64,000 nucleotides of DNA from Macrostomum lignano (lineage: Eukaryota). Positions within the stretch are counted from its first letter, which is position 1; the number at the start of each line of letters is the position of its first letter. The position numbers were made by a program, and so were the translations under genes. Shown in pieces: positions 1 to 64,000 of the stretch. The DNA is taken from positions 248,001 through 312,000 of the forward strand of contig NIVC01000677.1 of the NCBI GenBank assembly GCA_002269645.1. Direction: 5' to 3'. The notes under the pieces were generated by a model. The model saw nothing but the letters and a program-made list of their open reading frames with translations. It ran no database searches and had not been told where the DNA came from.

Positions 1-55
1 TAATTTGCCATCAAACAGTCCACCTCCAACACCAACCGACCCTTGAACCCTCCAG

Positions 56-1273
56 CGACTTGAAGAAGAACAAAGGAAACATCCTGAAGGCTTCGGTTGA
101 CTATATCCGGGAACTACAGGCTGAACAGATGAAACTGTCGGATCGGGTGGCCCAGTCGGAGACGCGGGCGGAGAAACTGGACCAGCTGTCTCGGGCTCTG
201 GCCATGCAGATTCAGGTCAGCTCACACTTATTGTGAAAGTCAGGCGTGTACTTTTACATTTGTCTTTGACCGCGATTGTTTAAATATGTATTATATTTGT
301 TATATATTCTTAAGATATATTTGTTTTAACGTGACACCTCACTGATGTATCCATATTATCAGTGACACATGCAGCCATATTATCAGTGACACATGCAGCA
401 TACAACACAGTGACACATGCAGCCATATTATCAGTGACACATGCAGCATACAGCCATATTGTCAGTGACACATGCAGCATACAGCCATATTGTCAGTGAC
501 ACATGCAGCATACAGCCATATTGTCAGTGACACATGCAGCATACAGCCATATTGTCAGTGACACATGCAGCATACAGCCATATTATCAGTGACACATGCA
601 GCATACAGCCATATTGTCAGTGACACATGCAGAATACAGCCATATTATCAGTGACACATGCAGCATACAGCCATATTATCAGTGACACATGCAGCATACA
701 GCCATATTGTCAGTGACACATGCAGAATACAGCCATATTATCAGTGACACATGCAGCATACAGCCATATTGTCAGTGACACATGCAGCATACAACACAGT
801 GACACATGCAGCATACAGCCATATTGTCAGTGACACATGCAGCATACAACACAGTGACACATGCAGCATACAGCCATATTGTCAGTGACACATGCAGCAT
901 TCAGTGCTCCAGCAAGCTAACTGGCTAAGCTAATCTTGCCGCCCCTCCCCCACCCCATGCGCAGAACATGCAGCAGACCCTATCAACCCACGGAGTTCAG
1001 TACCAACAAGCCAACAGTCTAGACGAAGGCGTTGTTCACGGCCTCCTCAACTTCCTAGTGAGCTCGTCGCCGTCCTCGTCGACTCGCGTGAAAGCCGAGC
1101 CCACAACTGGCCTGCAGCAGCAGCAGCAACAGCCAGTGTCTGCAGAACTTGCTTCTAGCTCTGTTAGCACCGCCGCCGCTGTTGTCGACGCCACCGACTG
1201 TTTGGCGCTTGTCGACTCTGACCCGATGCTCGGCTTCTCCGATGCCAACAGTCCGCTGTTCTCCGACCAATAG
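56..1273 (+). CDS. Mitf: MiT/TFE-family bHLH-ZIP transcription factor, last two coding exons (5' part outside window)
   Basis: Exon 56-215 reads DLKKNKGNILKASVDYIRELQAEQMKL...LAMQIQ, matching helix 2 and zipper of MITF/TFE (NKGTILKASVDYIRKLQ). A phase-0 GT-AG intron (216-964) joins exon 965-1273 (NMQQTLSTHGV...DPML...stop). Confidence 0.85.
351..905. repeat. 31-bp intronic minisatellite (gcagcatacagccatattgtcagtgacacat)n
   Basis: About 18 near-identical tandem units inside the Mitf intron. Confidence 0.95.
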
Positions 1274-3311
1274 GAGGATTTTGATGTCCGCAAAGTGTCT
1301 CTTCAGACTGCTCGAAAATTACTCAGATTTGAGTCTCGCGTGCAAAAGAAGTGAAGGAAACCGCAATCTGTTTCTCTACCGCTCGGGCATTGTCTGTGCT
1401 CAGGTAGGTTTGTAAATATATATTTTTAAATATTGATTTCGTCTCCTAATTCTAAATCACCAAAATTATACTTTGCCAATGTTCTCGTTCAGCTGCCTAC
1501 TTATAGTAGCAGCAGTCTTAGAATTTGTACAGACAGTATTTTATCGCATATCGGTATGTATTTATTGTGGCTTGAGCTTGGCAAATCTATTAGATCTGTT
1601 GTGCACCTGTTTGGAAACAAAACCAACTGCTTTCTCTCGCAGAGATTAATCTCATTAAGCCCCATTTCGAATGTAGAAAATGCAATGCACCACTGTATGT
1701 TTTTACCTGCAGTTGGCGCTGCTCATTGCTGCTCATTTGTTATTCTTATCCAGCAATCCACAGTTTTTTGTGTTTATTGTCAATTTTTCTGTGTGTACAG
1801 TTGGTCAGAATTTGTAATTTCATTTTTAATAAAGCTTGCCTGACTCACTACATGATTTTGTACATTCTGTAAATATTGCGACTCGCTCACATGACAGCCA
1901 ACTTCTTTATCTAGCTCCAATATTAATCTGAGTTGAGATTTCTCTATCATTTATCCGTCACCTTTGCAATGCAGGTTTGTGCCTTTTTGGTCCTGTTTTT
2001 ACTTGACTTAACAATTACAGTTGCGGCATTCTGCTAACACTATTGGAGGGGGGCAGAGCAGCCAGCGGTCTGGCTCTCGAGCCAATTAGATTCACAGCCA
2101 TGAAGGCCAGCTCCCAAGCTCAGGAGTCAGCGGACTGGGCGATGTGGGACGATTTCGCTTGCAACTGTGATAATTAGTTGCACATTTTTGAAGAGTTGCA
2201 GACACTCTTGGGAAAAAGCCAAAAGCAAGTGCGGTCACTGCCTACTAATGTCAGTAGTTTGTTAGCACATATTCTGCGCCAATCGTATGGAGTTGCTGCT
2301 TTATTCAATTAGATGTGTTCAGCTGTTCTGTGCAGTTATTTATTACAATGGATTTTGCTGTTCGATTCTTTGTCCTTCAATGTGCCGCCATTTGTGTAGC
2401 TTTCGCGTTTTAACTCTAAATTTTCTTAGTATTCGATGTGCTCTGTTGCTTTTTTATGTAATGCTTCCTAGCTGTTCATTTCTTGTAAAGTTATTCACGT
2501 ATATTTGAATAATAAATTTGTTTAACTGTTTAACCGCCATAAGCTTAACAATTATATACAGAGAGATTATAACTGGCTATTTTGACCTTTGTGTGTCATC
2601 CAGTTTCAGTGTTAACATTGCCTTGTTCGTCTCTATGTATTTCTTATTTATTTCTATTATAGCTCGGGTCGCCAGTCCAGTGCGTTAGTGCATTCAAATC
2701 TAGCGCTGTAAGTTAAGCAGAGATGGCTGTGGTTAGGCAGCAGCCCCAGTGATTCCAGCTGTTTAGCTGCTGTAGAAATAGTTGCTTTGGGCGGGATCCT
2801 CTATTTAATTTAACGACTGCCTTTTGCTTTAGCAAAACCCAGACATCTCCACGAGATTTCTCCTAGTTTCTTTTTTCTCGCCAAATTATCAGCAAACAAG
2901 CAAGTATTCCTTTAAGAAGATTTTTTATTTTTAGTATAGTGGATAATATACTCGTATCTGTCCTTGATCACCAGCCTGAAGAGCCTTCGAGTGGGGACCC
3001 AGATTTGCTGACCCCTCAGCACGCACAGACACATCATGTACCCCGTCTGTGCCTTGGGTTGTTAACCGCGCGACAAGCCCCAACACCAAATTAGGGTGGC
3101 CTGAGGCTGTGACGCAAGGGTGGGACTCGTGTTAACTGCATAGCTACTGAGGCATTCAGGTTGCCCGTTCTCATTAGAGGACTACGAGCGAACGTGCCAT
3201 TGGCAAAGGCTGGGAATGATGAAATGTGTCCATTTATCATGCATTTGTGAGAGCGAGATTATTAGTGTAAGCGATTTGTGTAAACTAACTACTCGAAGCA
3301 AACAGCGCCTC

Positions 3312-3985
3312 CCGTAAGCCTTGACATCTCAGCAATCCCCCCCCCCCGTCAGCCTTGACATCTCAGCAATTCCCCCCCGTCAGCCTTGACATCTCAGCAA
3401 TTCCTCCCCGTCAGCCTTGACATCTCAGCAATTCCCCCCCGTCAGCCTTGACATCTCAGCAATTCCTCCCCGTCAGCCTTGACATCTCAGCAATTCCCCC
3501 CCGTCAGCCTTGACATCTCAGCAATTCCTCCCCGTCAGCCTTGACATCTCAGCAATTCCCCCCCCGTCAGCCTTGACATCTCAGCAATTCCTCCCCGTCA
3601 GCCTTGACATCTCAGCAATTCCTCCCCGTCAGCCTTGACATCTCAGCAATTCCCCCCGTCAGCCTTGACATCTCAGCAATTCCTCGCCGTCAGCCTTGAC
3701 ATCTCAGCAATTCCCCCCGTCAGCCTTGACATCTCAGCAATTCCCCCCCCGTCAGCCTTGACATCTCAGCAATTCCCCCGTCAGCCTTGACATCTCAGCA
3801 ATTCCTCCCCGTCAGCCTTGACATCTCAGCAATTCCCCCCGTCAGCCTTGACATCTCAGCAATTCCCCCCGTCAGCCTTGACATCTCAGCAATATCCCCC
3901 GTCAGCCTTGACATCTCAGCAATTCCCCCCGTCAGCCTTGACATCTCAGCAATTCCCCCCGTCAGCCTTGACATCTCAGCAATTT
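3312..3985. repeat. ~30-bp minisatellite (ccccccgtcagccttgacatctcagcaatt)n
   Basis: About 22 tandem units; variation is mostly in the C-run length. Confidence 0.95.
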
Positions 3986-4916
3986 TATGTTTGACATAAC
4001 AATTATTTTATGTTTTCTTCTTTTCTGACTTTTCTTTACATGAAGAACTTTTAATAAAAAGAATATCTACACTCTCGAAATTCGAACCCTATTAGGATTA
4101 GTTACGTAAGCTATTACCGTAAACTATTACACTATAGGCTGTGTGTAAACTATTAGTGTAAACAAGCTAGTAGTGTAGTGTGGTAGTGGGAATCAGTTCT
4201 CTATATAATCAATATTTAGCTTTTAATAGACATTTTCAGACAGTTCACTCGGTGCAAAATGTCAGTAGGTTTACGAGCTAATATTGTGGATTGCTGGTTA
4301 GTTAACCAATCTATTTAATTAATGACTTATCTAATGTTTTAATGCGACATTCGACTGAAGTATACATATTGAGCAGCTACAATAGTGAATGAGACAGCAT
4401 TGGAATGTCGATTGCTTACACGCGGTATTCTCATTGACTGCAGTGCATTGGCCTCTAGGTACACTTGAGCAAGGCAAAATTAATTGTCAAGGCTGTACAT
4501 TTGACTGCCTCGGAATTTACAGTCAGCTGCAATTGCGTCAGCTGAAGGACTTTAATCCGCACTTTTAATCTCTCTCTCTCCTCTCGTTTCTCACCGAAGA
4601 GAAGCGAAGCATTTCGCTCTTCTACCGGCCAGGGATTCGGCTGCACAATGCAATGGAATCTGCTTTGGAGAGGGAGCGAAACAGGCCAACAGAACTGGAT
4701 CGGGAGCTTTGTGTCTGTTTTTGCCTCAGCCTTCAGCTCAGCTATAATTGCTTCTTTTACAGTTTGCGCTGGCCATTGGGGGGAATTGCGGCCCTACTCT
4801 CTCGTTCCCTTCCGCAATTGCGCACTTGCAGATATTATTAATGGCTGGGCAAGTGGCTCTGCTTACTAAATACGCTGTTTCCCTATAGTTAAGACACAGA
4901 CAGATACAGTAGCAGC

Positions 4917-7348
4917 ATGGAGACTGTCAAACAAGAAGCCGCTTCACCGTCGGTGCAGCCGGACGATTGCCTGTCCTGCTGCGTTGACACCTGCATTGAC
5001 AGCCTGCTGGAGGTGAAGCGGGCGGCGGCGGCGGCTTCGGGACCTGTCATTGACGAGGCAATGACGCGGGATGCTGAAAGGCAGCGGCTGGCTCGGATTG
5101 AAGCCAATTTAGCCTGGCTGATGGAGCAGAAGGTGCGTGCGGCCGGGTTTTTATAAAATTGGAATTCTCAGAGTTTATTCCTTTAGCACATGTTGTCCTG
5201 CAGTTTTTTTTAAAAAAATGCAAAAATGCAAAAGTAGGCATTCTGTGTTGTAGCTTGCTCCAGACCAAAGAAAAGGCATATATGCTCCCAAAAGCATTCT
5301 CCATCAGAGAAAGTTGCAGTAAACAATACATGTAGACAGACAAAAGCTTAAGGGCAAAGAAGCCACTCAGTAAATAAAGTTTTAAAGTCTTACTTCTGTC
5401 AATATCGTCAAAGGTCGTATTTTATGTACATTTGGCTTCCGTGATTTCAGAAAGACATTTGAAAGTTGACTACTACAAGTAGTGCAGAGAGGAAGCGCCG
5501 GAATCGGAACCGAGCCAACTCTCTAAGGATTAATGGGATTTTGTGCAAATTAATTGGCTCTAGAATGGCTACGAGTTCGAAGTATCATTTCCCTCCACTT
5601 GAGCAGTGCTCACCCGACCTCCGCTGCCTCTTCCAGCGCGAGCTCAGCGCCAGTGGCGCCGACCTGCTCCGCCAGCTGCGGGCCTGCAGCCGCGTGGCCG
5701 GCCAGATTCGGGCCCTGCAGACGGCGGGTGGGGCTGCACCTCCTCCGACTGTCGAGCCACCGCGGCCTCAGCGGGAGGCGGAGAGTCGCCAACAGTTGCA
5801 GCAGCAGCAGCAGCCTCCGCCGCCGCCGTCGCCGCCAACACAGCAGCTGCGCAGTGATCAATTTCTACAGTCGAGTTCACTCCGTCATCGTCTCCTGAAG
5901 CCTCCGCAGCAGCCGATGCAGCATCGACACTGCCAGCCTCCGATGCCTCATCAACTGCTACAGCAGCAGCAACAGCAAAAACAGCAGCAACAGCAAAAAC
6001 AACAGCAACAACAACAACCTGTAAGGTAAAGATATGCTCTTGATTCTGTCTGTCCACTGTCCCATGCTTTTTTATTTTCGGCTCCATGAGTTTTGAGTCA
6101 TGCCTCAACTCATTCAATCGGCTATGGAGTCGATCGTTGGTGTTATGCTCGGACATGAATTGATTGACTAGTTAGATCTCCTCTCCTCTCCTCTCCTCTC
6201 CCCTCTTCTCCCCTCCTCTCCTCTTCTCTCCTCTCCTCTCCTCTCCCCTCCTCTCCTCTCCTCTCCTCTTCTCTCCTCTCCTCTCCTCTCCTCTCCCTCC
6301 TCTCCTCTCCTCTCCTTTTCTCTTCTCTCCTCTCCTCTTCTCTCCTCTCCTCTCCTCTCCTCTCCTCTCCCCTCCTCTCCTCTCCTCTTCTTTCCTCTTC
6401 TCTCCTCTCCTCTTCTCTCCTCTCCTCTCCTCTTCTCTGCTCTCCTCTCCTCTCCTCTCCTCTCCTCTTCTCTCCTCTCCCCTCCTCTCCTATCCTCTCC
6501 TTTCCTCTTCTCTCCTCTCCTCTCCTCTCCTCTCCTCTCCTCTCCCCTCCTCTCCTCTCCTCTCCTTTTCTCTTCTCTCCTCTCCTCTTCTCTCCTCTCT
6601 CTCTCCTCTCCTCTCCTCTCCCCTCCTCTCCTCTCCTCTTCTTTCCTCTTCTCTCCTCTCCTCTTCTCTCCTCTCCTCTCCTCTTCTCTGCTCTCCTCTC
6701 CTCTCCTCTCCTCTCCTCTTCTCTCCTCTCCCCTCCTCTCCTCTCCTCTCCTTTCCTCTTCTCTCCTCTCCTCTCCTCTCCTCTCCTCTCCTCTCCTCTC
6801 CTCTCCTCTCCTCTCCTCTCCTCTCCTCTCCTCTCCTCTCCTCTTCTCTCCTCTCCTTTCCTCTCCTCTTCTCTCCTCTCCTCTTCTCTCCTCTCCTCTT
6901 CCCTCCTCTCCTCTCCTCTCCTCTCCCCTCCTGCTTCTTTTCTCTGGAGAGACCCAAAAATCATTAGCGTTCCTCTCCGCGCTGCCCAACCCTCCTCAGA
7001 GTCGCCGGTCCAAAGCAGCAGCCGCAGCCGCGCCGCCGGCATCACACCGAATCGGCAACTGTTGTCGGCGGCGAACTCAGCGGCAGCCGCCGACTCAGCC
7101 GGTCGCCGCACCAGTTGGTGGCAGTCAGCGGCTCCGATCTGGACGTTCTGTGGCGTCGGAGTCAGCAGCAGGTCGCTGCGGCAGCCTTGCCTGTTGGACA
7201 GCAGCAGCAGCATCAGCGCCCTCGGATGCAGCTGTTCCTGCGATTCGGTGGCGGACCCGACCGCCTTGGCAACCCAGCTGGCGAGGTCCGGAAGTCATTC
7301 AGCGCTATTGGCAGCGTCGGCAGAGGCGCCGTCAGAACCCTGGTGTAG
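4917..7348 (+). CDS. Putative multi-exon orphan gene, coiled-coil and Q/P-rich; exon joining uncertain
   Basis: Candidate exons: 4917-5132 (METVKQE..., donor AAG|GTGCGT), ~5565-6020 (MATSSKY...poly-Q, donor GTAAGG) and 6968-7348 (after cattAG, phase 0). No known domain. The exon1-exon2 phase is unresolved and all three frames of the last exon are open. Confidence 0.35.
6179..6930. repeat. (CTCCT)n polypyrimidine microsatellite
   Basis: About 750 bp of almost pure C/T pentamer repeats. Confidence 0.97.
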
Positions 7349-7479
7349 CTGGTGGTTAGCGCGCTGCCTGCGACTGTAGTTTTAGTTGTTACTAGAGTAT
7401 TGGCTTCCATGCCCAAGGGTTCATTGATGAGAGCTGGCTGTGCTGGTGCTCTGGGTAGCTTGCAGGTCCTTAACTAGGT

Positions 7480-7900
7480 TGCCTCTCCCTCCCTCCAGGT
7501 CCTTCTGGGAGGATGCCTCACCCTCCCTCCAGGCCCCTCTGGTAAGATGCCTCACAACTCCCTCCAGGCCCCTCTGGTAAGATGCCTTACCCTCCCTCCA
7601 GGCCTCTCTGGTAAGATGCCTCACCCTCCCTCCAGGTCCTTTTTTAGGATGCCTCACCCTCCCTCCAGGTCCTTTTTTAGGATGCCTCACCCTCCCTCCA
7701 GGTCCTTTTTTAGGATGCCTCACCCTCCCTCCAGGTCCTTTTTTAGGATGCCTCACCCTCCCTCCAGGCCCCTCTGGTAAGATGCCTCACCCTCCCTCCA
7801 GGCCCCTCTGGTAGGATGCCTCACCCTCCCTCCAGGCCCCTCTGGTAGGATGCCTCACCCTCCCTCCAGGCCCTTCTGGCAGAGTGCCTCACCCTCCCTG
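7480..7900. repeat. 33-bp minisatellite (gatgcctcaccctccctccaggtccttttttag)n
   Basis: About 12 tandem units with two sequence variants. Confidence 0.92.
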
Positions 7901-8295
7901 CACACCCGACAGGCTCTACAGGTTTTTTGTGTATAATGGTACAATAATTTCAATAACTTTATTAACCCTCTGTCGTTTTCACTTTATTAAATTTTGGTTA
8001 TCGTTGTACAGAGTTTGGAATTTGAAACAATTTTATTGAAAATCTATGGTTTCAGAGCAACACACCTGTGATAATGCAAGGAATAGGGCCTTAGTTACAC
8101 TGAACTGCTCAACTTCTAAAGAGGTGTGTAATAATTGTTTGCAATTTCGCGTCGCTTGTTGCTACTTAAGTATAATACCAAGCGTCTTATGACACACAGC
8201 CGTTTAATTATCCGTGGAAACGGTTAAAAAAGTTCCTTTAACGAGGAATGTTAAGTACGAGCGTAAGGTTATTTTCTCTTTTTTATGAGCTGGCT

Positions 8296-8385
8296 ACATC
8301 GTTCTTGGGTGGGTCACATCGGTCTTGGGTGGGTCACATCAGTCTTGGGTGGGTCACATCGGTCTTGGATGGGTCACATCAGTGA
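8296..8385. repeat. Short 20-bp tandem repeat (cacatcggtcttgggtgggt)
   Basis: 4-5 near-identical units. Confidence 0.85.
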
Positions 8386-9514
8386 TGGGCAGTTAACATG
8401 AATCTGAGGTGTCACTGAGGCAGTCACAAAGTATATCCAATGGGGAAATAATTACATATAATTACGTATACAATTCTTCGGGGGGGGGGGTCAACGCTTG
8501 CAATTCGATTGGATATACTTGTGTAGCACATATGGCTTGTACCATGGCTTTCTGCGTGGGGGGAATACCTGTGTCTGTTAATAGCCACTGACCCATTAAC
8601 GAGCGGCAGAGAAAAGCAGTTGATGCAACTATAGCTGTCTATGGCCAAAACTCTGTTAACCGCCCGCAAACCACCCACAGTTTCTTTATAGAAAACATAG
8701 TCTATGGCCTCAAGTGGGGAATTCGCCGCCACACCCCACACCCTCACTCAAAAAGTGTAGCTTAGGTTATCTATGGTACAATGTCCTTAATACACGTGCT
8801 TTAAGGGCGTTGATCAGAGACTCCAAGGGCGCTGCTACACTATATATTTATCGCAATTGTTGAGAAGTAAATAATAAACAAATAATTAGCCGCGCTTAAT
8901 TACTGCTACAAGTAGTTTAATACAGATAACTTTCTGCAAATTAACTAGTGCTACAAAAATAGAAAGTGCTAAACTGTGTGAATTTTTGCTTCTAAATCGC
9001 CGTTTGTGTTGGTGAAACACTTATGCTGAAACAGTACGATCTACCTTTCTGAAAAAATATGCATGGCTGCAATATATGAATATCCATTAATGGCTACTTG
9101 CAGTACGTAAAATGTGTTTCGGCTCGTAATAGCAATCGAAATTGGGGTGAATTGAAAGGTTGCCTGACCTTCTCAATATACTCGTACATGATGTCAGTTG
9201 TTCTGTCTACCTGGCGGACTGTCTGTAATAGGCTTAACTAAAAATATATAATTTCGGAGCTGTGGGGTGAAAACTTGACTTTAACGATGGCCGACCAGAT
9301 AAATTTGGGTTTTTGTTGGCTCACCTGATGGGGTTGATCATCATGGGATGTTAGACAACCCCCGATGGGATAATCATGTGATGTATCCCATTATCTGTTG
9401 GCCGGAATAATTTGTGGATCCAAGCGAATCATGCGATATGGAAACCTACAGATTTTTACGAGTATTTCATAGTGAAAGTTATTCGCTCAATATAGATATT
9501 GATTGACAGTCCTA

Positions 9515-10051
9515 TCACAGGTAGCGGCTGGTGTACGGTCGGTAGTAACAGCTGGTCCTAGCGCCTTCAGCCAGCAGTTCGTCAACCGCGGCAGTCGCGG
9601 CGGCCGAAGCTCGCCGACTCCGCAGTAGTCGTTTTGTCGCCAACTCGCCGTCGCCGTATTTGCGCATCCCCTCGGCGTAGCCGCGCAGATAATCGCCGTA
9701 ATAATCGTTGTAGCTGTAGTAGCCGCTGTACCAGGGTCTGTAGCGCCTGTAGTCGGCGTAGTAGTAGTTGTAGTAGTAGCTGCTGAACGGGTAGCCGTTC
9801 GGGTAGCGGCTCCAGTCCAGGTAGTAGCGGCTGGTCCGGTAGGTCGGGTAGGCAGCAGCTGGCGGCGGCTCCAGGTAGTAGGGCCAGCGCCTGTACTCAT
9901 AGTAGTGCTTAGCGCAGCAATAGGGAAAGCCGGCCAAACTGCAGGCGAAATTCGTGCCGCCTCCGTCCAGCTCGTCGGAAAGTGACTCCGACTTTCTGGA
10001 GTTCAATCGGTCAGCTGAGACTGCGCGCCTCATCCTCAGGCTGGTTGTCAT
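9515..10051 (-). CDS. Tyrosine-rich orphan protein (~178 aa)
   Basis: Open frame after acceptor ctgtcctgtccAG with ATG at 10051. About 33 Tyr, mostly TAC codons, with non-repetitive flanks (MTTSLRMRRAVSADR...; ...YRPYTSRYL*). Confidence 0.65.
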   Translation of the reverse strand: MTTSLRMRRAVSADRLNSRKSESLSDELDGGGTNFACSLAGFPYCCAKHYYEYRRWPYYLEPPPAAAYPTYRTSRYYLDWSRYPNGYPFSSYYYNYYYADYRRYRPWYSGYYSYNDYYGDYLRGYAEGMRKYGDGELATKRLLRSRRASAAATAAVDELLAEGARTSCYYRPYTSRYL

Positions 10052-10678
10052 GCTCACCTGGACAGGACAGCTGACCCTTACACTTGAAGTTTGGCGTTCT
10101 TTTTAATCAGGGCGGGCAGACCCAGCGTGCGAGCTTTTTGTGTGTTCAATTTTCTCTACTCCATTCCCTCCTTCTGCCGGCCTTATTGGCCTATCGTTGG
10201 TTAACCGCGCGGTCTCAGCATATGGAACCGGTTCAATCTGGTTCGTCCTGCCATCTTCTCTTCCCTTCCTGCCCAGCCTCCACTCAAGGCCGCCCATTGT
10301 GTGCGTGTGTTTGTGTGTGTGTGTGCGTGGTCAGAGCGTTTAGAAAAATCAGGTGGAGGCGACTAGAGACGGAGATCAGAAACATGGAGACCGCGATAAA
10401 CGAAGAATCTGGGATTGTTCTACTCGTATAGTGGAGCTGCTGCGTCATCTGTTACCGAAGTTATCATAACTTCTGTTTGGTCGAACCGAGTTCTATAAAC
10501 TTGGTCTGATTTTAAAGCTGAATAACCAATAATTTCAAGTTAAATATTATGAGCTCTTTTCGACAAAAGTTTCGCAAAAATGCCATCCTGAGATAGACGT
10601 CAAATTTCAAAGGTTGTGCTGTCTTTAATAGGCTCTATATCCTGTGAGAACTACAGAGAGAATTCATTCTGTCTTATA

Positions 10679-10945
10679 GGGGTTCCAGCCTAGTGGTTAG
10701 GGCGTCAGACTCACGACTTGAAGGTCGGCGGTTCGATTCCCGATCCCACTGGAACAATTTGTGTCCTTGAGCAAGACACTTAACTCTGCATTGCTTCAGT
10801 TCACCCAGCTGTAAAATGGGTGCCAGCATTAGCTGGGGTAATTGAGGCTGTGTGTGTGTGGCGACCCATCAGTCTTGAGACTGAACAGCCGTACGCAGCC
10901 TTCAGATGCGGGTTAAGGCAGGTGTAATCAATTATTTTTTATCAA
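10679..10945 (+). mobile_element. tRNA-derived SINE with CORE-like domain (family A, copy 1)
   Basis: A-box-like agcctagtggttagggcg and B-box ggttcgattccc, then gtgtccttgagcaagacacttaac...cttcagttcacccagctgtaaaatggg (MIR/CORE-like) and an AT tail. A second copy is at 15414. Confidence 0.85.
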
Positions 10946-11831
10946 TTACCAGTCTTAATGTGAGACCAAATAGAAAGCTGCGATACTTCAGTAAATTCTG
11001 TATTCCAGACTAACACTCCCGGCCTCCTTGGTAGTCGCAGGCCTGAAAACTGGGATAGAGACGGTTCTGTGGTAAACAGTCCAACCCCAGCTAAGCCCCC
11101 CCCGCTGCGTTGGCAAACACTGCCCATTCCCCAGCAGCTCCATCCTAGCCCTTGCAGTCTCACGGCCCTGCCAGCCTCTCTTGTTCAAAGACAATTAACG
11201 TCGATGAAGAGAGAGACTGAAGATGCCTATAGGGTCACAGCTTCTGAATTATTCTCAATGAGCGATGATGAAGTGGAGCCGGACTGCTAGCAGTTGAGCA
11301 CTTTGTGTTGAAAACTTTTAATTTAAATGAAATGCAAGACGCTAGAAAGCTTAACTGAAAAGAAAAAGCTCACCAAAAAAACTCTCACTTGACGGAAAGC
11401 ACCGAACTCTATACTGAGTCTGCCAATAGAATACATAGAGAGTTGGCCTCTTCTGAGCTGTTTGCTCTCGTGTAGGAGAGGAGATGGCGCAGTTTCTCTC
11501 GTAATTGCTTGCGGGTCATAAAACATTGAGCGCACAGCCCCTGGCTCAACTGCGCAAATGCTATAACTGTTAGCAAAGCTAGTCTTTCATAGCGACCTTG
11601 CATTCGCTCTGGCGACAGCCCCACCATGTCCGTTCCGCTGAACCTTGAGCACGTACAGGCACACAGTCCACCCTTCCGTGATGGGTAGATTTGCACCTGT
11701 GTCTCGCTGAGGCTGCGGGTTCCCTAAGCTGGATTGGCGGAGCCAATCCATGCAAATGATAGTGAGCCTTTGCAGAGAGGTGCCCCCTTATAGCTCCACT
11801 GAAGGTTGTGATCTTTTAGTTGGAGGCAGGG

Positions 11832-12190
11832 GACTGTGTGCACCCTGGTGCACCTTTAAGCGACATTGTCACACAACCAGCGAGAGGCATTGGTGCCCAT
11901 TCCGCCGACTCCCCTGAGCAGGCACACAAGCGCGCGGGTACGTACGCAGTCACACGCGCAGGCACACATTCATACAGAAGTGTACAGCGGCCCTAACTTT
12001 ATTTATTTATCGCTAGGCATGTACACTTCACTGTGCCTTTGGGGTTGGCCATCAAGCTTGGTGTTAATTGCTCGAGCAGAGCCAAGCCGAAATTCCAATT
12101 TAGCTCCAAATTAATGTGACTGCACTTGGAATCGAGCCTGGGCCGCTGGCACATCAGATCGCCGCGGCAGACCACTGGGCCACGGCCCTC
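11832..12190 (-). mobile_element. tRNA-headed SINE-like repeat (family B, copy 1)
   Basis: Reverse complement of 18958-19315 over ~360 bp. The head has tggcccagtgg (A box) and ggctcgattcc (B box). Confidence 0.8.
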
Positions 12191-12799
12191 CCGCTGAAGG
12201 TGGCCCGAGCACTGAAGGTGGCCCTCCCACTGACTCTTGGAGCACCCATCCCTGTTCCAGCGGCAGAGCCATCTCCGCGCTCGCATAATCTTGGCACCCC
12301 GTACTGGAGGAACAACTGCAAAGAATGGTAATTCGTAAAAATGTCAGACGGATATAAAAAGTAAGGTATAATGAACCCTGTTAGAGCTGAAGCTGCTATA
12401 CTTATCATATCAAAGATAGAAAGAGAATGCTGGCGATGGCGATGGCTTTCTTAGACTTGAAAGTTAAGCTAAGTTGGACGTGGTTAGTGTTAAGTGCTAC
12501 GAGGGTGCTACGTGCTACATGTAAATGGGATAATCCAAGAGGCAGTCTCGGTAGGGACGTTGACACCTGGCCGCCTTGCTGTGGCTCAGGCGTGCTTCTA
12601 CCTATTCTAGCTAGCTAGCTATTTGAGTAATCTCAAGCTAATTCTTTTGGTTCTTGCTCCGGCGGATTGATTTGGCTTAAAAATCTACGTTAAATAAAAA
12701 GTACTTTTACAAGAACACAAGAACAATACAACTATTTTCCAACGGTTTCTAGTGGTAACGACGGGGTATCAGAGCATCCAGAAAGCCTTAGTAAGTCAT

Positions 12800-15700
12800 T
12801 CAAACGGGTAGCAGCCGTTGCACACTCTTCGATAGCGCCTCGACCTTCGCTGAATCCAAACCGGCCAAACAAGCTGAGACGCAGTCGGACACGCAGCTGA
12901 TGAGGCTGCGATTCTGGCGTCCGCCCAAGCAGCTGGGCAGGTAGGTCAGGAAAGTCTCCGGATTGCTCACCGCTCGCTGCAGCTGGGCCTCATAGTGCTC
13001 ATTCCAGCCAGCTGGACTGTGCTCAGCCGTGTTGCTAGTGTAACCAAATAGAGTCACGATGCCGGCCGCCAGGGAGGCTGACTCGGCCGCCTGGCCCGCC
13101 TCGGCCAGCAAGTGGGTCGGGTCCGGCATGGCTCCGCTGCCGGCGCCGTCGCCGCCTCCCGCTGGGTCGCTCGTCATATCAACTATCTGAGCATTTGTTT
13201 GAGGCACATTTGAGAATACAGTCATTCGTTCAATAAGCTTCAGTTCCTGTCCGGTCATTGATGGAAAGATTTTTAAGCTTCATTTTAGATTTTCTTTAAT
13301 GACTGGACAGGAACTGAAGCTCATTAAATGACTGGACAGGAACTGAAGCTCATTAAATGACTGGATAGGAACTGAAGCTCATTAAATGACTGGACAGGAA
13401 CTGAAGCTCATTAAATGACTGGACAGGAACTGAAGCTCATTAAATGACTGGACAGGAACTGAAGCTCATTAAATGACTGGATAGGAACTGAAGCTCATTA
13501 AATGACTGGACAGGAACTGAAGCTCATTAAATGACTAGACGGGAACTGGAGCTCATTAAATGACTGGACAGGAAGTGAAGCTCATTGAATGAGCGGACGG
13601 GAACAGAAGCTCATTGAATGACCGGACAGGAAGTGAAGCTCATTGATGACCGGACAGGAACTGAAGCTCATTGAATGACCGGACAGGAACTGAAGCTCAT
13701 TGAATAACCAGACAGGAACTAAAGCTCATTGATTAAGAAACAGCACTCAAGTTCACGATAACAATCAGAATCCCAGCTAGGAAGAGATTGGAGCCTCACC
13801 AGCACATTTGAGGGCCTGTAGTCCATTGGCCGATAGTGCAACTCGGCAGAGGCAAAGTTCGCCTGGCACATCAGCAGACTGCGCATCCAGACAAGCCTAT
13901 CAACATCTGTAATGGAATGCGGATGCAGTTCTGATAGAAACCTGCAACTGGCTTCGTTAGTGAGCACTCCTAGCAGCAGTTGAACGTCGTCAGCCTTGTC
14001 TGTAGCCGCTGTTTCCGTAGTGCCGCTGTCACAGTCGGGCTCGTCAAGAAAGAACCAGGCAAACTGCACTGAGCTGGGCAACTTTGATCTGACAATAAAG
14101 TTGTAAGAGGTGCATCTTTTTCAGCATGATATCGCATATTCGTACGAATTCTTTCAGAGAGAAGATCGAGTCAATGGCTTATGCATCCAACGTTTTGCTA
14201 ACCTATTCCCCACTTGGCCATAGAATACAGAAAACGTATTTATTCCCCACTTTGGCCCAGCCATAGACTACAGAAACGTATTTATTCCCCACTTTGGCCC
14301 AGCCATAGACTACAGAAACGTATTTATTCCCCACTTGGGCCCAGCCATAGACTACAGAAACGTATTTATTCCCCACTTGGGCCCAGCCATAGACTACAGA
14401 AACGTATTTATTCCCCACTTGGGCCCAGCAATAGACTACAGAAACGTATTTATTCCCCACTTGGGCCCAGCCATAGACTACAGAAACGTATTTATTCCCC
14501 ACTTTGGCCCAGCCATAGACTACAGAAACGTATTTATTCCCCACTTGGGCCCGGCCATAGACTACAGAAACGTATTTATTCCCCACTTTGGCCCAGCCAT
14601 AGACTACAGAAACGTATTTATTCCCCACTTTGGCCTAGCCATAGACTACAGAAACGTATTTATTCCCCACTTGGGCCCGGCAATAGACTACAGAAACGTA
14701 TTTATTCCCCACGTGGGCCCGGCTCAAGAATAAACAAACGTATTTGGTTGGTGTTTTTTGGGCCAGGCCAAATAAATACTTTTCTGCAGTCTATTTGACG
14801 TTGACGTTTGACGTTGTTTTTAGAAATGCGCTACTTTGACTACTACGGTATTTAGGTAGTATAAAAGTATGCGTAACGAATAAGGTAAAAATGGTATAAA
14901 CTACTGCTGAAGTAGGCATTGAAGGATCTTGAGCTTATTTACACGCATAGCATTATAACTTAAGGCACAGACAAGTTATCCCTATAGAGCCCCACAACCT
15001 GTGCTAGGCAACCTTCATCCGCCTTACTCACCTCAGCCGCATCGCGCTGCTCGCCATCCGCTTCAGACAGTCGGCGGGCAGGCGGAGACAGCGGCAGAGC
15101 AGGTCCGCAGCTCGGCCTCCGCTGATCCGCGGTCTCAGGATGCAGCGTCTTCGACTGCCAAGCTGGGGACAGCGGAGATTGGAGACTTCCTGCTGGCACT
15201 GCCGTACCTGCTCGCCTGTAAGATTGCAGTGAATTTATGAATAAACAATTTCAAAATGATTGAAGCGACTTAACAACATAGATGAGTTCACGTCAACATA
15301 CTGCCGTAATTTAACTCCAACAAATTGTCTACTAGACCTGACCCTAAATCCTAATCTACATGTACATGGAAATCATCGCCAAACCTTTGACCAGATCCTT
15401 GACAGATTCGTAAGGGTTATAGCCTAGTCGGATTCACGACTTGAAGGTTGACTGTAACAATTTGTGTCCTTGAGCAAGACACTTAACTCTGCATTGCTTC
15501 AGTTCACCCAGCTGTAAAATGGGTGCCAGCATTAGCTGGGGTAATTGAGGGTGTGTGGCGACCCCCTCCCCCCCCAGTCCATGCACTGAACAGCCGTACG
15601 CAGCCTTCAGATGATGCGGCTGAGCTGTCGGTTGCACATCTGGCTCAATTGGGGCAGGTGTAATCAATTATTATTATTACGAGCTATTGACAGCACACTA

Positions 15701-18176
15701 AACCGAGGCTATCATACTTGCATTTATTAGACCTTATTTTTATGATCGAGTTTTGAGCGATGAGTTTCCATTTCTCAGCAACCGTTCTACATATAATAGA
15801 AATATACGTGTATTTGAGCTAAATTTCAGACTTCTAAGATCTCCCACCAGGGTTGGCCATACTCACATTCGCGAGTGACATTGGAAGCATTCCAGCGCAG
15901 CTCCGTATCCATCCCAGTGAGCTTGAAGAGCAGAACTGTCAGATCCCGCTTAAGCGGCTTCAGGCGCAGTTTCTTTTCGACACTGTCGAAACTTCTCTGC
16001 CGCAACTCGTCGAGCTGAACGGTCAGCCGATCCTCGATGTCCGTCTTCTTCTGGCACAGCTGGGCGCAGTAGAGTTCGATGGCTTCGCCAGTCAGCTTTC
16101 GAAGGTCAATGCCGGCCAGGAAGTAGTCGAGCTGTCGGGTTCGCTTGTCCGGAGATTTGGAGGCCACTAGCTGGGCGAACTCAGCTGTGCGGACAAGTCT
16201 GGGCAGGGCCTGGCGCATGCCATCGACTAGATGGCTTGCACAAAGGTCACCGAACTCGGTATCATTTGGCTCAAAGGTGCATTTTATTATTGCCAGATCA
16301 TTATGAAACTCTTCCGCGGAGCTGCACAAGCCTTCTATGACACTGTGAGCTGTGTGCGACAATACTGACCTAGCAAGGACCTCTTTATATTTGGATCGAA
16401 GCTCAGCTTTCAGGTGGCTAACTAAGATATCCTTGAAGCTGCATAGCAGTCTGACGGCTGCTTGAAATTCTCTGTTTTTGCCTTGAGTCAGACTAGCAAT
16501 GAGCTTGGCCTCAGCTTGGCGCATCACAAGGCTTACGTCAGCGGCGGCCTGCATTTTGGCACCGTCGCGAGCAAATTGGTTCTTTAGGACGTTCAGCTCA
16601 CTCTCGGGGTCGCTCAGGTCCAGCAGCGAGTCCTCCGCTGCCACTGACAGCAGAGCCTTGCTGATTCTTTCGTAGGTGTCTTTAATTACGCGGAGCGCCC
16701 GGGACATCAGCTCCATTGGCATCTCGGTAAGGCTGGAGGTCACAACGGAGGACAACTTGAAGGCTAGCAGGTGAACGGAGGCCAGCATCAATAGACGCTT
16801 CATAATGGCCATCGCATCTGTAAGCTTCTGCCGAGCGTTGGCGTAAACCAGCGCAGCAATTCGAGCCTCTAGTTCCAGGAATGAGTCCAGGTATGGCGGG
16901 TGCGGCACGGGCCAATTGTTCGATAAAAAATTCTCCACTGACTTGGCCGACACGCCGAGCAGAGCGGTTTCGCTGCCGGGGGTGATGCAACCTGGATGGT
17001 ACTGGCTGAATGACTCCATGACGCTTCCCATGCGCTTCAGCATGTGCTCTTGGCAGTGCGCCGAGTACTGAAATCCTTCAATATCATTCTCCAGGCTTTT
17101 AACTACCTCCTCCTCGTCGCTAGAGTCCTTGCATAGAACGTCATTGGACAAGTTTTTGTAGTAACTTTTTATGCAGCAATCAATCTGGTTGGCAACGAAC
17201 ACTTTTTGCATACTGCTGTGCTCCTCCATCAAGAACCGGATGTTCTCAGTGTCCTGCAAGTTTGTAAATGTTGATACACTTTTTCTGAAGATGATACTAT
17301 AGAAAGAACTTATCTAAAGTCTGCAACTTTCAACTGTCAATTAATCAATTTAGAATGCAATTCGCTCGTATAGGAGCCGCCTACTTCACATTTTAGAACT
17401 GAGATTAACTTTCTTACACAGGCATTCGAAAATGTACCTTCTAGGCATCACAAACTCACAGGCTCTGGCTTGTATCCTTCCGTGCCATTAACAGTGTACA
17501 CGACTATGGCCGACTTGGCCCCGTTCAAAAAATTTTGAACGGTCTCATTCATTTGAGCATTCTCGCCCATGCCGGGACTGTCCACCAGCTGAAGGTTGTA
17601 TCGAAGTAGTTCATTGGGCAACGACACCTTCACCATCATTGCAGTGTTTCGATCCTCCCGCTCGTTCCCTTTGAGGTCGATGTACTCTCGTAACTCCCTG
17701 CTATCCTCGAAGGCTGTCGTATCAACGATCGCCTGACTAGTTATTACGTCCTGGATTGACACTGTCCTGCTCGGTCCGTGGCTAGTGCAGGTAAGTCTGG
17801 CGGTGCAGGTGTGCTGAGCGGTGGGAAACAGACCGGTTATTCGACTGCTTGCCGGAGATTCCTGCCAATCCCGCAGCAGCTGGTTTAGCAGTGTCGACTT
17901 GCCCGTGTTGCTGCGGCCGAACACGATCAAGGACAGAGTGAGCTGGCTCTGCAAGATCTCGTCCAGCTCGTTCAGCTCGTCCAGCTTCGTGTCTTCATCG
18001 GTCGCTTCGCATTCGATTTTCAAGTCGTGCATCAGTCGCATGAGCTCGCCAAGATACTCAGCGAGGCGGACAAACCGGGACTCGCGATACCGCAGCGCCG
18101 CCACCAGATCGCGTCTGGAGGACTGAAAGCGCACTTCATAGTCGGCACGGTCAAGCTTCTGCGCTGTCTCCTCCAT
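12800..18176 (-). CDS. Dynamin-like GTPase fused to a degenerate kinase (DSTYK-like architecture), ~987 aa, 5 exons
   Basis: Exons 18176-17460, 17253-15867, 15215-15032, 14088-13800 and 13186-12800; all four GT-AG introns are phase-compatible (0,1,2,0). Motifs: G1 GRSNTGKS, G2 TCTA, G3 DSPG, G4 ANQID, G5 VSAK, then a helical stalk. The C-terminus has kinase-like DYRPSNVL/IVDMT remnants. Confidence 0.8.
13229..13732. repeat. 29-bp minisatellite (atgactggacaggaactgaagctcattaa)n with an inverted copy (foldback)
   Basis: About 15 units at 13298-13732; 13229-13261 is the reverse complement of one unit, separated by a 36-nt spacer. Confidence 0.9.
14204..14730. repeat. 42-bp intronic minisatellite
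   Basis: About 12.5 units of tattccccacttgggcccagccatagactacagaaacgtatt in intron 3 of the GTPase-pseudokinase gene. Confidence 0.95.
15414..15679 (+). mobile_element. CORE-like SINE (family A, copy 2; B box deleted)
   Basis: The CORE segment is near-identical to copy 1; part of the tRNA head is missing; ends in an (att)n tail. Confidence 0.85.
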
Positions 18177-18957
18177 CTTTAGTTGCGAGGCTGGCTAGCT
18201 TTGCTTGCGCACTTTCTTGTGTCAGTTTGGGGCTTCGGCGCCTGGTCAAGTAGGTACTGGAAACAGCCGAAGCGAGAGTCGCAGAGCCTTGCGTAGTGGC
18301 ATGCACGTATTGCTGCACAGCCAGCAAGGCTGGGTGTGAGACGAAAGCGAGAATTACTGCAGCTATGTGCACAATGCTACAGTGTACACTTGTACATTGC
18401 GTGGCTTTTTCATCTGTACTGTTGCAAGATAGACTGCGTCTGTTAAACACTGACGTCTTGTTTTCTCTGCTTTAATACAATAATGCGATTTCATAACTTG
18501 CTTCTCTCCTACTATTCAAATTGTTTAGAATTTCAGACAGGCACTGGCTAGACAGTGTTTGAATTTCACAGGGTGTAATCTTTACCTTTGCCCGTCATTT
18601 AATACTTGCTTTTGCTTTTTGTCGATTGTCATTATTAATATATGGTAACTCCCATAAAGTTAAAAAGAAAAGTAAACAATTGAAAGGGACAATTAGGGAC
18701 CGACCGACTTCAATTTTAATTCATGCCTCCAGAAGAAGAATATAGAATTCATGCACAGTAGCCATTAAGAAGTACAAGAAGTCCGCTATACTAAAAATGA
18801 ATTGTGGATATCTAGATATTATTTTCCTTAAGAAAGAACAATAGTGACTGTACAAGGTCAGAAGCTATTTAAACTATTTTATTCATTTCTTTGTTGCTTC
18901 CACATTGGGAGGGAGCGCAGATTGCTAGTGGACTACTATAGTGGGACTTTACATAGT

Positions 18958-19315
18958 GGGCCGTAGGCCGTAACCATGTGGTCTAGCGCAGGCTCTCATG
19001 TACAGCGGCCCAGGCTCGATTCCAAGTGCAGTCAGATATTAATTCGGGGCTAAATTGGAATCTCGGCTTGGCTCTGCTCGTGCAATCAACGCCCTTGAGG
19101 GGCCAGCCCCCAAGGCACAGTGAAGTGTACATGCCTAGCGATAAATAAAGTTAGGGCCGCTGTACAGTCCCTGTGTGAGTGTGTGCCTGTGCGTATGACT
19201 GCGTACGTATCCGCGCGCTTGTGTGCCTGCTCAGGGGAGTCGGTGGAATGGCAGTAATGCCTCTCGCCGGTTGTGTGACAATGTCGCTTAAAGTGCGCCA
19301 GGTTGCACGCAGCTC
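18958..19315 (+). mobile_element. tRNA-headed SINE-like repeat (family B, copy 2)
   Basis: gggccgtaggccg...cagcggcccaggctcgattccaagtgc head; the body is colinear with 11832-12190 and ends near aataataaat. Confidence 0.8.
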
Positions 19316-20029
19316 CATGTCTTTAATAATAAATGGGTGGCACAGAAGTTTTCATCGTCAAAACGATTTAATCGCACAGAATGGCAACTATCTTTTAAAA
19401 CTGTTTAGAGCTTATATTACAGTTGAAAACTACTTCTCTAGCTTGCTTGATTGCTATCCCAAAAATATATAGTTCGCCTTTCTGCATTGGAAAAGGTTTG
19501 AAAAATTCCCGGAAAGCTTCGCTTCTGTGAAATAAAATCACACTGATGTCAAGCATGCGGACTTCGTAGAGCTTTTTCGAATTTAGAGAAGTCATTTTAA
19601 TTCCTGGAAAAAAGTCTATCCAACAAAAAGTTTTGTACTCCCCAATGTTATATTCATGTGTTCCCTATCCGTACCTGGGCTAGGCATCATTATTTGAGCG
19701 AAATCCACATCCGGTGGTGAAACTCAAATAAGAAATCAACATGTGGCAGCCATCATGCCTCATCGGTACTTGCGAGTGTTTGCTTCCGGCATCGGGTTGG
19801 TGCGACATGTAAGCATTTATCTTGGCAACTGCAAACTCTGATATTCAACACCAATCCAGACGGGGCTCAACTAAAAGTTTGCCCAGCGCGTTCAGTTTTT
19901 TGTGGATGCAGAAAAAATGAGGATCTGTCTTATACTGAAATTAAAGTTGTCAGCTAAATCTTTAACCATATTTTTAGCAAATTAATTATGATTTGTCAGT
20001 CTATTAGCGCTTGATATTCTGGACCCAGC

Positions 20030-20115
20030 GAAATGCTGTGGCTCATGTGGGAAATTACTGAGATATCAAGACTCATGAGGGGATTGCTAAAATGCTGTGG
20101 CTCATAGGGGGGGGG
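20030..20115 (-). repeat. Degenerate ~30-bp tandem repeat related to the 3.3-kb and 35.3-kb arrays
   Basis: The minus strand reads cccctcatgagtcttgatatctcagtaatt, versus cccccgtcagccttgacatctcagcaatt in the 3.3-kb array. Confidence 0.55.
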
Positions 20116-21872
20116 GGTTCTCAGAGTTGTTGTAGGCCAGGCATCAAAGGGAGAGTTATAGGGCTTTGGTGCCACAGCCCACAATTCGCAGGGGGGCGAT
20201 AATTTTTTGCTTTAGACATCATTTTCCTTAGGATACTGAACTCGTAGACTGCACAAGGTCAAAACCTACATGTAGTTTGTTAAAAAAATTTTATTCCTTT
20301 CTCTGTTTCCTCCGCAAGACTTTTATTGCCATAAACGGAGAACCTTCAATCTTGCAAATGCATTTTCAGCCTAACCCATTTTACTTGAGTTGTCTATGGT
20401 CCAGACATCAGCAAGCGTGACAAGCGGCAAGCAAAAATCACCAACAACCTACTAACCGTAGCCTTGAAAAGATTACGCCTCCGCTAGCCAAGCTGTTACT
20501 ATTGAGGAGAAATCTTCCAGCTTCTATTGTCAATAGCTAGCTATCCTGAGCAAATATTGCTCAAGCTGGTTTAATCCATTGCATTCAACGCACCCACCGC
20601 ACCGGATTCATGCCGCCTTAAGTCCATACAGGCGCACGTAAAAACTGAGCAAATAGTGCAAAAAATGAAAACATCTGAAAAGCTGAGAGGCACGTTCTTG
20701 AAACGCGATAGTCCCAACGGGGGTGAGGCATATTTCTGGCAGGAATGTGTTCCCAATGCGAGCTAGATGTTCAAGAATACGATTAAACCATACTAAAGGA
20801 AACGACTGCCCAGGATGGCCAAAGTATGTAGGTTTACAGTAGGAATACCGTCAGCCGTAAGGTTGCTTGAGAGGCTAGTTGAGGATGTCCAGCAGTCAAG
20901 GTTTGCCCACTGTCCACTGGCATGGTCAGCGATATCAGACCTAGACAGAAACAGGATGTCCATAGTTACCTGGTGGCGGAGAAGCTCCACCCGGGAGAAG
21001 ACCAGTGACTACCGAAGTCAGGGCTGATGCAGACACACGTAGTCGACGTGCTGGTTAAATCTGGAGGCTTGGCAAGGCTTATGAAAATCCGTCCCTCTGG
21101 AAGAATCGTTGAATATCTGGAGGTTTGGTGACTTGATTCTTGTTTGAGAAGGTGTGCAGAACAGATGTATTTAATTCTTGAATTCCGTGTACCTGCATTG
21201 CTCCGTTGTAGAGCAGCTAAAAAACAGTTCCACCAGCATGCACAAAAATAGGTCTCGGGCTTGTCGGATGATTCGACCCCACAGGTTGTACATCCTGTGT
21301 GAGTTTGTGTCTGCGTACGTATCTGCATGCGTTTTAAAGGGTAAGTTGAGTGGGCAATGGACATGGCTGCTGGTCACCTGTAATAGCAACCTTTTTTTAC
21401 ACTTCAAAGATTTTTTTCGAAGCAATGGTAACAAATCGGAGGTCAGAAACCACTGATAGACAGCCGACTACCAATTTTGATTGTTTATTCAAAACCACTG
21501 GTTCGTTGATAAACTTCCGGTAGTCCACGCTTCATTGAACTGGCCTCATAAACTCGATGCAACTTGAAACCACGTTGTTAAGATTTTTCCAAAGCTCTTA
21601 GTTACCAAATTGGTTGTGTAGTTTAACAAAGTTCCCAAGAAGAGGAATCCGAGACTAGTAAAAACTACCAGAAACGAGAAACGAGAAGCTTCCGAGGATC
21701 AGAAATTCCATTAACGCAATTTGACAAGCCGGAACACGACAAATAAAAAACATCAACCGAGCCTCGAAAACTTTTCGTCCCCACGGCTAAAATTTTAGCG
21801 GCAGCTAAGTTGGGATATTTGGATTTCAGCAGCCAGTAAAACTGTAATCATTCATTGCCCAAAGCCTCATCA

Positions 21873-22781
21873 TCAGCAGACGCCGTCCATCGCGCGGATC
21901 TCCTCAGCGGTCATCGCCCGTTTTACTATGGTGAAGCACTGGAACACTCCGTTGAACGTGTTGCCCTCGGCAATAGCGTAGCCCAGCCGAATGGCGTCCG
22001 GCGTGTAAGCCGAGGTTCCCCGCGCGTTGGAAGTGACCTCCTGCTCAGCGCCGGACACGAACAGCCTGGCTCCGTTGCAGCCGTTCAGCACGAAAGCGAG
22101 CGACACCGACTGCTCGCTAGTGCCAATGGGCATCACGCTCTCTTTAGAACGGAACGAGCAGGGCCAGACGAAGTAGAAGTGCACAAATCCGGATCTCTCG
22201 TAGAAGAAACCGGGTCGATCGACCGACGGCCCCTTGGCTAAGTTGTAGACGCTGAAGAACGCCCGGTTGTTGCTAGCTGAGTCCGGGTAGGCTCGCTGCA
22301 CCTTGAGAAAGAAGGTCAGGTTCTGCGGCGGAGCGGCCAGAAAGGTGCCTAGACCGAGCAAGTCAATGTAAGAGCTGAACTTGCCGAGAAAATTCAGCCC
22401 GACGCCGTCGATCTGATCTACGCCGACGTACTTCACATCCGTTGAATTGGTGATCGAGTGGCCTGTTAGAAATCGTTGGTCAAAGCCGAGCAGCAGCTGC
22501 GTGTCCCCGTCGTCCACGGCCAGCTTGAGGTGGCTGACGGCACCGGGCTGGGCGACCCAGCCGGCAGACCAGGCTGTCGAGTTGCCCAGCCAGCAGTGCG
22601 GCGCGACGTGTTGAGCCACCCGACAGTCCGGGTCGGCGGCGCACTCGACCTGGCAGCTGGCCGGGGCTGACGCGCCCGTCATCAGACGGACGCCGGCAGT
22701 GGCGTTGCGGACAGCGGCTGGCAGCGCGGTCGGCACGGCTCGGAAGGACACCCGCTGGCTGCTGGCTGCTACAAGCTCCCT
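21873..22781 (-). CDS. PAN/Apple-like plus LamG/ConA-like jelly-roll protein, terminal exon (5' end unresolved)
   Basis: ~300-codon open frame with CQVEC...DCR...HCWL (PAN-like) and a C-terminal FNGVFQCFTIVKRAMTAEEI (LamG/pentraxin-like). There is no in-frame ATG before the PAN region; candidate acceptor ctcAG before 22781. Confidence 0.7.
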   Translation of the reverse strand, partial: RELVAASSQRVSFRAVPTALPAAVRNATAGVRLMTGASAPASCQVECAADPDCRVAQHVAPHCWLGNSTAWSAGWVAQPGAVSHLKLAVDDGDTQLLLGFDQRFLTGHSITNSTDVKYVGVDQIDGVGLNFLGKFSSYIDLLGLGTFLAAPPQNLTFFLKVQRAYPDSASNNRAFFSVYNLAKGPSVDRPGFFYERSGFVHFYFVWPCSFRSKESVMPIGTSEQSVSLAFVLNGCNGARLFVSGAEQEVTSNARGTSAYTPDAIRLGYAIAEGNTFNGVFQCFTIVKRAMTAEEIRAMDGVC

Positions 22782-23117
22782 CTGAGCGAAGCTGCATGGT
22801 TGGGGATCGCGGAGACGTTTGGATGAAGAGCCATATTATTGTTGTCTACCACTTAGCCCAAAGCCCACTATAGGGAGGTGCTCTGCTGACGTTGCGCGCA
22901 TTCGGCGTTTCTTCGACTGCCTGCTGGCTAACACCGGACACCGGTTCCCCAAGGGCTCAACACTATGAGCCTATGATAGGAGTCGCCAAGAGTCAAGTGC
23001 TATGAGTCAAGAGTGTCCTAATTCAAGAGCGGCTTGTGTGTCCTATGAGCAAGGGAAGGCAGCTCGGAGCGCCTGCAAAGTCGAGTCGAGTCTGTTGCGC
23101 AATTTTCTAAGAAAATT

Positions 23118-23310
23118 GAGAGTGAGATTCTGTGAGATTCTGTGAGATTCCGTGAGATTCCGTGAGATTTTGTGAGGTTCCGTGAGATTCTGTGAGATTC
23201 TGTGAGATTCTGTGATATTCTGTGAGATTCTGTGAAATTTTATGAGAATCTACGAGATTATTTGAGGTTCTGTGAGGTTTGTGAGATTCTGTAAGATTGA
23301 GATTCTGAGT
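23118..23310. repeat. 10-bp tandem repeat (gtgagattct)n
   Basis: About 19 degenerate units. Confidence 0.9.
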
Positions 23311-24078
23311 GACGATCAACTCTTATCGGATTCTTCAGAGCACCTTTCATTTTCACAACTTCATAGTATTGAAAAGTATTTGTAGGAAATTCCGGTTGTC
23401 ACTTAATTGCAGGTCATAGTTTCATAGTTTCTACATGGCTTGACTCCCCCACCAACTGTCCTGAGCTCGTTCCTTAAGAACTTGGCAGTATAAATATTTA
23501 GCAGTTTAGCTGCATTATAATGTCACGCTATTATGAGTATACTGAGAGTTAAGCATAGGACTAGTTATACCGAATCATTACTGTAACTTATCGCACTAAG
23601 TGCCCCATCTTCGATAATTTTTATTAAAAAAAACTTTTCTGCCAATAGCATGCATCAAAGCCGATCCATTAATGGTCGTTAATGCAACAAAGAGGCCTGC
23701 CAAAAGGAATCCCCCCAGGGCGAGTCTTCTCTAGCAGACTATCTGTTTGAGTAGCAAATGTGAACTCAAGAAGCGACTCAGCTGGATTGTTGCCCGAGGC
23801 CTCCCGTTGATGGTTGAGTGCAAGCAATGAAGTAAGATACCCAGCTGCCTGCTCCAGTGGCTAGTGCTTTGTTTGACTTCGATTCCTAGATACTTTGTCA
23901 ATATTTACATATTTCCGCTGCTACCATTGCGAAATACTGTAAGTTCCTTCACTAAAAGAGAGAATTGCTCAGAAATGCCGAGTGTTTGAAGCCAATAGTT
24001 GCCTACAAATTCCTTCCGTGTGCGTCAATCAGACACCTAGTTTTGCATTCTGCATCTTCTATACTCATCAGAGTCTAG

Positions 24079-24745
24079 AATGGGGAGATTCGGAGTAGGA
24101 AGATTCGGAGTGGAAAGATTGGGAATCGGGAGATTCGGGGTGGGGAGATTCGGGATGGGGAGATTCGGAGTGGGGAATCTCCATCTCCATAGGGAATCAC
24201 CAAGATTCGGTGGCGAGATTCGGAGTGGGGAATCTTCATGGGGGATCACCAAGATTTGGTGTGGGGAGATTCGGAGTGAGAAGATTCTGAGTGGGAAGAT
24301 TCGGAGTGTGGAGATTCGGAGTGTGGAGATTCGGAATGGGAGATTCGGTGGGGGAGATTCGGTGGGGGAGATTCGGTGGGGGAGATTCGGTGGGGGAGAT
24401 TCGGTGGGGGAGATTCGGTGGGGAGATTCGGTGGAGGAGATTCGCAGTGGGAGATTCGTGTGGGGAGATTCGGAGTGGGGAGATTTGGAATTTGAGATTC
24501 GGAATGAGAAGATTCGGAGTGGGAAGATTCAGAGTGGGAAGATTCGGAGTGGGAAGATTCGGAGTGGGAAGATTCGGAGTGGGAAGATTCGGAGTGGAAA
24601 GATTCGGAGTGGGAATTTTCGGAGTGGGAAGATTCGGAGTGGGAAGATTCGGAGTGGGAAGATTCGGAGTGGGAAGATTCGGAATTCGAGATTCAAAGTG
24701 GGAAGATTCGGTGGGGGAGATTTGGAGTGAGAGATTCGGAGTGAG
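24079..24745. repeat. 15-bp G-rich tandem repeat (gggaagattcggagt)n
   Basis: About 40 degenerate units. Confidence 0.9.
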
Positions 24746-25388
24746 CTCAGAAGTTAGAGTGAGCTCCAGAAAGTCAACTCAAAATACCGAAAGCATGAAT
24801 GACTTACAACAAAAAACTGTAGACCACTTGGCACAGAAGCATTGCTGAGGAGAATTCGTCTCGGGATTCCAACAAGTGCCAATGCTGGACAGGTTTTATG
24901 CCAGAATTGTGAGCACGCCAACCTGCAAATAATGACTGTGATATGCGAATTGAGCACAGCCAATCAGCCTCGCTGCTGTGCCTATTTAAGCTATTGTTGC
25001 CATTTGTATGGAAATGCTATGATAAGAGGCACCTTACCCCACCCCCATTCGTTATCTTCTGGATGAAGCTTGGTATTTGATTGGCCTAGGCCATAAAAGG
25101 ATTGATGTAGGTCAGTTGAAATATACGAGCTAAATTACACTACAATGGTATAGAGATATATGGTTAGGTCAAGCTGGGGACCCTTTTAGTAACCCAAGCC
25201 CATTTCACCACTTAACTGTCTGTGGTCCAACTTCCTGCTGGAGCGATGTTCAATGCCACTGGTGGGATAAAGACTGAAATTAGAAATATCTAGCTTAAAA
25301 TGTTTCAGAATGAACAATAACAACTTCAGACTTGCTTGCGTTGCACCATAAATTCAAGTCAGTGCCAGTCGGATCCCAGCCCAACAAA

Positions 25389-28300
25389 ATGGCAGTAGCC
25401 AATGGCGGAACCGTAACAGCGGCTGGGGATAGTCGGGACCAGTTGAAGGCGAACTGCTCACCTGAGAAGCCGACAATTCTGTCGCTGCCCTACCAACTGG
25501 CTGGTCGGAGCGCGCTGTTCCGCTGCACCTACGAAGACCAGGTTGGCTACACAGTGGCCCTGCGGCAGCAAGTCGCCTCCGGCACTGTTGTAGGCATGAA
25601 TGCAAACGCGTGAGTCTGCGGCTGAGACGATTGAATCTTTGATTTCTGTAGTTTAATTTCTGTATTAGATCAATATTTGCAAGATCAGAGCCTAGTTACG
25701 GCCCTCACACTGTAACTGGTAATGGTGAAAAACTAAATAAGATCTTGCTTAGATTTTTTGGGCCATAGTACACTCATACAAGTGTTTGGTGGGATTGATG
25801 ATAGTCCTCAGTGTGTGACTGGGGCTGGTGATAGTCCTCAGTGTGTGACTGGGGCTGGTGATAGTCCTCAGTGTGTGACTGGGGGCTGGTGATAGTCCTC
25901 AGTGTGTGAATGGGGGCTGGTGATAGTCCTCAGTGTGTGAATGGAGCAGCTGGTGATAGTCCTCAGTGTGTGAATGGAGCAGCTGGTGATATTCCTCAGT
26001 GTGTGATTGGAGCAGCTGGTAATAGTCCTCAGTGTGTGATTGGGGGCTGGTGATAGTCCTCAGTGTGTGATTGGGGGCTGGTGATAGTCCTCAGTGTGTG
26101 ATTGGGGGCTTGTGATAGTCCTCAGTGTGTGATTGGGGGCTGGTGATAGTCCTCAGTGTGTGATTGGGGGCTTGTGATAGTCCTCAGTGTGCGATTGGGG
26201 GCTGGTGATAGTCCTCAGTGTGTGACTGGAGCTGGTGATAGTCCTCAGTGTGTGACTGGGGCTGGTGATTGTCCTCAGTGTGTGACTGGAGCTGGTGATT
26301 GTCCTCAGTGTGTGATTGGGGGCTGGTGATAGTCCTCAGTGTGCGATTGGGGGCTTGTGATAGTCCTCAGTGTGTGACTGGAGCTGGTGATTGTCCTCAG
26401 TGTGTGACTGGAGCTGGTGATAGTCCTCAGTGTGTGACTGGAGCTGGTGATTGTCCTCAGTGTGTGACTGGAGCTGGTGATTGTCCTCAGTGTGTGACTG
26501 GAGCTGGTGATAGTCCTCAGTGTGTGACTGGGGCTGGTGAGCGGGTCTATGAAATTTGCTAGCGAGGATTTTGCTAGCCGAAATCTGCTAGCAGGAATTT
26601 TGCTAACCAAAACCGGCGATCAGCAATTTACGAAGTTGCAATTTGCTAGAGACAATTTTTCTTGTCCGATTTCGCAAGAAACTTTGCAGGACTTATCATG
26701 CAGGACAAATAAATTTGCGCTTAATTGCTCTAATTACTTTACTTTAGAATTTTTACTATGTACACTGTACCGTAATCGATGGAAAATATCTATACATTTA
26801 CGATACATATAGCTATAGTAAATTGTACTTTGGACATACATGTATCTAGCTATAGATACTGTACACCAACTGTGTGTTACTGTATGCTAAAGCACTTGGA
26901 AATCGACAAAATCATTTATAATTTTTTATCCTACCTCTCATTTTATAGAAGCATAAAATACATGTAAAGAATGTAAACACATGTAATTGCTGTTTTTGAT
27001 GCTGACTTTCCAGCTGTGTTCCCAGCAAAGTTTATCTAGTTGAATTAGCTGTGCATGATTACATGCAATATGCAAATTAAATTTTTATGTAATAATTTTG
27101 CGCATTCAGTGATATACTCCTGGTAACAGTGAAAACTGTGCTTTCGTAGATAATCTTTTTTAGACATTGATAATGTTTTAGCGCTAAAAGCAGGTAGTTC
27201 ACGTAGTTAAATTTAAACATATCTACGAACAACTTTCAGTCTAAATAGCTTGCAGTGGCAGTATAAGTTATATATTTACTCGTACAAATCAAAGGCTAGC
27301 AGATTTCGGCTAGCAGAGTTCGGCAAGCGAATTCCGGCTAGCAAATTTCGTCTAGCAGATTTCGTCTAGCAGATTTCGTCTAGCAGATTTCGTCTAGCAG
27401 ATTTCGTCTAGCAGATTTCGTCTAGCAGATTTCGTCTAGCAGATTTCGTCTAGCAGATTTCGTCTAGCAGATTTCGTCTAGCAGATTTCGTCTAGCAGAT
27501 TTCGTCTAGCAGATTTTGTCTAGCAGACTTCGGCTAGCAGATTTCCTGCTAGCAGATCTCGTACTCCCCTGGTGAGCCTGTCCTGAGTAAAGGTGAGGCA
27601 CTCACAAATGAAGTGAGGGACGGGAACCTGCAGCGCGGGACTTCCGGCAGTGGGGGTCGTTTAGAATAGCCCAGATCGTTTTTTGGATTGGATATAGATC
27701 GGTACAAATGACTACATGTAAGTGAATTTGTACAGCAAAAGCTTCCCGCCCTACTCCCGCAGAATTCATAAACCCATTGAATGTCTCGGCTTCAAAAAAA
27801 TCCAAGAGAACATCGCGGACGCAAAGATTGCTGCAAATGGGCGAAAGCTGAGCATTCTTATTACCAGTACAGGAAACAGCCACCCCCTGCTATGTGAGTG
27901 GCTCTTCCTTCTGTCTCGGTCTCAGCTGGTGTCCTAACTACCTGACCCAGCCTCGCACCTGTCCCTTTTCGCTATCAGCTGGTGTCCCAACTACCTGACC
28001 CAGCCTCGCACCTGTCCCTCTCTGCTATCAGCTGGTGTCCTAACTACTTGATCCAGCCTCGCACCTGTCCCTCTCTGCTATCAGCTGGTGTCCCAACTAC
28101 CTGATCCAGCCTTGCACCTGTCCCTCTTCGCTATCAGCTGGTGTCCCAACTACCTGACCCAGCCTCGCACCTGTCCCTCTCCGCTATCAGCTGGTGTCCC
28201 AACGACCTGACCCAGCCTCGCACCTGTCCCTCTCCGCTATCAGCTGGTGTCCCAACGACCTGACCCAGCCTCGCACCTGTCCCTCTCCGCTATCAGCTGG

Positions 28301-30957
28301 TGTCCCAACTACTTGATCCAGCCTCGCACCTGTCCCTCTCCGCTATCAGCTGGTGTCCCAACTACTTGACCCAGCCTCGCACCTGTCCCTCTCCGCTATC
28401 AGCTGGTGTCCCAACTACCTGATCCAGCCTCGCACCTGTCCCTCTTCGCTATCAGACGGTCCAAGCTACCTGACACTCCGGCCGTACACCAACCGGATGT
28501 ACCAGATGTGCAGCAAGTGGCGCCTGGTGATCTCATTGCGCCACGCAGAGGAACAAATGCGACAGCGGGGCACCAGCTTCCTCACTGGATCCGGTGCCGT
28601 CTTCAGCCACGAGGAGTTCACGCCGTTTACAGTTTGCATGGCAAATCCGAATCTGGAGTCTGTGCTAGGTAATCAAGGCTCGCAGGACTCGGCACTTTAT
28701 TTCTGTTTAGCGCGGCCCTACTTTTGAGGAAAAAGTATTAAGATCATAGAACAATTATTGTAATATTGTTTAGAAAAGAAAGAATACTTCACAGCTCTCA
28801 ATATTTGCTACCATTCTTCTGCATGAGTGCTCTCAACACTCGTTATTTACATTTCAGCCGTTCATCCAGGCAGATATCTGGCTAAACCAGTCGGGTAAGA
28901 GCCCTATCGTTATTCACGTTCCCAGCGAACTAAACATTTTGTCACAAAAAACTCTGCTAAGCATGCTTCTGACTTGAGTAGTTGGCAATTTTTTCCATGA
29001 TGCTTTTGCAAACTGGCTGAGGGCAAGTAAAAAATCCTCAACGGGAGCTGGGGCACTTTAGTGGATTAGTTACGCTCGTATTTGGCTTTAGTGCAGCGTT
29101 TGGGTGCAGTAGACACGCACTTATCGGCAGCACTGCCCGCCTCTAAGCACCAAGCCTGAATCTGATAAAGCATCCAAGTCACGAGAGTTTGCGCTCTACC
29201 CGTGGCTAAGCGCCGTCAATTTCAGCGGCAGCATGGGCGACAAGATGCAGCTGGTTAAGATCAGACGGGACCACGTCCGGGAAGACCTGCTCAACTTTTT
29301 GACCAACAGCGAGTTTCAGAAGATGTCCAGCGCTCAGGTTATTATGCAGCAGTACATTGAGCGGCCGCTGGTGGCCGACAAGCGCAAGTTCGACCTGAGA
29401 GTCTACATGCTGGTGGTCAATCCCAAGCGGGCCAGGACCGATCCATCTGGCTGCACTGAGGGTGAGTGCTGAGTGCCCAGTCTGAAGCCTCTATCTTTTA
29501 GCGTTAAAATGCTCCTGAAATTTCATTGCCATCCTACTGTGTGTCTGCCATGGTAGAAATCTACTGGCCTGTTCCGCACAGAAAATATATTGGTTGTTGG
29601 ATTGGCATTAATCTGTGAGACGCTCATTAGGTTAAGTGCTGGGTATTTTTTACCCGACTCTATATTTTTAGTCTGTACTTCCCTCAAGGCTGATGATGAG
29701 ACCAGAGATACTTTCGGAATGGATGCGAACTCGCGTTCACACCGTCATCAATAGAGCCATCGAAAAGCGCATGATTGATTTACAAAGGGACGAAAGTACA
29801 TGTACGTATGTACATCACGCAAAATCAACCTTATACGAGCTATTTAAATGGTGTGAATGGGACTTAAATTTTTGGAGCAAAATATCGAAAAATTTTGTGG
29901 AGTTTCGTGTGCATGCACTCAAAGGGCGTCGCCATGCACCGAGGGCAGGGGGGACGGACATGCCAGTGCTTTGTCCCCCCCCCCACCAAACCTCGTGACC
30001 CATTATGGAAATCAATAACTTTGCTTCAGGGCGACAAAATATAGTGCCTGTGGCGCCAAAATGAGTGTCTGCGGCGCCAAAATGAGTGCCTGCGGCGCTA
30101 AAATGAGTGTCTGCGGCGCCAAATGAGCGCTGACAACGCCTATTCTGGAAATAATGTACACCACCAAAAAATCCATGGCGACGCCCCCGCATGCACTGCT
30201 GAGCTGTGTAAACTCGGGTTGCATCGTTTCGAGAAATCTCGATACACTGCAAAGTGGATTCTGTAGCATTACCGATGAATTTAACTACGAGCGTATTTGC
30301 ATTGCATGTACCTTGAAACCAATAATCGCTTGTAAATAACTTTTTGCAGACTGCGAGATGGGCTACTTTGTGTTCATGCACCCGGGCTTCGTGCGGCTCA
30401 GCTCGCTGCCCTACAATGCCGCCTCGCCGGACCTGGCCGTCCACCTCACCAACCAGAGCGTGCAGGCCAAGCAGACCAGAACGTTCGGCCAGCTCAAGGA
30501 GGTCACCACCTGGTTTCCGGACGAGCTCAATGACTACTTCAACAAGCGGCACCGGCTGCGGGATCGCGACTGGGCCAAGCGGGAGCTGTACCCGAAGATC
30601 GGCGCCCTGCTGGGCTACGTGTCGGCCGTGTTCCGCTACTTCCTCGACGATCGCGACTGTCCGAGCAACGCGTTTCGCATCCTCGGCGTCGACTTTCTGA
30701 TTGACGACGAGCTCCGAGTCTACCTGCTGGAGTTCAACGCCTACCCGGCCTGGGGCTGCCAGACCTCCGTGCTTGCCGCGCTGAAGCCCAGCCTGTGGCG
30801 CGAGGCCGTCTGCCTGTCCAGCGAGGTGGCGATTCGCTTCCGGAGCCGCCTGCCGGTGGCCGAGCAGCACCTGGTCACCAGGCAGGACTTCGGCCTGGTG
30901 TTCAGCTCCGAGGAGCCGGAACTGGCCCGGCGAAATATTGCTAAGATTTACAAATGA
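25389..30957 (+). CDS. TTLL10: Tubulin tyrosine ligase-like protein, TTLL10-type glycylase
   Basis: Well-supported exons: 27763-27893, 28456-28668, 28858-28894 (YLAKPVG), 29226-29461 (QQYIERPLVADKRKFDLRVY) and 30350-30957 (GFVRL, HLTNQSVQ, FRILGVDFLID, LLEFNAYPA), all phase-compatible. The 5' exons (~25389-25608, ~27614-27721 with FWIG) are tentative. Confidence 0.85.
25798..26540. repeat. 30-bp intronic minisatellite (gatagtcctcagtgtgtgactggggctggt)n
   Basis: About 24 units. Confidence 0.95.
26543..27568. mobile_element. Non-autonomous foldback Mutator-like element, 1026 bp
   Basis: 9-bp direct repeat CTGGTGAGC at 26534-26542 and 27569-27577. GGG...CCC termini and imperfect TIRs built of 14-bp (agatttcgtctagc) subrepeats; AT-rich non-coding interior. 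Confidence 0.85.
27915..28455. repeat. 53-bp intronic minisatellite containing acceptor-like sequence
   Basis: About 10 units, each with ctctccgctatcAG; the last unit supplies the real TTLL acceptor. Confidence 0.93.
29920..30189. mobile_element. hAT-type MITE, 270 bp
   Basis: TIRs caaagggcgtcgccatg / catggcgacgcccccg; 8-bp TSD CATGCACT at 29912-29919 and 30190-30197; internal 21-bp repeats. Confidence 0.8.
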
Positions 30958-32499
30958 GATAAAGAAACGAATTTCATTTATTACCGCATCCATGCCGTGC
31001 CTTTCATTTAAATTGATGTGAAAATGCCTTTAAATATCCTCAGATGCCAGCTTTTACAGTTTGGAGCAATGCAAGCTGCATGAAATGCCGAGAATGTTTT
31101 TGCAAGTCGCCTTGATGTCAATTTTGTGGTGCAGTGAATAACTGTAGAGCTGTAAAAATTGTATTATTGGTAAGACTCTGAAATACTAATTTATGATCCA
31201 CTTTTTGGATACTGCGTTGAATACACATATGTAATAATTTGTATTGAACACATGTACTCACATGCAGTACTGAATGTATGGAAGCAGAATATTTTTGTCT
31301 CTCAATTTTGTCAACTAAAAACCTGTAATATATACGGCCTTACTGTAGTAGCTAAACTTTAAGCTAAAACGAGATGCTTTCGGACATCGTCTTAACTCTT
31401 AATCAATCAATATACGAGCGTATATATGATTTTGTTATGTCAGCAGTGATTTGCATGATTCTCTACAAGAAGTAGCTCGTATAAAGAGCAGTGCGCTGTT
31501 TGGTTAATACGCTCGTAGCTAAGCGTTGCTTAACCATTCACGGACTGTGTCGTTTATATGTCGTCACTGAAAGTTACAAGTCACGCTAAGAATATACGTA
31601 GTGTACTACGCGGTAATAATTGGAGAGAGAGAAGGCTCCGCATCTTAGCCCTTATGGCAAGTACATAAACTACAAGTGCACATGTACATTAGGATTAATT
31701 AAACTAAGAAAAAACATGTATTTACGGCTCTCATTACATTTACACTCCGATGCTACTTTAACTGTATGGCGCGCATTACGCGGCTAGAGCGACTTATAGC
31801 TGCATGAAAAAAAACACACTACTACAAGTACATGAGTGTACTTGCAAAATCTTATCAACAGTGTATGGATCAGTATAACAGTAGTGGCGGTGAGAAACAG
31901 TGAAGTTAGTTTTTTGGTAGAGCAGTGAATGAATGCGTCTTAATTATTCCGGATGGGAGCCTAGTCGGGGCCCAAAACATGTAAAAAATTATCACTGATG
32001 GCCTGCGAACTGAGGGTGCAGCATCTAAGTGACACTTACACAGTGCAAAAATATCCCTCCTGAGAGATAAATTAGGGGTCTGCAGGCGGCCAGCTGGCTG
32101 TGGGACCCGCGGGCCAGTGGCCTAACTTTTAGGGCTCTCTGGAGGATGCACCGATGAAGCAATAGGGTCCAAAACCGGCTTCCGCAACTCCGACGGCGCG
32201 AGGCTCGGAGGCTGTAGAAGCGTATAGGCCTCTCTGGCAGAAGTGATCGAAAAGACTAAAATTACTGAAAATAGTTTTTAGTTATATTTCTTTTTTTAAA
32301 CTGGTAGAAACAAAGTTCAGGCGGTGGTACTTTAATTTTTTTTGTAAAACCTATCAGTTTTGAACATTTGTTTCTTTAAAGCAAGCTTTTGTGCAATTTT
32401 AATTTAAAGAACTTTTGATATTTTTGCTGATCGATCATCGATCATGCTCTATTTATGAATTTGCCGACAGCTTTACGTGGGTACGTCGTCACGATGCCA

Positions 32500-35300
32500 A
32501 GTTGCAGGGCTAGGGCAATCTGGCTTTGGCATGTCTGGTTTTTATGCTACAATAGGCCCCTAGACCTTGCCAAAGCCTAGTATTGTGTTAATGTGTTAAT
32601 GTTTTAAAGCCAGATGTGTTAATAATTAAGCCAGGACTAAGAAAGACTGAAAGAGAGGAATAATTTTTTATCATCTTCAAGTTATAGGCCTAGCTGTCCA
32701 CAATCAAAACTGGTGTGTTACCGCTCAGTTAAATACAAGATACGCGGCAAAAAGTAGGGTAGGCCTTGCCCCAAGGCCAAATTCCAAAATAGCATAACTA
32801 GCTACATAAGGGGATTACGAGTAGGCCTACAGTGATAACAGTCCATTGACTAGGTCTATAGCTAGCTATAGGTCTAGGCTAGGCCTACTATATGCTAGGC
32901 CCTATGTCAATGACAGTGGCACACAAAGATAGGCCCCTAGTTCGTCAAGCCATAAGCCATACTCCATAGTCTCCACAGACCATACCTTAGCGATAGACCT
33001 AAGAATAGAGCCATAGAGTCAAGGACATAGGCCTAGCATAGTCTCTAGGCTTAGCACTAATTGCCAAATATAAGGCCTAAGCAGAGAAGCCTCTGGATTT
33101 TTTGCTAGTGCTAAAATGCAAAATTGCATTCAGGGTCTAATTTCAAGATATGATTTGGAAACTGGAAAGTTAGGATATTATATAGCATCTCTAGGCTAGG
33201 CCTAGTAGTGGTAGTAGACCCTACTAGAATATAGCCTGGGGTTTTTTTGCTGGCACTAAGATAGGATACAAAATTGTATCCAAGGTCTAATTTAAAAATG
33301 CAATTTTAAAATATTAGACCCTAGCTATCACAATCTATATATTATGTTTTCTATTAAATATAAATATATAAAGGCAACTGCCAACTAAGAAAAGAACTAT
33401 ATTATAGCTTTCTACTATATATTATTATTATTTGTAGTAATATTTTAAATAAAATTATATTTAGAAGTAGAAAGTATTTCTTAATTGCTTAAATTTAACT
33501 ATCTCATCTATATCTAAGAATAAGATATTAATAGGCCTAGCCTATCCTTTAATAACTTTGATATCAGAGCTTCTAGGCCTACATGCTTAAGCGCAACCTA
33601 GGGATTCACCTGTCTATTTCTATTGGCAACACATACATGTAAGTTGCTATTGGACAGAATAGTAATCATGTGACTGCTCTCAGCCTATAATGACTTACAT
33701 ATATATATATTGCCAATAGAAATGGCAAAGTGATTCCTAAAGTTGCATATGTATATAGGAATAGGCCTATATTTAATTTTAACAATAGCTAGCCTGATCT
33801 TATTTCATATATCAATGAATTTAAAATAAAAATTTATTTAGGCATAACTTTATACTTGCCTTGCCTATACTTATTATCTATATTCTAGAAAGCCATATAT
33901 CATGATAGAAAATTCAAACATGCATTTTATTTGGCTAAATATATTGGTATACATTGCTATACTAGAGGGCCAGTGGATACTCTAGATCATATAGTATATG
34001 CCCAAAAAATTAGGTGTGCATTGGCCTTGCATGCCAAAAGTAAGTGTGCAAAGTTAGTATATATCATTCCTAAGAAAATAGTGTAAGTATTAAAGTATAT
34101 ACCTGATATGCACTTCAAAGAATCACATGGAAAAGTTATTGTAAAGTAGAAAAAAGGATGAAAATAGGTTTATTTTTAGCATAAATTTCTAGGCTTCCAG
34201 GTTTTGAAGCTCATAATAAAGCATTTAAACAAATCTTTGCATATATTAATTTTCCACTGTAAATGGTATTGTCAAAAAAGCAAAAAATGAACCAAGTCAT
34301 TTGCCAAAAAGGTTTATTATGCAATTCAAAAAAGGTCATTTATTGTCATAATGTAAAAGTGTCATTTATTGTCACAATGTAAAAAAGGTCATTTATTGTT
34401 GCAATACTGGCATAGTTTTGAGAATAGGCATATACTCAATTTTTTTTAGCGTGCATTTGTAATTATCAATTTTTGTTTAGGTGTGCATCTAGGCCTAGCA
34501 TGATCTGGACTATGGTATAAGGGTTGATAGTCATTTTATCTATTGACAATTTGTTTGCTACAAAATATTAAATTTGAAGTCAATGTTATAATATTATAAT
34601 AAGATAGTAATTAAATAACAAAATCATTTGTGCTCAACTAATGTCAACTGCTTGTGCTCAACTAATGTTAGGCTATTAGAGATATGACATAAGCATATAT
34701 AAAAGTAATAATTCCTATATTTTTTATTTATATTCAATTAATAATTACTTATCTATCTGTTTATCATTTATAGAATACATACATGGGCAACAGTTGGCCG
34801 AGTCGGCCAATCTAGCTGACCAATTTGGCAGCCAATCAAGGAAGTCACAAAAATGCCCACCCAAAAAATATCAAAGTAGTAGTACTAAGTAGCTGACAAG
34901 GCATTTTGACTTAATAAGACAGTCATAGTTACTCTTGCTAAAATCTTTTTCTTATTAGATATTTAAATATTATATAATAGGTTATCATATTTCTCTGAAA
35001 TATTATAACAAACAAGGTACAGATACAAACATGTTATCTCACCATAAATTTTTATTTGACTTATAAATCTCATGAAAAAAGCTTTATAATATATGCAGCT
35101 AAATTTAATTTTTTTAAAGTTTTTTTGCTAGCAGACAAAATGACTATGCACTTGCATTGGTATACATTTGGTAACATTAAATTACCAAATTAGGTATTAA
35201 ATTAGGTATACATTAAATTATTGTCAATATAAAAACTTATAGAAAGGAAAACAATAGTATGCATAGTGTATAGTTGGCAAGCATAGTGTGCAGTAGGTGT
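32500..35300. other. AT-rich, CpG-depleted non-coding domain with clustered TAGGCCTA palindromes
   Basis: Hand count: 4 CpG in 33001-35280 and nine exact TAGGCCTA in ~32685-34500. No ORF of 60 aa or more in the ORF track. Confidence 0.8.
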
Positions 35301-35311
35301 GCAGACAAAAC

Positions 35312-35830
35312 GTCTCAGCAACTCCCCCATAAGCTTAGGCATTTCAGCAACTCCCCCATAAGCTTAGGCATCTCAGCAACTCCCCCATAAGCTTAGGCAT
35401 CTCAGCAACTCCCCCATAAGCTTAGGCATCTCAGCAACTCCCCCATAAGCTTAGGCATCTCAGCAACTCCCCCATAAGCTTAGGCATCTCAGCAACTCCC
35501 CCATAAGCTTAGGCATCTCAGCAACTCCCCCATAAGCTTAGGCATTTCAGCAACTCCCCCATAAGCTTAGGCATCTCAGCAACTCCCTCATAAGCTTAGG
35601 CATCTCAGCAACTCCCCTATAAGCTTAGGCATCTCAGCAACTCCCCTATAAGCTTAGGCATCTCAGCAACTCCCCCATAAGCTTAGGCATCTCAGCAACT
35701 CCCCCATAAGCTTAGGCATCTCAGCAACTCCCCCCATAAGCTTAGGCATCCCAGCAACCCCATAAGCCTAGCCATCTCAGCAACTCCCCCATAAGCTTAG
35801 ATATCACTTCCATGAGCCTCGGCATCTCAG
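35312..35830. repeat. 29-bp minisatellite (ctcagcaactcccccataagcttaggcat)n
   Basis: About 16 units plus degenerate 3' units. Confidence 0.95.
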
Positions 35831-36024
35831 CAGCTCCCTCGTGACAACTCATAACTTTGTAAAATAGTATGTAGCGTAAGATTATATCTATCCTATACAA
35901 TGTTTCTCTTCTAATAAATTTATTGTTTTGAATACTCGTACATAAATTTAGATCTCTATGCATGTAAATAAACTATATTCATGCAGTGTATTGAAGTTAA
36001 AGCAATAATCCCTCAGCCTCAAAA

Positions 36025-36039
36025 ATGCAGCAACAACAA

Positions 36040-36075
<36 letters not shown>

Positions 36076-39000
36076 GCACAGCCTGTGCTCACCCGCTACC
36101 AACTCTCAGAGCAAGTAGACTTAGTAGACTCCTACAATCTGAAGGATTTAGATCTAAGCAAGGCTAAACAGCCTCTTTGGCTAGTCAAGGTGCCAAAATA
36201 TCTTGACGAACTGTGGCGTCGGGCTCGCGACAAACAGGAAGTTGGTTATTTAGTTACTAGCGACGGCGGCGGCGACAGCGCCGGTTCCAGCAGCGCCGGC
36301 GGCACCGGCAAAGGCGTCAGCCTGAGGCCGTCCGAGGCGGCTCTGGCCATGGCGGAGCGGCCAGACCTTATACCGCGCGATCACTCCTTTATTATTGAAC
36401 CGTCTGGTGGAGGGCGAAATCAGCAGACGCTGCTTGTGCTCCAGGTAGGCCATGGCTGTACTGCTAGAGCTGAAAGTTAAGCAGGATTGGTTATGGTTAG
36501 TACGCAGTTGAATAATGTCAACCCCCCTAAGGCAGTCACGGCAATCAACCGTAACACACCATGAGAATCGCCCCCAACACAGCTATGAGAATCGCCCCCA
36601 ACACAGCCATGAGAATCGCCCCCAACACAGCTATGAGAATCGCCCCCAACACAGCCATGAGAATCGCCCCCAACACAGCCATGAGAATCGCCCCTAACAG
36701 ACAAAAGCTGATGCCTATCTGCTCACTCAGGAAGAGTTCAGCCGGCGGCCGGGACAGCCAGACGGCCAGCTGGAGTCGAAGGCATCCCTTTACGGCACTG
36801 TTAAACGCCGTGTGGAATGCCGGCCGCAGAATCCGGCCGCTCATATGCGCTTGAAGCGGCACCAGATGGAGCAGAATCGCAGCTCTAAGTTTCAGGCTTC
36901 TCAGCTAGAAACGCGGGTAGGAAATTGGAGTAATAAATATAAGCTCGTAAAAACAGTACGCTCGTTGTCGTCTGTCCACAGAAAACTTAATTAGATAGAT
37001 AAAATACACGAGATACGTAGATGGGATAGATGGGTACGGATACGTTTGCATAACAAAATATAGGGCACAGACAGAGGACAGATAAAAAGACACGTAGCTT
37101 GATAACGGGAAATAGGTAGGTAGAAATTTAAAGAAGGGTCTGAATAATATACATCCAGACACAGAGGAAAGATAGGCAGACACAGAGGTATACATCCAGA
37201 CACAGAGATAGACATCCAGACACAGAGATAGACATCCAGACACAGAGATAGACATCCAGACACAGATAGACATCCAGACACAGATAGGCAGATACAGTGA
37301 GTAGACAGGCAGACACAGAGATAGACATGCACAGTTGATATGGACCACAGACACAGAGAGATAGACAAGCAGACAGAGATAGGCATCCAGACACAAGAGA
37401 TAGACATACGCAGTTGATATGGACCACAGACACAGAGATAGACATACGCAGTTGATATGGACCACAGACACAGAGAGATAGACAAGCAGACAGAGATAGG
37501 CATCCAGACACAAGAGATAGACATACGCAGTTGATATGGACCACAGACACAGAGATAGACATACGCAGTTGATATGGACCACGGACACAGAGATAGACAT
37601 ACGCAGTTGATATGGACCACAGACACAGAGATAGACATACGCAGTTGATATGGACCACAGACACAGAGATAGACATACGCAGTTGATATGGACCACAGAC
37701 ACAGAGAGATAGACAAGCAGACAGAGATAGGCATCCAGACACAAGAGATAGACATACGCAGTTGATATGGACCACAGACACAGAGATAGACATACGCAGT
37801 TGATATGGACCACAGACACAGAGAGATAGACATACGCAGTTGATATGGACCACAGACACAGAGAGATAGACATACGCAGTTGATATGGACCACAGACACA
37901 GAGAGATAGACATACGCAGTTGATATGGACCACAGACACAGAGAGATAGACATACGCAGTTGATATGGACCACAGACACAGAGATAGACATACGCAGTTG
38001 ATTTGGACCACAGACACAGAGAGATAGACAAGCAGACAGAGATAGGCATCCAGACACAAGAGATAGACATACGCAGTTGATATGGACCACAGACACAGAG
38101 ATAGACATACGCAGTTGATATGGACCACAGACACAGAGAGATAGACATACGCAGTTGATATGGACCACAGACACAGAGAGATAGACATACGCAGTTGATA
38201 TGGACCACAGACACAGAGAGATAGACATACGCAGTTGATATGGACCACAGACACAGAGAGATAGACATACGCAGTTGATATGGACCACAGACACAGAGAT
38301 AGACATACGCAGTTGATTTGGACCACAGACACAGAGAGATAGACAAGCAGACAGAGATAGGCATCCAGACACAAGAGATAGACATACGCAGTTGATATGG
38401 ACCACAGACACAGAGATAGACATACGCAGTTGATATGGACCACAGACACAGAGAGATAGACATACGCAGTTGATATGGACCACAGACACAGAGAGATAGA
38501 CATACGCAGTTGATATGGACCACAGACACAGAGAGATAGACATACGCAGTTGATATGGACCACAGACACAGAGAGATAGACATACGCAGTTGATATGGAC
38601 CACAGACACAGAGAGATAGACATACGCAGTTGATATGGACCACAGACACAGAGATAGACATACGCAGTTGATATGGACTGCAGACACAGAGAGATAGGCA
38701 GACATGTTGGCTGGCAGCTCCAGCTGCTCCACCACCTCCCCTCCCGACACCCCCGTTGTCAGGTGCAGCCGCGCAAGCCCATGGAATCTCACGCCGGCAT
38801 TGACAAAATGAAGCGGATGCGCAAAGATGAAGGCAAGAAGCTGCGCAACACGCCTGAAGAAGTCCAGGCCAGGCTATTTGTGGCGTTCGAGAAGCACCAG
38901 TACTACACCGTGCGAGATCTGGTGGACATCACCAAGCAGCCGCTGCCATTCCTTAAAGAGATTCTCAAAGAGATTGCCGTGCATAACAATCAGGGACCGC

Positions 39001-39167
39001 ACAAGAATATGTGGGAGCTCAAACCGGAGTACAGGCACTACAAGCGGAAGCAGTCTATTGAAGATGCTGACGCTAAAATCGGCGGCGCTGCCGGCAACGC
39101 GTCCACATCGATGGACGATGGAGATGGCGATGCCGCTGACGGCACTGACGATTTGCAAGTGGTCTGA
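36025..39167 (+). CDS. GTF2F2: General transcription factor IIF beta subunit (RAP30), 3 exons
   Basis: Exons 36025-36444 (LDLSKAKQPLWLVKVPKYL), 36701-36916 (VECRP...MRLKR) and 38763-39167 (LFVAFEKHQYYTVRDLVDITKQP...WELKPEYRHY); phase-0 GT-AG introns. Confidence 0.95.
36555..36697. repeat. 24-bp intronic minisatellite (atgagaatcgcccccaacacagct)n
   Basis: About 6 units; the last is a variant that forms the exon-2 acceptor. Confidence 0.9.
37145..38700. repeat. 38/40-bp intronic satellite with higher-order structure
   Basis: gatagacatacgcagttgatatggaccacagacacaga(ga) units, interrupted periodically by gacaagcagacagagataggcatcc. Confidence 0.95.
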
Positions 39168-39214
39168 TTGGGCCTAATTACAATCAGGACTACAGTTATT
39201 AGTAATAATTAGCA

Positions 39215-39495
39215 TTTTCACATTATGACCGAAGTGGAATTCATCCAGCAATCCACCCTATGACCGAAGTGGAATCCACCCAGCAATCCGACTCTATGAC
39301 CGAAGTAGAATCCACCCACCAATCCACCCTATGACCGAAGTGGAATCACCCTATGACCGAAGTAGAATCCACCCACCAATCCACCCTATGACCGAAGTGG
39401 AATCACCCTATGACCGAAGTGGAATCACCCTATGACCGAGGTGTAATCACCCCATGACCGAAGTGGAATCCAGCCGGCAATCCACCCTATGATCT
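39215..39495. repeat. Variable 21-35-bp tandem repeat (tatgaccgaagtggaatcaccc) 3' of GTF2F2
   Basis: About 9 related units. Confidence 0.85.
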
Positions 39496-40057
39496 CTAAC
39501 CAACGGCCATATGAAAAGTTGTTAATAGCAGTTGTTGCTTCGAAAATTATTGAAACCTAGCAGACACGAAGTTTATCCATAGCACAATTTAATAAGGTAT
39601 GACTCCCTGCACTCGTGTCTGTTTCTGATCTTTAAGACTAACGGACTGAATGTAAAGATCTTAACAGCTTAGCAATTTGCACATTAAAGTGTACTATGAA
39701 CAGTTTTTGGGTCTTTCAATTATTCTGACTGCAAAGACGCGAAATTAACTTGTCCAATTTTAGTAACGTACTTAGTACAGCAATTCACAGTATTTAAATA
39801 TTATATTAATGTACTGTTGTTTGCTTATAGCTACACGTGCACCCAACCCGATTGATGTATGCTTTTCATCAAATCAGTACTAGTGGTTAATAGACTCTTA
39901 TAGTTATCATTGCTCGTATTTGTTTAATATTAATGAAGTAATAGTATACATAAATAAACATAGGCGTTTCTTGTTGCTGTTTCATGAAAATTCACACTTT
40001 GGTTTTGTGGGATTCACAGTGAGGTTAAGTTCGGACAATTGTCTAAGATTCATGGTG

Positions 40058-42202
40058 GGTGTGGGATCTGAGTCTAAAGCAGTGTGGGATCTGAGTGTAA
40101 TACAGTGTGGGATCTGAGTGTAATACAGTGTGGGATCTGAGTGTAATATAGTGTGGGATCTGAGTGTAATATAGTGTGGGATCTGAGTGTAATACAGTGT
40201 GGGATCTGAGTGTAATATAGTGTGGGATCTGAGTGTAATACAGTGTGGGATCTGAGTGAAATATAGTGTGGGATCTGAGTGTAATATAGTGTGGGATCTG
40301 AGTGAAATATAGTGTGGGATCTGAGTGTAATACAGTGTGGGATCTGAGTGAAATACAGTGTGGGATCTGAGTGTAATACAGTGTGGGATCTGAGTGAAAT
40401 ACAGTGTGGGATCTGAGTGTAATACAGTGTGGGATCTGAGTGTAATACAGTGTGGGATCTGAGTGTAATACAGTGTGGGATCTGAGTGTAATACAGTGTG
40501 GGATCTGAGTGTAATATAGTGTGGGATCTGAGTGTAATACAGTGTGGGATCTGAGTGTAATATAGTGTGGGATCTGAGTGTAATACAGTGTGGGATCTGA
40601 GTGAAATACAGTGTGGGATCTGAGTGTAATACAGTGTGGGATCTGAGTGTAATACAGTGTGGGATCTGAGTGTAATACAGTGTGGGATCTGAGTGTAATA
40701 CAGTGTGGGATCTGAGTGTAATACAGTGTGGGATCTGAGTGTAATACAGTGTGGGATCTGAGTGAAATACAGTGGGATCTGAGTATAATACAGTGTGGGA
40801 TCTGAGTGAAATACAGTGTGGGATCTGAGTATAATACAGTGTGGGATCTGAGTATAATACAGTGTTGGATCTGAGTGAAATACAGTGTGGGATCTGAGTG
40901 AAATACAGTGTGGGATCTGAGTGAAATACAGTGTGGGATCTGAGTATAATACAGTGTGGGATCTGAGTGAAATACAGTGTGGGATCTGAGTGAAATACAG
41001 TGTGGGATCTGAGTGAAATATAGTGTGGGATCTGAGTGTAATACAGTGTGGGATCTGAGTGAAATACAGTGTGGGATCTGAGTGTAATACAGTGTGGGAT
41101 CTGAGTGAAATACAGTGTGGGATCTGAGTGTAATACAGTGTGGGATCTGAGTGTAATACAGTGTGGGATCTGAGTGTAATACAGTGTGGGATCTGAGTGT
41201 AATACAGTGTGGGATCTGAGTGTAATATAGTGTGGGATCTGAGTGTAATATAGTGTGGGATCTGAGTGTAATACAGTGTGGGATCTGAGTGTAATATAGT
41301 GTGGGATCTGAGTGTAATACAGTGTGGGATCTGAGTGAAATATAGTGTGGGATCTGAGTGTAATATAGTGTGGGATCTGAGTGAAATATAGTGTGGGATC
41401 TGAGTGTAATACAGTGTGGGATCTGAGTGAAATACAGTGTGGGATCTGAGTGTAATACAGTGTGGGATCTGAGTGAAATACAGTGTGGGATCTGAGTGTA
41501 ATACAGTGTGGGATCTGAGTGTAATACAGTGTGGGATCTGAGTGTAATACAGTGTGGGATCTGAGTGTAATATAGTGTGGGATCTGAGTGTAATACAGTG
41601 TGGGATCTGAGTGTAATATAGTGTGGGATCTGAGTGTAATACAGTGTGGGATCTGAGTGTAATACAGTGTGGGATCTGAGTGTAATACAGTGTGGGATCT
41701 GAGTGTAATACAGTGTGGGATCTGAGTGTAATACAGTGTGGGATCTGAGTGTAATACAGTGTGGGATCTGAGTGTAATACAGTGTGGGATCTGAGTGAAA
41801 TACAGTGGGATCTGAGTATAATACAGTGTGGGATCTGAGTGAAATACAGTGTGGGATCTGAGTGTAATATAGTGTGGGATCTGAGTGTAATATAGTGTGG
41901 GATCTGAGTGTAATATAGTGTGGGATCTGAGTGTAATATAGTGTGGGATCTGAGTGTAATACAGTGTGGGATCTGAGTGAAATACAGTGTGGGATCTGAG
42001 TATAATACAGTGTGGGATCTGAGTGAAATACAGTGTGGGATCTGAGTATAATACAGTGTGGGATCTGAGTGAAATACAGTGTGGGATCTGAGTATAATAC
42101 AGTGTGGGATCTGAGTGAAATACAGTGTGGGATCTGAGTGTAATACAGTGTGGGATCTGAGTGTAATACAGTGTGGGATCTGAGTGAAATACAGTGTGGG
42201 AT
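40058..42202. repeat. 22/23-bp satellite (gtgtgggatctgagtgtaataca)n
   Basis: About 95 units with few variant types; it explains the three long minus-strand pseudo-ORFs. Confidence 0.97.
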
Positions 42203-42272
42203 ATACAATTCGCAAGTAGAATGTACACAACGATGCACAATACAACCAGCTACCCATCAAACAAACCTGCAG

Positions 42273-42975
42273 CTCATCTCTGAGCTAATTCGCGAAAACA
42301 ACATCAAAATCATGCTGCGCTCGGAAACCAAGCGTCGGGAGGCGGCGGTCAACGGCTCCGCCAATTCCGACGTAGACGGCTACGCGTCCGATATTAAAAG
42401 CCTGTCGGCCCGGCTGCAGCAGATCCGGCACTACCTGCGGCAGGCCGCTCAGCTTCGCCGATCTGTCGGCGGCCGGCAGGGCCGCAATCTGGACAGTCTG
42501 ATGCAGCAGTTGGCCGCGCAGGAACGGCACTGCTCCGCGGCGCTCGAAGACCGACTCCGACGCCATGCTGTCATTGACATGGCGGCGGATCAACAGTCCG
42601 ACGGCGAGAGGGACAGCGAGGACGTCGGAGATCAGGACGACGCTGATGAAGATGGAGACGCAGACGAGGATGTCGAAGTGGAGAGCAAGGGCCGACCGAC
42701 CATCGAGTCGAAGCTTGGCCGGCACCCGGACACGGCTGACACTTCCCAGTGCGGCGAAGATGACAGCGAACGGGGCGTTGATGTTGACAGTGGCGAGGAG
42801 CTGGAGGCTCTGCGGAATCAGCGCGACCTGCTGCGGCGGATGTTGCAGGTAGTTTGTCTGTCTGTCCGTCTCTGTCCGTCTGTGTCTGTCTGTCTGTCCG
42901 TCTGTGTCTGTCTGTCTGTCTGTCTGTCTGTCTGCTGTCTGTCCGTCTGTGTCTGTCTGTCTGTCTGTCTGTCTG

Positions 42976-43008
<33 letters not shown>

Positions 43009-43034
43009 AGTGTCTGTCTGTCTGTCTGTCTGCC

Positions 43035-43078
<44 letters not shown>

Positions 43079-43080
43079 AG

Positions 43081-43111
<31 letters not shown>

Positions 43112-43132
43112 GTCTGTCTGTCTGTCTGTCAG

Positions 43133-43168
<36 letters not shown>

Positions 43169-43170
43169 AG

Positions 43171-43222
<52 letters not shown>

Positions 43223-44069
43223 AGTGTCTGTCTGTCTGTCTGTCTGTCTTAGTGTCTACTTGTCTGTTTATCTGTCTGTGTCTGTCTGTCTGATGCCCAA
43301 ACGTCACCCTCCTTTCATCCGTAGCCCGCAGGCAGTCAGCAGCCGCAGCAGCATCGACAGCTGCCAGCACTTCCAGCAAGCAATCAGCAAGTCGCCAGTG
43401 CCGGCGCACCATCTGAAGACGCCCTGGTCAAGCGCCTAATGGATCTGGAATCGCGCCGAGCCCGCCTAGACCAGACCCTAGAGGAGCTGGCCGACTTGCG
43501 TGCCGACGCGTCCACAACCAGCACGGAGGTGCAGGCGGCGGCCGGTTCGTTCAGCGCCAGACAGACGGCGGGCGAAGCCGCCCAGCTGCTGGGAGCCATG
43601 GAGACGATGCAGGCCCGCCTGGACCGCCTCCGCTCCGTCCGCGATCGTTTGGAAAGCGTTCGCCAACTGGCTGACGACTATCGACGATCGGGGACCTCGC
43701 TGTCGACTAACCAGTCTGGCGGCGGCGGCGGCCAGAATGGCGATGACGATGGTGATGGAGGCAACGCGGAAGCTTCGGCTGCCGAGCGGGAGCTGCGCCA
43801 GCTGGTGCTGGAGCGACAGCGCCTGGTGGATCTGCAAACCCAGCTGGAGCTGCTGCACTCTGCCGCTGGTCGAGACGCTGCGGCGGCGGCGGCCGCTCTT
43901 GCCGCTGCCGAACAAGAAGACAACGACGAGGAGGCCGCGGGCCAGCAAGAGGAAGAAGAAGAGGAACAGGCCGATGCTGACGATGACGAAGACGATGAAG
44001 ACGGCGATGATGACGCTTACAACGATGGCGACTCGGCGACGTTCCCGGCTGGCCTGGAGGCGCGAGAGC

Positions 44070-44109
<40 letters not shown>

Positions 44110-47024
44110 ATCTCAGATTTCAGCGGAGCAGTTGGGATCGGCCGAGTTCGGCGCCGGAGCGGCCCAGATTGCCGTGTGCCTGCAGCAGTGCTGCGCCTTG
44201 CTGTCCGCCCAGCAGCAGCAGCTGCACCGCCTCACGCAGCAGGTGAACGACCTGCAGCAGAGACAGCAGCAACAGCAGCCGGCTGCATTGTATCAGAGCT
44301 ATCCCGGATATTGGTGGGGATTCTGGGGCCAGCATCATCCTTATCAGCAGCAGCAGCAGCAGCAGGTGCCGTGCTGCTCATGCGCTGACACGGCAGCTCA
44401 GAGACAGGCGGCCATGTCTACAACTCGAGCCACCATCGGCTCCCAGACTGACCTGGCTCAGCAGTCTGCATTCTCAGCCGCCGAGTCCGAGACGGACAAC
44501 TCCGAAGCCCATAGCCAGCAGGGATTCGATCGGCTACGCAGCAGCATCTACTCCGAGGTGGCCGCCGTGATCTCTCAGAACGAGTCGCGGCCGCACTACC
44601 TGATTGAGCTGTTCCGCGAACTGCAGCTGCTGTCTACTGACAGGCTTCGACAGCGGGCTCTGCAGCAGCTGCAGCGATTGGTGAACGGCTATCTGGCTTC
44701 CCGGCCGCCTTGGCTGCGAGATAGCGACGATGGCGACGGCGAGGGCGACTACGATAGAGGCGCCGTAGCTGTAGTTGTCGACGTCGAACAAACTCCATCG
44801 GAAAGCTACGCAACAACGACAACATCGGCGGCCGCAGAGGAGGCGACTGCCGAAGCGCCTTTCGCTCGGGACTCTCTTGGCGACACTGCTATTAATCTGG
44901 ACCGGGCGATGCGCCAGGTCCGTCAGCATCAGCAGCAGCAGCGTCAGCACCTTCTATCATCGTCATCTTCGGGCGGACGGGCCGCCGTCGCTGCCGGAGC
45001 TTCGGCCAGCGGTAGAATCGATGCCGAACAATTGGACCGCCAGGTGAAGTCCGTGGTGCGGCATCTTATACCGGCTCTGCGGGCGCGCGCCCAGGAGGTG
45101 GCCACACCGCAACTGCTGAAATGGGTGGCTGATTTGGCTCTGCAACGGGTTAAATTGATCCTGGTGAGTGCGTGTGCCAGCTGTAACCGTTTCCAGCTCT
45201 AGTGCCCCACTTGGTCATTCAGTGCCTCATTTGGTCATTCAGTGCCCCACTTGGTCATTCAGTGCCCCACTTGGTCATTCAGTGCCCCATTTTGGTCATT
45301 CAGTGCCCCACTTGGTCATTCAGTGCCCCACTTGGTCATTCAGTGCCCCACTTGGTCATTCAGTGCCCCACTTGGTCATCCAGTGCCCCACTTGGTCATC
45401 CAGTGCCCCTCTCAATCTTCCAGTGCCTCACTCAATCAACACTTTTCTTAGGATCCTTCCGCCACCGGCGACGAAGCCGGCAGCAGCGCCGCTTCCACAG
45501 CCTCGGCGGCATCGAAGGACAGCGAATTCGATCAGTTCTTTGCCCGCCAGCTGTCCAGCCTGCTGGCCGACTCTCTGGCCAGATTTCGCGGTCATCGTTT
45601 GGCCGACTGCACCGAGGACATGCTGGTGGATCTGAGCGAACTGCTGTTCAACGAATTGGCCTTCTTTAGATTAGTCAACAATCTGGACATTAGTAACGAT
45701 GATGTACCGGCCGCTGCCGGCGGCGATACGGACAGCGTAGCCACCGAAGATGTCGCTGCCAACAAAGCTGAAAATGAAGACACCGGTCAAGATGAAGAAG
45801 AGCCAGACAATGGAGAAGAAACCGAAGGCGGAGATGGAGAAGAATCGGAAGCTGAAACGGCGTCGGCGAAGGCTGTGGAAGATTACGCCGACGATTTTGA
45901 GGAGGCTGCGACTAGTAGCGACGCGGAGGCGGCGGGCGCTGCTGTTCAGAACCACGAGAAGGAGGTGAGAGTAGAAGTGCTGAACTGTTCTGGTAATGTT
46001 ACAAGTGGATAGCGGCAACCCATTGGTAAAAGACCGGAGGGTAGCGACAACCCATTGATAAAGACCAGAGGGTAGCGACAACCCATTGATAAAGACCGGA
46101 GGGTAGCGACAACCCATTGATAAAGACCAGAAGGTAGCGACAACCCATTGATAAAGACCGGAGGGTAGCGGCAACCCATTGATAAAGACCGGAGGGTAGC
46201 GGCAACCCATTGATAAAGACCGGAGGGTAGCGGCAACCCATTGATAAAGACCGGAGGGTAGCGGCAACCCATTGATAAAGACCGGAGGGTAGCGGCAACC
46301 CATTGATAAAGACCGGAGGGTAGCGGCAACCCATTGATAAAGACCGGAGGATAGCGGCAACCCATTGATAAAGACCGGAGGGTAGCGGCAACCCATTGAT
46401 AAAGACCGGAGGGTAGCGGCAACCCATTGATAAAGACCGGAGGGTAGCGGCAACCCATTGATAAAGACCGGAGGGTAGCGACAACCCATTGATAAAGACC
46501 GGAGGGTAGCGGCAACCCATTGATAAAGACCGGAGGGTAGCGGCAACCCATTGATAAAGACCGGAGGGTAGCGGCAACCCATTGATAAAGACCGGAGGGT
46601 AGCGGCAACCCATTGATAAAGACCGGAGGGTAGCGGCAACCCATTGATAAAGACCGGAGGGTAGCGGCAACCCATTGATAAAGACCGGAGGGTAGCGACA
46701 ACCCATTGATAAAGACCGGAGGGTAGCGGCAACCCATTGATAAAGACCGGAGGGTAGCGGCAACCCATTGATAAAGACCGGAGGGTAGCGACAACCCATT
46801 GATAAAAGAGTGGCAACCCATTGATAAAAATGCAGACCAGTCTTATATAATACTTTAGTACAAACAAAATCATTAAATGCTACTACAAGTATTGACATTC
46901 GCGTGTTAACAACTTGCATGCGCAGGTTTCGCCCAATTCCGCACCAGCCGATGTGAAGTCGCGCGAGCAGCAGTCGAACGGCGAAATTGTCGCCGATGAA
47001 GAAGTGAAGGCAGATGACAGCTAG
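42273..47024 (+). CDS. PCM1: Pericentriolar material 1 (centriolar-satellite scaffold) homolog, ~1000 aa, 4 exons
   Basis: Exons ~42273-42848 ([12 protein letters not shown]), 43325-45163 ([46 protein letters not shown]), 45452-45964 ([10 protein letters not shown]...[12 protein letters not shown]) and 46926-47024; phase-0 introns. The start is uncertain (acceptor at 42273 or ATG at 42312). Confidence 0.9.
42852..43292. repeat. (GTCT)n microsatellite in PCM1 intron
   Basis: About 440 bp of tetramer repeat. Confidence 0.97.
45202..45410. repeat. 20-bp intronic minisatellite (gtgccccacttggtcattca)n
   Basis: About 10 units. Confidence 0.93.
46005..46825. repeat. 32-bp intronic minisatellite (gtagcggcaacccattgataaagaccggaggg)n
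   Basis: About 25 highly homogeneous units. Confidence 0.96.
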
Positions 47025-47789
47025 TTGTTTTGCTATAAATTGATTTATCAAGCTCTAACCACAATGCCTATATAGAAATGTGTAGAAAATGACTCTACTG
47101 AGACTGAACTAAGACCTTTTCCTATAGAATCAGTTTTGATAAAGAAGTAAATTGTGTACATTTTTATTCTGGTTTAGTTCGTCACTGCACCGTACTTTTT
47201 TAATTTTCTTTCGTAAAGCGGAATTCCGTCCTGATTTTTATTAAACATTCATTCAATCTTTCCTTCTCAGTGTCCTTACACAGTTTTGCCCCATCATTAC
47301 AAACTCTTTTTTTACTTGTAAACAACTTTCTGGAAGTAGGTCCAAAAAGGGTCTGCTAGTCAGCCTGTGCCTTCATTCATTCTTATTTAGCCTATAATTT
47401 AATAAAATATAGTTAAGTTTTTTAACAGCTCTTTTTCACAGCTGCATCTGTGTTGCGAGATTGCTACATTCCAATTTTATGGTCACTTTATATTTTATTT
47501 ACGCTATTTCTGACTGTATATCTATTATATCAACCTATATACATATATAAATATGTTGCAGGTAGTGTTCTAAGTAACCTTATCTACGAGTAAATAAGTT
47601 TTCCCCGACGAGTTCTTTTTTAAATATTCTTCTATGCCACTAAACATATTAAGTTGTTTTTTTAAATATTTTGTGATGAATTGTGATGGCGTCTTTGAGT
47701 AGTTAAAATGTACTCAATGACGCACTACTTTCAGCTTACACCGGCTTCACACACCCATAATTAAATCGACTGTCGGATTCAATTACTAT

Positions 47790-48110
47790 ACCCAATGTAC
47801 GCACCACCTCGCCAACTCCTCCTAATGTGCACACCATCTGGCCAACTCCTGCCCCCAATGTACATACCATCTCGCCAACTCCTGCCCCCAATGTGTACGC
47901 ACCATCTCGCCAACTCCTGCCCCCAATGTACATACCATCTCGCCAACTCCTGCCCCCAATGTGTACGCACCATCTCGCCAACTCCTGCCCCCAATGTGTA
48001 CGCACCATCTCGCCAACTCCTGCCCCCAATGTGTACGCACCATCTCGCCAACTCCTGCCCCCAATGTACACAGCAACTCGCCAACTCCTGCCCCCAATGT
48101 ACGCACAATG
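47790..48110. repeat. 33/35-bp minisatellite (ccatctcgccaactcctgcccccaatgtgtacgca)n
   Basis: About 9 units. Confidence 0.92.
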
Positions 48111-48629
48111 CCATCTTGTCAAATTCTACCCTAATATACACAAAGATGAATATCTTTGCGAAATTTATTCACACGATTTACGGTCTTAGTGCACGTTTCC
48201 AGATAGAATAGAATTATCAAGTAGATCGGTAAATATTGACTGATGTGTTTCCACCACGTTTTCACACAAAATCGATCGAATATTTTGTCTCACAGAGAAC
48301 TTTTTCAATAAAACTCTTCCTCTGTCATTTTTACGCTTTCTCCAAATTGTCTTGCTTGCACAGCCGATAGGTGTATCTTGGTAACAAATTGAACAAAAAT
48401 AATGTGCTTCGCGAGTCGCGACCGATTCTGTTCCCTTTTAATTAAACCGCATCGTTGCACGCTTTATTTACTTCATAAATGTGTAAGAACGTCTCTTTTT
48501 TTTCTCTATTGAGTATAACTTTCTACTAGGTACTATTGGTTGACTAGTTGCTAGGCACTGCTAAATCAGGATAGTTAGATGGTTTAAAGGTTTTAGTTAG
48601 ACAGGTTAGTTAATGAATAAGCAGAAAGT

Positions 48630-49135
48630 TTAATTTAGGCCATAGACACTTTATGTCATAGACTGCTTAGGTCAAATACTGTTTGGGTTAGGTCATAGAC
48701 AGTTTAGTTTGTTTAAGCCATAGACAGTTTAGACCATAGACAATTTAGGCCATAGACACTTTATGTCATAGACTGTTTAGGTCAAATACTGTTTGGGTTA
48801 GGTCATAGACAGTTTAGTTTGTTTAAGCCATAGACAGTTTAGGCCATAGACACTTTATGTCATAGACTGTTTAGGTCAAATACTGTTTGGGTTAGGTCAT
48901 AGACAGTTTAGTTTGTTTAAGCCATAGACAGTTTAGGCCATAGACACTTTATGTCATAGACTGTTTAGGTCAAATACTGTTTGGGTTAGGTCATAGACAG
49001 TTTAGTTTGTTTAAGCCATAGACAGTTTAGACCATAGACCGTTTAGGCTATATACAGTTTAGGTCATAGACAGTTTAGGCCATAGACAGTTTAGGTCATA
49101 GACAGCTTAGTTCATAGACAGTTTGGGGCATAGGC
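48630..49135. repeat. ~17-bp satellite (catagacagtttaggt/c) with a ~95-bp higher-order period
   Basis: The block ggccatagacactttatgtcatagactg... recurs about 4 times; same family as 50860-51500. Confidence 0.88.
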
Positions 49136-49227
49136 ATTTGATAGGCATTTGTGCGACAGCACAATCTATACAGCTAAGCACTGTCAATAATTTTTTCATA
49201 TTTATCGCGTCAATTTTTGCTGAAAAG

Positions 49228-52200
49228 CCGCCGCTCAGCAGCTAGCGCCAGTCGTCGCCACCGTCAAGCGGAGCCATGGGGCCATGCCGGCGATGTAAAA
49301 TCACGCAGAGGCCAAACGGCCGCCACCCACGTATTCTCCGGCATGAGCTTCGCTTTATCGAAGCACGAACCGCGCCGCACCCGCCTTGCCGACTGTATTC
49401 GCCGACATGGCGGAGCTGTGGTCGCTGTCAACGATTTTAGCCGTCGTTATCAGTCCGACCCGCCTAATATCGACTTTTTTGTGCAGAGCTACAATTGCGA
49501 ATTCGATGACAAATTCAACGAGGCAATTGGTGCGCGCTCGGACAACACGGTGCCGGCCGACTATGTGCTGCAGTGCGCCGCTAGAGGCCGCCTGCTCGAT
49601 GTCCGACTTCACGCGCTTGGGTGGCTGGGCGAAGACGGAGATGACCGGTGAGAGGAGAGAGTGGCAGAGAGACTGGGGGAGGGTAGCAGCCCCCTGGCCC
49701 TAAGAGACTGGGGAGGGTGGGTAGAGTAACAGCCCCCTGAGAGACTGGGGGAGGGTGGTGGGAGTAGCAGCCCCCTGAGATACTGGCTGAGGGTGGTGGG
49801 AGTAGCAGCCCCCTGGGATACTGGGGGAGGGTGGTGGGAGTAGCAGCCCCCTGAGAGACTGGCGGAGGGTGGTGGGAGTAGCAGCCCCTGAGAGACTGGC
49901 GGAGGGTGGTGGGAGTAGCAGCCCCTGAGAGACTGGCGGAGGGTGGTGGGAGTAGCAGCCCCCTGAGATACTGGCTGAGGGTGGTGGGAGTAGCAGCCCC
50001 CTGAGAGACTGGCGCAGGGTGGTGGGAGTAGCAGCCCCCTGAGATACTGGCTGAGGGTGGTGGGAGTAGCAGCTCCCTGAGATACTGGGGGGAGGGTGGT
50101 GGGAGTAGCAGCTCCCTGAGATACTGGGGGAGGGTGGTGGGAGTAGCAGCTCCCTGAGATACTGGGGGGAGGGTGGTGGGAGTAGCAGCCCCCTGAGATA
50201 CTGGGGTGAGGGTGGTGGGAGTAGCAGCCCCTGAGATACTGGCTGAGGGTGGTGGGAGTAGCAGCCCCCTGAGAGACTGGCGCAGGGTGGTGGGAGTAGC
50301 AGCTCCCTGAGATACTGGGGGGAGGGTGGTGGGAGTAGCAGCTCCCTGAGATACTGGGGGGAGGGTGGGTAGAGTAGCAGCTCTAATCTGCCTAATCTCC
50401 ACCCGCATCGGGCAGCAGTGAAGACTCGGCCCTAGCGGCCTGTCTGGCCTCTCTCCTACCGGCCTGGCCCCGGCCGCTTCCCAACCTGCTGGAGTCGCAG
50501 TGCCAGCCGCAGTGCTACGCCGAGTTTCTCGACTTTCCCGACCGATTTCAACGAGGAGAATCGCCCTCGGTGCTGCGACTGATTCGCATCCGACAACTGG
50601 GGGAGAGCGGGCAGGTGGCCGCGAACAGCGATTTGGTTGAATTCCTTCGCGCCTCCACTGGCTGTAGCGTTGTTTTTGGCTCTGGCTCCGGCAGCAGCGG
50701 CCGCGATTGCCTCCTGACTTGGCGGCCGGCTGGAAAGTCTTTGGCCCGGCTTCGCGTAGGGCAGTACGACTACGATATTGGACTGCGCAGGCGGGGCGGT
50801 CGAGCCTATCTGGAGGTCAGATGCTCTGATTTGTACCGTTGGAAGTTTGGGTCATGGACAGTTTGGGTCATGGCAGTCATGACAACCTGAGTCATATAGT
50901 TTGGGTCATAGACAGTTTAAATCATAGACAGTTGGGTCATGAACAGTTTGGATCATAAGCAGTTTGGCTCATAGACAGTGTGGGTCATAGACAGTTTGGC
51001 TCATAGACAGTGTGGGTCATAGACAGTTTGGGTCATAGAAAGTTTGGGTCATAGACAGTTTGAATCATAGATAGTTAAGGTCATGGCAGTCTAGTCATAG
51101 ACAGCCTGAGTGATATAGTTTAGGTCATAGACAGTTTAAATCATAGACAGTTTGGGTCATAGACAGTTTAAATCATAGACAGTTTGGGTCATAGACAGTG
51201 TGGGTCATAGACAGTTTGGGTCATAGAAAGTTTGGGTCATAGACAGTTTGAATCATAGATAGTTAGGGTCATGGCAGTCTAGTCATAGACAGCCTGAGTG
51301 ATATAGTTTAGGTCATAGACAGTTTAAATCATAGACAGTTTGGGTCATAGACAGTTTGAATCATAGATAGTTGGGTCATGAACAGTTTGGATCATAGGCA
51401 GTTTGGTTTATAGACAGTGCGGGTCATAGACAGTTTGGGTCATAGAAAGTTTCGCTACGCGACAGTTTCGGTCGTGGAAAGTTCGCTACGCGTTGATGAA
51501 TTCTATGTGATTCATTGAAAACATATTTTTCCTATCTTCTATCACCAATTCAACAAGCCATCTAGATGCCAGTCTAAATTATGGGGCATAGTAGATCGAG
51601 TCACAGCCTGAGTATGTGTACTTCGAATTTGTGCAAAATTGCAGCTATATGTAGATCAAAGAGTCCTTGCCCAAAGACACACATCAGTAGCTTTTTAATA
51701 ATAAAAAGTCATAGACATTCCTACTCTACTGTTAGTAAAAATGTAAGCAATTAGCTAATAAAATTATAGTAAGCATTTTTATATATTAAACTAGCTACTG
51801 AGAGTAAAAATAAGAGTTTTTTAAGTTGCAAAATAATGAGTAAAACACGCACACACACAAGTCCTATGATACGCCCCTCGCTCGCGTACACCAGGCCATG
51901 GACCTCATAGCGGCTCTGTCAGACGCTGTGCACAATCCGTCTACTGAATCCGTCACCGTGGCTCTGCTTTCTAACGGCCTGTTCGAGCGTGCAATCTCCG
52001 AGCCAATCTACGGCCGCGGCACCGGGGACCGCTGCTGCGTAGTTTCAACCGCATCAGCAGCCTCCTTGGACTCGGCCGTGGACCCGATGATGTCCCGGCA
52101 CCACCTGTTGGGCACATCGCTGCACGAACTGCTGCACTGCTTCGGTCTGGATCATTGCCCCTACGCCAGCTGCGTGTTGAATGCCTACAGCGACGACAGC

Positions 52201-52443
52201 GGCTTGCTCGACGAAGCCTCTCTGCCTGCCCTGCTGATCTGCCCGGTAGATCTGCGGAAGCTGTGCTCAATAGTCAGTCCGGATTCTGCTAATACTGTCC
52301 TGTTGTCCGGCCGCCGGCTGCCTGAGTATTTCGATAGGTTAGCGGCTCTGCTCAGCCGCCTACGGCTGGGTGCCAATGCCAGCCTGGCTGAGGCTATGCG
52401 AGATCGAGCTGTAGCTGCTTTAGAAGCAATTGGAGAGCCATAG
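49228..52443 (+). CDS. BRCT domain fused to an archaemetzincin (peptidase M54) metalloprotease, 3 exons
   Basis: Exons ~49228-49647 (VFSGMSFAL...CIRRHGGAVV...DYVLQCAARGRLLD, BRCT-like), 50416-50815 and 51895-52443 (HELLHCFGLDHC...C...CPVDLRKL); introns phase 2 and 0 are compatible. The 5' start is unresolved (first in-frame ATG at 49343). Confidence 0.8.
49660..50385. repeat. 37-39-bp G-rich intronic minisatellite
   Basis: About 19 units of gagggtggtgggagtagcagcccctgagagactggcg. Confidence 0.94.
50860..51500. repeat. ~17-bp satellite (catagacagtttgggt) in intron
   Basis: About 35 units; ends in CpG-containing variants (gacagtttcggtcgtgg). Confidence 0.9.
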
Positions 52444-52844
52444 CAGCTCGGCTGTAAACGTGTCTGTAGTATCTTGCGCCAGGGCCCTCTGGTTGGATTC
52501 TGGGCATTCATTATGGTGCATAGAATCGGCCATGGGGCTGTCATGCGGCTCTCAGCCATGAGGGCCAAACCCCAAAGCACGTATGAGTGCGTGCCTGCGT
52601 ATTATATTGGCGCGCTTGTATGTGTGTGCTCAAGAGAGTGCTCACCGGAATGGGCAGATTTCGGTCATGGATTCGGCTAACGAACAGTTTTTCTGCATCA
52701 GTACGAGCGTACAAAACCCCTCTGTGATAATGCGTGTGCGTTCTTGTTTTTAGGTGCCTTGTTAATAAATAAATCTGATCATTTATTTTATAATTTATCT
52801 TTTTTATAAATCTTTTTAATTGTCTCTTTTTTGTCCAATTTGAC

Positions 52845-54890
52845 TGACTGACTAACTGACTCCCTCATTGACTGACTCCCTCATTGACTCACTGACTCAC
52901 TCATTGACTGACTCCCTCATTGACTGACTCCCTCATTGACTCACTGACTCACTCATTGACTGACTCCCTCATTGACTCACTGACTCACTCATTGACTGAC
53001 TCCCTCATTGACTGACTCCCTCATTGACTGACTCCCTCATTGACTCACTGACTCACTCATTGACTGACTCCCTCATTGACTCACTGACTCACTCATTGAC
53101 TGACTCCCTCATTGACTGACTCCCTCATTGACTGACTCCCTCATTGACTCACTGACTCACTCATTGACTGACTCCCTCATTGACTGACTCCCTCATTGAC
53201 TGACTCCCTCATTGACTCACTGACTCACTCATTGACTGACTCCCTCATTGACTGACTCCCTCATTGACTGACTCCCTCATTGACTGACTCCCTCATTGAC
53301 TCCCTCATTGACTCACTGACTCACTCATTGACTGACTGACCGACTCACTCGTTGACTCACAGACTCACTCATTGACTGACTCCCTCATTGACTCACTGAC
53401 ACACTCATTGACTGACTCCCTCATTGACTCACTGACTCCCTCATTGACTGACTCCCTCATTGACTGACTCCCTCATTGACTCCCTCATTGACTGACTGAC
53501 TCCCTCATTGACTCACTGACTCACTCATTGACTCACTGACTCACTCATTGACTCACTGACTCACTCATTGACTCACTGACTCCCTCATTGACTGACTCCC
53601 TCATTGACTGACTCCCTCATTGACTGACTCCCTCATTGACTGACTCCCTCATTGACTGACTCCCTCATTGACTGACTCCCTCATTGACTGACTCCCTCAT
53701 TGACTGACTCCCTCATTGACTCACTGACTCACTCATTGACTGACTCCCTCATTGACTGACTCCCTCATTGACTGACTCCCTCATTGACTCCCTCATTGAC
53801 TGACTGACTCCCTCATTGACTCACTGACTCACTCATTGACTGACTCCCTCATTGACTGACTCCCTCATTGACTGACCCCCTCATTGACTGACTCCCTCAT
53901 TGACTGACTCCCTCATTGACTGGCTCCCTCATTGACTGACTCCCTCATTGACTCCCTCATTGACTGACTCCCTCATTGACTGGCTCCCTCATTGACTCCC
54001 TCATTGACTGACTCCCTCATTGACTCCCTCATTGACTGACTGACTGACTCACTCACTCATTGACTGGCTCCCTCATTGACTCCCTCATTGACTGACTCCC
54101 TCATTGACTCCCTCATTGACTGACTGACTGACTCACTCACTCATTGACTGACTAACTGACTCACTCGTTGACTCACAGACTCACTCATTGAATCACTCAT
54201 TGACTGACTCACTTACTCACTGACTCACTGACTGACTCACTTACTCACTGACTCACTGACTGACTCACTGACTGACTTGAGTGAGTGGGTGACTGACTCA
54301 CTGACTGACTTGAGTGAGTGGGTGACTGACTCACTGATTGACTCACAGACTCACTGACTCACTGACTGACTGAGTCACCGACTGACTCACTGACTGACTC
54401 GCTGACTGACTTAAGTGAGTGGGTGACTGACTCACTGACTGACTTAAGTGAGTGGGTGACTGACTCACTGACTGATTCAATGACTCACGGACTGACTGAC
54501 TCACTGACTCACGGACTGACTGACTCACTGACTGACTTGAGTGAGGGGGTGACTGACTGACTCACAGACTCACTTACTCACTGACTCACTGACTGACTGA
54601 GTCACCGACTGACTCACTGACTGAGTCACCGACTGACTCACTGACTGACTCACTGACTGACTTAAGTGAGTGGGTGACTGACTCAATGACTCACGGACTG
54701 ACTGACTCACTGACTCACTGTCTCACGGACTGACTGACTCACTGACTGACTCACTGACTCACTGACTGACTCACTGACTGACTGACTCACCGACTGACTC
54801 ACTGACTGACTCACTGACTCACGGACAGACTGACTCACTGACTGACTTGAGTGAGGGGGTGACTGACTGACTCACTGACTCATGGACTGT
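52845..54890. repeat. (GACT/CACT)-based satellite with 16- and 20-bp units, upstream of SMAD4
   Basis: About 2 kb of tgactgactccctcat / tgactcactgactcactcat. Confidence 0.95.
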
Positions 54891-55056
54891 GTCTGAACGA
54901 AACCGCAGCATGCTTGACGACAGACTGCTGCCAGTAATAAATCCAGCTTGTTAATAAATTTCCAGCCGCCAGCGCTGAGCGCGGTGTCATATTTCAACAA
55001 CCGAAGAAGCTTCTGTCAAAAAAGATTATTAGCCTCTATAAAAGACTTCCCAGTCA

Positions 55057-58000
55057 ATGCTGTCCCTAAACATGAACAGCAGCAATCCGCCTGCGGTCTG
55101 CAATCCGCCCGCGGCGGCGCCGTCTCCCGCCTATTCGGCCGCCAGCAGCAGCGCCGCCATGGCAATGCAGCACCCGCCTCAGTCGCCCGCCTCAGTTGGC
55201 GCCGCCTCCTCCGTCACGTCCTCCGACGCCTGCCTGTCAATTGTGCACTCGCTGATGTGCCACAGGCAGGGCGGCGAGTCCGAGGGGTTCAGCAAGAAGG
55301 CTATCGAGTCGCTGGTGAAGAAGCTGAAAGATAAGCGCGACGAATTGGACGCGCTGATTCAAGCTGTGACCAGCAACGGTAATCAGCCTACAAAGTGCGT
55401 CACCATACCCAGGACTCTTGACGGCCGGCTGCAGGTAATGACTGGCGCTTTGATTTGGATTGATACCGTGTAATCCCACCGTTTGTCACCCTGTGCTCCC
55501 ACTGTTTGTCACCCTGTGATCCCACTGTTTGTCACCCTGTGATCCCACTGTTTGTCACCCTGTGATCCCACCGTTTGTCATCCTGTAATGTCACTGTTTG
55601 TCACCCTGTGATTCCACTATTACCACTCTCTGATCCCACTATTATCACCCTCTGATCCCACATTACCACTCTCTGATCCCACTATCATCACCCTCTGATC
55701 CCACTATTATCACCCTCTGATCCCACTATCATCACCCTCTGATCCCACTATTATCACCCTCTGATCCCACTATTATCACCCTCTGATCCCACTATTATCA
55801 CCCTCTGATCCCACATTACCACTCTCTGATCCCACTATCATCACCCTCTGATCCCACTATTATCACCCTCTGATCCCACTATTATCACCCTCTGATCCCA
55901 CTATCATCACCCTCTGATCCCACTATTATCACCCTCTGATCCCACTATTATCAGCCTGTGATCCCCAAACACTCCAGGTGGCCGGTCGTAAAGGCTTTCC
56001 CCACGTGGTGTACGCGAAGATCTGGCGCTGGCCGGACCTGCACAAGAACGAGCTCAAGCACACCCGCCAGTGCCAGTACGCGTTCGAGCTCAAGCAGGAC
56101 GCAGTCTGCGTCAATCCGTATCATTACGAGCGCGTGGTCAGCCCCGGCTTGGAGTTCTCCACTCTCAGCCTTGGCGATGATGACGACGCCACCTCTCAGC
56201 CTGATTATGCTTCCCCTATGCTGCACCAGCAGCAGCACCTTCAGCACCAGCCTCAGTCTCAGCTGCATCCGCACCAGCTGCATCCTGGCCAGCATCAGCA
56301 GCAGCAACAGCAGCCGCCGCCGCAGCATCATCTGCATCATCACAACCAGCAGCAGCAGCAGCAGCAACAGCATCACGGAAGCTGGGGAGCTCAAGCCATG
56401 CCGCCGCCTCCGCCCATTCATCATCAGCAGCTGCAGCATCACCAGCTGCCGCCATTGTCAGTGGCCACTCCCTGGGTTGAACGCAGCGTCTCTTGTCAGC
56501 AGCCGCTAACCAGGCAGCCTCACCCGGTGCACTGGTGCACCATCACCTACTATGAGCAAGCCGAGCAGGTTGGCGAAATGTTCAAGGTGCCCTACCAGCA
56601 ATCCAAGGTGATCATTGACGGCTACACTGACCCTTCGTCCAGTCATCGCTTCTGCCTCGGCCAGTTGAGCAACGTTCACCGCAGCGAGGTCTCCGAGCGA
56701 GCCAGGCTGCACATCGGCAAAGGCGTCAAGCTGACTATGCGAGACGAGGGCAACGTGTGGCTGGAAGTGCTCTCCGACCACTCCGTCTTTGTTGGCACCT
56801 TCTATCTGGACCGGGAGGCCGGCCGCCCGCCCGGCGATGTTGTGCACAAAATCTATCCGGGAACTCATATTAAGGTGAATCTGGGTGAAAATCTAGATGT
56901 GAGAATCAGATCAAGGTGACCCTCTGTAGATATGAGGATCAGATCAAGGTGACTAGAATCTGTAGATATGAGGATCAGATCAAGGTGACTAGAATCTGTA
57001 GATATGAGGATCAGATCAAAGTGACCATCTGTAGATATGAGGATCAGATCAAGGTGACCATCTGTAGATATGAGGATCAGATCAAGGTGACCATCTGTAG
57101 ATGTGAGGATCAGATCGAGGTGACCATCTGTAGATATGAGGATCAGATCGAGGTGACTAGAGTCTGTAGATATGAGGATCAGATCAAGGTGACTAGAGTC
57201 TGTAGATGTAAGGATCAGATCAAGGTGACTAGAGTCTGTAGATGTGAGGATCAGATCAAGGTGACTAGAGTCTGTAGATGTGAGGATCAGATCAAGGTGA
57301 CTAGAGTCTAGATGTGAGGATCAGATCAAGGTGACTAGAGTCTAGATGTGAGGATCAGATCAAGGTGACTAGAGTCTGTAGATGTGAGGATCAGATCAAG
57401 GTGACCCTCTGTAGATATGAGGATCAGATCAAGGTGACCATCTGTAGATATGAGGATCAGATCAAGGTGACCATCTGTAGATATGAGGATCAGATCGAGG
57501 TGACCCTCTGTAGATATGAGGATCAGATCAAGGTGACATATCTGTAGATACATATCTGTACATATATCTGTACATATATCTGTACATATCTGTAGATATG
57601 AGGATCAGATCAAGGTGACCATCTGTAGATATGAGGATCAGATCAAGGTGACAGTCTGTAGATATGAGGATCAGATCAAGGTGACAGTCTGTAGATATGA
57701 GGATCAGATCAAGGTGACTAGAGTCTGTAGATGTGAGGATCGGATCAAGGTAGTAGTCAGTAGATGTGAGGCTATATACTAGTAGTATTTCAATTACAGA
57801 AATGCCCATGTGGAACTAGCATCAATAAGCTCTTTCTTCGAAATGACAATTCGTGTCTAAATAATCAAATATTTACTCTAAAAATCTATCGTTTATTTCT
57901 AAGAATCGGTTATTTACTTCTAAGAATATTTTGTTCATTTCTATAAATCGGTTATTTATTTCTAGAATCCTTTATTCATTTCTAAAAATCGGTTTTTTAT

Positions 58001-58907
58001 TTCAAAGAGTCCTTTATTCATTTCTAAGAATCGGTTTTTTTTAAGAATCGGTTTTTTCTACGAATCTTTTATTCATTTCTAAGAATCGGTTTTTTTAAGA
58101 ATCGGTTTTTTCTAAGAATCCTTTATTCATTTCTAAGAATCGGTTTTTTTTAAGAATCGTTTTTTTCTACGAATCTTTTATTCATTTCTAAGAATCGGTT
58201 TTTTTAAGAATCGGTTTTTTCTACGGATCTTTTATTTATTTCTAAGAACCGGTTTTTTATTTCTAAGAATCCTTTATTAATTTCAAAGAATCGGTTTTTT
58301 TTCTACGAAACTTTCATTTATTTCTAAGAATCGGTTTTTTATTTCTAATAATATTTTATTTGTTTCTAAGAAACAGTTATTCTCTCTTCCCCTCTCTCTT
58401 GTGAAGGTGTTTGACATCCTGCAGTGCCACCGGGACATGCGGGCCCAGGCCATCCAGGCGCAGCACACAGCCACAGCCACGGCTGCCGTTGTGGCCGGCG
58501 GCCCGGCCCCGGCCGCCGCCATCCCGTCGGCGAATCCCATCGCCCTGCAGGCCGGCGCTGGCATCGGCGTCGACGAACTGCGCCGCCTGTGCGTCCTGCG
58601 GATGAGCTTCGTGAAAGGATGGGGGCCGGACTATCCGCGCAAGACCATCAAGGAGACGCCCTGCTGGGTTGAGGTTCAGCTGCACCGGCCGCTGCAGCTG
58701 CTTGACGAAGTGTTGCAGAGTCTGCCATTGAATGATTTGAAGCCTACGCGACACTTTCTGCAGCAGGGCGGCAGCGGCGGCGCCTCCGCCAGCCCGAAGC
58801 TTCCCAGCCAGCAACCGCCGCCCCCGCAGCAGCAGCCACAGCAGCAGCAGCAGGTGCCACCCGCTGCGGCACCGCCTCTATCGCAGCAGTCTGGCATTCA
58901 TCACTAA
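55057..58907 (+). CDS. SMAD4: Co-SMAD (SMAD4/Medea), 3 exons
   Basis: Exons 55057-55434 ([42 protein letters not shown]...RTLDGRLQ), 55978-56874 ([10 protein letters not shown]..., NES-like [10 protein letters not shown]2 WCTITYYE) and 58407-58907 ([22 protein letters not shown]); no C-terminal SSxS. Confidence 0.97.
55470..55955. repeat. 22-bp intronic minisatellite (cccactattatcaccctctgat)n
   Basis: About 22 units with gradual sequence change along the array. Confidence 0.94.
56895..57755. repeat. 33/36-bp intronic minisatellite containing donor-like AAG|GTGA
   Basis: About 24 units of tgtagatatgaggatcagatcaaggtgaccatc. Confidence 0.95.
57900..58375. repeat. AT-rich compound repeat (ttctaagaatcggttttt)
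   Basis: Degenerate units in the 3' half of SMAD4 intron 2. Confidence 0.85.
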
Positions 58908-60034
58908 ACTCTGCAGACTCTACATTATACTATCCCTAATACCATAGCTATCCCTCCCGCTCTGCCCATTGGTTCTATTTGCAATACCTTTTTAATTTCT
59001 CTCTCTCTCTTGACAGTTTTCCTGTTTTGAGCAAAATTTAGCCTTGTTACAGTCATATAATCCTGTTTACAGGTTCCTCAAATGCGCTAATCTGATGTTG
59101 ATTGTTTAATAATCTGTATTAGCAGGTCCACCTGTTTCAGGGGTGACGTCATACATTTGTACAAAAACTCGCGTATTTCCTTGTTTTTTAGCCGTTTTTT
59201 CATGTTAAAAATAAATGCATCAAAAGTGCGCATTGTACAACAACTTACAGTTGCAAATGAGAATTGAAAACTTGATTAATTGCATACAATTTCTACCGCT
59301 TACTGATATATGTTGCTTTCTTCTGCAAATGTACAGCAGAACAATTTTTATATTTCATAGCAGCTAAATGAAAGCCTTTCTTTAAACCAATCGCCTGACG
59401 TTTTATTGCTAATTCTTGTTGGTAAGCTATATAAGCAAGCTTTAATTTGTTGATGCCTTAATTACGCCTGTGTATTACAGTGTCTCCGCGTACATTCTAC
59501 TTGCTATAAATGTATTGTTTTTGCGATTTTTATTAGCTGACGATCTCTTATGAGTGCTTGCATTGTACACTGTACATATGCTGTAAGGCATAGTTTATAA
59601 GTTATTACTCGAATAATAATGCTTCTATTTCTCATGACCATGGATTTTCTAAACATGCCAAGCAAGGACACCTAGATCTAGAATCTGGATTAGAAACTTC
59701 GACCCAAATTTGAATTGCTTATTATTTGGTTAGTAGCGCAGATACTAGAATAACTACTAGATACATGTACGAGTGTCACTCGCAAAATGCGTTTATCGAC
59801 TCTTTTATTGAGTAGCACAATTAGCGTTTTTGCCTTTAATAATAACAAATTTTAAATTTTACAAAATATTTTCGTTTTTGAAGCTGCAACAATCGCCTCT
59901 GCATGGATTTCTATAAGCAGGCCCATTAAATTAGCATTCCCACCCTGTTTAAAGCTGCGCCCAAATCTAGTGAGTGTTCATAGCCAGCCAGACCAGTAAA
60001 CAGTTTGACTTTCCTCTTGCCCGCTTGTGACTGA

Positions 60035-60345
60035 TTTTGACCTCTCGCCTTCCTGCTCTCTCATTGGCTGAGCTAGATTTGGCCTGCCCCTCCTCCCCAG
60101 GCAGAGTTTCGTCCGCCTCACTTTGACCTCTCTCCTTACTGCTCTCTCATTGGCTGAGCTAGATTAGGCCTGCCCCCTAGCCAGAGTTTCGTCCGCCTCA
60201 CTTTGACCTCTCTCCTTACAGCTCTCTCATTGGCTGAGCTAGATTAGGCCTGCCCCCTAGCCAGAGTTTCGTCCGTCTGACTTTGACCTCTCTTCTTACT
60301 GCTCTCTCATTGGCTGAGCTAGATTAGGCTAGCCTGTTCCCTAGG
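60035..60345. repeat. ~80-bp tandem repeat, ~3.7 copies
   Basis: Unit starts near 60036, 60121, 60201 and 60281 (tttgacctctc...ctctcattggctgagctagatt). Confidence 0.9.
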
Positions 60346-61191
60346 CTGAAGTTTCGTTCATCTTGCGTTTACTTGTCTTATATTGAATTAAATGCTTGTT
60401 TTTAATTCTGAACTCCATGTACCCCTGAGACCGCTAACCCCGAGGAAGGAAGGAAAGTTAGCTGCCACATTAAATTTAGGTGACACTTCGCGTATAAACT
60501 ACTGATAAACTACACGCTCTACTTTTTCACAACTTTAATTGCGAGTGACATATCTACTGGTTACTCTAGTATCTGTCTGGTCAGGAGGAGTAGCCACTGC
60601 AGATTTGAGATGGATAGAAGATTGCGCTTATTTCGCTCGTAGACATGCTTGAGCCGGCAGGAATCAATTTTCAACTATTTAGAATTTAAAAAGCGTTCTG
60701 CTTTTCTAAATTCACTTTATATATAACATAACCAGTAGTACTAAAGTACATTGTGACTCATTTATACGCTTTGTAAAATTGAAAGACTCTATCCCTCTCT
60801 CGGACTAGCTCTTGTATTGTTTGCTTTTTATATAAATACAATTTATAATAATTGGCTGCTGCAGGTGCCAAACTGAATAAGCCGAAAGCTGCGACTTTTT
60901 GCCTGCAACAATAACATGCTGAATAGTTGAATTTAATGTAAAGGTTTATTTATCTTGTAGTCTGGGCAGAGCAGGTGTTTGCTTTTACTCAAAACTAATT
61001 AGAACTGAGATTTATCAGACTTGTCTGAATACCGTATAATTAGGAAATATAAACAAAAATGTATTTTACGTAGTATAGTTAATCAGAGATTACACTTGTA
61101 ATTTTAAATTTATGAGTAATTCTTAACCTTTTGCAATTTCTGCGAATATATACCGTTAATTATTGCGAAATAACTTTCGCAAGAGAGTGCT

Positions 61192-61440
61192 TGTTTGTCT
61201 GCTCCCAGCACTCTCTCAGGTTTGTCTGCTCCCAGCACTCTCTCAGGTTTGTCTGCTCCCAGCACTCTCTCAGGTTTGTCTGCTCCCAGCACTCTCTCAG
61301 GTTTGTCTGCTCCCAGCACTCTCTCAGGTTTGTCTGCTCCCAGCACTCTCTCAGGTCTGCCTCAGCTCCCAGCACTCTCTCAGGTCTGCCTCAGCTCCCA
61401 GCACTCTCTCAGGTCTGCCTCAGCTCCCAGCACTCTCTCA
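61192..61440. repeat. 27/29-bp minisatellite overlapping the DEG/ENaC stop codon
   Basis: About 9 units of ...gctcccagcactctctcagg. Confidence 0.92.
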
Positions 61441-63594
61441 CGTCTATCTCGTCAGTATACTGTCTTTCATCATCAGCAGCAGGGTTAGCGCTGCTGGCTG
61501 TTTGCGCAGTTCGATTATCCCCTCGCTCAGCTGCAGTCGTCAGAGCCCTGAGTCGCAGCCGCGCGAATTTCATCAGCAGGTGCACCGACTGCAGCAGGTC
61601 GATGATGCTGGCAACGCTCCAGCCCAGGTAGAGTCCAACTAGGCCGCCAATGCTGCTCAACAAGCTCAGCACACTGTCCTTGTAGTTCTCCTCCGATACC
61701 TGCACCTTGTTGGAAGCCTGGCGCACCTGCAGCTTAACAAAGTTTGAGCCAATCACTCTGGATAGCTTGGACAGCAGGCTCAGCTGTGTTGCGTTGAGTT
61801 CAGTGCTCAAGGAACCGATCTGGTCGTTCAGCGACATGATGTAGCTCAGGCCAATTATCTTCATTCCATAGAGTTTCTGCACCTCCGCCTGCCTCTTTGG
61901 CAGTAGAGAGCGGACCATGGCCTGAGTGTTGGTCTCGAGGGGCCACTTAGTGCCAGACACTTTCACTTCGTAGTAGCGCTTGCTGCATGGCTCCTGACAG
62001 TGCTCAGTGCTCACGTTGAGGTATTCTAGCGACTGAAAACACTGACTGGTCTTGGTGTAGTTTGGACTGCTCAAGTTCATGCACACGGGCAGCTGAGATC
62101 TCTGCTCGTCAACCGGCAGAATCGGGTCACGACAGCTGCAGCTGTTCTGCAGAAAGTCCATGCGAGCCTGAAGAATGCAGTCTGATTTGGTGAAGCTGAA
62201 CTCTTGCCATTCGGGAACATAGTCAGCGAGTGCGCTGCTTCTGTTGGTTGAGTTGTCGACTCGTTTGTAAACCAGATATCGGATGGTCTCGCTGCTTTTT
62301 GAGCAGGGGCTGGATGCCTTGCTGATGAACTGGTCAGAATGCTCAGCATATGTCAGCACAGTGCTCTGGCCACTGCTCACCATTATCTTGTAGGTTTCGT
62401 GCAAATATTGGTCTGCAAAGTGCGTAGTGAGTCTAAATGTATATAGAATGTTCTATAGCAAGGATCGGCAAACTGTTCACCTCAAGGGCCAGATAGAGAA
62501 CCCAGCGCACGACAGAGGAGGGGGGAGAGGAGAGGGAATAGAAAAAAAGCTCGTACATTAGGAGAAAGGAGAAGAGAGGAGAGATGAAATAGGAGAGGAG
62601 GGAGGAGGAAGGGAGAAGCGAACTGAGAGGAAAAAGAGATGAGAAAAGGCGCAAACATCAAGTGGACCCGGATTGCTATTGTGAAGTTTCAAAGACCCGA
62701 GGGCCGGATAGAGAGGCTTTGCGGGCCGGAGTTCGCCGACCCCTGTTCTATAGGATTCCGTAGGCAATGAACGAGATATGGGGATCTATTCGAATCATGT
62801 ATGGAAGCATAATGGAAGTCTCATTTATTGATCAACTCACCTCGATGCTTTACATAAAGAGCCACCCCAGACGATCTGTCGAACTCCAGAGCCCCGCTAA
62901 GGCTGAGGGCAGACAGCGGAAATCTGTGGTCAAATTTTGCATTCAAATCGCTCGAACCGATCAAGCTCTCTCCGAATAGGACAAATATGGCGTCAACTAT
63001 TGCGGACTTCGGAACGAATCTGTAGCAGTTCAGGTACTCAACACTGTCCACGTGCTCAAAATGGGAATTAGTGCCGCAGTCTCTGTCATTTGGCAGCTGG
63101 CAGCTGAACAGCAGCGTCTCGGCCCAGATGCCCAGCGCCTTTTTCAGCACTTCGCGGCCCAGCGTATGCAGCACAGGCCCAATCCGGCTTGCAGCACCCG
63201 TGCTGGAGCTGCTGAGGTTGGCGCTGATATCTCCGCTAATGCTGCTGGTGACATATTCAGCCGGTATTTTGTTCATCGCTGAATCGAAATACGCCTGGCT
63301 GTAGTCGGCTGTGGTGTAGCTTAATGGCACGTTGCTGCAGAACACCAGATCGGGAAACTGCGCCTGTCGATCACTCTGGACAGTGAGCAACGTTGGATAC
63401 TCGAGGTATTTTTGCACCGTGATCACAATTTGGACGCCTGTGAAGCAAGCCAGGCCGAGGCACATCAATAGGCCGAACGATTGCAGCTGCGGTGGCTTGT
63501 CCAACATCGGCAGGTGCGCCATCAGGCCGACGTCTGACTGAGGCGGCGACGAGGTGGACGGTTGCGAGTCAGACGTCGTTGGTTTGATCTTCAT
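61409..63594 (-). CDS. Degenerin/ENaC-family sodium channel subunit, 2 exons
   Basis: Exons 63594-62841 (TM1, KYLEYP, FPDLVFCSNVP, NCYRF) and 62412-61409 (Cys-rich thumb, KWP, TM2 LLSSIGGLVGLYLGWSVASIID); phase-1 GT-AG intron. Confidence 0.92.
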
Positions 63595-64000
63595 TATTAC
63601 TCTGAAGCAGAGGCGAGGGCCAGCTTGGCAATTAATCACTGGGTGGGTTTTTTATACGCGTGGCTTCACTTCCTCAGCTGAGACCGCATTAGCTGTGACT
63701 TCAGCAAACAGATGCCATTTTCGGATTGTTTTAGGCAGAGTGGAATAGCGCAGGAATAGCCCGAGAATGCCGTGCTATGAGCTGCTGCCGAGATGCCCGC
63801 TGAATCCATTGTTACTTTTAGACAATGAAGCCGGGCAGCCATAGTCAGCATCCAAAGCCCCTACCGATTGGCTACTGGGTCTGCTTTAATCGTCACATAT
63901 TCCAAGCTATATAGTTGACCGTGCTACCAACCGAGCAAAAAGGATACTGGCTGCTGGTCAAATGCTCAGCATATTTGCATCAATTATGAGTATAGTCAGT

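What the first reader, a model, noticed from the sequence alone, without database searches (positions are those of the whole stretch)
12800..18176. Intact dynamin-like GTPase fused to a dead kinase: the mirror image of DSTYK
Seen: five phase-compatible exons give ~987 aa. The N-terminus has complete G1-G5 motifs (GRSNTGKS, TCTA, DSPG, ANQID, VSAK) followed by a long helical stalk. The C-terminus keeps kinase spacing but has no GxGxxG and no obvious beta3 Lys; HRD appears as HYRPMD-YRPSNVL and DFG as DMT. Known: DSTYK pairs a degenerate GTPase-like N-terminus with an active kinase, and dynamin-superfamily GTPases (Mx, GBP, bacterial DLPs) remodel membranes and act in defence. Inference: a GTPase-active, pseudokinase-regulated membrane-remodelling or immune protein, possibly from a lineage-specific family.
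Basis: partly seen in the sequence, partly recalled or inferred. Interest (0 to 1): 0.78.

Follow-up and report, generated by a model that had tools for sequence, protein, structure and literature searches.

The report
Flatworm DSTYK paralog with dead kinase
This is a real, already annotated five-exon flatworm (Macrostomum lignano) gene: a fast-evolving extra copy of the DSTYK family that keeps a working-looking dynamin/mitofusin-type GTPase while its kinase domain has decayed almost beyond recognition.

Summary
On the minus strand, five GT..AG exons (18176-12800) encode a 987-aa protein identical to GenBank PAA78592.1 (Macrostomum lignano BOX15_Mlig033244g2, "hypothetical protein"). That model comes from a transcript-based annotation. 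The N-terminal 700 aa form a BDLP/mitofusin-class dynamin-like GTPase with intact G1-G4 motifs (Pfam Dynamin_N 2e-11; Foldseek BDLP 7e-14).

The interpretation needs correcting. This is not a mirror image of DSTYK; it is a divergent member of the DSTYK family.
- Its closest relatives outside Macrostomum are invertebrate DSTYKs (hhalign E 4e-37). All of them carry an intact dynamin P-loop, so the intact GTPase is the ancestral state.
- M. lignano also has canonical Dynamin_N+Pkinase DSTYKs. In a sister copy of the locus, one lies about 75 kb away on the same strand.

The C-terminus is best read as a decayed kinase domain:
- MAFFT alignments are in register (YR-PM-D for HRD, DMT for DFG).
- hhalign gives P about 0.01, reached by 0 of 250 shuffles.
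- An intron sits at the identical position and phase just after the "NVL" of the catalytic loop.

Direct detection fails, however. Pfam and a family-specific HMM find nothing, AlphaFold2 confidence is low, and Foldseek is not significant.

Function is inferred: a GTP-driven membrane tethering or remodelling protein with a pseudokinase scaffold. Interest is moderate.

The parts
17460..18176 (-). Exon 1 (aa 1-239): N-terminal long helix plus the first half of the G domain, including G1 GRSNTGKS, G2 TCTA and G3 DSPG. The ATG is at 18176-18174.
   Evidence: ORF and splice reconstruction. 100% match to P0289. The intron after aa 239 (phase 0) coincides with an intron of canonical M. lignano DSTYK.
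18177..18178 (-). AG immediately upstream of the ATG. Candidate spliced-leader trans-splice acceptor, or the acceptor used in the fused 1619-aa model.
   Evidence: Sequence AAAG|ATG. The fused UniProt model P0291 joins upstream exons exactly at 18176. M. lignano has widespread trans-splicing and multi-gene precursors (PMC5730564). This is an inference.
15867..17253 (-). Exon 2 (aa 240-701): the rest of the G domain (G4 ANQID, G5 VSAK) and the helical stalk.
   Evidence: AF2 gives helices H358-692. Foldseek matches BDLP and mitofusin.
16921..17942 (-). Dynamin-like G domain (aa 79-350; interrupted by intron 1 at 17459-17254).
   Evidence: Pfam Dynamin_N E 2.4e-11, 44.4 bits against a cut-off of 27. 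AF2 pLDDT is mostly 80-93. hhalign to the DSTYK family gives E 4e-37.
15032..15215 (-). Exon 3 (aa 702-762): the degenerate kinase N-lobe start (ISGGRAADLL in place of the glycine-rich loop; CLKRM is the candidate beta3 strand).
   Evidence: Splice model. MAFFT alignments A9 and A10. AF2 pLDDT below 40.
13800..14088 (-). Exon 4 (aa 763-859): the rest of the N-lobe-like region, the alphaE-like helix and the catalytic-loop remnant HYRPMDYRPSNVL.
   Evidence: hhalign local match to the DSTYK kinase alphaE and catalytic loop, P 0.01-0.024, reached by 0 of 250 shuffles. The exon ends at the same column and phase as the canonical DSTYK exon ending in ...ANVL.
12800..13186 (-). Exon 5 as annotated (aa 860-987 of the 987-aa model): the DFG remnant IVDMT, the APE remnant LLAE, C-lobe-like helices and the stop codon TGA at 12802-12800.
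   Evidence: Identical to PAA78592.1. Conserved at 33-39% identity in paralog Mlig020050. AF2 C-lobe helices have pLDDT 55-88.
13187..13246 (-). Alternative in-frame 5' extension of exon 5 (20 aa, ELKLIERMTVFSNVPQTNAQ). It would restore the beta7-beta8 spacing between the catalytic loop and the DFG remnant.
   Evidence: Canonical AG acceptor. Only one difference, a synonymous one, from copy g3 across these 60 nt. Canonical DSTYK and paralog P0292 have 8-10 residues here. Use of this acceptor in vivo is not known.
13298..13730 (.). Intron-4 minisatellite (29 nt x 15). It is the inverted complement of the alternative acceptor region (13229-13259).
   Evidence: TRF. Inverted matches. The pre-mRNA hairpin has dG -53.6 kcal/mol and z -7.9 and buries the upstream AG.
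14217..14745 (.). Intron-3 minisatellite (42 nt x 12.6). It is the source of long spurious repeat ORFs on both strands.
   Evidence: TRF. ORF list.

Best explanation
The region is the transcript-supported gene BOX15_Mlig033244g2 of the flatworm Macrostomum lignano. It is a divergent, Macrostomum-restricted paralog of the DSTYK ('dusty' kinase) family.

Shown by the evidence:
- The family's ancestral layout is an N-terminal helix, a BDLP/mitofusin-class dynamin-like G domain, a long helical stalk and a C-terminal protein kinase.
- This gene keeps the first three parts. The GTP-binding and hydrolysis motifs are intact: G1 GRSNTGKS, G2 Thr in TCTA, G3 DSPG, and G4 NQID (NRID in sister copies).
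- Its kinase domain has diverged into a pseudokinase-like remnant. The glycine loop is lost. HRD has become YR-(PM)-D, with a two-residue insertion. DFG has become DMT. No alphaC glutamate is evident.
- The annotated splice form also removes the beta7-beta8 segment.

Inferred, not shown:
- The protein binds and hydrolyses GTP and dimerises through its G domain, driving stalk rearrangements as BDLP and mitofusins do.
- It probably acts on endolysosomal-type membranes, where vertebrate DSTYK promotes vesicle fusion.
- The dead kinase serves as a regulatory or docking module, possibly pairing with the canonical DSTYK kinases encoded nearby.
For: Gene model
- It is identical to PAA78592.1, which comes from a transcript-based annotation (PMC5730564).

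GTPase
- Pfam Dynamin_N passes its gathering cut-off.
- AF2 models the G domain at pLDDT 80-93.
- Foldseek PDB: BDLP 7e-14; MFN2/MFN1 1e-10 to 1e-8 with TM about 0.6; then DynA/B, IniA, SynDLP and Fzo1.
- The G motifs are invariant between the two Macrostomum paralog groups, which are only 45% identical across the G domain.

DSTYK membership
- In an exhaustive HMMER search, the best hits outside Macrostomum are 870-955-aa proteins. They carry Dynamin_N plus Pkinase, and NCBI names them DSTYK or DSTYK-like.
- hhalign gives prob 99.9 and E 4e-37 over aa 63-442.
- A co-linear stalk match covers aa 608-651 (0 of 60 shuffles reach it).
- M. lignano has canonical DSTYK copies.
- One of them lies about 75 kb from sister copy g3, on the same strand of contig NIVC01000921.1.

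Kinase origin of the C-terminus
- Two independent MAFFT alignments are in register across the whole domain.
- The hhalign local match falls at alphaE and the catalytic loop through alphaF, with P 0.01-0.024. 0 of 150 and 0 of 100 shuffles reach it.
- The intron after ...NVL has the same column and phase as in canonical DSTYK, and a second shared intron lies in the G domain.
- The domain is conserved at 35% identity in the intact 1021-aa paralog P0292.

Function lead
- Vertebrate DSTYK localises to late endosomes and lysosomes, and its overexpression fuses them into large vesicles (PMC6981171).
Against: - No kinase family is detected by Pfam at E up to 10 or by PDB sequence search.
- A DSTYK-specific kinase HMM scores the C-terminus no better than shuffled sequence.
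- AF2 gives pLDDT below 50 for aa 694-812 and 856-911, and a mean of 54 for the C-terminus alone.
- Foldseek on the C-terminal model finds nothing below E 2.7. Twenty of the 31 weak hits are kinases, but the input alignment contained real kinases and may bias the model.
- The NJ tree puts the window clade on a long branch outside all other DSTYK-like proteins, so the time of duplication is unresolved.
- dN/dS against copy g3 is 0.61 overall and 0.88 in the G domain, on small counts. This is compatible with relaxed constraint after recent genome duplication.
- No biochemical, localisation or expression data were found for this gene in the papers and supplementary files searched.
Confidence: 0.78

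Rival explanations
1. The C-terminal 300 aa are not kinase-derived. An unrelated, mostly helical domain replaced the kinase, through exon shuffling or de novo sequence, so the 'kinase motifs' are coincidence.
For: - Pfam, PDB phmmer and a family-specific HMM all fail.
- The AF2 N-lobe region is unstructured or low-confidence.
- Foldseek is not significant.
Against: - The hhalign match lies at the co-linear, correct position and is beaten by 0 of 250 shuffles.
- D-Y-R-P-S-N-V-L sits at the right distance after an alphaE-like helix and before a D-x-x motif.
- The intron position and phase directly after NVL are identical to canonical M. lignano DSTYK.
- Total length and domain order match the family.
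Confidence: 0.1
2. The gene is a decaying duplicate with little or no function, a pseudogene in progress after the recent genome duplication in M. lignano.
For: - dN/dS is 0.61 overall and 0.88 in the G domain between copies g2 and g3. Of the 39 sites that vary among the four copies, 24 lie in the G domain.
- One copy of the sister paralog (L001) carries three 1-nt deletions in the C-terminal region.
- The annotated acceptor deletes 20 codons of the former kinase core.
Against: - The roughly 1000-codon ORF is intact in three Mlig033244 copies and in Mlig020050g1.
- The two paralog groups are only 38% identical, yet they keep every G motif and a 13-residue identical P-loop block.
- Stalk dN/dS is 0.16 and C-terminal dN/dS is 0.40.
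- The gene models are transcript-derived.
- The single-base deletions in L001 may be PacBio assembly errors.
Confidence: 0.08
3. The C-terminal domain is still an atypical active kinase or nucleotide-binding module, not a dead one.
For: The window copy keeps the catalytic-loop Asp and Asn (D852, N857), the DFG Asp (D882), the APE Glu and a candidate beta3 Lys (K752).
Against: - The glycine-rich loop is degenerate (SGGRAAD).
- No alphaC Glu is evident.
- There is a two-residue insertion inside HRD.
- The alphaF Asp is replaced.
- Paralog P0292 has Cys for the Asn and Arg for the Lys.
- The annotated isoform lacks beta7-beta8.
- AF2 cannot build an N-lobe.
Confidence: 0.1
4. It is a lineage-specific immune or defence GTPase comparable to Mx, GBP or IRG proteins.
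For: - It is restricted to Macrostomum, present in several copies, and shows an excess of amino-acid changes in the G domain.
- Mx and IRG structures appear far down the Foldseek list.
Against: - The best structural and sequence relatives are BDLP, mitofusin and DSTYK, not Mx, GBP or IRG.
- The copies are explained by the known redundancy of the assembly (PMC5730564).
- The genomic neighbours are housekeeping or developmental genes.
- There are no expression data.
Confidence: 0.04

Closest known systems
[quoted passage not shown] The invertebrate members include the canonical M. lignano copies BOX15_Mlig021056 / 014911 / 016260.
   Same: - Same length (about 900-1000 aa) and same domain order.
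- The N-terminal helix, dynamin-like G domain and early stalk align at E 4e-37.
- The conserved stalk segment before the kinase also matches.
- The C-terminal domain aligns in register with the kinase.
- Two introns share position and phase.
- Physically linked, about 75 kb apart, in a sister copy of the locus.
   Different: - The kinase domain cannot be detected by Pfam, whereas canonical copies score 1e-37 to 1e-42.
- The catalytic motifs are degenerate.
- The gene sits on a long branch outside the other family members.
- It is a paralog, not the ortholog of vertebrate DSTYK.
- Vertebrate DSTYK shows the opposite decay: a degenerate P-loop with an intact kinase (using a sequence recalled from memory).
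Hemichordate and cnidarian 'DSTYK-like' proteins with weak kinase domains, e.g. Ptychodera XP_070553793, Glandiceps XP_077983941 and Nematostella XP_032222785.
   Same: An intact dynamin P-loop with a degenerate kinase: Y-x-D/N-L-K-x-x-N in place of HRD, 'INxCK' in place of DFG, and the activation segment shortened.
   Different: - They are still weakly recognised by the Pfam kinase models (E 1e-2 to 1e-9).
- In the NJ tree the hemichordate proteins form a clade of their own, separate from the window clade.
- Their kinase decay therefore looks independent of the Macrostomum case.
BDLP and mitofusin class of the dynamin superfamily (Nostoc BDLP 2j68/2j69, MFN1/MFN2, Fzo1, DynA/B, IniA).
   Same: - G-domain fold and motifs, with flanking helical bundles. 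Foldseek gives E 7e-14 to 1e-8, with up to 770 aligned columns to BDLP.
- PDB phmmer's best hit is BDLP.
- The G4 variant NRID/NQID resembles mitofusin's NRWD (from my own knowledge, not tested here).
   Different: - No transmembrane segment or conserved hydrophobic paddle. The most hydrophobic 19-mer averages 1.76 on the Kyte-Doolittle scale and is not conserved in the paralog.
- Sequence identity is only 12-16%.
- It carries a kinase-derived C-terminal domain that these proteins lack.
ROCO proteins such as LRRK2 (Roc GTPase, COR, kinase).
   Same: One polypeptide combines a GTPase, a helical or dimerising linker and a kinase or pseudokinase. This gives a precedent for regulatory cross-talk between GTPase and kinase. 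LRRK2 appears among the weak Foldseek hits of the C-terminal model.
   Different: The GTPase class is unrelated (Ras-like Roc rather than dynamin-like), and there is no homology outside the kinase fold. This is an analogy only.

Membership tests
Dynamin superfamily (BDLP/mitofusin class) | Large G domain matching Dynamin_N above Pfam's curated threshold | tested here: met
   PF00350 E 2.4e-11, 44.4 bits against a cut-off of 27, aa 84-230.
Dynamin superfamily (BDLP/mitofusin class) | G1 P-loop GxxxxGK[ST], G2 Thr, G3 DxxG and G4 [NT][KR]xD | tested here: met
   GRSNTGKS, TCT(A), DSPG and NQID (NRID in sister copies and the paralog). The G4 Lys is replaced by Gln or Arg, while the specificity Asp is kept.
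Dynamin superfamily (BDLP/mitofusin class) | G domain flanked by long helical bundles (neck/trunk or stalk), with the predicted fold matching solved members | tested here: met
   AF2 gives helices 10-78 and 358-692. Foldseek gives BDLP 7e-14 and MFN1/2 at TM about 0.6.
Dynamin superfamily (BDLP/mitofusin class) | GTP hydrolysis stimulated by G-domain dimerisation; membrane binding and remodelling | not testable with these tools
   Needs recombinant protein, GTPase assays and liposome assays.
DSTYK family | N-terminal region homologous to the DSTYK N-terminus (dynamin-like G domain plus stalk) | tested here: met
   hhalign prob 99.9, E 4e-37, 337 columns. The top HMMER hits outside Macrostomum are proteins named DSTYK. 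A stalk segment also matches.
DSTYK family | C-terminal protein kinase domain of the 'dusty' type | tested here: inconclusive
   - Not detected by Pfam or by the family HMM.
- hhalign P is about 0.01, at the right place.
- A shared intron follows NVL.
- AF2 and Foldseek are weak.
- Best read as a degenerate derivative.
DSTYK family | Shared gene structure or linkage with bona fide family members in the same genome | tested here: met
   Two of the four introns have the same column and phase as in P0262, and a third has the same phase 11 columns away. Copy g3 lies about 75 kb from canonical DSTYK on NIVC01000921.1.
DSTYK family | Orthology to vertebrate DSTYK | tested here: not met
   M. lignano has separate canonical DSTYK copies that cluster with the other kinase-intact DSTYKs. 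The window clade is a separate long branch.
Active eukaryotic protein kinase (ePK) | Glycine-rich loop GxGxxG | tested here: not met
   SGGRAAD aligns to GSGAQGE.
Active eukaryotic protein kinase (ePK) | beta3 VAIK Lys paired with an alphaC Glu | tested here: inconclusive
   K752 or R753 aligns to the Lys, depending on the alignment. The paralog has Arg. No Glu lies at the alphaC position.
Active eukaryotic protein kinase (ePK) | HRD catalytic loop (HRDxKxxN) and DFG | tested here: not met
   Y-R-P-M-D-Y-R-P-S-N: His is replaced by Tyr, there is a two-residue insertion, and Lys is replaced by Arg, while the Asp and Asn are kept. DFG has become DMT, with the Asp kept.
Active eukaryotic protein kinase (ePK) | Bilobal kinase fold | tested here: inconclusive
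   AF2 gives moderate confidence only for C-lobe-like helices. The best Foldseek E is 2.7, to EphB3, BRAF and FAK.

The most novel reading that the evidence does not exclude
The DSTYK family as a whole may be an ancient fusion of a mitofusin/BDLP-type membrane-fusion GTPase with a kinase. On that reading, this Macrostomum paralog is a natural separation-of-function form in which only the GTPase engine is kept. It would show that the GTPase module has a kinase-independent job, such as GTP-driven tethering or fusion of endolysosomal membranes. The dead kinase would then act as an allosteric partner of the canonical DSTYKs encoded nearby. It would also give a mechanistic handle on the unexplained cell biology of human DSTYK (lysosome fusion, SPG23, urinary-tract malformations). 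In the open literature I could search, no paper connects DSTYK with the dynamin superfamily. Sequence databases do already tag invertebrate DSTYKs with Dynamin_N.
Probability: 0.3. Interest if true: 0.7.

Novelty: new variant of a known kind. Interest (0 to 1): 0.5.

Why it matters
DSTYK is an understudied human disease kinase (SPG23 spastic paraplegia, urinary-tract malformations). The function of its N-terminal region is not discussed in the papers I could search.

This locus and its relatives show that the family began as a dynamin/mitofusin-like GTPase joined to a kinase, and that different lineages have disabled one engine or the other. Vertebrates lost the GTPase motifs. This flatworm paralog, and independently some hemichordate paralogs, lost the kinase.

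M. lignano carries both the double-intact form and the kinase-dead form, and transgenesis has been established in it. It is therefore a practical system for asking what each module does.

For genome annotation the immediate gain is smaller. PAA78592.1 and its copies can be renamed from 'hypothetical protein' to 'DSTYK-like dynamin-family GTPase with a degenerate kinase domain'.

Tried and rejected
- Pairwise BLASTP against a recalled human DSTYK sequence found nothing. The relationship is visible only at profile level.
- Searching search for homologous proteins with a full-length family profile was swamped by generic kinases and did not return the DSTYK family. An N-terminal-only profile worked but still returned no vertebrate DSTYK. 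The vertebrate comparison therefore rests on a sequence recalled from memory and is only a lead.
- A family-specific kinase HMM run with hmmsearch --max scored the C-terminus no better than shuffles.
- AF2 on the full length and on the C-terminus alone gave low confidence in the former kinase region. Foldseek on the C-terminal model was not significant.
- My first frame-repair of the paralog copy in L001 was slightly wrong in the DFG region. The intact copy P0292 reads IQDIDGL there. The statistics were repeated with the true sequence.
- I looked for a paralog or the canonical DSTYK inside the 64-kb window and found none.
- The bacterial promoter/terminator scan and a test alignment were uninformative.
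- P0001 could not be located on a contig, and there was no expression entry for Mlig033244 in the supplementary files searched.
- The NJ tree could not resolve when the paralog arose.

Full report
**1. What is in the sequence**

The finding lies on the minus strand of a repeat-rich eukaryotic window; TRF reports 63 tandem-repeat rows. Three-frame translation and splice-site inspection give five exons with canonical GT..AG introns: 18176-17460, 17253-15867, 15215-15032, 14088-13800 and a last exon ending at the TGA at 12802-12800.

Two in-frame acceptors are possible for the last exon. The one at 13186 gives 987 aa, and the one at 13246 gives 1007 aa. The 987-aa product is identical, residue for residue, to GenBank PAA78592.1, BOX15_Mlig033244g2 of the flatworm Macrostomum lignano. 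Two further near-identical copies exist (g1 and g3; 16 and 35 differences).

The GenBank annotation of that assembly was derived from a genome-guided transcriptome built from RNA-seq, with trans-splice and poly(A) evidence (PMC5730564). The five-exon structure is therefore a transcript model, not only a prediction.

**2. The N-terminal two thirds**

- Pfam finds Dynamin_N at aa 84-230 (E 2.4e-11, above the curated cut-off) and nothing kinase-like.
- The best solved-structure relative by sequence is Nostoc BDLP.
- AlphaFold2 was run on a 33-sequence family alignment. It models a long N-terminal helix (aa 10-78), a confident G domain (pLDDT mostly 80-93) and a helical stalk to about aa 692 at pLDDT 50-79.
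- Foldseek against the PDB returns BDLP (7e-14, 770 aligned columns) and mitofusin 1 and 2 (1e-10 to 1e-8, TM about 0.6). Next come DynA/B, IniA, SynDLP, Fzo1 and LeoA. EHD, Mx and OPA1 appear only further down.
- G1 (GRSNTGKS), the G2 threonine (TCTA) and G3 (DSPG) are canonical. G4 is NQID in this copy, and NRID in the sister copies and the paralog.
- No transmembrane segment is evident.

The sequence therefore predicts a nucleotide-binding, hydrolysis-competent GTPase of the BDLP/mitofusin class. Activity itself is an inference.

**3. Which family it belongs to**

A word-indexed search found only Macrostomum proteins. An exhaustive HMMER profile search of 1.84 billion representatives found two hits below 1e-30, both from Macrostomum. 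After those came a series of 870-955-aa proteins at 1e-18 to 1e-11 that matched only the G domain.

Ten of these proteins were scanned. All have Dynamin_N at the N-terminus and a Pkinase or PK_Tyr_Ser-Thr match at aa 640-930 that ranges from strong (1e-42) to marginal (E 0.01). [quoted passage not shown] They come from hemichordates, a brachiopod, a nemertean, amphioxus and Nematostella.

Profile-profile comparison of the Macrostomum pair with 21 such proteins gives probability 99.9 and E 4e-37 over aa 63-442. A second, co-linear match covers a conserved stalk segment (aa 608-651) just upstream of the kinase, and 0 of 60 shuffles reach its score.

M. lignano also has canonical DSTYK genes with both domains scoring strongly (P0262, P0263, P0265 and others). 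On contig NIVC01000921.1 the canonical gene Mlig021056g2 lies at about 308-312 kb. Sister copy Mlig033244g3 lies at 387-393 kb on the same strand, about 75 kb away. The canonical gene itself sits in a small tandem cluster of DSTYK paralogs. It is not inside the 64-kb window.

**4. The family background changes the reading**

Every invertebrate DSTYK-like protein examined except one has an intact P-loop (P0266 has GKT), and the aligned set keeps the PCT, DxPG and [NTS]KxD motifs with only a few exceptions. An intact dynamin GTPase is therefore the ancestral state, not a peculiarity of this gene.

The human protein, taken from a sequence I recalled from memory and therefore only a lead, scores for Pkinase only. 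Its N-terminus nevertheless aligns to the invertebrate N-terminal profile at E 3e-25, with GQDCNVKC in place of the P-loop and VAPCQG in place of DxPG.

Kinase degeneration has also happened elsewhere. A hemichordate clade and the Nematostella protein have Y-x-D/N-L-K-x-x-N in place of HRD and 'INxCK' in place of DFG. In the hemichordate clade the activation segment is also deleted.

**5. Is the C-terminus a dead kinase?**

Direct detection fails:
- Pfam finds nothing at E up to 10.
- PDB phmmer finds nothing relevant.
- A DSTYK-specific kinase HMM scores the region no better than shuffled sequence.
- AlphaFold2 gives pLDDT below 50 for aa 694-812 and 856-911. Only the helices corresponding to alphaE and alphaF-alphaI reach moderate confidence.
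- Foldseek on a C-terminus-only model has no hit better than E 2.7. Twenty of the 31 weak hits are kinase domains, but that model was built from an alignment containing real kinases.

Four lines of indirect evidence point the other way:
- *Alignment register.* Two independent MAFFT alignments, one anchored by the N-terminus and one of the C-termini alone, place the domain in register across the whole kinase. ISGGRAADLL falls on the glycine loop, CLKRM on beta3, RLVWMRSLLMCQANFAS on alphaE, and HYR-PM-DYRPSNVL on IHR--DVKLANVL. IVDMT falls on LSDFG, LLAE on LAPE, SLAAGIVTLF on DVFSLGIALW, and CVSACL on the CW motif.
- *Profile-profile score.* hhalign of the C-terminus alone against the family picks exactly the alphaE and catalytic-loop region, extending to alphaF when the true paralog sequence is used. 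P is 0.01-0.024. Column-shuffled queries never reach that score (0 of 150 and 0 of 100).
- *Gene structure.* The window's intron 4 falls immediately after ...SNVL in phase 0. In canonical M. lignano DSTYK an intron falls immediately after ...ANVL in phase 0, in the same alignment column. Intron 1 (after aa 239, phase 0) also coincides with a canonical DSTYK intron. Intron 3 has the same phase 11 columns away from another.
- *Conservation.* The domain is 35% identical in the intact 1021-aa sister paralog Mlig020050g1, so it has been maintained as coding sequence.

I conclude, with about 85-90% confidence, that the C-terminus is a strongly diverged kinase domain. By the usual criteria it is a pseudokinase. 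It lacks GxGxxG and an alphaC Glu. HRD has become YR(PM)D, and DFG has become DMT. The catalytic-loop Asp and Asn, the DFG Asp and a possible beta3 Lys survive in this copy, but the paralog has lost the Asn and the Lys.

**6. The last exon and the intronic repeat**

Canonical DSTYK and the sister paralog have 8-10 residues between 'NVL' and the DFG region. The annotated 987-aa form has none (NVL|IVDMT), whereas the upstream acceptor at 13246 would supply 20.

Intron 4 contains a 29-nt minisatellite (13298-13730, 15 copies) that is the inverted complement of the sequence around the upstream acceptor (13229-13259). The pre-mRNA from 13335 to 13180 folds into a roughly 30-bp hairpin (dG -53.6 kcal/mol, z -7.9) that buries that AG.

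One possible reading, not tested, is that the repeat masks the ancestral acceptor and shifts splicing 60 nt downstream, removing the beta7-beta8 part of the former kinase.

**7. Selection**

Against copy g3, dN/dS is 0.61 overall. By region it is 0.88 in the G domain (8 synonymous and 25 non-synonymous differences), 0.16 in the stalk and 0.40 in the C-terminus. Of the 39 sites that vary among the four copies, 24 lie in the G domain. They sit mostly in loop or insert regions, plus the Q/R at G4.

Counts are small and the copies are young, since the assembly is known to be highly redundant (PMC5730564). Over the longer term, the two paralog groups keep full-length ORFs and invariant G motifs at 38% overall identity. 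That argues against a dead gene.

**8. Mechanism (inferred)**

By homology with BDLP and mitofusins, GTP binding should drive G-domain dimerisation and hydrolysis-coupled rearrangement of the helical bundles. Vertebrate DSTYK localises to late endosomes and lysosomes, and when overexpressed it makes them fuse into large vesicles (PMC6981171). That fits a tethering or fusion scaffold.

I therefore propose that this paralog is a GTP-driven membrane-tethering or remodelling protein. Its former kinase would act as a docking or regulatory module, possibly partnering the canonical DSTYKs. The steps that are shown are family membership, motif integrity and the fold of the N-terminal part. GTPase activity, membrane action and any pseudokinase partnership are inferred.

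**9. Novelty and verdict**

The protein is already in GenBank and UniProt as a hypothetical 'Dynamin N-terminal domain-containing protein'. The family is known, and its Dynamin_N tag is present in databases. No paper in the searchable library links DSTYK to the dynamin superfamily, and none mentions this gene.

I class it as a new variant of a known kind: a DSTYK-family member that is GTPase-intact and kinase-dead. Interest is moderate (0.5). The broader point, that DSTYK is a mitofusin-like GTPase-kinase fusion in which different lineages have silenced one module or the other, is the part worth following up.

Noticed in passing
window 13229-13259 and 13298-13730: The intron-4 minisatellite (29 nt x 15) is the inverted complement of the sequence around the upstream alternative acceptor of exon 5. 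The pre-mRNA folds into a roughly 30-bp hairpin (dG -53.6 kcal/mol, z -7.9) that would hide that acceptor. The same arrangement is present in copy g3 (L003).
   Followed up: partly
window 25643-5476 (minus strand): UniProt A0A1I8H6E8 (P0291, 1619 aa) fuses an upstream Laminin_G_3 gene (25643-21879), this gene and downstream exons (12761-5476) into one model. This looks like a multi-gene precursor transcript or a merged prediction. The AG directly before the ATG (18178-18177) fits a spliced-leader acceptor.
   Followed up: partly
L001 13620-13830 (NIVC01004419.1, Mlig020050g2): This copy of the sister paralog has three single-base deletions relative to the intact 1021-aa copy Mlig020050g1 (P0292). 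They truncate the annotated protein to 840 aa. The cause is either PacBio indel errors or a copy-specific pseudogenisation of the C-terminal domain.
   Followed up: partly
L002 484-14152 (NIVC01000921.1): Canonical DSTYK (10001-14152, +) sits beside at least one more DSTYK-like gene on the opposite strand (7214-3236) and a third partial match (1886-484). This is a local tandem expansion of the family in M. lignano.
   Followed up: partly
window 17942-16921 (G domain): Of the 39 amino-acid differences among the four near-identical copies, 24 fall in the G domain. They include Q/R at the G4 motif (NQID in the window, NRID elsewhere). dN/dS there is 0.88, against 0.16 in the stalk.
   Followed up: partly
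window 14217-14745: The 42-nt minisatellite (12.6 copies) in intron 3 creates long open reading frames on both strands (141-194 aa of repeated peptides). These are artefacts of the repeat, not genes.
   Followed up: yes
window 6177-6932; 40059-42202; 52843-54880: Very large simple or minisatellite arrays: TCTCC x 151, a 23-mer x 93, and a 12/16-mer x about 170. They produce spurious ORFs of several hundred aa. The window as a whole has 63 TRF rows, typical of a repeat-rich genome.
   Followed up: no
window 21873-22751(-), 30358-30957(+), 38673-39167(+), 43439-45202(+), 55978-58907(+), 61409-63639(-): The neighbouring genes are ordinary metazoan genes: a ConA-like lectin (Laminin_G_3), a tubulin-tyrosine-ligase family member, TFIIF beta, a PCM1-like protein, a SMAD (MH1 and MH2) and an amiloride-sensitive sodium channel (ASC). 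Nothing links them functionally to the DSTYK-like gene.
   Followed up: partly
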